Below are positions 1 through 64,000 of a stretch of DNA of 64,000 nucleotides, piece by piece. The notes under the pieces are model-generated. The model made no database searches, had not been told where the DNA came from, and worked only from the letters and a program-made list of their open reading frames with translations. The position numbers were made by a program, and so were the translations under genes. The stretch is from Eledone cirrhosa (Eukaryota), in NCBI GenBank assembly GCA_964016885.1, contig OZ024745.1:372001-436000 (forward strand), written 5' to 3'. How positions within the stretch are numbered: the stretch's first letter is position 1; each line of letters starts with the position of its first letter.

Positions 1-1504
1 CACAACTCGAGAATTTACAATGCAAATAAGTCCGTGTTTAGTTCCTTTTGCCCGCCATGGAGTATTGGGCGACGAGAGTTCCGTACGATTAGAAGCCCTG
101 TCACAGGTCTGCTCTCATACCAGGTATCTGCTCGACCTTTCGGATCAATTTTAATAAAATGAAGGCAAGGGTTTGTAACCTCACGCTTCACAACACAGGT
201 CAAAAATTAACCTAGCATCTCGAATTGAAAAGAGTAGGGAGGGATTCCGTAACCCTAGCTAGGGGTCCATTCCAAGTACTGTTAGTTGGAGCCAGCTAAG
301 CCGCCTGTCACTCTAATCACTTCACTCGATGTTCAAAGGAACATTAAATTTAGAGATGTAAACTGGAATCTCTCTCTCTCACGTGTGTGTGTATACGCAC
401 ACACACACACACAAGAGAGAGAGAGTAGGCCTAAATACGAAATCGTTACATAGATGCAGTTTCGAATCTCAATTACGGTGTTAAGGGTTGTTCTGGAAGG
501 TAACAAGTGACATCACCTGGCATTTACAATATGAGTCATATCATCAATACATGTGTGTGTATTTGGCGGTAACCATCGCCTCTGTTACCTTGTCATAGAG
601 ACAGCAGTGTTTCGGTCATCCACGCTATCTAATGAATGTGCTAACAGTCTCTATAGTAACAAGCAGTAAAATACGTCATACCACTGACACACCCTGTTAG
701 TCAGATGACAAGAGGTAATTTTCCACACCTTTGTCCTAACCTAAATAAAGAACTGTTCTTATATTAACAAATAGAAATCGTTCATTTATGTCCTTGTTAA
801 CATAGCCATTATTTCATAAGCGGGTAAATTTACAATATCTCAAAGTATTTAGTTACGGAGTTGGAATCTCTTTGTTGTCACCTAAATGCTGAGCTGCTGT
901 TAATAAATAAATAGTTAATTTGTTGTTTGTTGGTTAGTTTATTTAAGATTTCTCCCCATATTAAGAAAGGTGGGTAGGTTGACAGGTCGTTGGAAAAACT
1001 GCCTCAAAATATTTAGTTAACGTAACTTTATGCGGAATTCGAATCCATTCCAAGTCGATTTTGCCAATCATCTTTACGAGATTGATATAAGATGTCACAT
1101 ATGTTAGTAATCAATATTTCCAAGAGAAAGAAAGGTAGGTGCAATGTCAGAAATACCGGAGGACTGAATATTTTTCACAACACCCGGGTTGACTATATAA
1201 GATAAACCGAGTACCAGTCATATACTGTAGGTAGACAAACCTAGTACCGCTAACAGAAGGACTCCAAATGGCCATAAAGTCCTGAGTGAGAGGGTCAATG
1301 GGCCAAAACTGAGATGAGGTGTGTAGAAAGGAGGGGGAGTTTCTACCAAGTATGCTAATCTTATCCACACGCTACCCCTTACTTTTATTTTATACACACA
1401 CACACACAGTAGAACGGATATTTAGTTTGTTGGAAATTCAACAAATATATATGTTTATAACTGATTCAGAGCACTCGACAGCTTTCTGGAGTAAATAATT
1501 CAGC

Positions 1505-2380
1505 CTGTCTATGTAAATCCGTAAAAGTCGAGAAGTACCCGACCGATTTTTTTCAAACTTTACACATGCCATTTTCATTTTCAATATAAACGCTACTTAA
1601 ACATCATAAGTAGCGTATAATTCGTTAAAAATTTGGTTTATTTAACAGAGGACCATTTTCGGTGGATTGAGGAAATGAAGAGGACCTTAAAATTTTTGTC
1701 GGTGCCCTGTTGACGTTTCGTGCTTTCATTACGCGCAAATCCGGGCCCTGTTGACGTTTCGTGCTTTCATTACGCGCAAATCCGGGCCCTGTGTACGTTG
1801 CCGTGTTACAGACACCGTAAAACTCACGTCTGTGCTATTTCTACTAAGACCCCTTTTGTTGCACCTACACCGCAGTATGAACGCCCTGCGCAAGTACGCC
1901 GAACAGCGGTTGTGCTAATTCCGCGGTGACCCCTCTGTAAACGCAGTGCAACCAGTGCCGCCCAGCGTTTGTGCTAATTGCACTATGCTAATTGCACCAT
2001 TCTGCTGCAGCTGCGTTGCCACGCTGATTTCGTCATCTCAATATCCCTACTTAAACGTACATCCCTACTTGGTTTTCACACAATTGACTACTTCAGACTG
2101 ACGTGTGTTCCCCATCTGTGACGTAATTCGTGAACAGACTTACGACATACATCCCCCACACAAGACTTACTCCTTTCGCATACAGGATTTCCGCAATCAG
2201 CCCCCTGACACCGCTACTACTGGATTCGGCCTGCTGGTATTCTACGTTTCCAGTAGATGAACAATCATTCCCTGAGAATAAGGGAATTCAAAAAGTACAC
2301 AGCTACATTCCTCAATCCTTGCATATGCGTGTTGCTATTTCATATTTCCTACCCCGTGCAACGCCGGGTTATGCTGCTAG
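1505..2380 (+). mobile_element. Non-autonomous Helitron-like element (5' boundary approximate)
   Basis: The 3' end has a GC-rich hairpin CCCGTGCAACGCCGGG (2353-2368), then CTAG (2377-2380) followed by T, the canonical Helitron terminus. The 5' part has the CTGTCT...CCGATTTTTTTCAAACTTTACAC motif typical of short Helitron/DINE-like elements. The interior is CpG-rich, unlike the flanks. Confidence 0.7.
1704..1791. repeat. 41-bp tandem duplication inside the Helitron-like element
   Basis: GCCCTGTTGACGTTTCGTGCTTTCATTACGCGCAAATCCGG occurs twice. Confidence 0.9.
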
Positions 2381-2984
2381 TATATATATATATATATATA
2401 TATTCATTTATTTGTTGCAAATGTTATATAATATAAATGAAATTTGTTGACTAAACATTCCTCTCTATTTATGACAAACTGAATTAGTAGCTAGAAGTCA
2501 CTTGTGAAAAAGAAAAAGTAAAGTTCTTAAAGTATTTCTTACAATAAAAACAGGTTCTTCACAACGAATGCTACTTATAAAAAAACTAAATATAGACCTG
2601 ATTGATATACTTAGGAAAATTCCGAATGTAGTTTCATAAAAAGCTCATGACTATTTTATAAAGATGGGAGTGGGAGAGTTATATTTATCTATTTATTTAT
2701 TGCATAAAACTTTCCAACGGCTGCTGTAACGGGTTATGGCGAGTATTTGGAGAATTACTTCCGTCATACACGTGCAGAATGTCTGGGGGTGTATCTTAGT
2801 TACTGTTACGACACTTACGTACAACTTTAGTGTGATATCGACTTACTATATTGCCTATAAACATCATGACCACACCTTTAGACAGAATGCTGCAGATTCC
2901 AAATTTTAGAATTCCAAACACTCGTTGCACCAGTTCTTTATCATCTCTTTAATACCAACAAAGAAAGTTCTCAGACAATAATTC

Positions 2985-3190
2985 TTTCTTACATTGGCAC
3001 AAGGCCAACAATTTTGGAGGGAGGGGAAACGATTAAATCGACACCAGTATTTGACTGGTACTTTATTTTATCAACCTCGGAAGGATGAAAGGCAAAGCTA
3101 ACCACGGCAGTATTTGAACTCAACATAAAAAGCCGGAATACTGCAAAGCATTTGTTCGATGCTCTGACGACTCAACCAATCCTCCACCTT
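2985..3190 (-). mobile_element. tRNA-derived SINE, family A (Meta-domain-like core)
   Basis: Reverse complement of the B-box GAGTTCAAAT, GCTTTGCCTTTCATCCTTCCGAGGTTGATAAAATAAAGTACCAGT and GGCCTTGTGCC, shared with about 10 other copies in the window. Confidence 0.8.
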
Positions 3191-3410
3191 CAGACATTGG
3201 ATAATTAAAATAATTTACATAGACTAATATCGCTTTTTTTCTCTCTTTATTGCATATTTTTTTTTTATTCTTTCAATTATTTATTGCTTTTTGTGCGTGT
3301 GGTGCCTTTGAATTATTTCATTACTCAGCAATTTGGTTTTCTAACACCAATAAATGTACAGTCTTATATATTTACAGAGTGATTCCCTCCATCACAATGT
3401 AAGTTTGGCG

Positions 3411-3470
3411 AAAACTATGGTTTGCTGATGAGGATAGAATAAGACTGAAATATGCCTGAAGTTGTTTTCC
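3411..3470 (+). ncRNA. Degenerate hammerhead ribozyme relic at the 3' end of a (TA)n-flanked insert
   Basis: CTGATGA-GGATAGAATAAGACT-GAAA-TATGCC. The core boxes are present, but helix II and the NUH triplet are damaged. It lies about 75 bp upstream of a (TA)n tract. Confidence 0.35.
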
Positions 3471-3519
3471 GTACTTGCCGAGAAAAGCATACTATCATTT
3501 ACTAATACGTTTTCCTCAC

Positions 3520-3561
<42 letters not shown>

Positions 3562-3660
3562 AAGTATTTCCGTAGGAAAGGTAAAGGAAAAGAGAGTGCT
3601 CTATGTAGGCTACAGAGCTTTTTAGTTATGTAATTCATATCTCACTTCCATTTTAATAAA

Positions 3661-3734
3661 ATTCATTCTGATGATTGAAGGCAGACGTGTATGCCAAGCT
3701 CGTCTGTCTTCGTGAAACCTTTGGTAAATAAAAT
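3661..3734 (+). ncRNA. Type I hammerhead ribozyme motif in a ~200-bp (TA)n-flanked insert (3559-3762)
   Basis: CUGAUGA (3668-3674); 11-12-bp helix II GAAGGCAGACG/CGUCUGUCUUC; GAAA (3714-3717); short helix III CC-UUU-GG; GUA cleavage triplet (3724-3726); partial helix I AUUCAUU/AAUAAA. The base of helix II is a U-U mismatch. Confidence 0.7.
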
Positions 3735-3825
3735 AATTATCTTCTGTTGTTTATTACATAACTATATATATATATATATATATATAGTTATAGGAATAAC
3801 CAAAGAGTGCTTAGAAATACATTGT

Positions 3826-3884
3826 TTTATTAGCTAACAGTGTTTCATCCGTACACCATGGCAGGAATCCTCAGAGCCTATAAA
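3826..3884 (-). ncRNA. Minimal type I hammerhead ribozyme motif in a ~135-bp (TA)n-flanked insert (3787-3920)
   Basis: The minus strand reads UUUAUAGGCU-CUGAGGA-UUCC...GGAU-GAAA-CACUG-UU-AGCUAAUAAA. Helix I pairs 9 of 10 positions, and the quasi-palindromic minimal helix III (ACACUGU) is typical of Penelope-associated hammerheads. Confidence 0.7.
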
Positions 3885-3933
3885 CATGAGTATATCAGTA
3901 GTTGCATGCTCCATCGAGGATATATATATATAT

Positions 3934-4447
3934 ATATTGTTATGCTTTGGGAGGGTCATGTTGCCAATAAGAAACACACGCACCAGTTGCTTTCACTTCA
4001 ATTTATTATAAATTAAATTTATAAATTTCCGGTTGGTTGGTTGGTTCCACAACCAGACGATTGTTCATATATTGTCAAAGTTCTTTCGTCACACATTCTA
4101 TGACGCCCGGATGTAACACATGCGCAAACTAAGCACACAACACACACAAAAACAAGATGGCGTATGACAGAACAAAGGAGAGGCTCAAAAACAAAGAAAA
4201 GAATCCCCCAGTCACTGAAGAGGTCACAGAATGTGTGACGAAAGAATTTTGACAATATATGAACAATCGTCTGGTTGTGGAACCAACCAACCGGAAATTT
4301 ATAAATTTAATTTATAATAAATTGAAGTGAAAGCAACTGGTGCGTGTGTTATTGGCAACATGACCCTCCCAAAGTATAACAATATCGGTTTCAACACACG
4401 TTTTCAGATAAAGAATCTTGCTAAACAAATTCAGAAACGAAATATTT
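3934..4447 (+). mobile_element. Penelope-like pLTR-derived insert with inverted 5' arm
   Basis: Inverted arms of ~165-170 bp (3934-4104 and 4223-4385), a ~118-bp spacer and a ~60-bp unpaired 3' tail. Flanked by (TA)n on both sides and contains a hammerhead motif. Confidence 0.7.
4211..4253 (+). ncRNA. Minimal hammerhead ribozyme motif
   Basis: GUCA-CUGAAGA-G-GUCACA...UGUGAC-GAAA-GAAUUU-UGAC, with helix I GUCA/UGAC and one extra G before helix II. The inverted arm retains GAAAGAACUU. Confidence 0.6.
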
Positions 4448-4519
4448 ATATATATATATATATATATATAATTTTTTCGGTCCCCCATCGGTCACTGATG
4501 ACCATGGTTTTGCATCTAA

Positions 4520-4782
4520 AAAGTTTTTCCCTCCTGTGAAAGGTTTTGTTTGTGGAAGACCAGCAGTCACCCATGCATACGAGTCTCCCCTCTCCATGCC
4601 ACTGATGTTGTCCAAGGGAAAAGCAATGGCCGATACAGCTTGGCACCAGTGACGTCATAACTCATTTCTACAGCTTGGAGCAACGTGAAATAAAGTGTCT
4701 TGTTCAAGGACACAGTGCATCACTCGGTCCGAGAATCGAACTGACAACTTCTCAATTGCAAGCTCAACGCTCTAACCACTCA
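4520..4782 (-). mobile_element. tRNA-derived SINE, family B (CORE-like GTGTCCTTGAGCAAGACACTT domain)
   Basis: The minus strand has GTGGTTAGAGCG (A-box), GTTCGATTC (B-box) and GTGTCCTTGAACAAGACACTTTATTTCACGTTGCTCCA. Confidence 0.75.
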
Positions 4783-5024
4783 TCCTCTACATTAAATAAC
4801 TAAACACTAGTTTAGCCTTACTGAACATCTTCTTTAATCTATTGCCCTTCCCATATAAACCCAACTACAATATCTTGGACTAGTTCTATCCTAAAATAGA
4901 AATAAAATAGTGTAGGGTGGGTGACCAATTGTAAATTAGTGTATCGTCTGTTTAATATCGCCATCGTCGTCATAATTTTAACCTTTTTTTCTATGATGAT
5001 ATGGGGTGGACGAGACCTTTTTGA

Positions 5025-5520
5025 AGTAGTAGTAGTAGCAACAGCAGCAGCAACAGTAGTAGTAGTAGTAATAGTAGTAGTAGTAACAACAGCAGTAGTA
5101 GTAGTAGTAGTAGCAGCAACAGCAGCAGTAATATTAGTAGTATATAGTAGTAGTAACAACAGCAGTGGTAGTAGTAGCAGCAGCAGCAGTAGTAGTAACA
5201 ACAGCAGTAGTAGTAGTAATAGTAGCAACAGAAGCAGTAGTAATAGTAGTAGCAGCAGTAATAGTAGTAGTAACAACAGCAGTAGTAGTAGTAGCAGCAG
5301 TAATAGTAGTAGTGGTAATAGTAGTAGCAGTAATAGTAGTAGTAACAACAGCAGTAGTAGTAGCAGCAGCAGTAATAGTAGTGGTGGTAGTAGTAGTAGT
5401 AGCAGCAGCAGTAATAGTAGTAGTGGTAGTAGTAGCAGCAGTAATAGTAGTGGTTGTAGTACTAACAACAGCAGTAGTAGCAGCAGTAATAGTAGCAGCA
5501 GCAGCAGTAATAGTAGTAGT
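5025..5520. repeat. (AGT/AGC/AAC)n low-complexity trinucleotide tract
   Basis: Direct inspection. It explains the poly-S, -V, -L and -T ORFs. Confidence 0.95.
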
Positions 5521-6344
5521 TAAATATATGTTAAACATAGTAAATTATTATAATGAAAATGTAGATAGCATCCACCATTGTTACCCCAATGATACGAGAG
5601 TTTAGAATGTGACGTAGGGAACCCCAAATGTCAGCATCTTTGTAGTTCCAGGACAGCGTTATTCGGGAGGATACTGAGGGCGACAAGTTCATTTCTACTC
5701 GTGGAAGCTCAACCATGCCAGTGGTCCACTACACCCCGATAGCAGTGAGTAGGGATGTTGTACGGGGACTAAGAACGCTAAAACTCTCCGCTGCTATAGA
5801 TTCAACGATAAACCGATGGGAAAGCGGTCGATATTTCAACAGTTTGCGATCGATCTTCAGCTTGTCTCAGGGCAACGAAATGTGGGTCTTTAATTGAACG
5901 TAACGGGGTTACTGCTGATAGACAGTGTCACTACTAGGGGAATTAACTATCTCTAATGTTTTCATCCTACAGGCAATTTCTAGTTATCTCCCCTAGACTC
6001 AATACTCTTCTTATGATCGAGAGAGAGAGAGAGAGAGAACATCAACACATGCACTTGTTAAGTCATATATTTTCACCCTTTTATTACCTAAATTTAATAG
6101 CTACAAGGTATTCCACTCATGCTGATGTAGAACCGGACTTTCACTTGCTGAGATCTTAATAAGCTATTTGAAATTTGAGGCTCTTCTCTAAAAAGAATTC
6201 GGGTGAAAAAAATGTTGAATAATTATATTATTTTTTATATTAATGTTAATGATAAAAAGTAAATAATATATATGTGAGTGTATGTGTAATTTTTCATGAT
6301 TAACAAAGAATAAAAACTAATGATAAAATAAATATATATATAAT

Positions 6345-6530
6345 TGTTTCTAGTTTTGGCACAAGGCCATTAATCCAGCGTATTACCCTGGGTTACCATT
6401 AACCCAGCGTATTACTGGTGCTTTATTTTATCGACCCCATAAGGATGAAAGGCAAAGTCAACCTCGTCGAACGTAAAGGGCCATGACTCTAGGCTGCAGA
6501 GCATGGTCTCTACCAATACTGCCAATCCCA
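6345..6530 (-). mobile_element. SINE family A
   Basis: GGCACAAGGCC...TTTATCGACCCCATAAGGATGAAAGGCAAAGTCAACCTCG. Confidence 0.75.
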
Positions 6531-6814
6531 AAAACTAATGAGGCCCCTGAGGGTATGTGTCCCTAAGCTTATTTGGCTATAGGAGAAAGTAATGTTGTAC
6601 AATTTTCTTTTAAGCTATCTTTTGTATGGACAAACAATTGCTATAAATCTGTTGTTAAACTGATGTCAGCTTTGAAAGGAGCTTTCTAGTCGGGACTTCC
6701 CTTTTATATAGATAACAACAATAGACTTTTTATTGTTTCATTCATTCAGTCATTCACATATCATTTGAGATGTAAATATCCCAGAAACTACAAAGTCCAG
6801 GTTATTGTTATATC

Positions 6815-7140
6815 ATTATGTTGCCACTCTAGACACGTCCGTAGTCACTCGTCACCACTAGTATCTATTCTCCGTCATGCATTGGGGGGCCTCATTGTTG
6901 TGACCGATGCAGTCTTTATTGTCAGGCCAGGGTTTTCTTTGTTTACCTTTTCTTCGCCCTCCCTCGATTGTGCCCTTTGTGGGTGATTTTAGACAAGGAG
7001 TTGTGGTGAGATACATGACAATACCAAACAAGCTTCCATCTTTTCACCATCGCAAGGAGTGGTTCCTGTCTGCCAACATATTTCTTAATTTGCTGCGTGA
7101 CAAAGCTGTGTTGTGCTCTCTGTATGGGATGTGTAGCAAC
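6815..7140 (-). mobile_element. Decayed RTE-clade LINE 3' fragment
   Basis: The minus translation GRQEPLLAMVKRWKLVWYCHVSHHNSLSK...GTIEGGRRKGKQRKPW matches the RTE ORF C-terminal pattern. A sister copy lies at 11215-11475. Confidence 0.75.
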
Positions 7141-7906
7141 AGATTAAATGTCACTAAAATCATTAAATGGCTATGTGGAGTTATTTTGCCTAACATTCTA
7201 ACAATTTGTTCAACTCACAGCTCTGGAGTGTTACTAGTGGTGAAAGATAAAGTTGACCACAGCAGGATGAGAATCCAGATCATAGTTGTACTATATTTTA
7301 TTGAAAGTTGACCTTGGCTGGATTTGAATTTCAGAGGTCAGAGAACTGGATCAAATACTGCAAGGTATTTTTTCTTTATGGTCTAACAACTGTCAAATAA
7401 CTGCCATGAATTGGTGTTCTGTATAAAAGCAATATTAGTAGGACAGCTGTTGAAATAGTCACCCTATGACACTGGTACTTATGATCCCTTAATACCTGCG
7501 ATTTCAAAGATTAACATACCAACCTGCTTCTATGAAACAAAACTACCCAGTATAAAAGGGGTCCTATAAAATACCCATTTTTAAAAGAGGCTCTATTTAA
7601 ATTAAAATCTTCCAATATAATTTCATATAAGAGCCATATGCAAAGTTACTTATTTTAGTTACAAAATACTAATTAATTTTAGTAAAAACCCTCAAATACT
7701 TCATTAGTTAATTGAAATAAAAATAGGGCAATGAAATATGTTTCTCTATGTTCACATGTATCAAACCTTATTTAAAACAGATAACGTACATTACTTTTAT
7801 TCAATATTGAAATACAATCTGTTTTACATTCAGTAATAAAATATTTCTTATAATGTGAAATTGGGATTAGTAATGACACAGCTTGTTGACAACTATGACA
7901 TCTGTC

Positions 7907-7907
<1 letters not shown>

Positions 7908-7970
<63 letters not shown>
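7908..7970. repeat. (CA)n microsatellite
   Basis: About 31 CA units. Confidence 0.98.
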
Positions 7971-7972
<2 letters not shown>

Positions 7973-8294
7973 TGTGTCACAATACTAAAGTCTTTAAATG
8001 CTCTAAAGATACTGTTAAGACTTGTCAGAGTGATAAGCAGAGGTTATCAGTGTTACAAGAAGGTTCCAGAAAGTTGTCATTCTAGAGATAAGGGTTTACT
8101 GCAAGGTTTAAGATAGAAGTAAGAAATATAGAAAGGGTGATGAGGGCAGAAAAGGTTCATAAATCAAGGGATGCACTGCTTTAGAAGAACAAGAACCCTT
8201 TTAATATAAGTCAGTTGTTGTTGCGCGCTTGGTCAAGTGGGGAAGTTAATGGAGCTATGACTATCTCATGTTTATTATAGATAAATATAAAGGG

Positions 8295-8510
8295 CAGTGG
8301 ATTAGCAGTATAATCGGTAGAGCGTCGGACATGTTTTGTGGCATATAGTTACATCCCTTTAGGCTCTGGTTTCAAATCCTGCCACGATTAGCTTTGCCTT
8401 TCATCCTTACAGGGTAAAAAAAAATGTACCAATAACTCACTGGGGTCAATTTAATAGACTTTCCTCACCCCCCAAATTGTTGACCTTCTGCCTAAATCAG
8501 AAACAATTAT
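8295..8510 (+). mobile_element. SINE family A
   Basis: GGTTTCAAATCC followed by CTTTGCCTTTCATCCTTACAGGG and CCTTCTGCCTAAATCAGAAACAATT. Confidence 0.7.
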
Positions 8511-8677
8511 TCGGACTCTTGTATCACCGAAAAACCTGGTTTTTGCGTTCATTTGTATCACATCCAGTTATATTTCATTGGTTAAAACAATGCTTTATAT
8601 GTGAAGACATTGTGAAAGCTACCTTGTAATGTTTCAAATGTTAACACTCTTATGAAGCATGAAATCTCTCAACTTAC

Positions 8678-8782
8678 CTGTGAATTAGACTGCCCTAAAG
8701 CTGGTGCAGACTGGCGGCGTTTGGAACTTTTTTGAAATATCCGTGAAGAACCAGAGGGTTGTCTTGGTGGAATGAGCTGGCT
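8678..8782 (-). CDS. Internal coding exon of an unidentified host gene (SQLIPPRQPSGSSRIFQKSSKRRQSAPALGQSNSQ)
   Basis: Acceptor TTTTCCAG and consensus donor CAG/GTAAGT. Length 105 bp, phase 0-0, only that frame open, and GC-richer than the flanks. Confidence 0.65.
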
Positions 8783-9039
8783 CTGGAAAATATTTTTAAA
8801 ATATACCATTTAACGGATTTAATTTAATAAAACATCTGGAATTTAGTTAAATCTTTCATTAGTATATGCAATTACAATGCATAAAATTACTTTTACATTA
8901 TATACACAAACATACATTATATACCTAAACATACATTCATCATCATCATCATCATCATTGTTTAACGTCCATCTTCCATGCTTGCATGGGTTTGGACATT
9001 ATATACACAAACATACATTATATACATAAACATACAATT

Positions 9040-9218
9040 GGTAGTATCGGTAGAGGGTCGGACACCATGCTTTCCAGCATAGTTACGTCCCTTTACGGTC
9101 TGAGTTCAAATCCCGCTGAGGTTAACTTTGCCTTTCATCCTTACGGGGTCGATAAAATAAAGTACCAGTAATACACTGGGTAATTTGCTGGCCTTGTGCC
9201 TAAAGTAGAAACAATTAT
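9040..9218 (+). mobile_element. SINE family A
   Basis: GAGTTCAAATCCCGCTGAGGTTAACTTTGCCTTTCATCCTTACGGGGTCGATAAAATAAAGTACCAG; near-identical to the copy at 45520-45710. Confidence 0.85.
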
Positions 9219-9250
9219 ATACCCAAACATAAAAATAAGCTCATGTTTTT

Positions 9251-9498
9251 GGAGGAGTGGTGTAGAGGAGGAGGAGGAGGAGGAGGGGTGGAGAGGAGGA
9301 GGAGGGGTGTAGAGGAGGAGGAGGGGTGGAGAGGAGGAGGAGGGGTGGAGAGGAGGAGGAGGGGTGGAGAGGAGGAGGAGGGGTGTAGAGGAGGAGGAGG
9401 GGTGGAGAGGAGGAGGAGGGGTGGAGAGGAGGAGGAGGGGTGGAGAGGAGGAGGAGGGGTGGAGAGGAGGAGGAGGGGTGGAGAGGAGGAGGAGGATG
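9251..9498. repeat. Polypurine 19-bp minisatellite (GGAGAGGAGGAGGAGGGGT)n
   Basis: About 12 units by direct inspection. Confidence 0.9.
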
Positions 9499-9635
9499 AT
9501 AAATTTAGTGAACTGCAATGACTTGAGTTAGTTCTATCTCCTCCATGATAGAAAAGAGAGCTAGCTCACCTTGACTTAGATTAAACCTCCACTGAATTAA
9601 TTGACAAATGTTGACAGAAAGAAACATTGAAATGA

Positions 9636-9823
9636 TATCACTACCATCACCATCATCATCATCATCATCACCACCATCATCGTCACTAACATCACCACCG
9701 TCACCACCACCACCATCACCACCACCACTACCATCACCATCAACACAATCACTATCACCATCACCACCATCATTAACACCACCACCACCAACAACAACAG
9801 CATCATTATCACCACCATCATCA
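9636..9823. repeat. (CAC/CAT)n low-complexity tract
   Basis: Direct inspection. Confidence 0.9.
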
Positions 9824-9904
9824 TGAACAACTAGATGTCCATAACTCATTAATATTCGTTCATTAAATTGATATAAGACAAATTACCAACTAAAGTCTGC
9901 CATC

Positions 9905-10190
9905 AGGCCAGTGCTTATCCTAGTCTTCTAGACATTAAGCAACTGAGAGTACAGGGCTCCCCTCCTGGACAGGACAGCAGTCCATTGCAGGGTTAAACTG
10001 CCGGTCAACTGACAGGAGACCCAAGGGTAGACCCTGAGTAAGATGTTTGGATAACATCCATGAACTGAAATGGTCCCACTTGGGGATCTAGCCAGATCAA
10101 TTGGTTGATCAGATGGTTGCTTCTGCCAGGACCCGCTGAGGACTCTGCCTCCAAACGGCCCTCTTACAAATAAGTAGGTGAAGTAAGCTA
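9905..10190 (+). mobile_element. Antisense SINE-domain fragment (9905-9990) joined to an Expander/Rex3-like RTE 3' fragment
   Basis: GCTTATCC...CTCCCCTCCTGGACAGGACAGCAGTCCATTGCAGGGTTA resembles a Deu/Nin-type SINE domain. The following RRPKGRP*VRCLDNIHELKWSHLGI...LLRTLPP-like decayed coding resembles the Expander C-terminus. A related RTE fragment lies on the minus strand at 41920-42080. Confidence 0.55.
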
Positions 10191-10202
10191 TATCTTCAAA
10201 AC

Positions 10203-10241
<39 letters not shown>

Positions 10242-11214
10242 CACATACATACATACACATATATACATAATCATTTCACAACCACTTTCCCTGCTAGCAA
10301 GGGTTGGACAGGTCTACCTAGACCAAGTCAGTACTGAAGCAAGGCTACTGACCTCACAGACAGGCCAAGGCATATGTATCCCATTTATATAGTCATACCA
10401 AGTGCAGAGAAGTTGTCTTTTGACACAAATTGAAGGGTCCTCCTAGCCGCTGTATGGAGACCTGTCAGAGAGACTGTACCTGTAATTCAAAAGTATAACG
10501 ATGACACACTAATTATTTGAGAATTATGTTAAGGTCACACATGTCGAAATATTGAAATATTCAGCCACTTTCTACACTAAATCAATAAATACTTTATTTA
10601 GTTAATCAAACCACTGAACACTCCTTCATTTATGTGTGTGTGTGTGTGAAAGAAAGAGAGAGTGTGTGTATGTGTGTATCAAACCACTGAACGCATACAA
10701 GAAGAGTGTGTGTGTGTGTGTGCAGAAACAGACAAAAACACACCCATCGATTATTCAAAAGTCTCATTCAACAACACAAAGACCCAACCAATACAATAAA
10801 CAAACCTCTATACCTCTTCCAATGAAAACCTTCACAAGCTTTACAAATGTCACCACTCATACCTCACTTTTTCTGATGACATTTTATGTTAATATTGCAT
10901 CTATGACAGTTAAAACCCTATTTCAAATACTTAGCTTCTTAGATCAGGAAATAAATAAAAACTTCATTTCTAAACAGTTACTGAACCTCTAGAAGGCACA
11001 AAAGTGACCTACATTAGAATACTGCCCCCCAGAGCAGCTGTTGTACAAAGTATTGTAGGCCAAATATTTCATAGATCTTAACTTTATATTCAAATTGGCA
11101 AGTCATGGTTGAAACCTGGTATCAATTTACATTAGCAAATTTTTCATTTTACTTATATCAGTAATTCCTTTTGAAATACCTTGCCACACCTGATGCAGCC
11201 AGTCATTGGTGTGC

Positions 11215-11475
11215 CACACTAGACACTTTTGTATTCAGCCGTCACCCTTAGTCTCTATTCTCTGTCATGCATTGAAGGGTCTCGATGTTGTTACCAGTGG
11301 AATATTTGATGTTGTTGGACCAGGATTTTCTTTGTCTCTCCTTCACCCTGCCTCCACTGTGACAAGGAGTTGTGGTGGGATTCATAACCATATCAGGCAA
11401 GCTTCCATCTTTTCACCATCGCAAGGAGTGGCTCCTGTCTGCCAGCATATTTATTAACTTGCTCCCTAACAAAAG
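11215..11475 (-). mobile_element. Decayed RTE 3' fragment (same family as 6815-7140)
   Basis: Shares CAAGCTTCCATCTTTTCACCATCGCAAGGAGTGG and flanking blocks. Confidence 0.75.
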
Positions 11476-12011
11476 CTAAAATATTAAACTAGTTGTTCTC
11501 ACCCTATACTGAAGTCTCTATATTCTATTATCCATGTTGAAAGGTATATACAAGTCCTTGGGGCTGGTGCATAATGCTATTTTGTTTAATATCATTAAAT
11601 AGATAACAGAGACACCTGTAATTAACTCACAATTCTAATATATGATATCCAACAATAGGCAAACTGAAACATAATATATGTTGTCTGAAAACACTAGATT
11701 TCATCCTCAGTTACTAATGTTAAAATCTTATTCAGTCAGTTACAATATATTTTCTCAAGTCAGTTTGTTGGAATATTTTATTGTTGAATAACAAGTTCAT
11801 CTTTACCCATCATCATCACCACTTAACATCTATTTTCCACGCTAGCATGGGTTAGACACGATCATAGCAAATGTAAAGTAATAAAAATGAAAACAACTTG
11901 TTGCTTCCCCTTTCGCTTTTGATTAATACCCAATAGAAAAAATAAACAAATTATTTGTAACTTTAACATTTTATCTCAACTATGAATGAAAGTTTGTGGG
12001 TTAAAAGATAC

Positions 12012-12101
12012 CAATCAATTGTCAGGTGTTTTGGCAAATGCTGCCACCTTGTGGAATTTCTTGCAGTCAATTCAGGTATTTTTTCACCATGTGGTGAATA
12101 C
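12012..12101 (-). CDS. Candidate internal exon (YSPHGEKIPELTARNSTRWQHLPKHLTIDW)
   Basis: Acceptor CATCTACACAG, weak donor TG/GTATCT, 90 bp, one open frame (phase 2-2). The phase does not link directly to the other exons found. Confidence 0.3.
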
Positions 12102-12417
12102 CTGTGTAGATGAATTTAGCATGAGATGAACTATTTATTACATAGCTAGAGTATGTGCCACCCAAGGCTACCTTTCAGTTTGCTCCCACCACACTCAAAT
12201 ATACACAACACACCCCAAAAGTGCCACCCCACCACCCCTTAAAATTGTGAGTGGGGGCAGACCACCAAAGTCTACCCAACCCAGTGATACTACTGTACAT
12301 AACTGCCATTACATGCAGCCTCCTTGGGTCTCATTAAAAGACCAAGACGACAGGGAGTGCAAGACAATATTGAGCCAGCTTTTTGTTGACTTCTCCAGCT
12401 CCATAGTATTATAAGGC

Positions 12418-12660
12418 TTTCTGATTTAGGCACAAGGCCAACAATTTTTGGAGGGGAAAGTCAATTAAATCGACCCAAGTTCATCACAGGTACTTTATTT
12501 TATCAACCCCAGGGCGTTACTGCTACTTTATTGATCCTGTAAGAATGAAAGGCAAAACTAATCTCAGTGGAATTTGAACTCAAAACATAATGGGACATAA
12601 CTATATACCACAAAGCATGTGGTTTGATGCTCTACCAATTCTACTGCCAATCCACCGCTC
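12418..12660 (-). mobile_element. SINE family A
   Basis: GGCACAAGGCC...GAATGAAAGGCAAA...GGAATTTGAACTC. Confidence 0.75.
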
Positions 12661-13217
12661 TTATTGTATTATAATAACCAGACTATACAGTTATTACAAA
12701 GTACTTCAGGTGGGAGCTGTATGTATTGTGACACCTGTTTACAGTTGCTTTAACTGAACAGGTGTTAAGTCTAATAAAAGAGGACATAGACTATACAAAG
12801 CAGACAAGTTAGCATATAAACACCTGACAACACACAAAACATTAATTGTATGAAACATGACCCCAACATGATAAATAATACCTTGATGCTAAACAAAATC
12901 TCATATTAGTCCTGATATAGGCTAGTCTACAGAGTAGCTATATAGAAATAAGACAACTCACTAGAATATTTCTATAGAGACCCATTGACAGTTATGGGGC
13001 ACTGAATGGCCCTCCCCAACTATTTTTCAATTTACTTTTTCTGAAACCTTAGAATTATTCAGAATCAGAGTGACCTCCCAGAATGTTCTATTTATGACAG
13101 TAACCATTCATAGACAAATGTCAAAAACTAAATTCTGAGTTGAAATCCAATGGTGAATAAATTGGATTTTTAGCATGTGACTGTTGATGAATTAGATAGC
13201 AGTAATACGTGAGGTAA

Positions 13218-13376
13218 AGACGGTAAATTGGCAGAGTTATTAGAACGTCAGATGGAATGCTTTTCGGTATTTGTTTTGACTCTCTACACTCTGAGTTCAA
13301 ATCCCACCGAGGTCAACTTTACCTTTCATCCAGTCAAGGTCGATAAAATAAGTACCAGTCAAGTACTGGGGTCAAT
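13218..13376 (+). mobile_element. SINE family A
   Basis: TGGCAGAGTT...GAGTTCAAATCCCACCGAGGTCAACTTTACCTTTCATCC...GTACCAGTCAAGTACTGGGGTC. Confidence 0.75.
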
Positions 13377-13559
13377 TCTTTCTCTGTATCTCTTTCTCAT
13401 GTCCATTCTCTCATTCACTCTATCCTTCTCTTGAAGAAAGCTGCTATATTCAAACCTGGGGAGGACTGGGCTCTACCAGGTTTTAAAAATGCCCTATAAA
13501 TGCCATATGTCAATATGGTGCCTCTACGACTCTACCAGGACTTATGAGTCATGCATGCA

Positions 13560-15620
13560 TGTAATACATGAGGTATAGTATATCATTGTTGATAAAAATA
13601 TGTAATACACGAGGTATATGCCATTGTTGATAAATAGCTGTAATACACAAAGTATAGTATGTTGTTGATAAATAGCTGTTATACATGAGGTATAGTAAAT
13701 TATTGTTGATAAATAGCTGTTATACATGATGTATAGTAAGTTATTGTTGATAAATATCTGTTATACATGAGATATAGTAAATTATTGTTGATAAATAGCT
13801 GTTATACATCAGGTATAGTAAGTTATTGTTGATAAATATCTGTTATACATGAGGTATAGTAAATTATTGTTGATAAATAGCTGTTATACATGATGTATAG
13901 TAAGTTATTGTGTATAAATATCTGTTATACATGAGATATAGTAAGTTATTGTTGATAAATAACTGTTATACATGAGATATAGTAAATTATTGTTGATAAA
14001 TAGCTGATATACATGAGGTATAATAAGTTATTGTTGATAAATAGCTGTTATACATGAGGTATAGTAAATTATTGTTGATAAATATCTGTTATACATGAGG
14101 TATAGTAAATTATTCTTGATAAATATCTGTTATACATGAGATATAGTAAGTTATTGTTGATAAATATCTGTTATACATGAGGTATAGTAAATTATTGTTG
14201 ATAAATATCTGTTATACATGATGTATAGTAAGTTATTGTTGATAAATATCTGTTATACATGAGGTATAGTAAATTATTGTTGATAAATATCTGTTATACA
14301 TGATGTATAGTAAATTATTATTGATAAATAGCTGTTATACATGAGATATAGTAAATTATTCTTGATAAATAGCTGTTATACATGAGGTATAGTAAGTTAT
14401 TCTTGATAAATAGCTGTTATACATGAGATATAGTAAGTTATTGTTGATAAATATCAGTTATACATGAGATATAGTAAGTTATTGTTGATAAATATCTGTT
14501 ATACATGATGTATAGTAAGTTATTGTTTGTTGATAAATAGCTGTTATACATGAGGTATAGTATGTTATTGTTGATAAATAGCTGTTATACATGAGGTATA
14601 GTAAATTATTGTTGATAAATAGCTGTTATACATGAGGTATAGTATGTTATTGTTGATAAATAGCTGTTATACATGAGGTATAGTATGTTATTGTTGATAA
14701 ATAGCTGTTATACATGAGGTATAGTATGTTATTGTTGATAAATATCTGTTATACATGAGGTATAGTAAATTATTGTTGATAAATAGCTGTTATACATGAG
14801 GTATAGTAAGTTATTGTTTGTTGATAAATAGCTATTATACATGAGGTATAGTATGTTATTGTTGATAAATAGCTGTTATACATGAGGTATAGTATGTTAT
14901 TGTTGATAAATATCTGTTATACATGAGGTATAGTAAATTATTATTGATAAATAGCTGTTATACATGAGGTATAGTATGTTATTGTTGATAAATAGCTGTT
15001 ATACATGAGGTATAGTATGTTATTGTTGATAAATAGCTGTTATACATGAGGTATAGTATGTTATTGTTGATAAATATCTGTTATACATGAGGTATAGTAA
15101 ATTATTGTTGATAAATAGCTGTTATACATGATGTAGAGTATGTTATTGTTGATAAATCTGTTATACATGAGATATAGTAAATTATTGTTGATAAATAGCT
15201 GTTATACATGAGGTATAGTAAATTATTCTTGATAAATATCTGTTATACATGAGGTATAGTAAATTATTGTTGATAAATATCTGTTATACATGAGATATAG
15301 TAAGTTATTGTTGATAAATATCTGTTATACATGAGGTATAGTAAATTATTGTTGATAAATAGCTGTTATACATGAGGTATAGTAAATTATTGTTGATAAA
15401 TAGCTGTTATACATGAGGTATAGTTTGTTATTGTTGATAAATAGCTGTTATACATCAGGTATAGTAAATTATTGTTGATAAATAGCTGTTATACATGAGG
15501 TATAGTAAATTATTGTTGATAAATAGCTGTTATACATGAGGTATAGAATGTTATTGTTGATAAATAGCTGTTATACATGAGGTATAGTATGTTATTGTTG
15601 ATAAATAGCTGTTATACATG
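13560..15620. repeat. 41-bp minisatellite, about 50 copies
   Basis: Unit GTTATACATGAGGTATAGTAAATTATTGTTGATAAATAGCT; period confirmed from 13681 to 13722. Confidence 0.97.
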
Positions 15621-16107
15621 ACATTTAATACAGTCAATTTTCTACAGCATAATTTTGTTTAGTAGCAGTAAAGCAATGATTATTATTGAGACAATGGTAG
15701 AGTAATGGAAAAGTCCTCCGATGTGGAATATACAGCCCAGTTTTTGTACTGTGTTGGAAAGAATAAATAATTGAGAAAACCACCACCACCACAACCACCG
15801 TTGTCATCAGAATATATAAATAAATGAATGGCTTGATAGATGAAGAATGTTATTTACAGAGAATTGCAGCAGTTTATAATGAGAGACAGAAATACAGAAT
15901 AGAAGCTTTAAGGAGAAATACAGGAAATTATTCTTCATTTTGTATCAAAGACTCACGACTGACATGATTGATGGATTTTTTATTGTAAGTAGGGGAGATA
16001 ACTGAATCTTGAGTGTTTGTAAGTAGGAAATAGAGGAGAAACTCTATGACTGACACGACAGGAACCAAAGGTGATACTCCATGACTGAGAGGATATGATA
16101 GGAAGTA

Positions 16108-16961
16108 TGTAGTGTAACTAGTTTGAGAGGTAGTTACACTGTAACACCTATGGGTGTAGTGTAACTAGTTTGAGAGGTAGTCACACTGTATCACCTATGG
16201 ATGTAGTGTAACTAGTTTGAGAGGTAGTTACACTGTAACACCTATGGGTGTAGTGTAACTAGTTTGAGAGGTAGTCACACTGTAACACCTATGGGTGTAG
16301 TGTAACTAGTGTGAGAGGTAGTTACACTGTAACACCTATGGGTGTAGTGTAACTCGTTTGAGAGGTAGTTACACTGTAACACCTATGGGTGTAGTGTAAC
16401 TCGTTTGAGAGGTAGTTACACTGTAACACCTATGGGTGTAGTGTTACTAGTTTGAGAGGTAGTCACACTGTAACACCTATGGATGTAGTGTTACTAGTTT
16501 GAGAGGTAGTCACACTGTAACACCTATGGATGTAGTGTTACTAGTTTGAGAGGTAGTTACACTGTAACACCTATGGGTGTAGTGTTACTAGTTTGAGAGG
16601 TAGTCACACTGTAACACCTATGGATGTAGTGTTACTAGTTTGAGAGGTAGTCACACTGTAACACCTATGGATGTAGTGTTACTAGTTTGAGAGGTAGTTA
16701 CACTGTAACACCTATAGGTGTAGTGTTACTAGTTTGAGAGGTAGTCACACTGTAACACCTATGGATGTAGTGTTACTAGTTTGAGAGGTAGTCACACTGT
16801 AACACCTATGGATGTAGTGTTACTAGTTTGAGAGGTAGTCACACTGTAACACCTATGGATGTAGTGTTACTAGTTTGAGAGTTAGTCACACTGTAACACC
16901 TATGGGTGTAGTGTTACTAGTTTGAGAGGTAGTCACACTGTAACACCTATGGGTACAGTGC
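16108..16961. repeat. 47-bp double-hairpin minisatellite, about 18 copies
   Basis: Unit GTGTAGTGTAACTAGTTTGAGAGGTAGTTACACTGTAACACCTATGG; period confirmed from 16141 to 16188. Confidence 0.97.
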
Positions 16962-17589
16962 AAGTGGGGGGGACAAGTGGGTTGATTACATAATATGACT
17001 AACGAACTGTAAATTAATAAAACCATAAGCAACAGACAAGTATTCCATTGAATAGTATCCATTCTGTTATTAGTAAAACCAAATCATGTGAAACTTCCCT
17101 GGTATTCACTTATTTTAATAAGTTCATATAGAAATATAATTATGGATGATTTTAATATGAGAAACTGTTAAGTAATGTTTATTTTAGTTATGTCATTAAA
17201 TTCTTTAAATTTTAAAAATTAATTGATACAAGGACGCTTCAGTTGTGTGAAAATCATAACAACCTCTCCTGTGCACTCGGTAGAACATGAAACCATACAA
17301 TACAGATCCTTGGCCTGTCTGGGAGGTCAGTAGCTCTACTTCAGTACTGACTTGGTCTATATAGACATGTCCAATCCTAGCTAACAGGGAAAGTGGACAT
17401 TAAAATAATGATGATGATGACAATATATTTCATTAGAAATACTATAATGAAAGGGTTACAAATCTCAAGGTCAAACCCTATTCACTTATTGCACTGTACA
17501 CAATAATTTCATTATATATCATTATATTATATTATTCTACATAAACAATTATTCTATAAGTAGAAACAATTATATTATTCTACATATTC

Positions 17590-17935
17590 TGGAGGCACAT
17601 GGCTTAGTGGTTACAGCATTGGCCTTGCAATCAAAAGGTTGTGAGTTCAATTCTCAGACCGGGTGATGTGTTGTTTCCTTGAGCAAGACACTTTATTTCA
17701 CATTGCTCCAGTTTACTCAGCTGTAGAAATGAGATGATAGGGACTGGGGTCCCTATCATTCCACTGCAAAGTGGTCGTGGAGGTGCCACGGCAAAAAAGC
17801 ACCCAGCACTCACTGTAAATGAGGTTGGTGTTAGGAAGGGCATCCAGCTGTAGAAATCAAGCCAGAATTAGTTCCCGTCCCACCCTTGCAAGCAGGGAAA
17901 AGCGGATGTAAAATGAAATGATGATGATGATGATT
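17590..17935 (+). mobile_element. Full-length SINE family B with RTE-derived 3' tail
   Basis: A-box TGGCTTAGTGG, B-box GAGTTCAATTC, CORE-like domain, then GGTTGGTGTTAGGAAGGGCATCCAG and a (GAT)n tail as in the RTE 3' UTR at 62531-62770. Confidence 0.85.
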
Positions 17936-18414
17936 ATTCTGCACTTATTCTCTTAACCTTTCCATTACCATATTTTAATGACAGACATTGTCTGCAATTT
18001 TCAAATATTTTTTTAATAATCAAGAATTTGTGGTGAGGTAATAGTAACTAATGTTGACATTATGGAGCTGGTGTTTGGAACATAAAAACAAGATTCTAAC
18101 ATAAAATTATGATGGAAATGTTTAGATAAATATAAAATACTTTAAAATTGTAAATATAAAATACTTTGTATTGTAGGAACAGAAGCAGTTTCAGGTAGTT
18201 TGGTGTCAAAAAGGTTAAACTTTCAGGAATAATTCCCAGATCCTCTAGGAATGTTGTCTGTAATATATCCTTGCATTGTATGCCCATCTATCACCTGCTT
18301 TATGTCATGAAAACAGAGCTAAGCATACAATATATTTGAACTATGTATATGATTTATTTAGTTGTAGTGCACCTGAGCACTGTACACAATATTTTCATTA
18401 TTATTATTATTATT

Positions 18415-18540
18415 GTGGTTAGGATGTTGGACTTTGATCATAATACCATGGGTTCAATTCCTGAACTGGGTTGTGTGTGGTGTTCTTGAGTAGAACACTT
18501 CATTTCATATTGCTGCAGTCAACTGGATGTCTGAAATGTG
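18415..18540 (+). mobile_element. SINE family B head fragment
   Basis: GTGGTTAGG...GGTTCAATTCC...GTGTTCTTGAGTAGAACACTTCATTTCA. Confidence 0.65.
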
Positions 18541-18879
18541 TGGAATATAAGGAAAGCCACCATCATGAGTTCATGCTATGGTCACTTATCATTAGCCTGT
18601 GGTTGTATATAAAGCAGATGTTATCATCATGACCAATAACTAACTATATTGTCAAGAGGACTCCGATAAGTTATATTCAGCAAGGAAGGAGGTTAATCAG
18701 GTTTTTCTCAATTACTTCACTATGGCTAAAGGAGCAATATGATGAATGGTGTTGAAAAAACTAGAATAAGTAGGGAGGGTTTCAAGGTCAACAAACCCTT
18801 ATAAGATTTGACTAGTATCACTTGAACATCAAGACACCCTTCCTACTTGGCTTTTAGATTCCATATATAAGGAACCATT

Positions 18880-19041
18880 ATAGTTGTGGTAGTAGTTGTA
18901 GTGGTGGCGGTAGTAGTGGTGGTGGTAGTAGTAGTGGTGGTAGGAGTAATAGTAATAATGGTGGTGGTGGTGCTGGTAGTAGTAGTAATAGTAATAATAG
19001 TGGTGGTGGTGGTGCTGGTAGTAGTAATAGTAATAACAGTG

Positions 19042-19077
<36 letters not shown>

Positions 19078-19145
19078 GTATAGTAGTAGTAGTAGTAGCA
19101 GTAGTAGCATCAGCATCAGCAGCAGCAGTAGTAGTAGTAGTACCA
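18880..19145. repeat. (GTA/GTG)n low-complexity tract
   Basis: Direct inspection. Confidence 0.9.
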
Positions 19146-19193
19146 TTATTATAACTCAAACATCATCTAACATACAATAATTTGACAACTTCA

Positions 19194-19428
19194 TCTTTAG
19201 GGTTTATTTCAAGTTAGGTAACTAAAATATCTTTAGGGTTTATTCCAAGTTAGGTAACTAAAATATCTTTAGGGTTTATTTCAAGTTAGGTAACTAAAAT
19301 ATCTTTAGGGTTTATTTCAAGTTAGGTAACTAAAATATCTTTAGGGTTTATTTCAAGTTAGGTAACTAAAATATCTTTAGGGTTTATTTCAAGTTAGGTA
19401 ACTAAAATATCTTTAGGGTTTATTTCAC
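19194..19428. repeat. 36-bp tandem repeat, about 6.5 copies
   Basis: Unit ATCTTTAGGGTTTATTTCAAGTTAGGTAACTAAAAT; 19201 to 19381 is 5 periods. Confidence 0.95.
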
Positions 19429-21046
19429 CTATTTTCTTTCTTCAATAGTTGGATACAAAAGAGACACACACACTCATACACACACACTCATACACACAGC
19501 TATATGAAGTGAATGGTAATAATCAGTTGAATTGAAAACAATTTAACAATTGCTATTAGTCTGTCTGTTAGACTTTCTTTTAGTCTGGCTGTCTGTCTGT
19601 CTGTCTGTGTCAACTGTTGGCTGCCTCAGTCAACTTCATTTGTCATTGAAAACAGAAATTTGGTCAGTCAGTTAATTGTCTGAGACAAACATGACATCAG
19701 TTGACAAAGGGTCAGAAATATATACAATACTACAGCTTAACTGTCAGATATATATACAACACTACAGATTGACTGTCAGATATATATATACAACACTACA
19801 GATTGACTGTCAGATATATATACAACACTACAGATTGGCTGTCAGATATATATACAACACTACAGATTGGCTGTCAGATATATATACAACACTACAGATT
19901 GACTGTCAGATATATATACAACACTACAGATTAACTCTCAGATATATATACAACACTACAGATTGACAGTCAGATATATATACAACACTACAGATTGACT
20001 GTCAGATATATATATACAACACTACAGATTGACTGTCAGATAGATATACAACACTACAGATTGACTGTCAGATATATATACAACACAACAGATTGACTGT
20101 CAGATATATATACAACACTACAGATTGACTGTCAGATATATATACAACACTACAGATTAACTGTCAGATATATATACAACACTACAGATTAACTCTCAGA
20201 TATATATACAACACTACAGATTGACTGTCAGATATATATACAACACTACAGATTGGCTGTCAGATATATATACAACACTACAGATTGACTGTCAGATATA
20301 TATACAACACTACAGATTGACAGTCAGATATATATACAACACTACAGATTGACTGTCAGATATATATACAACACTACAGATTGACTGTCAGATATATATA
20401 CAACACTACAGATTAACTCTCAGATATATATACAACACTACAGATTGACTGTCAGATATATATACAACACTACAGATTGACTGTCAGATATAGATATACA
20501 ACACTACAGATTGACTGTCAGATATATATACAACACTACAGATTGACTGTCAGATATAGATATACAACACAACAGATTGACTGTCAGATATATATACAAC
20601 ACTACAGATTGACTGTCAGATATATATACAACACTACAGATTGACTGTCAGATATAGATATACAACACAACAGATTGACAGTCAGATATATATATACAAC
20701 ACTACAGATTGACTGTCAGATAGATATACAACACTACAGATTGACTGTCAGATATATATATACAACACTACAGATTGGCTGTCAGATATATATACAACAC
20801 TACAGATTGACTGTCAGATATATATACAACACTACAGATTGACTGTCAGATATATATATACAACACTACAGATTGACTGTCAGATATATATACAACACTA
20901 CAGATTGACAGTCAGATATATATACAACACTACAGATTGACTGTCAGATATATATACAACACTACAGATTAACCATCAGTTAGATAGATATACAGTACTA
21001 CAGATTGACTGTCCGATAGATCAGTCAGATATATATATATATATAT

Positions 21047-21397
21047 AAATTATTTAGCCTGATAGTGGGGTTAAGAACCCTCGGAGAAATGGAAAAAGAT
21101 GAGTATTGACGTACATGGGAGTCGAACCCACATCTTTGGTTATCCGGACCACTGTGCTACCATTTACACCAACACATGTGATGTGTTGGTGTAAATGGTA
21201 GCACAGTGGTCTGGATAACCGTAGATGTGGGTTCGACTCCCATGTACGTCAATACTCATCTTTTTCCATTTCTCCGAGGGTTCTTAACCCCACTATCAGG
21301 CTAAATAATTTCTTTAATTTCTTCAGTCAAAATACGGCGATAGCTTAAATTTCTCATAATTTCAAACCCACTCGCTGTTTCGAAAAATATTCTTACA
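21047..21397 (+). mobile_element. Palindromic tRNA-headed insert in (TA)n
   Basis: 131-bp inverted arms (21047-21177 and 21181-21311) with 3 mismatches and a 3-nt spacer, plus an 86-bp unique tail. (TA)n lies on both sides. Confidence 0.8.
21180..21251 (+). tRNA. tRNA-like cloverleaf (pseudo-tRNA or SINE head); inverted copy at 21107-21177
   Basis: Acceptor GATGTGT/GTACGTC+A (three G-U pairs); D-stem GTGT/GCAC with A-box TGGTGTAAATGG; anticodon stem GTGGT/ACCGT with loop CTGGATA (non-canonical T37); T-arm GTGGG-TTCGACT-CCCAT; TTTTT about 10 nt downstream. Confidence 0.6.
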
Positions 21398-22074
21398 TAT
21401 ATATATATAACACTACAGATTAACCATCAGTCAGATAGATATATATACACAACACTACAGATTAACCATCAGTCAGATATATATATATATATATATGTAT
21501 ATACACAACACTACAGATTAACCATCAGTCAGATAGATATATATACACAACACTACAGATTAACCATCAGTCAGATAGATATATATATATATATACAACA
21601 CTACAGATTAACCATCAGTCAGATAGATCTATATACACAACACTACAGATTAACCATCAGTCAGATAGATATATATATATACACAACACTACAGATTAAC
21701 CATCAGTCAGATAGATATATATATATACACAACACTACAGATTAACCATCAGTCAGATAGATATATATATATATACACAACACTACAGATTAACCATCAG
21801 TCAGATAGATAGATATACACAACATTACAGATTAACCATCAGTCAGATAGATATATATACACAACACTACTGATTAACCATCAGTCAGATAGATATATAT
21901 ATATATATATACAACACTACAGATTAACCATCAGTCAGATAGATATATATATATATACAACACTACAGATTAACCATCAGTCAGATAGATATATATATAT
22001 ATATATACAACACTACAGATTAACCATCAGTCAGATAGATCTATATACACAACACTACAGATTAACCATCAGTC

Positions 22075-22115
<41 letters not shown>

Positions 22116-22180
22116 ACACTACAGATTAACCATCAGTCAGATAGATATATATACACAACACTACAGATTAACCATCAGTC

Positions 22181-22225
<45 letters not shown>

Positions 22226-22674
22226 ACACTACAGATTAACCATTAGTCAGATAGATATATATACACAACACTACAGATTAACCATCAGTCAGATATATAT
22301 ATATATATATATACAACACTACAGATTAACCATCAGTCAGATAGATATATATACACAACACTACAGATTAACCATCAGTCATATATATATATATATATAT
22401 ATACAACACTACAGATTAACCATCAGTCAGATATATATATATATACAACACTACAGATTAACCATCAGTCAGATATATATATATATATACAACACTACAG
22501 ATTAACCATCAGTCAGATAGATCTATATACACAACACTACAGATTAACCATCAGTCAGATAGATATATATATATATACAACACTACAGATTAACCATCAG
22601 TCAGATAGATATATATATATATATATACAACACTACAGATTAACCATCAGTCAGATATATATATATATATACAA

Positions 22675-25600
22675 AATATACAAAACTTCAGAGTTGGTAC
22701 CATGAATGTAGGCACCTTAAAGGGTCGCTCTAACGAGGTTGTAGAAATGCTTGAACGTAAGGAGGTCGATGTTTGTTGTATTCAAGAGACCAGGTGGAGG
22801 GGAGGGTCGGCTAGATTCATCGTGGGTAAAGAACGATGCTATAAACTTTTCTGGGTGGGAAATGACAATGGGTTGGGTGGGGTAGGAATCATGGTAGCAG
22901 AAAAGTGGGCAGATAAGATAATAGACGTAAATAGAGTGAACGACAGAATAATTAAAATAAGACTTGTCCTCAATAAAACTACGGTGACAGTAATATCTGC
23001 GTACGCACCCCAATCCGGACTGCCCCGCGCTATAAAAGACAGATTCTATGAGACACTGATGCTAACTACCTCCCAAATATCCGACAGTGACTATATAGTT
23101 ATTGCAGGCGACCTAAATGGTCACGTTGGACAACATTGTGACGGCTATGACGGAATCCATGGAGGCTATGGGTTCGGTACTAGAAATGAGGAAGGCTCCA
23201 GAATCCTGGAATTCTGCGACGCAAATAACTTAACTATCTGTAACACTAACTTCAAAAAACGAGACAATCACTTGATCACCTATAGATCGGGGGAACACAC
23301 AAGCCAGGTAGATTATATCCTTACCAGAAGACGTGACAGAGTGTCTGTTGTTAACACTAAATCCCACCCCCATGAAGAATTCACCTCCCAACATAGACTG
23401 ATAATTAGCGACCTCATAGTCAGGACGAGACGTACTAGACAGCGGAAGAGGACTATCCTCAGGAGAAAAATATGGAAGCTAAAGGACCCCATGGCCAGAA
23501 ATAAATTTCAAAGCATATTACTTGACGCTTTCGACAGTAAGGAAGAGCAATTAGAGTCGTATAATATAGAGGAACAGTGGGAATTCCTGAGAGCAAACCT
23601 GCTGACGGCGGCAGACGAAGTCTGTGGCTGGAGCAGGCCTGTAGGTAGAAGGAGAGTAACATGGTGGTGGAACAGTAAGGTGGAGGAGTCAATTAAGGCC
23701 AAAAAGCAGGCTTGGAAAGTATGGTGGGATGGGGGAAGTGGAGAAGACTATCAAGTGGCCAGGAGGGAAGCTAGGAGACAAGTGTACTTCGCAAGAAGGG
23801 AAGCAGAGGAAAGAAAGTTCAAGCATGTTCTACAACGTGAGGACCAAAAACGTGAGGTGTTCAGGATTGCCAGGCAATGTGTCAAGGAAAACCGTGATAT
23901 TGTCGGGGAGAAGTGTGTACTTAACGATGATGGCATACTTGCCATCACCGACGCTGATAAGAAGGTAGCTTGGAAGTGTCACTACGAAAGGCTTCTAAAT
24001 GAGGAGAAGAAATGGGAGAAAGACAGTCTCCCCCAGATCGATCCAATAGAGGGACCAGCAGTGTTAGTTGAAGGTAGTATAATAAGTAAGGCAATCAAAG
24101 ATATGAAGACGGGTAAGGCGGCTGGGCCTTCGGAAATAGTTGCTGAGATGCTGAAGGCATCTGGTTCGGTGGGACACACCATGGTCACCCGGATAGTTAA
24201 CCAAGTCGTACAGAATGGGGTTGTTCCGAAGGAATGGCGTAGCAGCATCATCGTTAACTGCTATAAGGGAAAAGGAGATGCCCTAGATAGGAGTAACTAT
24301 AGAGGCATTAAATTAATCGACCAGGTCATGAAGGTCACAGAAAAAGTAATAGCGCAACTAATCAGAGAGAGAATTGATCTAGATGAAATGCAGTTCGGTT
24401 TTGTGTCAGGCAAAAGTACCACAGACGCTCTTTTCATTGTACGACAACTACAGGAGAAGTACCTAGCTAAAAGTAAACCCCTATACTTAGCTTTCGTCGA
24501 CTTGGAGAAAGCCTTCGACAGAGTCCCCCGTTCCATTATCTGGTGGTCTCTTAGAAAACTAGGTGTTGACGAATGGCTTGTGAGAGCTATACAAGCCATG
24601 TATAAAGAAACAGTCAGTAAGGTTAGAATTAACAACGAATATAGTGAAGAGTTTAGCGTAAAAGTTGGTGTCCATCAGGGCTCTGTTCTTAGCCCCCTAC
24701 TATTTATTATTGCCCTTCAGGCTATAACAGAGGAGTTCAAGACCGGCTGCCCATGGGAACTCCTATACGCAGATGATCTAACGCTCATAGCTGAATCAAT
24801 GACCGAACTAGAGAAGAAATTCCAAACGTGGAAGCACGGCCTAGAATCAAAAGGCCTTAAAATTAACCTGGCTAAGACTAAAGTTCTAGTTTGTAGGAAA
24901 GAAAATAAGGCGGCGGTCCCATCGGGGAAATGGCCATGCTCAGTGTGTAGGAAAGGCGTAGGTAGAAACTCCATTTTATGTCCCAAATGCAAAGTATGGG
25001 TGCATAAAAGATGTAGTGGGATCACAGGTAAGCTAACTAAGAACATAGATTTTACATGTGGCCGGTGCTCTGGTGCAATAAGTAGCAGCAAGTGCCCACA
25101 AAATACTAGCTCCTTCAACTGCGCAGAGGGTTCTATAGAAATAGTGGACAGCTTCCGTTATCTGGGTGACAAAATCAGCAGTGGGGGAGGGTGCTCTGAA
25201 AGTACAGTAGCTAGAGTCAGAACTGGATGGAAAAAGTTCAGAGAGCTTATACCACTATTAGCCGCTAGAGGGTTCTCCCTAAAAATGAAAGGCAGGTTAT
25301 ACGATGCCTGCATACAAACAGCAATGCTGCATGGCAGTGAGACCTGGGCATTGTGTGCAGAGGATATACGCAGACTAGAGAGGAACGAAGCTTGCATGCT
25401 CCGCTGGATGTGCAATAGTAATATACGTGAACGGCAAAGCATAAACGAACTAAGGAAAAAATTAGAAATAAGAGGGATCAGATGTTGTTTACTCGAGAGA
25501 AGGCTACGTTGGTACGGTCACGTGATGCGCATGAAAGACGACAGCTGTATAACAAAGTGCAGGGCAATAAAGATAGACGGTAGCCACGGAGTAGGCAGAC

Positions 25601-25994
25601 CCAGAAAAACATGGGACGAGCTGATAAATTCCGACCTCACACGCTTACACCTCTCCAAGACAATGTCACTGGACCGAGACCTTTGGCGGTACTCAGTAAT
25701 AGAGAAGACCCGCCTTACCTAAATACAAAGTAAAAACCTACTACAGTCAGTAGGCATCTCTATCAAAACACACCCCCGTCCCCCCACCTCCACCCCACCC
25801 ACACCGCCCCTTTCAATGTAAAGTTATGTTGGTCCCACAACATCCAGGCCGAAACAAATGAGATCGTGTAGAAAACCCGCCAGACAGTCCTATGCGAGCA
25901 AGACAACCACTCTTGCCTCAAGTGGGAAAACCCCCGTCCAAACCCATGCAAGCGTGGAACACGAACGCTAAACCTGATGATGATGATGATGATG
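22675..25994 (+). mobile_element. Young RTE-clade LINE, 5'-truncated just upstream of the endonuclease
   Basis: Single intact ORF, ~270-bp 3' UTR and (GAT)n tail. Apparent TSD ATATACAA (22667-22674 and 25995-26002) within the satellite unit. Confidence 0.93.
22702..25722 (+). CDS. RTE ORF: APE endonuclease + reverse transcriptase + PHD-type zinc finger + C-terminal domain
   Basis: EN motifs (RVGT)MNVGTL, CIQET, SAYAP, AGDLNGH, VDYIL and SQHRL; RT motifs QFGF, FVDLEKAFDRV, GVHQGSVLSPLLF, LLYADD and FRYLG; RLRWYGHVMR and GRPRKTW; 1006 aa with no stops. Confidence 0.95.
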   Translation: MNVGTLKGRSNEVVEMLERKEVDVCCIQETRWRGGSARFIVGKERCYKLFWVGNDNGLGGVGIMVAEKWADKIIDVNRVNDRIIKIRLVLNKTTVTVISAYAPQSGLPRAIKDRFYETLMLTTSQISDSDYIVIAGDLNGHVGQHCDGYDGIHGGYGFGTRNEEGSRILEFCDANNLTICNTNFKKRDNHLITYRSGEHTSQVDYILTRRRDRVSVVNTKSHPHEEFTSQHRLIISDLIVRTRRTRQRKRTILRRKIWKLKDPMARNKFQSILLDAFDSKEEQLESYNIEEQWEFLRANLLTAADEVCGWSRPVGRRRVTWWWNSKVEESIKAKKQAWKVWWDGGSGEDYQVARREARRQVYFARREAEERKFKHVLQREDQKREVFRIARQCVKENRDIVGEKCVLNDDGILAITDADKKVAWKCHYERLLNEEKKWEKDSLPQIDPIEGPAVLVEGSIISKAIKDMKTGKAAGPSEIVAEMLKASGSVGHTMVTRIVNQVVQNGVVPKEWRSSIIVNCYKGKGDALDRSNYRGIKLIDQVMKVTEKVIAQLIRERIDLDEMQFGFVSGKSTTDALFIVRQLQEKYLAKSKPLYLAFVDLEKAFDRVPRSIIWWSLRKLGVDEWLVRAIQAMYKETVSKVRINNEYSEEFSVKVGVHQGSVLSPLLFIIALQAITEEFKTGCPWELLYADDLTLIAESMTELEKKFQTWKHGLESKGLKINLAKTKVLVCRKENKAAVPSGKWPCSVCRKGVGRNSILCPKCKVWVHKRCSGITGKLTKNIDFTCGRCSGAISSSKCPQNTSSFNCAEGSIEIVDSFRYLGDKISSGGGCSESTVARVRTGWKKFRELIPLLAARGFSLKMKGRLYDACIQTAMLHGSETWALCAEDIRRLERNEACMLRWMCNSNIRERQSINELRKKLEIRGIRCCLLERRLRWYGHVMRMKDDSCITKCRAIKIDGSHGVGRPRKTWDELINSDLTRLHLSKTMSLDRDLWRYSVIEKTRLT

Positions 25995-26172
25995 ATATAC
26001 AACACTACAGATTAACCATCAGTGATATATATATATATATATATATATACACAACACTACAGATTAACCATCAGTCAGATATATATATATATATACAACA
26101 CTACAGATTAACCATCAGTGATATATATATATATATATATATACAACACTACAGATTAACCATCAGTCAGAT

Positions 26173-26222
<50 letters not shown>

Positions 26223-26459
26223 TATAGATTAACCATCAGTCAGATAGATATAGATATATACACAACACTACAGATTAACCATCAGTCAGATAGATATATC
26301 TATACACAACACTACAGATTAACCATCAGTCATATATATATATATACACAACACTATAGATTAACTGTCAGTCAGATATATATATATATATATACAACAC
26401 TACAGATTAACTCTCAGTCAGATAGATATATATACAACACTATAGATTAACCATCAGTC

Positions 26460-26492
<33 letters not shown>

Positions 26493-26737
26493 ACACTACA
26501 GATTAACCATCAGTCAGATATATATATATATATATACAACACTACAGATTAACTCTCAGTCAGATAGATATATATACAACACTATAGATTAACCATCAGT
26601 CAGATATATATATATATATATATATACAACACTACAGATTAACCATCAGTCAGATATATATATATACAACACTACAGATTAACCATCAGTCAGATATATA
26701 TATGTATATATACAACACTATAGATTAACCATCAGTC

Positions 26738-26778
<41 letters not shown>

Positions 26779-27070
26779 ACACTATAGATTAACCATCAGT
26801 CTGATATATATACAACACTATAGAGTAACTATCACTTAGATAGATAGATATACAACACTATAGAGTAACCATCACTTAGATAGATAGACCACACTATAGA
26901 TTAACCACCAGTTAGATATATATATATACAACACTATAGATTAACCATCCGTTGTATATATATATATATATATACAACACTATAGATTAACCATCAGTTA
27001 AATATATATATATATACAACACTATAGATTAACCATCCGTTATATATATATATATAATAATAATATATAT

Positions 27071-27266
27071 GCAGTTAGAAACACAGTAAACCGTGTGTCT
27101 AATATTACAAGGGTTGAAAAACCACATTTGTTTGAAATATTTAACCAAGAAGCAGACAGAATGATAAAATAAAATTATATTATATTATATTATATTATAC
27201 AAACCGCCTCAATAACAATTACATCTCTCGGACAGATTATCCCTAATCTGTTTCGCCCTGAGTGTG

Positions 27267-27268
<2 letters not shown>
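27071..27268 (-). mobile_element. (TA)n-flanked insert starting with the 3' half of a hammerhead ribozyme
   Basis: The minus strand reads GGGC-GAAA-CAGAUUA-GGGA-UAAUCUG-UC-CGAG, a perfect 7-bp helix III with a GUC triplet. The CUGANGA box is absent (5' truncation). Confidence 0.6.
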
Positions 27269-27299
<31 letters not shown>

Positions 27300-27519
27300 A
27301 CACTATAGATTAACCATCAGTTAGATATATATACAACACTATAGATTAAGGTATTTAGAAAAACCAATCTAAAGTAATTTATCAGCTAACATCTACTGAT
27401 GTCACATAAAAATGGAAGATATTTACAACAAAACATTTTATAAAACAATAACATAACTTTATATACCATAATATAACAATGAAATAATAATAACTATATA
27501 TACACAATAACAAATTATA

Positions 27520-30500
27520 ATAACTGCTACTATATTACTATAACTGGTACTATACTACAACTGGTACTATACTATAACTGGTACTATACTATAACTGCTA
27601 CTATATTACTACAACTGGTACTATACTATAACTGCTACTATATTACTACAACTGATACTATACTACAACTGGTACTAGAGTATAACTGGAACTATGTTAC
27701 TATACTATAACTGGTACTACACTATAACTGGTACTATACTGTAACTAGTACTATACTGTAACTAGTACTACACTATAATTGGTACTATACTATAACTGGT
27801 ACTACACTATAACTGGTATTATACTATAACTGGTACTACACTATAACTGGTACTACATTATAACTGGTACTATATTACTATACATAACTGGTACTATATT
27901 ACTACACTATAACTGGTACTATATTACTATACTATAACTGGTACTATATTACTATACCATAACTGGTACTATATTACTATACCATAACTGGTACTATATT
28001 ACTATACTATAACTGGTACTATATTACTATACTATAACTGGTACTATATTACTATACCATAACTGGTACTATATTACTATACTATAACTGGTACTATATT
28101 ACTACACTATAACTGGTACTATATTACTATACTATAACTGGTACTATATTACTATACCATAACTGGTACTATATTACTATACCATAACTGGTACTATATT
28201 ACTATACCATAACTGGTACTATATTACTATACCATAACTGGTACTATACTACTATACTATAACTGGTACTATATTACTATACCATAACTGGTACTATATT
28301 ACTATACTATAACTGGTACTATATTACTATACTATAACTGGTACTATATTACTATACTATAACTGGTACTATATTACTACAGTATAACTGGTACTATATT
28401 ACTATACTATAACTGGTACTATATTACTACACTATAACTGGTACTATATTACTACACTATAACTGGTACTATATTACTATACCATAACTGGTACTATATT
28501 ACTACACTATAACTGGTACTATATTACTATACCATAACTGGTACTATATTACTATAACATAACTGGTACTATATTACTATACTATAACTGGTACTATATT
28601 ACTATACCATAACTGGTACTATATTACTATACTATAATTGGTACTATACTGCTATACTATAATTGGTACTATATTACTATACTATAACTGGTACTATATT
28701 ACTACACTATAACTGGTACTATATTACTATACCATAACTGGTACTATATTACTATACCATAACTGGTACTATATTACTACACTATAACTGGTACTATATT
28801 ACTATACTATAACTGGTACTATATTACTATACTATAACTGGTACTATATTACTATACTATAACTGGTACTATATTACTACACTATAACTGGTACTATATT
28901 ACTATACCATAACTGGTACTATATTACTATACCATAACTGGTACTATATTACTATACCATAACTGGTACTATATTACTATACCATAACTGGTACTATATT
29001 ACTATACCATAACTGGTACTATATTACTATACTATAATTGGTACTATACTGCTATACTATAATTGGTACTATATTACTATACTATAACTGGTACTATACT
29101 ACTATACTATAACTGGTACTATATTACTACACTATAACTGGTACTATATTACTATACTATAATTGGTACTATACTACTATACCATAACTGGTACTATACT
29201 ACTATACCATAACTGGTACTATATTACTATACTATAATTGGTACTATACTGCTATACTATAATTGGTACTATACTATAACTGGTACTATATTACTATACT
29301 ATAACTGGTACTATATTACTACACTATAACTGGTACTATATTACTACACTATAACTGGTACTATATTACTATACCATAACTGGTACTATATTACTATACT
29401 ATACTACTATACTATAACTGGTACTATATTACTATACTATAACTGGTACTATATTACTATACCATAACTGGTACTATATTACTATACCATAACTGGTACT
29501 ATATTACTATACTATAACTGGTACTATACTACTATAGCATGACTGGTACTATATTACTATACCATAACTGGTACTATATTACTATACTATAACTGGTACT
29601 ATATTACTATACCATAACTGGTACTATATTACTATACCATAACTGGTACTATATTACTATACCATAACTGGTACTATACTACTATACTATAACTGGTACT
29701 ATATTACTATACTATAACTGGTACTATACTACTATACCATAACTGGTACTATATTACTATACTATAACTGGTACTATACTACTATACTATAACTGGTACT
29801 ATACTACTATACTATAACTGGTACTATATTACTATACCATAACTGGTACTATATTACTATACTATAACTGGTACTATATTACTATACTATAACTGGTACT
29901 ATATTACTATACTATAACTGGTACTATATTACTATACCATAACTGGTACTATATTACTATACCATAACTGGTACTATATTACTATACCATAACTGGTACT
30001 ATACTACTAAACCATAACTGGTACTATACTACTATACTATAACTGGTACTATATTACTATACTATAACTGGTACTATATGACTATACTATAACTGGTACT
30101 ATATGACTATACTATAACTGGTACTATATTACTATACCATAACTGGTACTATATTACTACACTATAACTGGTACTATACTACTATACTATAACTGGTACT
30201 ATACTGCTATACTATAACTGGTACTATATTACTATACTATAACTGGTACTATACTACTATACTATAACTGGTACTATATTACTACACTATAACTGGTACT
30301 ATATTACTATACTATAACTGGTACTATACTATAACTGGTACTATATTACTATACTATAATTGGTACTATATTACTATACTATAATTGGTACTATATTACT
30401 ATACTATAACTGGTACTATACTACTATACTATAATTGGTACTATACTGCTATACTATAATTGGTACTATATTACTATACTATAACTGGTACTATATTACT

Positions 30501-31645
30501 ATACTATAACTGGTACTATACTACTATACTATAATTGGTACTATACTGCTATACTATAATTGGTACTATACTATAACTGGTACTATATTACTATACTATA
30601 ACTGGTACTATACTACTATACTATAATTGGTACTATACTGCTATACTATAATTGGTACTATACTATAACTGGTACTATATTACTATACTATAACTGGTAC
30701 TATATTACTATACTATAACTGGTACTATATTACTATACTATAACTGGTACTATATTACTATACCATAACTGGTACTATACTATAACTGGTACTATATTAC
30801 TATACTATAACTGGTACTATACTATAACTGGTACTATATTACTATACTATAATTGGTACTATACTATAACTGGTACTATATTACTATACTATAATTGGTA
30901 CTATACTATAACTGGTACTATATTACTATACTATAATTGGTACTATACTATAACTGGTACTATATTACTATACTATAATTGTTACTATACTATAACTGGT
31001 ACTATATTACTATACTATAATTGGTACTATACTATAACTGGTACTATATTACTATACTATAATTGGTACTATACTATAACTGGTACTATATTACTATACT
31101 ATAATTGGTACTATACTATAACTGGTACTATATTACTATACTATAATTGGTACTATACTATAACTGGTACTATATTACTATACTATAATTGGTACTATAC
31201 TATAACTGGTACTATATTACTATACTATAATTGGTACTATACTATAACTGGTACTATATTACTATACTATAATTGGTACTATACTATAACTGGTACTATA
31301 TTACTATACTATAATTGGTACTATACTATAACTGGTACTATATTACTATACTATAATTGGTACTATACTATAACTGGTACTATATTACTATACTATAATT
31401 GGTACTATACTATAACTGGTACTATATTACTATACTATAATTGGTACTATACTATAACTGGTACTATATTACTATACTATAATTGGTACTATACTATAAC
31501 TGGTACTATATTACTATACTATAATTGGTACTATACTATAACTGGTACTATATTACTATACTATAATTGGTACTATACTATAACTGGTACTATATTACTA
31601 TACTATAATTGGTACTATACTATAACTGGTACTATATTACTATGC
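27520..31645. repeat. Satellite progressing from 17-bp to 25-bp to 42-bp (17+25) units
   Basis: 17-mer ACTATAACTGGTACTAT, then 25-mer AACTGGTACTATATTACTATACTAT, then a homogeneous 42-mer from ~30780 (lines at 31021 and 31441 are identical, 10 periods). Confidence 0.95.
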
Positions 31646-31655
31646 TATGACAACT

Positions 31656-32165
31656 CTTCTTCAGCCAAGTTTACACTACCAAACATTCAGCATACTTTCT
31701 CCAATCATCCTGGTCAAGCATCACATTTCTCAGTTCATCGATGTTATCAATGTTGACATTTCTTAGCACGAATAATAAATGAGACGGCCTGTCTTCCCAC
31801 ACTTCTTTGTCTGACCGTCAGTTTCCAGAGCACAAGTTGAGAGCACAAGTTGAGATGCTATCTCTTCTGGGTAACGGATGCAGGTCCAGCCAGTTTCATT
31901 TGTCTGCAGGCAACTTTTTTTTGAGACTGGTGGTAGTGATCTGTATAGTTCCTTATCAGCTTCTGTTTCCAATGTTGAGAGCCATTCTCATCATCCTCGT
32001 GTAACATCTGTCAAGTCTCTTACATAGCACTTTGTCAATAGTCCACGTGTCACTGACGTAAAGCAGGACGGATACAACAGTTGCTAGGAAGAGGCGCTCC
32101 TTGTTTTTATTGTTTAGGTCAGACTTCCACACCTTCAGTAGGATGTGGCATGCTGACCATGCTAG
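31656..32165 (-). mobile_element. 5'-truncated RTE-like LINE fragment with 10-bp TSD
   Basis: Minus translation AWSACHILLKVWKSDLNNKNKERLFLATVVSVLLYVSDTWTIDKVLCKRLDRCYTRMMRMALN...ELYRSLPPVS; GAAGAAG tail; TSD TATGACAACT at 31646-31655 and 32166-32175. Confidence 0.85.
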
Positions 32166-32375
32166 TATGACAACTGGTATATCATTATACTACTATAACT
32201 AACACTATACTACCATACTATAAATGGCATTATACTGCTATACTACCATACTATAAATGATACTACACAGCTATACTATGACATCTAACACTATACTACC
32301 ATACTATGTCTGGTACTACACTGTTATACTATCATAACTAACACTATAGTACCATACTACCGTACTATGACAACC
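32166..32375. repeat. Degenerate remnant of the ACTAT satellite beyond the LINE fragment
   Basis: Decayed ACTATAC/CTGGTACTA units. Confidence 0.7.
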
Positions 32376-32716
32376 AGGTTGTCTTCTATCATCCACACTA
32401 TGTCATCTACTGGTGATATAGTTGTATATTCCCCTCATATCAATAAAATCAGAGCTATAAAACTATAGACAGGTGAGACCCATCAGAAGATCAGTCAGGT
32501 GCAATAGCAACTAACCTGCTCCAGATAGGGTGACCAGGGTAGCATCGTTAGATCAAAGTGATGCTGGCTACATCATCAATATCCAAATATCTCTCAAGAA
32601 AGTTCACCATATTTCAAGCTGGCTACATGGGACCTGATAACAACGGTTTAAAGAAGAAAAAGAGAAGAAAAAGATAAAGTAAGCAATAGAAATATAACAA
32701 AGGAAGGAAGGTTGGA

Positions 32717-33237
32717 TAGTGGTGGTGGTGGTGGTGGTTGGGGGGTAGTGGGGGTAGTGGTGGGGGTTGGGGGGGGGGGGGGGGTAGTGGTGGTGGTTGG
32801 ATGGTGGTGATGGTTGGTTTTTGGGGGGTGATGGTTGGTTGGGGGGGTTGGATGGTGGTGGTGGTTGGTTTGGGGGGTAGTGGTGGTGATGGTGGGGATG
32901 GTTGGTTGGTTGGAGGGAGGGGGATGGGGGTGGGGGGGATGGTTGGTTGGTTGTATGGTGGTGGTGGGGGTGATGGTTGGTTGGTTGGTTGGTTGGTTGG
33001 TTGGTTGGTTGGTGGTGGTGGTTGGATGGTGGTGGTGGTGATGGTTGGTTGGATGGTGGTGGTTGGTTGGATGGTGGTGGTGGTGGTTGGTTGGATGGTG
33101 GTGGTTGGTTGGATGGTGGTGGTGGTGGTGATGATGGTTGGTTGGTTGGATGGTGGTGATGATGGTTGGTTGGATGGTGGTGGTTGGTTGGTTGGTTGGA
33201 TGGTGGTGGTGGTGGTTGGATGGTGGTGGGGCTGATG
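32717..33237. repeat. G-rich (GGT/GGTT/GGAT)n tract
   Basis: Direct inspection; multiple G-runs. Confidence 0.9.
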
Positions 33238-33374
33238 ATGAATCTTTAAAAACAGAAACTCGATCAACTTCAAGTGTCTTAAAAACATTTTGTTTCTCCC
33301 AAATGTTAAAATGAATCTGTTATGATATTTAACTGGTGCCTTAGCAGTTTTGTTAGGGGACAACTTTGCCTTAC

Positions 33375-33489
33375 ATCCTTTTGAAGTTGATAGGGGCTTC
33401 ATTCTCTCTCTCGATGAGAGGAGTTGAGCTCCACCAGGTTTAAAGAGGCCAACACATGCTGTATGATATGATAGTGCCCCTATGACTGC
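33375..33489 (-). CDS. Candidate internal exon (AVIGALSYHTACVGLFKPGGAQLLSSRERMKPLSTSKG)
   Basis: Acceptor ACACAG (weak pyrimidine tract) and donor GAT/GTAAGG. The phase 0 start is compatible with exon 43539-43573. Confidence 0.5.
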
Positions 33490-33569
33490 CTGTGTGTATT
33501 TATCTGTATGTTTGTATTTGCATGTGTGTTTATGTGCATGTGCTTGTATATTTATGTGTGTATATGAGT

Positions 33570-33800
33570 GGAGGTGCATGGCCTAGTGATAGACTTACAA
33601 TCATAATGTTGTGGGTTCGATTCCTCGACTGGATTGTGTGTTGTGTTCTTGAACAAAACACTTCATTTCACGTTGCTCCAGTATACTCAGCTAAAAATGA
33701 GTACCAGTAATATCTGGGGGGGGGGGGGGGGTCTTGTACTCTCAGTTGCTTCACACCAAGGAAACTGGGATAAGCACCACCCTGATGAGCCTTCACACAC
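33570..33800 (+). mobile_element. SINE family B variant
   Basis: TGGCCTAGTG A-box, GGTTCGATTCC B-box, CORE-like domain and GAAACTGGGATAAGC tail. Confidence 0.75.
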
Positions 33801-34593
33801 GAAACAGACTTTAGACTTTTAGATACATGTCTGTGGAATACTCAGCCACTCATACATTAATTAATGAGTTAGCCATTCAGTTGAACAAAACAACTGAAGG
33901 GTTCATTATTAAAACTAATGAAGGATCAATGAGGCGCTCTACTCAATACATTTAATTAGTAGAAACTTCAATATAAAACCTTATCAATGCCATCAATTAA
34001 CTGGGTTGCCGAACATAAACCGATACAAGGAGAACGTCTCAAGAACAACATGAATGGTACTTGAACAACAGAAGCTTGAGGAAACTGCAGCTTAAATGAA
34101 TGAGTGCTGCACACTGGTAGCGAACACAGTAAATAAAGATATCCTGCTTTGAATTATTTTCCTCAATTCTTCTTCTAATGAAGGGATTTTATCCTGAAAT
34201 ATTAAAGACTATTAAACAACTCCAAGGTAACATCCCATTATCTTTGTCATCAAGATGGACATGGGCCTCAAAGGAACAGATCTGTGCACTGCAATGGTCG
34301 GCTAAGGACTCTGAAATTTAAACTTTGTTAATGCCTCACAACCGCCTCAAGGAATTGGATGATTCAAGAAGAAAGAAGAATATTTTGAACATTTAATATC
34401 CCATTAGTATTGCTGTAGCCTTCTAATAAACTATGGTATTTACTGCAATAAAGTTTGTAAATAGGAAGTGTTGTAAAATTGTTATTGTTCCTCACTTGAT
34501 AGCCATCATTTCTTTCTCCACTTACAATAACTACTGCTTTATTTTCTGTATTTATTCATTTAATCAATTTAAACGGTGGCCATATTGAGCTAG

Positions 34594-37500
34594 TAAACTA
34601 TGACAGACTAGAGAGGTGTAAACTAAGACAGACTAGAGAGGTGTAGACTATGACAGACTAGAGAGGTGTAGACTATGACAGACTAGAGAGGTGTAGACTA
34701 TGACAGACTAGAGAGGTGTAGACTAAGACAGACTAGAGAGGTATAGACTATGACAGACTAGAGAGGTATAGACTATGACAGACTAGAGAGGTGTAGACTA
34801 TGACAGACTAGAGAGGTGTAGACTATGACAGACTAGAGAGGTGTAAACTAAGACAGACTAGAGAGGTGTAAACTAAGACAGACTAGAGAGGTGTAGACTA
34901 TGACAGACTAGAGAGGTGTAGACTATGACAGACTAGAGAGGTGTAAACTAAGACAGACTAGAGAGGTGTAGACTATGACAGACTAGAGAGGTGTAGACTA
35001 TGACAGACTAGAGAGGTGTAGACTAAGACAGACTAGAGAGGTGTAGACTATGACAGACTAGAGAGGTGTAGACTATGACAGACTAGAGAGGTGTAGACTA
35101 TGACAGACTAGAGAGGTGTAGACTATGACAGACTAGAGAGGTATAAACTAAGACAGACTAGAGAGGTGTAAACTATGACAGACTAGAGAGGTGTAGACTA
35201 TGACAGACTAGAGAGGTATAAACTAAGACAGACTAGAGAGGTGTAGACTATGACAGACTAGAGAGGTGTAGACTATGACAGACTAGAGAGGTGTAGACTA
35301 AGACAGACTAGAGATGTGTAGACCAAGACAGACTAGAGAGGTGTAGACTAAGACAGACTAGAGAGATATAGACTAAGACAGACTAGAGAGGTGTAGACTA
35401 TGACAGACTAGAGAGGTGTAGACTATGACAGATTAGAGATGTGTAGACTATGACAGACTAGAAAGGTGTAGACTAAGACAGACTAGAGAGGTGTAGACCA
35501 AGACAGACTAGAGAGGTGTAGACTAAGACAGACTAGAGAGATATAGACTAAGACAGACTGGAGAGGTGTAGACTAAGACAGACTAGAGAGGTATAAACTA
35601 AGACAGACTAGAGAGATATAGACTAAGACAGACTAGAGAGGTGTAGACTATGACAGACTAGAGAGGTGTAGACTATGACAGACTAGAGAGGTGTAGACTA
35701 TGACAGACGAGAGAGGTGTAGACTATGACAGACTAGAGAGGTGTAGACTAAGACAGACTAGAGAGGTGTAGACTAAGTCAGACTAGAGAGGTGTAGACTA
35801 AGACAGACTAGAGAGGTGTAGACTAAGACAGACTAGAGAGGTGTAGACTAAGACAGACTAGAGAGGTATAGACTAAGACAGACTAGAGAGGTGTAGACTA
35901 AGACAGACTAGAGAGGTGTAGACTAAGACTAAGACAGACTAGAGAGGTGTAGACTAAGACAGACTAGAGAGGTGTAGACTAAGACAGACTAGAGAGGTGT
36001 AGACTATGACAGACTAGAGAGGTGTAGACTATGACAGACTAGAGCAGTATAAAGTAAGACAGACTAGAGAGGTGTAGACTATGACAGACTAGAGAGGTGT
36101 AGACTAAGACAGACTAGAGAGGTGTAGATTAAGACAGACTAGAGAGGTGTAGACTAAGACAGATTAGAGAGGTGTAGACTATGACAGACTAGAGAGGTGT
36201 AGACTATGACAGACTAGAGAGGTGTAGACCAAGACAGACTAGAGAGGTGTAGACTAAGACAGATTAGAGAGGTGTAGACTAAGACAGACTAGAGAGGTGT
36301 AGACCAAGACAGACTAGAGAGGTGTAGACCAAGACAGACTAGAGATGTGTAGACTATGACAGACTAGAGAGGTGTAGACTAAGACAGACTAGAGAGGTGT
36401 AGACCAAGACAGACTAGAGAGGTGTAGACCAAGACAGACTAGAGAGGTGTAGACTAAGACAGATTAGAGAGGTGTAGACTAAGACAGACTAGAGAGGTGT
36501 AGACCAAGACAGACTAGAGAGGTGTAGACCAAGACAGACTAGAGAGGTGTAGACTAAGACAGACTAGAGAGGTGTAGACTATGACAGACTAGAGAGGTGT
36601 AGACTAAGACAGACTAGAGAGGTGTAGACTAAGACAGACTAGAGAGGTGTAGACTATGACAGACTAGAGAGGTGTAGACTATGACAAACTAGAGAGGTGT
36701 AGACTATGACAGACTAGAGAGGTGTAGACTAAGACAGACTAGAGAGGTGTAGACTAAGACAGACTAGAGAGGTGTAGACTATGACAGACTAGAGAGGTGT
36801 AGACTAAGACAGACTAGAGATGTGTAGACTATGACAGACTAGAGAGGTGTAGACTAAGACAGACTAGAGAGGTGTAGACTATGACAGACTAGAGAGGTGT
36901 AGACTATGACAGACTAGAGAGGTGTAGACTAAGACAGACTAGAGAGGTGTAGACTATGACAGACTAGAGAGGTGTAGACTATGACAGACTAGAGAGGTGT
37001 AGACTATGACAGACTAGAGAGGTGTAGACTATGACAGACTAGAGAGGTGTAGACTATGACAGACTAGAGAGGTGTAGACTAAGACAGACTAGAGAGGTGT
37101 AGACTAAGACAGACTAGAGAGGTGTAGACTAAGACAGACTAGAGAGGTGTAGACTATGACAGACTAGAGAGGTGTAGACTATGACAGACTAGAGAGGTGT
37201 AGACTATGACAGACTAGAGAGGTATAGACTAAGACAGACTAGAGAGGTGTAGACCAAGACAGACTAGAGAGGTGTAGACTATGACAGACTAGAGAGGTGT
37301 AGACTATGATAGACTAGAGAGGTGTAGACTATGACAGACTAGAGAGGTGTAAACTAAGACAGACTAGAGAGGTGTAGACTAAGACAGACTAGAGAGGTAT
37401 AGACTATGACAGACTAGAGAGGTGTAGACTATGACAAACTAGAGAGGTGTAGACTATGACAGACTAGAGAGGTGTAGACTAAGACAGACTAGAGAGGTGT

Positions 37501-40124
37501 AGACCAAGACAGACTAGAGAGGTGTAGACCAAGACAGACTAGAGAGGTGTAGACTAAGACAGATTAGAGAGGTGTAGACTATGACAGACTAGAGAGGTGT
37601 AAACTAAGACAGGCTAGAGAGGTGTAGACTATGACAGACTAGAGAGGTGTAGACTATGACAGACTAGAGAGGTGTAAACTAAGACAGGCTAGAGAGGTGT
37701 AGACTAAGACAGACTAGAGAGGTGTAGACTATGACAGACTAGAGAGGTGTAAACTAAGACAGGCTAGAGAGGTGTAGACTAAGACAGACTAGAGAGGTGT
37801 AGACCAAGACAGACTAGAGAGGTGTAGACTAAGACAGATTAGAGAGGTGTAGACTATGACAGATTAGAGAGGTGTAGACTATGACAGACTAGAGAGGTGT
37901 AGACTAAGACAGGCTAGAGAGGTGTAGACTAAGACAGATTAGAGAGGTGTAGACTATGACAGACTAGAGAGGTGTAGACTATGACAGACTAGAGAGGTGT
38001 AGACTAAGACAGATTAGAGAGGTGTAGACTATGACAGACTAGAGAGGTGTAGACTAAGACAGATTAGAGAGGTGTAGACTATGACAGACTAGAGAGGTGT
38101 AGACTATGACAGACTAGAGAGGTGTAGACTAAGACAGACTAGAGAGGTGTAAACTAAGACAGGCTAGAGAGGTGTAGACTAAGACAGGCTAGAGAGGTGT
38201 AGACTAAGACAGGCTAGAGAGGTGTAGACTAAGACAGACTAGAGAGGTGTAAACTAAGACAGACTAGAGAGGTGTAGACTAAGACAGGCTAGAGAGGTGT
38301 AAACTATGACAGACTAGAGAGGTGTAGACTATGACAGACTAGAGAGGTGTAGACTAAGACAGGCTAGAGAGGTGTAAACTATGACAGACTAGAGAGGTGT
38401 AGACTATGACAGACTAGAGAGGTGTAGACTATGACAGACTAGAGAGGTGTAGACTAAGACAGGCTAGAGAGGTGTAGACTAAGACAGACTAGAGAGGTGT
38501 AGACTAAGACAGGCTAGAGAGGTGTAGACTATGACAGATTAGAGAGGTGTAGACTAAGACAGGCTAGAGAGGTGTAGACTATGACAGATTAGAGAGGTGT
38601 AGACTAAGACAGATTAGAGAGGTGTAGACTAAGACAGGCTAGAGAGGTGTAGACTATGACAGACTAGAGAGGTGTAGACTATGACAGACTAGAGAGGTGT
38701 AGACTATGACAGACTAGAGAGGTGTAGACTAAGACAGATTAGAGAGGTGTAGGCTATGACAGACTAGAGAGGTGTAGACTAAGACAGATTAGAGAGGTGT
38801 AGACTAAGACAGATTAGAGAGGTGTAGACTAAGACAGGCTAGAGAGGTGTAGACTATGACAGACTAGAGAGGTGTAGACTATGACAGACTAGAGAGGTGT
38901 AGACTATGACAGACTAGAGAGGTGTAGACTAAGACAGATTAGAGAGGTGTAGACTAAGACAGATTAGAGAGGTGTAGACTAAGACAGACTAGAGAGGTGT
39001 AGACTATGACAGACTAGAGAGGTGTAGACTATGACAGACTAGAGAGGTGTAGACTATGACAGACTAGAGAGGTGTAGACTAAGACAGATTAGAGAGGTGT
39101 AGACTAAGACAGATTAGAGAGGTGTAGACTAAGACAGATTAGAGAGGTGTAGACTAAGACAGATTAGAGAGGTGTAGACTAAGACAGACTAGAGAGGTGT
39201 AGACTAAGACAGGCTAGAGAGGTGTAAACTAAGACAGGCTAGAGAGGTGTAAACTAAGACAGACTAGAGAGGTGTAGACTAAGACAGATTAGAGAGGTGT
39301 AGACTATGACAGACTAGAGAGGTGTAGACTATGACAGACTAGAGAGGTGTAGACTATGACAGACTAGAGAGGTGTAGACTAAGACAGACTAGAGAGGTGT
39401 AGACTAAGACAGACTAGAGAGGTGTAGACTAAGACAGATTAGAGAGGTGTAGACTATGACAGACTAGAGAGGTGTAGACTATGACAGACTAGAGAGGTGT
39501 AGACTATGACAGACTAGAGAGGTGTAGACTAAGACAGACTAGAGAGGTGTAGACTAAGACAGACTAGAGAGGTGTAGACTAAGACAGATTAGAGAGGTGT
39601 AGACTAAGACAGATTAGAGAGGTGTAGACTAAGACAGATTAGAGAGGTGTAGACTAAGACAGATTAGAGAGGTGTAGACTATGACAGACTAGAGAGGTGT
39701 AGACTATGACAGACTAGAGAGGTGTAGACTATGACAGACTAGAGAGGTGTAGACTAAGACAGACTAGAGAGGTGTAGACTAAGACAGACTAGAGAGGTGT
39801 AGACTAAGACAGATTAGAGAGGTGTAGACTAAGACAGACTAGAGAGGTGTAGACTAAGACAGGCTAGAGAGGTGTAGACTAAGACAGACTAGAGAGGTGT
39901 AGACTAAGACAGACTAGAGAGGTGTAGACTAAGACAGACTAGAGAGGTGTAGACTAAGACAGACTAGAGAGGTGTAGACTAAGACAGACTAGAGAGGTGT
40001 AGACTAAGACAGGCTAGAGAGGTGTAGACTATGACAGACTAGAGAGGTGTAGACTAAGACAGACTAGAGAGGTGTAAACTAAGACAGGCTAGAGAGGTGT
40101 AGACTAAGACAGACTAGAGAGGTA
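34594..40124. repeat. 25-bp satellite, about 220 copies
   Basis: Unit GACTAWGACAGACTAGAGAGGTGTA with T/A dimorphism and regional GATTA/GGCTA variants. Confidence 0.98.
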
Positions 40125-40272
40125 TCTAATACAATTAAGAAACAAAAACAAAAGAGAAGGCAAAGATGAGGTTAAAGAAGTATGAATAAACAAAAATAAA
40201 TGAAAAGTAAGGAAAACTATAAAGCAGATAAAAGTTTATTTTCATAGCCTCCTCCATGTCTTGAAAGATGTT

Positions 40273-40372
40273 GTTTATGGTTGGTAGATCCTGGACAATA
40301 TATGTGTTTATGGTTGGTAGATCCTGGACAATATATGTGTTTATGGTTGGTAGATCCTGGACAATATATGTG
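40273..40372. repeat. 33-bp tandem triplication
   Basis: TGTTTATGGTTGGTAGATCCTGGACAATATATG occurs three times. Confidence 0.9.
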
Positions 40373-40379
40373 TCTATAC

Positions 40380-40860
40380 AATAAGCTGGGAGAGGTTAAG
40401 AGAATTACTACCTCTGTTGATAGTAAAAGGTTTCTCTTTACAAATGAAAGGGTGGTTGTATGATACCTACATGTGAAGTGCAGTGTTGCATGGAAGGGAA
40501 ATATAGGTAGTGAATACAGAGGACATGCAAAGGCTGAGAGAAATGAAGCGAGTATGCTTCAGTGGATGATGATGTTAATATGCATGAGCAACAAAGCATG
40601 GATGGGCTGAGAGAAAAGCTGTACATAAGAGGAACCAAATGTAGTGTTCAAAAGAGAAGACTATGCTGGTGTGAACATGTGATAGAAGTTCCGAATGGAA
40701 GGAAGCTGCAGTAGAGAAAGGCCAAGACTAGGGTAGAAGCAGTGAGAGCAGATCTCAAAATACCCGGCAAGGGAGACGACAAAGGAATGTAGTAAATGGA
40801 GGCAAACTGTGCTGGAAGACCTGTCCAACCCATGCAAGCATGGAAAAGCGGATGTAAAAG
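40380..40860 (+). mobile_element. Old decayed RTE 3' fragment related to the intact element
   Basis: WERLRELLPLLIVKGFSLQMKGWLYD aligns with WKKFRELIPLLAARGFSLKMKGRLYD. It ends in the CCAACCCATGCAAGCATGGAA tail motif. Confidence 0.8.
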
Positions 40861-41304
40861 GACAAGGAGGAGGAAGGGGAGCAGGATGGATGGCGGGGAT
40901 ATGAAGGGGAGAAGGAAAGGGTGGGTGATAGGGGGAGGAGAGTGAGGGGTGATGATGGGATGAGGGGTGATAGGATGAGGGGTGATAGGAGGAGGGGCAG
41001 AGGAGAAGGAGGGGTAAGGATGACGTCTTCCTCGGCTATGAGAGACAATCCAAAAGAAGATTTTGTGAAGGTTTCAAAGTTCCAATGTAAAAATTTCTAT
41101 TCTAAAAAAATTCCTTGGTATTTCCTGACGGTGGGGTTTCCCTCTTAAAATAAAACAATGCACTGAATGACACACTCCAAGAATACAATATGGTACTTGA
41201 CATTTCTTTAAAGGTTCATGAGATGTCAGTTGGTAACCATGTTGTTCATAATGTCTAATTCTTGAAAATCTTCATTATCAGCTCAACTGTACTAAACCTT
41301 AATA

Positions 41305-41515
41305 ATGGTTTCTGATTTAGGTACAAGGTCAGCACTATCAGGGGAGGGAAAAGTCGATTAAATGGATTCCAGTGTGTTATGGTACTTTATTTTATTAATT
41401 CCATAAGGATGAAAGACGAACCTTGGTGAGATGTGAACTCAGAACATAAAGGGCTGCAATTATATGTTGCAAAGCAAGTTGTCCGACGTTCTATCAATAC
41501 TGCCAATCCACCGGC
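41305..41515 (-). mobile_element. SINE family A
   Basis: GGTACAAGGTC...GGTACTTTATTTT...AAGGATGAAAG...GAACTCAGAAC. Confidence 0.7.
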
Positions 41516-41534
41516 CTAACCCTAACCCTTAATA

Positions 41535-41890
41535 GTGGTATCTCACAGAGTCCCAGCAAAGTTGACCATGATATGTTTAAATCTAAAAACATTTCTAAAT
41601 TTTTAGTAAAACAAAAAACTATTTCTTGTGGGAGAGCTATAAATATTGTCATATTTACTTTACATATATTTTGTGGTGTCAAAATGTTTGTTACCTGTCT
41701 GTAACCTGCTCACTGAAATATCCCATTTCTTATTAATGGTATCTTAAAGAGGCTCAGCAAAACTGAGAGTGATATGTTTAAATCTAAAAACATTTCTAAA
41801 ATTTTGGTTAAAAAGAAAACTTTCTTGTGGAAGAACCACAAAAAATATGTTCATTTTACATGCATTTTGTGGTGTCAAACGTTTTATTGC
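41535..41890. repeat. Diverged ~200-bp tandem duplication
   Basis: GATATGTTTAAATCTAAAAACATTTCTAAA at 41570 and 41771; TTTTGTGGTGTCAAA in both copies. Confidence 0.8.
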
Positions 41891-41919
41891 CTATTCAATA
41901 ACTAGTCTTCTTCTTTGCC

Positions 41920-42080
41920 CACTTATGCCTGGGAGGGTCATGGGAGCAGAATCCTCAAGTACACCTTCCTGCAGGTCCTATAAGAAGCAACCATCTCCAA
42001 CTGATCCAGCTGAATCCACAACTGAGAACAGCCAATCTCATAGATGTTATCCAACCATCTTGTTTGGAGTCTACGGCTGG
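41920..42080 (-). mobile_element. Expander-like RTE 3' fragment
   Basis: Reverse complement homologous to 10010-10180 (AGATGGTTGGATAACATCTATGA...AGATGGTTGCTTC). Confidence 0.6.
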
Positions 42081-42399
42081 CTGGTTTTACCCATAAAATC
42101 TGTCCAATAGTGATTGATAAAATAAATACCCAAGTGAAATAAGTACTGGGGTTGATATGATTGACTAAAACATTTAAAGATGGCTTTAGGCAAGACCCAA
42201 ATCCAATGAAAGGAGCCTCACACTCAAAAAAGAAGTTCTACCATAGCAGAATATACTTAAAATAACAGGAAGTAAATACAGACAGATAAGCGTCAGTTGA
42301 AGCTCACATTCATCAAAACATTGATTAAATATCTAAAAAGTATTTTAAAAAACTGCAGAAATGATATGATTATCATCCATATCACCACCATTATCTTTA

Positions 42400-42745
42400 T
42401 CTTCACCACCACCACCACCTTACTGAACTTAACTATCTTCACCACCACCACCTTTCAGAACCTATCTTCACCACCACCACCACCTTTCAGAACCTATCTT
42501 CACCACCACCACCACCTTACTGAACTTAACTATCTTCACCACCACCACCACCACCACCTTACTGAACTTAACTATCTTCACCACCACCACCACCTTACTG
42601 AGCCTATCTTCACCACCACCACCTTACTGAACCTATCTTCACCACCACCACCACCATCACCACCTTACAGAACCTATCTTCACCACCACCTTACTGAACT
42701 TAACTATCTTCACCACCACCACCTTAGTGAACTTAACTATTCTCT
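42400..42745. repeat. Compound minisatellite CTT(CAC)nCTTACTGAAC(TTAA)CTAT
   Basis: About 11 variable-length units. Confidence 0.85.
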
Positions 42746-43344
42746 TCCTCACTATTCCCACCACCATCTAACAACCATCTCCGCCACCACCATCCAACCC
42801 TCCACCACCACCAACCATCTCCACTACCATCCACCCCACCACCACCATGCTTATTCTATCATTATTGCTATTAACATTCTCACCATAACCATCACTAACA
42901 ATACCACCTACCAAAACATGAAAGCTGAGGCCTTTTTATTAACAAAATAAAGCTTTATAAATTTTTTCTAATTCCTAAATTAAAATAAATCTCGTAGAAG
43001 AATCTAATTGTTGTAATTAGATAATGTTTAAGATTTCCAACACTGAAGACTTGCTCCTCGCTCTACATATCTTTCAGTGTATATATATTCATAAAAACAT
43101 GCATTTCTTTAGTTATTAGTGTGAGAGTATGTGTGAAATATGTGTAGAAATGTGTGTATATATGTATGTATGTGTGTGTGTGTGGAAAAATGGACATTAA
43201 ATGGTGATGATGATGATATATATATTATTTATGTTCATACACAGAACAAAAGTGCTACCCAAGGTTTCAAGGCCGAAATTTGACCATACCTCCAAAATAC
43301 AAGAAGCATCAAATTACTGACAATTTATTTATACACACACACAT

Positions 43345-43381
<37 letters not shown>

Positions 43382-43538
43382 GACACATGCAGATGTGTTA
43401 TATGTATATGTGTGATGAAAATAAGAGAAAGAGAGAGTAATTGAGGGAGAAAGAGAAAATATAAAACCCCAAAACTGAAATTGGAAGATAACAGTAAAAT
43501 CAACCTAAGCAGAGAAAGACAGAGAAATCTTTCTTTAC

Positions 43539-43573
43539 CAAAACAACTCCTCCTCCTTCAGAGAATTCTTTAA
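43539..43573 (-). CDS. 35-bp coding exon ((F)KEFSEGGGVVL)
   Basis: Acceptor TTCTGTTCATCACAG and donor TTG/GTAAAG. The phase 1 start joins exon 44086-44244 in frame. Confidence 0.6.
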
Positions 43574-43667
43574 CTGTGATGAACAGAAATTTGAAATTAC
43601 AACAAATAAAGCAGAAAGGAAAGTTGGTAAAAGAACGATTATGATTTCATGGTCCTTAAAGCTTCCT

Positions 43668-43897
43668 TTATTCTACCTATTACTTCTCATTCTATTCTAC
43701 CTATAGCTATTATCTACTACCTTAACCTATTCTGCCTATTACTTCTCATTCTATTCTACCTATAGCTATTATCTACTACCTTAACCTATTCTGCCTATTA
43801 CTTCTCATTCTATTCTACCTATAGCTATTATCTACTACCTTAACCTATTCTGCCTATTACTTCTCATTCTATTCTACCTATAGCTATTATCAACTAC
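43668..43897. repeat. 59-bp tandem repeat in the putative short intron, about 3.8 copies
   Basis: ACTTCTCATT at 43682, 43741 and 43800. Confidence 0.92.
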
Positions 43898-44085
43898 CAT
43901 AACAGATATATAAAGAAAGTCTATTGTGAACAGAATTAAACCAATCGGTAAAATAGCTGATTCCAGAAGCATGTCTTTAGCAAGATTCTTTGTGATCTTA
44001 TCTTCTTCAGATTTAATACACACTTGTTATATTCACAGCAGTCCATTGTCCATAGTGTAGACTTGGCTTTCATTTAAATACTCAC

Positions 44086-44244
44086 AAGCTTTCTTATGTT
44101 TGCCAAATTCTTCTTGTTGATAAGTCTTCAAAAGGGAAGATATTTTTGAAAATATTTTAGCAACCCAGCACATTCTTTTAATTTGTATCAGAATGTCCAA
44201 TGTCTGCTTCTTGTCCATGAAAACAGCATGAGGCACCAATTTCA
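44086..44244 (-). CDS. 159-bp coding exon (KLVPHAVFMDKKQTLDILIQIKRMCWVAKIFSKISSLLKTYQQEEFGKHKKA)
   Basis: Acceptor CTTTCAG and donor TT/GTGAGT; single open frame, phase 1-1; helical protein-like composition. Confidence 0.65.
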
Positions 44245-44589
44245 CTGAAAGCCATTGTTGTAAGTTATTATATTTGAAGTCAGCATAAATAGTTTATCAA
44301 AATATTTCACTAAAATTGTGACCAATACCAGAGAATACAAGACTTCAGTTACATCAAGTCTAGTTAGATACTAGCAAGGACTAATATTGTTATTATACTA
44401 GGACTGCACGACAACTTAAACACAAGCTACTATTTTAGGAACAAACTCACAGGAGACACAGTAGAGGAAGACCTGCTTAAACCTTCATTGATCTACTCTC
44501 AGACGATACAAGCATAAGGAGCTGTTGGAGTATGTTATATTTCTGTCACTCTACATTCTGTTCTTATATGTCAGCATGTTGTAGCAGTG

Positions 44590-44740
44590 TTAGTCAATCT
44601 AGGCTTCTGCACAGTTTATATCTACCAATTTTACTAACAAAGTATTGGTCAGTCTGGCACTCTAGTTGAAGACACTTCCCTAAGATGCCCCCAAGTGGTC
44701 ACACCCAAATCCACGTGGTTATGAAGCAAACTTCAAAACC
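44590..44740 (-). mobile_element. Degenerate SINE of a third family
   Basis: GAAGACACTTCCCTAAGATGCC...CCACGTGGTT...AAGCAAACTTC resembles an antisense tRNA head plus a CORE-like block. Confidence 0.45.
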
Positions 44741-45279
44741 CTGTGTCCCCTATTTTTTTGTTTGTTTTGTTTTTAGAATAACTAGACCATATTTTAACAT
44801 GCCATAAAAGGCAACTGAATAGGTTTCTGTGAGAAAGAGGATCCAGTTGTAAAATCTAACTCACCAAAATATCTAACCCATGCCAACATAGAGAGACAGA
44901 TGTAAAAACAACAAAAATGTTTTAAATTTATATTAAAACAAAGTTTGTTTTAAAACATACCTATATATAAGAGACTATTTACTATAAATGATGATGATGA
45001 TTTAAAAACACAACAACAACAAATGAAAACTATTACTCTTCAAAAACTATATAGTTATTGTCCAAACAATTAAAATGCAGAAATATTTCCATATTAAACT
45101 TTTATGACACCACTCCTTGCTTCTCATCATAGAGTGTTGACATAAGCAGCACAAATCCCACATAAATATTAACATATCTTTATTATTAAGATATATGTAT
45201 TTCTAGTTTATTTTATAAATTATATTTTATATACCCACAGACATTATGTGTGTCAGTGTATGCTTGCTTGCTCTTCTAA

Positions 45280-46035
45280 ATGTGGCAGAATCAGTAGAGC
45301 ATCAGATAAAATACTTTGCAGTATATAGTTACAAATTTCTAAATACTGAGTTCAAATCTCACCGAGATCAACTTTGCTTTTCATCCTTCTGGGGTCATGA
45401 AAATGATTGTGTACAGTTAAGTACTGGGTGTGATATAGACTCCCCACCCCCTCTCCCAAATTGCTGGCCTTGTGCCTATGTTAGAAACAAATATCTTTCC
45501 TTTCGTAGTTTTGGTATCATTGGTGGATTGGCAGTATCGGTAGAGGGTCAGACACCATGCTTTGATGCATAGAGTTATGGCCCTTGCCATTCTGAGTTCA
45601 AATCCCGCCGAGGTTAACTTTGCCTTTCATCCTTATGAGATCGATAAAATAAAGTACCAGTAATGCACTGGGTAATTGCTGGTCTTGTGCCTAAAGTAGA
45701 AACAATTATTATTATTATACTATGGAATGGGTTAATAAAGTCGTTAGAGCAACAGACAAATGCTTAGCAGTATTTCTTCAGGTTTTTTTATATTCAAATC
45801 CCATCAAGGTTAACCTTGCTTTATCCCTTCCAGTGTTGATAAAATAAAGTACCAGTCAAGTACTGGGGTTGGTATAATCAATTTTCCCTTCTCCCAAAAT
45901 TGCGGGCCTTGTGCCAGAATTAGAAACCATTTCATCCTACCAGGATCAATGAAAAAGAAAATTAGAGGTTATTATAACTGACTTTTTCCTTTCCTCCAAA
46001 TTGCTGGCCTTGTACCAATGTTAGAAAGAATTATT
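45280..46035 (+). mobile_element. Four head-to-tail SINE family A copies
   Basis: Four successive TTTCATCC-like...GGCCTTGTGCC...TAGAAAC units ending near 45490, 45710, 45930 and 46030. Confidence 0.8.
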
Positions 46036-46460
46036 GTAAAATTATTCTTATTAAAATGCCTCAAATAGGTGAATATGGAAATATAAAGAAGCTAGCCACT
46101 AAACTAGAAACCCATTTGTTTAGCTTAAGAGAGAAAAATTCTTGATACAAGCTTTTAAGCAATGCTGAAGTAGCAGCTATGAGCATTAAATGCAAGACCA
46201 GGCTTCAGAGAGTTTGGCAAGGCCTCAAATTTGATATTAATCATCAGTGTCAAACTAAATTGAGTTTGACAATATAAATAGAAGATGGTCAAGGCTAGCA
46301 TATTACTTCTGAAATGAAAACAAAATTCTATCCTGGTTTTTGTATATCCATTTCTTTATTCCATTTCGAAGCAGACATGGTAGAGTGCTAGACGAAATGT
46401 CTTGCAAATATGTGAGAAAATATACAAAATATTCCCGCATTTATTAGTGTTGCCACTGTT

Positions 46461-49400
46461 TACTGTAGTGAACTATATACCACCTACTAATACTGTAGTG
46501 AACTATATACCAACTACTGTAGTGTGAACTATATACCACCTACTGTAGTGAACTATATACCACCTACTGTAGTGAACTATATACCAACTACTGTAGTGAA
46601 CTATATACCAACTACTGTAGTGAACTATATACCAACTACTGTAGTGAACTATATACCAACTACTGTAGTGAACTATATACCAACTACTGTAGTGAACTAT
46701 ATACCAACTACTGTAGTGAACTATATACCACCTACTGTAGTGAACTATATACCAACTACTGTAGTGAACTATATACCAACTACTGTAGTGAACTATATAC
46801 CACCTACTGTAGTGAACTATATACCACCTACTGTAGTGAACTATATACCAACTACTGTAGTGAACTACATACCACCTACTGCAGTGGACTATATACCACC
46901 TACTGTAGTGAACTATATACCACCTACTGTAGTGAACTATATATTACCTACTGTAGTGAACTATATACCAACTACTGTAGTGAACTATATACCAACTACT
47001 GTAGTGAACTATATGCCAACTACTGTAGTGAACTATATACCAACTACTGTAGTGTACTACAACCTACTGTAGTGAACTATATACCACCTACTCTAGTGAA
47101 CTATATACCACCTACTGTAGTGAACTATATACCAACTACTGTAGTGTACTACCAACTACTGTAGTGAACTATATACCACCTACTGTAGTGTACTATATAC
47201 CACCTACTGTAGTGAACTATATACCAACTACTGTAGTGAACTATATACCAACTACTGTAGTGAACTATATACCACCTACTGTAGTGAACTATATACCAAC
47301 TACTGTAGTGAACTATATACCAACTACTGTAGTGAACTATATACCATCTACTGTAGTGAACTATATACCAACTACTGTAGTGAACTATATACCAACTACT
47401 GTAGTGAACTATATACCATCTACTGTAGTGAACTATATACCAACTACTGTAGTGAACTATATACCACCTACTGTAGTGAACTATATACCAACTACTGTAG
47501 TGAATTATATACCAACTACTGTAGTGAACTACCACCTACTGTAGTGAACTATATACCACCTACTGTAGTGAACTATATATCAACTACTGTAGTGAACTAT
47601 ATACCACCTACTGTAGTGAACTATATACCAACTACTGTAGTGAACTATATACCACCTACTGTAGTGAACTATATAACAACTACTGTATTGAACTATATAC
47701 CAACTACTGTAGTGAACTATATACCAACTACTGTAGTGAAATATATACCAACTACTGTAGTGAACTATATACCACCTACTGTAGTGAACTATATACCAAC
47801 TACTGTAGTGAACTGTATACCAACTACTGTAGTGAACTTTATAACAACTACTGTATTGAACTATATATCAACTACTGTAGTGAACAGTATACCACCTACT
47901 GTAGTGAACTATATACCAACTACTGTAGTGAACTATATAACAACTACTGTAGTGAACTATATACCAACTACTGTAGTTAACTGTATACCAACTACTGTAG
48001 TGAACTATATAACAACTACTGTATTGAACTATATATCAACTACTGTAGTGAACTATATACCACCTACTGTAGTGAACTATATACCAACTACTGTAGTGAA
48101 CTATATACCACCTACTGTAGTGAACTATATACCACCTACTGTAGTGAACTATATACCAACTACTGTAGTGAACTGTATACCAACTACTGTAGTGAACTAT
48201 ATACCAACTACTGTAGTGAATTATATACCAACTGCTGTAGTGAACTACCACCTACTGTAGTGAACTATATACCACCTACTGTAGTGAACTATATACCAAC
48301 TACTGTATGTGAACTGTATACCACCTACTGTAGTGAACTATATACCAACTACTGTAGTGAACTATATACCAACTACTATAGTGAACTATATACCACCTAC
48401 TGTAGTGAACTATAAACCACCTACTGTAGTGAACTATATACCAACTACTGTAGTGAACTATATACCACCTACTGTAGTGAACTATATACCAACTACTGTA
48501 GTGAACTATATACCACCTACTGTAGTGAACTATATACCAACTACTGAAGTGAACTACCACCTACTGTAGTGAACTATATACCAACTATTGTAGTGAACTA
48601 TATACCACCTACTGTAGTGAACTATATACCAACTACTGTAGTGAACTATATACCAACTACTGTAGTGAACTACCACCTACAGTAGTGAACTATATACCAA
48701 CTACTGTAGTGAACTATATACCAACTATTGTAGTGAACTATATACCACCTACTGTAGTGAACTATATACCAGCTACTGTAGTGAACTATATACCAACTAC
48801 TGTAGTGAACTATATACCAACTACTGTAGTGAACTATATACCACCTACTGCAGTGGACTATATACCATCTACTGTAGTGAACTATATACCACCTACTGTA
48901 GTGAACTATATACCATCTACTGTAGTGAAATATATACCAACTACTGTAGTGAACTATATACCACCTACTGTAGTGAACTATATACCACCTACTGTAGTGA
49001 ACTATATACCACCTACTGTAGTGAACTATATACCACCTACTGTAGTGAACTATATACCAACTACTGTAGTGAACTATGTACCACCTACTGTAGTGAACTA
49101 TATAACAACTACTGTAGTGAACTATATAACAACTACTGTAGTGTACTACCACCTACTGTAGTGAACTATATACCACCTACTCTAGTGAACTATATACCAC
49201 CTACTGTAGTGAACTATATACCAACTACTGTAGTGAACTATATACCACCTACTGTAGTGAACTATATACCACCTACTGTAGTGAACTATATAACAACTAC
49301 TGTAGTGTACTATATAACAACTACTGTAGTGAACTATATACCAACTACTGTAGTGAACTATATACCACCTACTCTAGTGAACTATATACCACCTACTGTA

Positions 49401-52400
49401 GTGAACTATATACCAACTACTGTAGTGAACTATATACCACCTAGTGTAGTGAACTATATACCAACTACTGTAGTGAACTATATACCAACTACTGTAGTGA
49501 ACTATATACCAACTACTGTAGTGAACTATATACCACCTACTATAGTGAACTATATACCACCTACTGTAGTGAACTATATACCAACTACTGTAGTGAACTA
49601 TATACCAACTACTGTAGTGAACTATATGCCAACTACTGTAGTGAACTATATACCAACTACTGTAGTGAACTATATACCATCTACAGTAGTGAACTATATA
49701 CCAACTACTGTAGTGTACTACAACCTACTGTAGTGAACTATATACCACCTACTCTAGTGAACTATATACCACCTACTGTAGTGAACTATATACCACCTAT
49801 TGTAGTGAACTATATACCAACTACTGTAGTGAACTATATACCAACTACTGTAGTGAACTATATACCAACTACTGTAGTGAACTACCACCTACTGCAGTGA
49901 ACTATATACCAACTACTGTAGTGAACTATATACCAACTACTGTAGTGAACTATATACCAACTACTGTCGTGAACTATACACCACCTGCTGTAGTGAACTA
50001 TGTACCACCTACGGTAGTGAACTATATACCACCTACTGTAGTGAACTATATACCAACTACTGTAGTGAACTATATACCACCTACTGTAGTGAACTATATA
50101 CCACCTACTGTAGTGAACTACCACCAACTGTAGTGAACTATATACCAACTACTGTAGTGAACTATATACCAACTACTGTAGTGAACTATATACCACCTAC
50201 TGTAGTGAACTATATACCACCTACTGTAGTGGACTATATACCACCTACTGTAGTGAACTATATACCACCTACTGTAGTGAACTATATACCACCTACTGTA
50301 GTGAACTATATACCAACTACTGTAGTGAACTATATACCAACTACTGTAGTGAACTATATACCAACTACTGTAGTGAACTGCCACCTACTGCAGTGAACTA
50401 TATCCCAACTACTGTAGTGAACTATATACCAACTACTGTAGTGAACTACATACCAACTACTGTAGTGAACTATATACCACCTACTGTAGTGAACTATATA
50501 CCACCTACTGTAGTGAACTATATACCACCTGCTGTAGTGAACTATGTACCACCTACTGCAGTGAACTACCCACTACTGTAGTGAATCTACCAACTACTGT
50601 AGTGAACTATATACCACCTACTGTAGTGAACTATATACCAACTACTGTAGTGAAATATATACCACCTACTGTAGTGAACTATATACCACCTACTGTAGTG
50701 AACTACCAACTACTGTAGTGAACTACCAACTACTGTAGGGAACTACCAACTACTGTAGTGAACTATATACCAACTACTGTAGTGAACTATATACCAACTA
50801 CTGTAGTGAACTATATACCAACTACTGTAGTGAACTATATACCAACTACTGTAGTGAACTATATACCACCTACTATAGTGAACTATATACCACCTACTAT
50901 AGTGAACTATATACCACCTACTGTAGTGTACTATATACCAACTACTGTAGTGAATTATATACCAACTACTGTAGTGAACTATATACCAACTACTGTAGTG
51001 AACTATATACCAACTACTGTAGTGAAATATATACCACCTACTGTAGTGAACTATATACCAACTACTGTAGTGAACTATATACCAACTACTGTAGTGAACT
51101 ATATACCAACTACTGTATTGAACTATATACCACCTACTGCAGTGAAGTATATACCAGCTACTGTAGTGAACTATATACCACCTACTGTAGTGAACTATAT
51201 ACCACCTACTGTAGTGAACTATATACCACCTACTGTAGTGAACTATATACCAACTACTGTAATGAACTATATACCATCTACTGTAGTGAACTATATACCA
51301 ACTACTGTAGTGAACTATATACCAACTACTGTAGTGAACTATATACCAACTACTGTAGTGAACTACCACCTACTGCAGTGAACTATATACCAACTACTGT
51401 AGTGAACTATATACCAACTACTGTAGTGAACTATATACCACCTACTGTAGTGAACTACCACCTACTGTAGTGAACTATATACCAACTACTGTAGTGAACT
51501 ATATACCACCTACTGTAGTGAACTACATACCAACTACTGTAGTGAACTACATACCACCTACTGTAGTGAACTATATACCACCTACTGCAGTGGACTATAT
51601 ACCATCTACTGTAGTGAACTATATACCACCTACTGTAGTGAACTATATACCATCTACTGTAGTGAAATATATACCAACTACTGTAGTGAACTATATACCA
51701 CCTACTGTAGTGAACTATATACCACCTACTGTAGTGAACTATATACCACCTACTGTAGTGAACTATATACCACCTACTGTAGTGAACTATATACCAACTA
51801 CTGTAGTGAACTATGTACCACCTACTGTAGTGAACTATATAACAACTACTGTAGTGAACTATATAACAACTACTGTAGTGTACTACCACCTACTGTAGTG
51901 AACTATATACCACCTACTCTAGTGAACTATATACCACCTACTGTAGTGAACTATATACCAACTACTGTAGTGAACTATATACCACCTACTGTAGTGAACT
52001 ATATACCACCTACTGTAGTGAACTATATAACAACTACTGTAGTGTACTATATAACAACTACTGTAGTGTACTACCACCTACTGTAGTGAACTATATACCA
52101 CCTACTCTAGTGAACTATATACCACCTACTGTAGTGAACTATATACCAACTACTGTAGTGAACTATATACCACCTAGTGTAGTGAACTATATACCAACTA
52201 CTGTAGTGAACTATATACTAACTACTGTAGTGAACTATATACCAACTACTGTAGTGAACTATATACCACCTACTATAGTGAACTATATACCACCTACTGT
52301 AGTGAACTATATACCAACTACTGTAGTGAACTATATACCAACTACTGTAGTGAACTATATGCCAACTACTGTAGTGAACTATATACCAACTACTGTAGTG

Positions 52401-55400
52401 AACTATATACCATCTACAGTAGTGAACTATATACCAACTACTGTAGTGAACTATATACCAACTACTGTAGTGAACTATATACCACCTACTGTAGTGAACT
52501 ATATACCACCTACTGTAGTGAACTATATACCAACTACTGTAGTGAACTATATACCAACTACTGTAGTGAACTATATGCCAACTACTGTAGTGAACTATAT
52601 ACCAACTACTGTAGTGAACTATATACCATCTACAGTAGTGAACTATATACCAACTACTGTAGTGTACTACAACCTACTGTAGTGAACTATATACCACCTA
52701 CTCTAGTGAACTATATACCACCTACTCTAGTGAACTATATACCACCTACTGTAGTGAACTATATACCACCTATTGTAGTGAACTATATACCATCTACAGT
52801 AGTGAACTATATACCAACTACTGTAGTGTACTACAACCTACTGTAGTGAACTATATACCACCTACTCTAGTGAACTATATACCACCTACTCTAGTGAACT
52901 ATATACCACCTACTCTAGTGAACTATATACCACCTACTCTAGTGAACTATATACCACCTACTGTAGTGAACTATATACCACATATTGTAGTGAACTATAT
53001 ACCAACTACTGTAGTGAACTATATACCACCTACTGTAGTGAACTATATACCAACTACTGTAGTGAACTATATACCAACTACTGTAGTGAACTATATACCA
53101 ACTACTGTAGTGAACTATATACCACCTACTGTAGTGAACTATATACCACCTACTGTAGTGAACTATATACCACCTACTGTAGTGAACTATATACCAACTA
53201 CTGTAGTGAACTATATACCAACTACTGTAGTGAACTATATACCACCTACTGTAGTGAACTATATACCACCTACTGTAGTGAACTATATACCACCTACTGT
53301 AGTGAACTATATACCAACTACTGTAGTGAACTATATACCACCTACTGTAGTGAACTACCACCTACTGTAGTGAACTACGACCTACTGTAGTGAACTATAT
53401 ACCACCTACTGTAGTGAACTATATACCAACTACTGTCGTGAACTATATACCAACTACTGTAGTGAACTATGTACCACCTACTGTAGTGAAATATATACCA
53501 CCTACTGTAGTGAACTATATACCACCTGCTGTAGTGAACTATGTACCACCTACTGTAGTGGACTATATACCAACTACTGTAGTGAACTATATACCAACTA
53601 CTGTAGTGAACTATATACCAACTACTGTAGTGAACTATATACCAACTACTGTCGTGAACTATATACCAACTACTGTAGTGAACTATATACCAACTACTGT
53701 AGTGAACTATATACCAACTACTGTCGTGAACTATATACCAACTACTGTAGTGAACTATATACCACCTACTGTAGTGGACTATATACCACCTACTGTAGTG
53801 AACTACGACCTACTGTAGTGAACTATATACCAACTACTGTAGTGAACTATATACCAACTACTGTAGTGAACTATATACCAACTACTGTAGTGAACTATAT
53901 ACCAACTACTGTAGTGAACTATATACCAACTACTGTCGTGAACTATATACCAACTACTGTAGTGAACTATATACCACCTACTGTAGTGGACTATATACCA
54001 CCTACTGTAGTGAACTATATACCAACTACTGTCGTGAACTATATATTACCTACTGTAGTGAACTATATACCACCTACTGTAGTGAACTATATACCACCTG
54101 CTGTAGTGAACTATGTACCACCTACGGTAGTGAACTATATACCACCTACTGTAGTGAACTATATACCACCTACTGTAGTGAACTACCACCAACTGTAGTG
54201 AACTATATACCAACTACTGTAGTGAACTATATACCAACTACTGTAGTGAACTATATACCAACTACTGTAGTGAACTATATACCACCTACTGTAGTGAACT
54301 ATATACCAACTACTGTAGTGAACTATATACCAACTACTGTAGTGAACTATATACCAACTACTGCAGTGAACTATATACCAACTACTGTAGTGAACTATAT
54401 ACCACCTACTGTAGTGAACTATATACCACCTACTGTAGTGAACTATATACCAACTACTGTAGTGAACTATATACCAACTACTGTAGTGAACTATATACCA
54501 ACTACTGTAGTGAACTGCCACCTACTGCAGTGAACTATATACCAACTACTGTAGTGAACTACATACCAACTACTGTAGTGAACTATATACCACCTACTGT
54601 AGTGAACTATATACCACCTACTGTAGTGAACTATATACCACCTGCTGTAGTGAACTATGTACCACCTACTGCAGTGAACTACCCACTACTGTAGTGAATC
54701 TACCAACTACTGTAGTGAACTATATACCACCTACTGTAGTGAACTATATACCAACTACTGTAGTGAAATATATACCACCTACTGTAGTGAACTATATACC
54801 ACCTACTGTAGTGAACTACCAACTACTGTAGTGAACTACCAACTACTGTAGGGAACTACCAACTACTGTAGTGAACTATATACCAACTACTGTAGTGAAC
54901 TATATACCAACTACTGTAGTGAACTATATACCAACTACTGTAGTGAACTATATACCAACTACTGTAGTGAACTATATACCACCTACTATAGTGAACTATA
55001 TACCACCTACTATAGTGAACTATATACCACCTACTGTAGTGTACTATATACCAACTACTGTAGTGAATTATATACCAACTACTGTAGTGAACTATATACC
55101 AACTACTGTAGTGAACTATATACCAACTACTGTAGTGAAATATATACAACCTACTGTAGTGAACTATATACCAACTACTGTAGTGAACTATATACCAACT
55201 ACTGTAGTGAACTATATACCAACTACTGTATTGAACTATATACCACCTACTGCAGTGAAGTATATACCAGCTACTGTAGTGAACTATATACCACCTACTG
55301 TAGTGAACTATATACCACCTACTGTAGTGAACTATATACCACCTACTGTAGTGAACTATATACCAACTACTGTAATGAACTATATACCATCTACTGTAGT

Positions 55401-58400
55401 GAACTATATACCAACTACTGTAGTGAACTATATACCAACTACTGTAGTGAACTATATACCAACTACTGTAGTGAACTACCACCTACTGCAGTGAACTATA
55501 TACCAACTACTGTAGTGAACTATATACCAACTACTGTAGTGAACTATATACCACCTACTGTAGTGAACTACCACCTACTGTAGTGAACTATATACCAACT
55601 ACTGTAGTGAACTATATACCACCTACTGTAGTGAACTACATACCAACTACTGTAGTGAACTATATACCACCTACTGTAGTGAACTATATACCAACTACTG
55701 TAGTGAACTATATACCACCTACTGTAGTGAACTATATACCAACTACTGTAGTGAACAATATACCAACTACTGTAGTGAACTATATACCACCTACTGTAGT
55801 GAACTATATACCACCTACTGTAGTGAACTATATACCACCTACTATAGTGATCTATATACCACCTACTATAGTGATCTATATACCGCCTACTATAGTGAAC
55901 TATATACCACCTACTGTAGTGAACTACCACCTACTGTAGTGAACTACCACCTACTGTAGTGAACTATATACCAACTACTGTAGTGAACTATATACCAACT
56001 ACTGTAGTGAACTATATACCACCTACTGTAGTGAACTATATACCACCTACTTTAGTGAACTATATACCAACTACTGTAGTGAACTATATACCACCTATTG
56101 TAGTGAACTATATACCACCTACTTTAGTGAATTATATACCACCTACTGTAGTGAACTATATACCAACTACTGTAGTGAACTATATATCAACTACTGTAGT
56201 GAACTATATACCAACTACTGTCGTGAACTATATACCACCTGCTGTAGTGAACTATGTACCACCTACTGCAGTGAACTACCCACTACTGTAGTGAATCTAC
56301 CAACTACTGTAGTGAACTATATACCAACTACTGTAGTGAACTATATACCAACTACTGTAGTGAACTATATACCAACTACTGTAGTGAACTATATACCAAC
56401 TACTGTAGTGAACTATATACCACCTACTGTAGTGAACTATATACCACCTACTGTAGTGAACTATATACCACCTACTGTAGTGAACTACCAACTACTGTAG
56501 TGAACTACCAACTACTGTAGTGAACTATATACCACCTACTGTAGTGAACTATATACCACCTACTGTAGTGAACTATATACCACCTACTGTAGTGAACTAC
56601 ATACCAACTACTGTAGTGAACTATATACCACCTACTGTAGTGAACTATATACCACCTACTGTAGTGAACTATATACCAACTACTGTAGTGAACTATATAC
56701 CAACTACTGTATTGAACTATATACCAACTACTGTAGTGAACTATATACCAACTACTGTAGTGAACTATATACCAACTACTGTAGTGAACTATATACCAAC
56801 TACTGTAGTGAACTATATACCAACTACTGTATTGAACTATATACCACCTACTGCAGTGAACTATATACCAACTACTGTAGTGAACTATATACCACCTACT
56901 GTAGTGAACTATATACCACCTACTGTAGTGAACTATATACCACCTACTGTAGTGAACTATATACCAACTACTGTAGTGAACTATATACCACCTACTGTAG
57001 TGAACTATATACCAACTACTGTAGTGAACTATATACCAACTACTGTAGTGAACTATATACCAACTACTGTAGTGAACTACCACCTACTGCAGTGAACTAT
57101 ATACCAACTACTGTAGTGAACTATATACCAACTACTGTAGTGAACTATATACCACCTACTGTAGTGAACTACCACCTACTGTAGTGAACTATATACCAAC
57201 TACTGTAGTGAACTATATACCACCTACTGTAGTGAACTATATACCACCTACTGTAGTGAACTACATACCAACTACTGTAGTGAACTATATACCAACTACT
57301 GTAGTGAACTATATACCACCTACTGTAGTGAACTATATACCACCTACTATAGTGAACTATATACCACCTACTATAGTGAACTATATACCACCTACTGTAG
57401 TGAACTATCACCTACTGTAGTGAACTATATACCAACTACTGTAGTGAACTGTATACCAACTACTGTAGTGAACTATATACCACCTACTGTAGTGAACTAT
57501 ATACCACCTACTTTAGTGAACTATATACCAACTACTGTAGTGAACTATATACCACCTCCTGTAGTGAACTATATACCACCTATTGTAGTGAACTATATAG
57601 AACCTACTTTAGTGAATTATATACCACCTACTGTAGTGAACTATATACCAACTACTGTAGTGAACTATATATCAACTACTGTAGTGAACTATATACCAAC
57701 TACTGTAGTGAACTATATACCACCTACTGTATTGAACTATATACCACCTACTGTAGTGAACTATATACCAACTACTGTAGTGAACTATATACCAACTACT
57801 GTAGTGAACTATATAGCAACTACTGTAGTGAACTACCACCTACTGCAGTGAACTATATACCAACTACTGTAGTGAACTATATACCAACTACTGTAGTGAA
57901 CTATATACCACCTACTGTAGTGAACTATAAAGCACCTACTGTAGTGAACTATATACCACCTACTGTAGTGAACTACGACCTACTGTAGTGAACTATATAC
58001 TACCTGCTGTAGTGAACTATGTACCACCTACTGTAGTGAAATATATACCACCTACTGCAGTGAACTACCCACTACTGTAGTGAAACTACCAACTACTGTA
58101 GTGAACTATATACCAACTACTGTAGTGAACTATATACCAACTACTGTAGTGAAATATATACCACCTACTGTAGTGAACTATATACCACCTACTGTAGTGA
58201 ACTATATACCACCTACTGTAGTGAACTATATACCACCTACTGTAGTGAACTACCAACTACTGTAGTGAACTATATACCAACTACTGTAGTGAACTATATA
58301 CCAACTACTGTAGTGAACTATATACCAACTACTGTAGTGAAATATATACCACTTACTGTAGTGAACTATATACCAACTACTGTATTGAACTATATACCAC

Positions 58401-60393
58401 CTACTGTAGTGAACTATATACCACCTACTGTAGTGAATTATATACCACCTACTGTAGTGAACTATATACCAACTACTGTAGTGAACTACCACCTACTGTA
58501 GTGAACTATATACCACCTACTGTAGTGAACTATATACCACCTACTGTAGTGAACTATATACCAACTACTGTAGTGAACTATATACCAACTACTGTAGTGA
58601 ACTATATACCAACTTCTGTAGTGAATTATATACCAACTACTGTAGTGAACTATATACCACCTACTGTAGTGAACTACCAACTACTGTAGTGAACTATATA
58701 CCAACTACTGTAGTGAACTATATACCAACTACTGTAGTGAACTATATACCAACTACTGTAGTGAACTATATACCAACTACTGTAGTGAACTATATACCAC
58801 CTACTATAGTGAACTATATACCACCTACTGTAGTGAACTACCAACTTCTGTAGTGAACTATATACTAACTACTGTAGTGAACTATATACCAACTACTGTA
58901 GTGAACTATATACCACCTACTGTAGTGAACTACCAACTTCTGTAGTGAACTATATACCAACTACTGTAGTGAACTATATACCAACTACTGTAGTGAACTA
59001 TATACCAACTACTGTAGTGAACTACCACCTACTGTAGTGAACTATATACCAAGTACTGTAGTGAACTATATACCAACTACTGTAGTGAACTACCAACTAC
59101 TGTAGTGAACTATATACCAACTACTGTAGTGAACTATATACCAACTACTGTAGTGAACTATATACCACCTACTGTAGTGAACTATATACCACCTACTGTA
59201 GTCAACTACCAACTTCTGTAGTGAACTATATACCAACTACTGTAGTGATCTATATACCACCTACTGTAGTGAACTACCAACTTCTGTAGTGAACTATATA
59301 CCTACTACTGTAGTGAACTATATACCAACTACTGTAGTGAACTATATACCAACTACTGTAGTGAACTATATACCAACTACTGTAGTGAACTATATACCAA
59401 CTACTGTAGTGAACTATATACCAACTACTATAGTGAACTATATACCAACTACTGTAGTGAACTACCAACTACTGTAGTGAACTATATACCAACTACTGTA
59501 GTGAACTATATACCACCTACTGTAGTGAACCACCAACTTCTGTAGTGAACTATATACCAACTACTGTAGTGAACTATATACCAACTACTGTAGTGAACTA
59601 TATACCAACTACTGTAGTGAACTATATACCACATACTGTAGTGAACTATATACCAACTATTGTAGTGAACTATATACCAACTACTATAGTGAACTATATA
59701 CCACCTACTGTAGTGAACTATATACCAACTACTGTAGTGAACTATATACCAACTACTGTAGTGAACTATATACCAACTACTGTAGTGAACTACCACCTAC
59801 TGTAGTGAACTATATACCAACTACTGTAGTGAACTATATACCAACTACTGTAGTGAACTATATACCAACTACTGTAGTGAACTATATACCACCTACTGTA
59901 GTGAACTATACACCAACTACTGTAGTGAACTACCACCTACTGTAGTGAACTATATACCAACTACTGTAGTGAACTACCACCTACTGTAGTGAACTATATA
60001 CCACCTACTGTAGTGAACTATATACCACCTACTGTAGTGAACTATATACCAACTACTGTAGTGAACTATATACCAACTACTGTAGTGAACTATATACCAA
60101 CTACTGTAGTGAACTATATACCACCTACTGTAGTGAACTATATACCACATACTGTAGTGAACTATATACCAACTACTGTAGTGAACTATATACCAACTAC
60201 TGTAGTGAACTATATACCACCTACTGTAGTGAACTATATACCAACTACTGTAGTGAACTATATACCACCTACTGTAGTGAACTATATACCAACTACTGTA
60301 GTGAACTATATACCAACTACTGTAGTGAACTATATACCACCTACTGTAGTGAACCATATACCAACTACTGTAGTGAACTATATACCAACTACT
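46461..60393. repeat. 24-bp satellite, about 13.9 kb (roughly 580-590 units)
   Basis: Unit GTAGTGAACTATATACCAMCTACT with interspersed 20-bp deletion variants and kb-scale internal duplications. Confidence 0.99.
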
Positions 60394-60519
60394 AATAACA
60401 TAGTGCTAGTGACAATGTACAAATGAAGTTGATAGTGTATGTACAGGTGAAGTTGATAGTGTATGAGAATTTAGAGGACTCTAAATTCTCATACACTATC
60501 AACTTTACCTTCTATGCTC

Positions 60520-60810
60520 TTATCATTATCATCACCATCATCACCATCCTTATCATCATTATCATTACCATTATCACCATCACCACCAACATTATCATCA
60601 CCATCATCACCAACATTATCATCACCAACATCACCATCGCCATCATCACCAACATTATCATCACCATCATCACCATCATTATCATCATCATTATCCTCAC
60701 CATCATCACCATCACCATCATTATCATCATCATCACCATCATCACCAACATTATCATCACCATCATCATCATCACCATCATCACCATCATCACCATCATT
60801 ATCATCATCT
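60520..60810. repeat. (CAT/CAC)n low-complexity tract
   Basis: Direct inspection. Confidence 0.9.
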
Positions 60811-61229
60811 TGTGCCATGAGAACAATAACCAGGTACACACTATGAAGTGGTTAGGAAGGGTATCCAGCCATAGAAACTATGCCAAAATGAAACATAAGC
60901 AAGATATTTACTGATCCCCACATTAATGAACTCGATATAGACTGGCATCTTATCCTGGAGCTAGATTTATCTCTCATCTTCTGAAAGTAACCAAAGCTAA
61001 GTGACAGTCCTTAAATGTCTGTTGGTGTTCAGGAAGCATTAATTCTTTCAATACCAACCAGGCCGAAGCTGGTTTTGGTTCTATTAAACAAAACCACTTT
61101 AAAGGGTTTTTATTCAAATTAAAATCCTCCAACATAATTTGGTATAAGAACCATTTGTTAAGTTGTGTTACAAACACCATCTTGATAATGAAATAATAAT
61201 TTTAGCATTGGATAAAAATTCACAAGATC

Positions 61230-61447
61230 CCAGACCTCATTTGCTTACCGGGTGAGGCGGAACTTATCAGATCAGACCAAGGAAACAAGGTGTCCATTGC
61301 CGATACTATCTACTGTTCGCAACTCCCAGTACAAGGAGCAACATGAAATAAAGTGTTTTGCTCAAAGACACAACACATCACCTGGCCTGGGAATCGAGCT
61401 CATAACCTCACAATTGTGAATCCAACTCTCTCACTAGTAAGCCATGC
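61230..61447 (-). mobile_element. SINE family B
   Basis: GGAGCAACATGAAATAAAGTGTTTTGCTCAAAGACACAAC...GGGAATCGAGC, homologous to 4520-4782. Confidence 0.7.
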
Positions 61448-61729
61448 AACTTCACAATTTTAGTAAATCTCTCCAAATTCTTCATTAATTAATTCAGACA
61501 GAGTGTATTACATTAGAATTATGGTAACAAAAGGGTTAAAAAATGGCAACACATTTTAGATGAAGGTTTAGTAGAGTTATTGAACCTTGTGACTGGTACC
61601 AGTTTTAATGAACCCTAGAGAGAAAAATAACAAAGTTGACCCTTACTGGATGTGAACTTGAGATGTATGGACTCTAGAGGGATGAATAATAAAGTTGACC
61701 CTACTTACATGGTAGACTTGGTACTTCAC

Positions 61730-61945
61730 CATGGCACCAACACTACAACCTTACAGGGTAGACTGGGTGCTTTTCGTCATGATACCAACACTACCACCTT
61801 ACAGGGTAGACTGGGTGCTTTTCATTGTAGCAACAGTACCACCACCATACAGGCTGGGCTGGGTGCTTTTCATCATGGCACCAGTACCACAACTTTCATG
61901 GAACCAGCACTTACAGGGTGAGCTGGGTGGTTTTCATCATGACAC
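61730..61945. repeat. Diverged 48-bp tandem repeat
   Basis: CATGGCACCAACACTACAACCTTACAGGGTAGACTGGGTGCTTTT, about 4 copies. Confidence 0.8.
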
Positions 61946-62530
61946 AGGCAATATAACTTTACTGCTATATATTTCAAATATCTAGGGTGAAAAAGCTGTG
62001 TTTTAACATGAAATACGATGAAATATTTAGAGAACGGATTTCAACTGATGACCTAATGAACAAGTAGTCTTGAAATAATGAACAGGTAGCCTGGAAGACG
62101 TAGTCTTGAAATAATGAACAGATAGCCTGGAAGGGGTAGTCTTGAAATATCTTATCCAATCATCTATTTAATGACCAGTCAGTGAATAATTAACTATATT
62201 GACTCTAAGGAAAGGGAATATAGGAATTATGTTACCATGTCTCCCATTTCTGTGAAGTGACACGGTTAGATGAAGGATTGCTGACTCACTCAATAGCAGT
62301 TTATATCTACACTAATGTCAGACCCCTAATTATATATTTCATCAATTATAATAATACAAAAGAACCAACAGAAACGAAAACTTTCCTTGCAATCACTATT
62401 AACACACTGTCACTCTTACTTTTTCAAGAAAAAAGCACCACTCATTTTACATTCTATTTTTTTTATAACTTATTTTCTTATATATTTTTTACTTTTATAT
62501 ATATATATATTATTATTATACTTACCTCTA

Positions 62531-64000
62531 TCATCATCATCATCATCGTTTAACGTCTATCTTCCAAGCTAGCATGGATTTAGAAGGGAATTGTCCCACG
62601 TGAGGCAAGATTGGTTGTCTTGCTCATATAGGACTGTCTGGCGGGTTTTCTACGACTGGATGCCCTTCCTAACACCAACCACATTTACAGTGTGGACTGG
62701 GAGGTTCTTACCGTGTTACCTACACGGCCACATTACAGCGTGGACTGTGTGTTTTTTTGTTGTGACACCTACACGACCTCATTTATTTAGGACTGGATGT
62801 TGTGGTACCAACATAACTTTAGGTGTAGAAAGGGTGGGGGTAAGGGTAGTAGGATGGGGGTGTATTTTTGGTTAGGAGGTGCCTACTGATTGTAGTTTTC
62901 GCTTTATACTTACGCAAGGTGGGTCTTCTGTATTACTGCGTAGCGCCAAAGATCTCGGTCCAGTCACATTGTCTTGGAGAGGTGTAAGTGTGTAAGGTCG
63001 GAATTTACCATGTCGTCCCAGGTTTTTCTGGGTCTGCCTACTCCATAGCTTCTATCAATTTTGATCGCCCTGCACTTTTTTATACAGCTGTCATCTTTCA
63101 TGCGCATCACGTGACCATACCAACGTAGTCTTCTCTCGAGTAAACAGCATCTGATCCCTCTTATTCCTAATTTCTCACTTAGTTCATTTATGCTTTGCCG
63201 TTCACGTATATAACTATTACACATCCAACGGAGCATGCAAGCTTCATTCCTCTCCAGTCTGCGCAGATCCTCTGCACACAATGCCCAGGTCTCACTGCCA
63301 TGTAACATTGCTGTTCGTATGCAGGCATCATACAGTCTGCCTTTCATTTTTAGGGAGAAACCTTTAACTGCCAATAGTGGTATAAGCTCTCTGAACTTTT
63401 TCCATCCGTTCTGATTCTAGCTACTGTACTTTCAGAGCACCCTCCACCACTGCTGATTTTGTCACCCAGGTAACAGAAGGTGTCCACTATTTCTATAGAA
63501 CCATCTGGGCAATGGAAGGAGCTAGTATCCTGTGGTCACTTGCTACTACTTATTGTACCTGAGCACCGGCCACATATAAAATCTATATTCTTAGTTAGTT
63601 TACCTGTGATCCCACTACATCTTTTATGCACCCATACTTTGCATTTGGGACATAAAATGGAGTTTCTGCCTACTCCTTCCCTATTTTCCTTCCTAGAACT
63701 TTAGTCTTAGACAAGTTAATTTTAAGGCCTTTTGATTCTAGGCCATGTTTTCCAAGTTTGGAATTTCTTCTCTATTTCAGCCATCGATTCAACTATGAGC
63801 GTTAGATCATCTGCGTATAGAAGTTCCCATGGGCAGCCGGTCTTCAACTCCTCTGTTATAGCTTGAAGGGCAATAATAAATAGGAGGGGGCTAAGGACAG
63901 AGCCTTGGTGAACACCAACTTTTACACTAAATTCTTCACAATATTCATTGTTAATTCTAACCTTACTGACTGTTTCTTTATACATGGCTTGTATAGCTCT
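62531..64000 (-). pseudogene. Decayed sister copy of the RTE LINE (runs off the window end)
   Basis: High identity to 24581-25994. Frameshifts near 63405 and 63745, a deletion removing the first CxxC of the PHD finger near 63680, and a (GAT)n tail at 62531-62547. Confidence 0.93.

Follow-up and report, generated by a model that had tools for sequence, protein, structure and literature searches.

A short tRNA-bearing repeat family of Eledone cirrhosa without a hammerhead, with insertions resembling those of Penelope-like elements

The palindromic insert at positions 21047–21397 of the window (the whole 64,000-nucleotide stretch of Eledone cirrhosa DNA analyzed here) belongs to a short non-coding repeat that occurs in thousands of copies and carries a tRNA-like fold. 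Judged by analogy with described Penelope-like elements (PLEs), its two 3′ termini 30–40 nt apart, its inverted truncated copies, its tandems, and its (TA)n targets together make up a PLE-type insertion signature. We consider a PLE-type mobilization of this tRNA-bearing family highly probable. The fuller reading that we favor, a ribozyme-less SINE analog that is transcribed by Pol III and whose multimeric RNA is copied by a PLE reverse transcriptase, is probable (a variant with a circular template being counted apart).

The copy in the window consists of two arms of 131 bp (21047–21177 and 21181–21311) that differ at three positions (21212, 21221, and 21222) and are separated by the spacer GTG, exactly as an earlier note on this DNA had described them. 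It comprises the following features, with unit positions referring to the reference unit L014:1447-1717:

21047–21177, minus strand: inverted (left) arm, unit positions 57–187
21107–21178, minus strand: mirror cloverleaf within the left arm (Rfam RF00005, 35.2 bits)
21178–21396, plus strand: forward arm, unit positions 54–271
21180–21251, plus strand: tRNA-like cloverleaf (Rfam RF00005, 46.9 bits, cut-off 29)
21187–21198, plus strand: A-box-like segment (type 2 Pol III promoter) by sequence, kept in subfamilies A, B, and C save for a 1-nt indel
21230–21240, plus strand: B-box-like segment/T-loop by sequence; arms stop most often just 3′ of the B-box
21254–21270, plus strand: trailer strand including a T5 run (21261–21265), predicted to form a 17-bp helix with the leader (unit 39–55)
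21334–21378, plus strand: conserved 7-bp stem with an AU/AC-rich loop, containing the upstream terminus (site 1, ∼21355–21362)
21361–21396, plus strand: family-typical tail, from site 1 to site 2
21030–21046, no strand: left (TA)n target, within a 32-bp minisatellite (array 19711–22673)
21397–21409, no strand: right (TA)n target

The A-box-like and B-box-like segments of this cloverleaf are assigned by the promoter consensus. The forward arm begins 2 nt upstream of the cloverleaf and ends at the fixed downstream terminus of the family; apart from 2 nt, the leader strand (unit 39–55) is missing. Because the left arm ends early, at an AT-rich site before the usual position 231–238, the unpaired segment is as long as 86 bp (21312–21397) in this copy, a length that the earlier note gave correctly for the window but that is no constant of the family, where the mode is ∼33–40 bp. 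Direct reading of the letters bears out the TA runs on both sides and the lack of a poly-A tail; the TA runs belong to the 32-bp minisatellite that hosts the element. Fold-back joints of the family, centered on a CATG palindrome, are seen in contigs of independent short-read runs. At the level of the family, the palindrome is therefore not an assembly artifact; none of the contigs listed spans the locus at 21047–21397, so that the independent confirmation applies to the family and not to this single copy.

Within the 3.0 Gb of genome searched, the forward arm retrieved 1,602 candidates, 40 of which were scored; the element is multi-copy. Three subfamilies can be distinguished. Subfamily A is represented by 1,433 exact matches of its 3′-end 22-mer (0 for the reversed control), with a divergence of 5.3% among different insertions, and subfamily B by 1,199 exact 3′-end matches; the unit of B measures 260 bp and is 84% identical to A. 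Subfamily C (unit of 290 bp) occurs in dispersed copies and as a satellite (G000:C28:19440624-19716543, L380-L385) of ∼276 kb, equivalent to ∼950 units if uninterrupted, and all six stretches sampled from it were filled. The satellite unit is ∼94% identical to a dispersed C copy and shows hints of a higher-order periodicity; on the side inspected, the satellite ends lack the TA/inverted signature. Short-read run X4 from another organism yielded 3–5 low-depth contigs, too few to claim the family in a second species.

The unit of 260–290 bp, arranged head-to-tail in tandem copies, is composed of a leader, a tRNA cloverleaf with A and B boxes, and a trailer; in the reference unit, a 54-nt leader precedes the cloverleaf (positions 56–127), which is followed by a 144-nt trailer. 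The earlier description as a tRNA head plus tail was right in calling the element multi-copy and non-autonomous, but the true unit is a circularly permuted monomer of 260–290 bp with the 54-nt leader, often in tandem.

Insertion architecture was analyzed on the first 70 loci of the subfamily-A 22-mer list in genome order, of which 68 were left after two duplicates had been dropped; all lie on one chromosome and all were chosen for having site 2. An inverted copy is present in 49/68 insertions, a tandem junction in 13/68 (9 of these 13 also being inverted), and 15/68 are simple. TA-rich DNA borders 67 of the 68 insertions on at least one side and 56 on both, and with the 49 inverted insertions the expectation of TA targets and inverted 5′ copies holds up. 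Both outer ends of inverted copies are 3′ ends, and the arms hold the same sequence. The longer outer end lies at unit position 270–271 in 48/49 inverted insertions, often with 3–5 nt of the next unit, whereas the shorter one lies at 228–240 in 33/49 and at 215–240 in 44/49. The two ends differ by 31–43 nt in 33 of the 49, giving a typical tail of ∼33–40 nt.

Site 1 is located inside the loop of the 7-bp stem, which is kept in A, B, and C and shows one C-G to U-A double change. The tail of subfamily C is longer (∼60 nt), and its stretch between sites 1 and 2 is longer by ∼20 nt, indicating that each site follows a local motif. Tandem copies continue beyond site 2, and the TTGA of that continuation is kept in 28/68 copies (3–5 nt in many), as internal initiation predicts. 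Rare variants are common to the arms or to neighboring units of one insertion at rates of 0.19 and 0.22, compared with 0.014 between different insertions (67 and 36 within-insertion pairs against 3,000 between, a ∼15-fold excess); therefore, each structure comes from one source.

These features correspond closely to those of PLEs. According to the accessible part of PMC8557442, PLE insertions are marked by partial tandems, an inverted 5′-truncated copy, a tail of 30–40 bp, and a bias to (TA)n. The sections of PMC11167929 available to us report that, in vitro, two internal start sites are used at an AC-rich stem-loop, their spacing giving the length of the tail, that cleavage and extension take place on both strands of the target, and that the hammerhead is dispensable. 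As far as the available text of both papers (PMC11167929; PMC8557442) goes, PLEs, including non-autonomous Chlamys such as MRC1, resemble the present element in having two start sites, a 30–40-bp tail, an inverted truncated copy, partial tandems, microsatellite targets, and a stem-loop at the start sites, and Naiad and most Chlamys are also devoid of hammerheads. The element differs from them by its lack of an ORF, and the PLE descriptions in those sections mention no tRNA-like part. Non-autonomous Chlamys, as described there, generally have 3′ sequence in common with an autonomous family, whereas none was found for the element among 70 GIY-YIG loci.

The earlier note had placed the symmetry center at the 5′ end of the tRNA. 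The window copy does fall in this class of inner ends; the tRNA-5′-end center is therefore real but a minority pattern, as only 6 of 117 inner ends lie at unit 52–60 and 53 of 117 lie at 111–125, a 15-nt window at the boundary of T-arm and acceptor. Many inner ends sit at 4-nt palindromes on the 3′ side of the cloverleaf, and contigs of independent short-read runs show the same inner joints. When the arms that span the cloverleaf are considered (n = 73, from 70 loci and not all independent, hand-corrected for indels), 25 end at unit 50–57, just upstream of the cloverleaf; of the other 48, 40 continue into the preceding unit and 8 terminate in the 48 nt that follow. After visual inspection, three apparent ends at 52–56 and several at 2–36 were reassigned to indels or B-type leaders.

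The inner ends appear to follow the predicted RNA fold. The block at the T-arm may come from this fold or from tRNA-type methylation at position 112, a kind of modification that can block reverse transcription. The 5′-end cluster reaches the GGG 4 nt upstream of the cloverleaf and therefore fits a Pol III start better than a cut by RNase P; taken together, the intact A and B boxes and the 5′-end cluster just upstream of the cloverleaf seem compatible with transcription by Pol III. Two processing enzymes were considered as a source of the inner ends and fit poorly: the main cluster falls within the cloverleaf itself, at positions upstream of the RNase Z site, and the 5′ ends reach 4 nt before the RNase P site.

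Similar to tRNA-derived SINEs, the element has a tRNA-like head with A and B boxes. The cloverleaf has a 7-bp acceptor stem with three G-U pairs, a short variable arm, and a “GGA” loop with U37, and is therefore not a normal tRNA-Ser. Functional tRNAs possess a fixed anticodon and a purine at position 37, and tRNA-Ser a long variable arm. With an anticodon loop that differs among the subfamilies, U37, and the short variable arm, the cloverleaf appears constrained yet is not a functional tRNA gene, as judged from its sequence. A search for the parental host tRNA with a D-arm pattern that excluded the element's next base matched four mutated copies of the element alone.

Constraint is centered on the core (unit 39–146), in which A and B differ at 5/108 columns versus 40/165 elsewhere, corresponding to 4 substitutions in the core and 26 elsewhere (p = 0.0007; 17 A and 5 B rows). 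Across the three subfamilies, variation is lowest in the D- and T-arm. Leader positions 39–55 are complementary to trailer positions 130–146, which include the T5 run, and a 17-bp helix is predicted that is kept in A and B. Folding of the core compared with shuffles gave z = −3.3 and −3.2 for A and B and z = −1.7 and −1.0 for C, in which the acceptor stem is disrupted at its top; with the leader removed, the unit from the cloverleaf onward is no more stable than shuffles (z = 0.35). Formal covariation is weak: it amounts to one compensated pair in total, and pairs with double changes are no more numerous than in shuffles (471/500; one helix disregarded).

The leader strand shows an A-to-G excess of 5.2% versus ∼0.9% elsewhere, two sites carrying most of it. 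This excess is compatible with G-U pairing, through selection or RNA editing; at unit 44–50 (L014:1490-1496), it may be the trace of A-to-I editing that the RNA underwent prior to its reverse transcription. RNase P is inhibited by extensive pairing of leader and trailer, according to the accessible text of PMC9705548, which suggests by analogy that the 17-bp helix may protect the template RNA.

A mobilization pathway can be proposed from these observations. Pol III would start ∼4 nt before the cloverleaf and, on head-to-tail copies, read through the T5 run to produce unit-plus or multimeric RNA. A PLE protein would bind the 3′ stem-loop and nick both strands of (TA)n, and reverse transcription would be initiated internally, from site 1 within the loop and from site 2, 17–21 nt past the stem. 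The enzyme would often stall at the folded T-arm and otherwise reach the 5′ end of the RNA or the previous unit, and short microhomologies, in many cases the 4-nt palindromes on the cloverleaf's 3′ side, would serve to join the two strands. The window copy would represent the minority case in which both arms reach the RNA 5′ end. Of the earlier proposal, a non-autonomous element reverse-transcribed by a PLE with a fold-back at the 5′ end, the PLE-type tail, the TA targets, and the inverted copies stand, but the center is variable and usually lies on the 3′ side of the cloverleaf.

Lying 10 nt beyond the cloverleaf, the T5 run is of a kind that can terminate Pol III. As 40 of the 73 arms nevertheless pass into the previous unit, efficient read-through, another polymerase, or a circle is needed. 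The last of these leads to the first alternative, PLE insertion from a circular RNA of 260–290 nt, in effect a retrozyme without a ribozyme, in which the helix holds the ends for ligation and rolling reverse transcription gives the tandems; the cluster of 5′ ends would then derive from linear or nicked units. The circularly permuted unit and the same 40/73 arms that pass the presumed 5′ end argue for it, as do the rare variants common to neighboring units and the helix, which spans the 51/52 boundary, is kept in A and B, and shows its A-to-G changes opposite U. Moreover, animal retrozymes of 170–400 nt form RtcB-ligated circles, as stated in the accessible part of PMC7229834. However, there is no evident nuclease or ribozyme that makes a 3′ end at position 51, and a homogeneous tandem source locus predicts the shared variants equally, so that we regard the circular template as unlikely. 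Its most elaborate form is likewise doubtful: a PLE “SINE equivalent” without a hammerhead, in which a tRNA mimic serves as the Pol III promoter, the helix both shields from RNase P and clamps the circle, and the template is a circular tRNA-like RNA.

The CUGAnGA hammerhead core is absent from both strands of four stretches of A loci, and a relaxed hammerhead descriptor found nothing in A and only loose matches in B and in the minus strand of C, without conserved core or stem II. Rfam at E ≤ 10 returned the tRNA alone and no ribozyme on the element; it also missed the hammerhead at 3934–4447 of the window, the core of which was found by the relaxed descriptor.

PLEs are abundant in the genome (10,595 GIY-YIG candidates, some with intact RT+GIY-YIG frames) and form at least three clades by protein similarity. 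BLAST of the A and B units (and of C in one run) against 70 GIY-YIG loci out of at least 150 listed revealed no extended homology, and nhmmer with a single-sequence model detected no PLE 3′ region homologous over the unit among the fetched loci. Four motifs gave 0 matches in the supplement of Craig et al., the 3′ ends of the octopus Naiad sequences viewed, when read by eye, showed no extended homology to the unit, and one Naiad motif had 0 matches in this genome. The closest stem-loop geometry is found in one PLE clade, where a 7-bp stem encloses the first start site at a distance of 11 nt, equal to that in A, TTCRA follows this stem, and the tail measures ∼46 nt. A 35-nt match between B and this clade (p ∼0.002, 1 of 15 comparisons) is in a different register. 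The clade may serve as no more than a lead to the partner. An abundant Penelope-type family (11,524 matches) had looked like the partner on account of an apparent shared end and direct junctions (L306, L172), but its own tail of ∼90 nt is unrelated to that of the unit. Junctions of the element with this family occur at L306:292-500, L172:1680-3003, and L100:830-920, two of them at short microhomologies; they are ambiguous and may reflect either template switching or target deletion.

The second alternative, raised in its pLTR form as a caveat in the earlier note, takes the unit to be the pLTR of an autonomous PLE with a captured tRNA-like sequence, or the outcome of an internal deletion in such an element, with transcription by Pol II from tandem copies and incidental A and B boxes. 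PLE pLTRs form similar inverted and tandem short insertions (the family at 3934–4447 is an example), the geometry of the clade just described (stem around site 1, TTCRA after the stem) comes near that of the element, and inspection covered 70 of more than 10,000 GIY-YIG candidates. No inspected copy, however, continues 5′ into a PLE ORF, nor did any inspected PLE have a homologous 3′ region; all tandem junctions seen are unit-to-unit and never unit-to-ORF. With the D- and T-arm varying least across the three subfamilies and the 5′ ends clustering 1–4 nt upstream of the cloverleaf, we consider this origin improbable.

An ordinary SINE mobilized by a microsatellite-targeting LINE with twin priming, or a MITE- or Helitron-type DNA/rolling-circle element that seeded the satellite, would account for the tRNA-like head, the LINEs present (RTE-type frame at 22609–25722), and the 276-kb satellite, but is most improbable, given that the 3′ terminus alternates between two positions within a longer unit, in place of a single one with a poly-A or simple-repeat tail, that the arms cover one and the same sequence, each with its 3′ end facing outward, and that, in place of fixed symmetric termini with a TA duplication, the arms are unequal and variable (no inversion at all in 19/68), with inner ends that track the predicted RNA fold. 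LINE twin priming inverts non-overlapping upstream sequence, unlike the arms here. The absence of a LINE-type tail was thus noted correctly from the window, and the MITE, named there as an outcome that would overturn the proposal, is excluded.

On the whole, the element fits a non-autonomous PLE passenger and fails as a retrozyme for lack of a hammerhead, as a LINE-type SINE by its ends, and as a MITE. Its units lie in the 170–400-nt size range of retrozymes and are both tandem and dispersed. Animal (non-LTR) retrozymes are likewise non-coding, occur dispersed and in tandem, and are proposed PLE derivatives, according to the available parts of PMC7229834 and bioRxiv 10.64898/2026.07.22.740005. 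Each retrozyme unit carries a type I hammerhead, whereas in the units of the element none was found and there is a full cloverleaf with A and B boxes. The accessible sections of PMC7229834 describe no tRNA-like fold in retrozymes, and the word “tRNA” occurs 0 times in the available text of bioRxiv 10.64898/2026.07.22.740005. Sm-alpha and Sj-alpha of Schistosoma also form tandem SINE-like units, apparently transcribed by Pol III into multimeric transcripts; an active hammerhead cuts these multimers, whereas the element is devoid of a hammerhead and bears the PLE insertion signature directly. In its accessible part, the review from which this account is taken (PMC6765202) names no reverse transcriptase and mentions neither PLE tails nor inverted arms. 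The nearest known systems are thus animal retrozymes and schistosome Sm-alpha, both with a hammerhead, and the element is a ribozyme-less, tRNA-bearing variant.

As set out in the accessible text of PMC10886601, tRNA-derived SINEs as well as Helenus, Ajax, and Cassandra resemble the element in being non-autonomous with an internal Pol III promoter from a small-RNA gene. SINEs rely on LINEs and have a poly-A or simple-repeat tail, and Helenus, Ajax, and Cassandra rely on LTR retrotransposons, whereas the element apparently uses PLEs. That text treats small-RNA-derived elements of LINEs and LTR elements, with 0 occurrences of “Penelope,” and the available parts of PMC13282606 and PMC4209133 describe no such element. 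A tRNA-headed ribozyme-less PLE passenger was not found in the accessible portions of the literature covered, a scope outside which lie subscription journals, preprint supplements, Repbase, Dfam, and the older octopus SINE families.

So far, hammerheads have been the mark by which passengers of PLEs are recognized, and elements with a tRNA head are presumed to depend on LINEs or, rarely, on LTR elements. A tRNA-bearing ribozyme-less passenger with a PLE tail would extend the SINE concept to the third class of retrotransposons; in PLE-rich genomes, some “unclassified SINEs” may accordingly be mis-assigned. If true, the reading as a circular tRNA mimic would likewise add a third host class for retroelements derived from small-RNA genes. 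The idea that PLE-type mobility can do without hammerheads gains support from the family, which also connects a dispersed retroelement with a satellite of 276 kb. An RNA of 270 nt with a defined stem-loop and two start sites could represent a minimal natural substrate that makes template recognition by the PLE reverse transcriptase testable, and the thousands of copies would be a record of the enzyme stalling on a tRNA fold.

Several other repeats were noted in the window and at other loci. The insert at 3934–4447 is inverted, flanked by TA, and multi-copy, with a minimal hammerhead core at 4215–4248 and a tail of ∼60 nt; the likeness in layout to the present element and the hammerhead of the insert, both pointed out in the earlier note, are real, but the insert belongs to a different family. 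Its family has motifs in common with the terminal repeats of RT+GIY-YIG elements of this genome and is of the ordinary pLTR/retrozyme type. The flanks of loci L003, L019, and L213 hold a further small repeat that targets TA, contains a hammerhead-like segment, and has inverted copies, and many TA-targeting families accumulate in the same microsatellites. At the end of the 32-bp minisatellite, an open frame of 1,037 amino acids (22609–25722, plus strand) encodes an AP endonuclease, a reverse transcriptase, and a PHD finger, and is presumably an RTE-type LINE; a second, partial copy of this frame (62548–64000, minus strand) is ∼90% identical and inverted. The window further contains long minisatellite arrays at 13560–15621 (41-bp unit), 27536–31636 and 34593–40123 (25-bp unit each), and 46461–60393 (24-bp unit).
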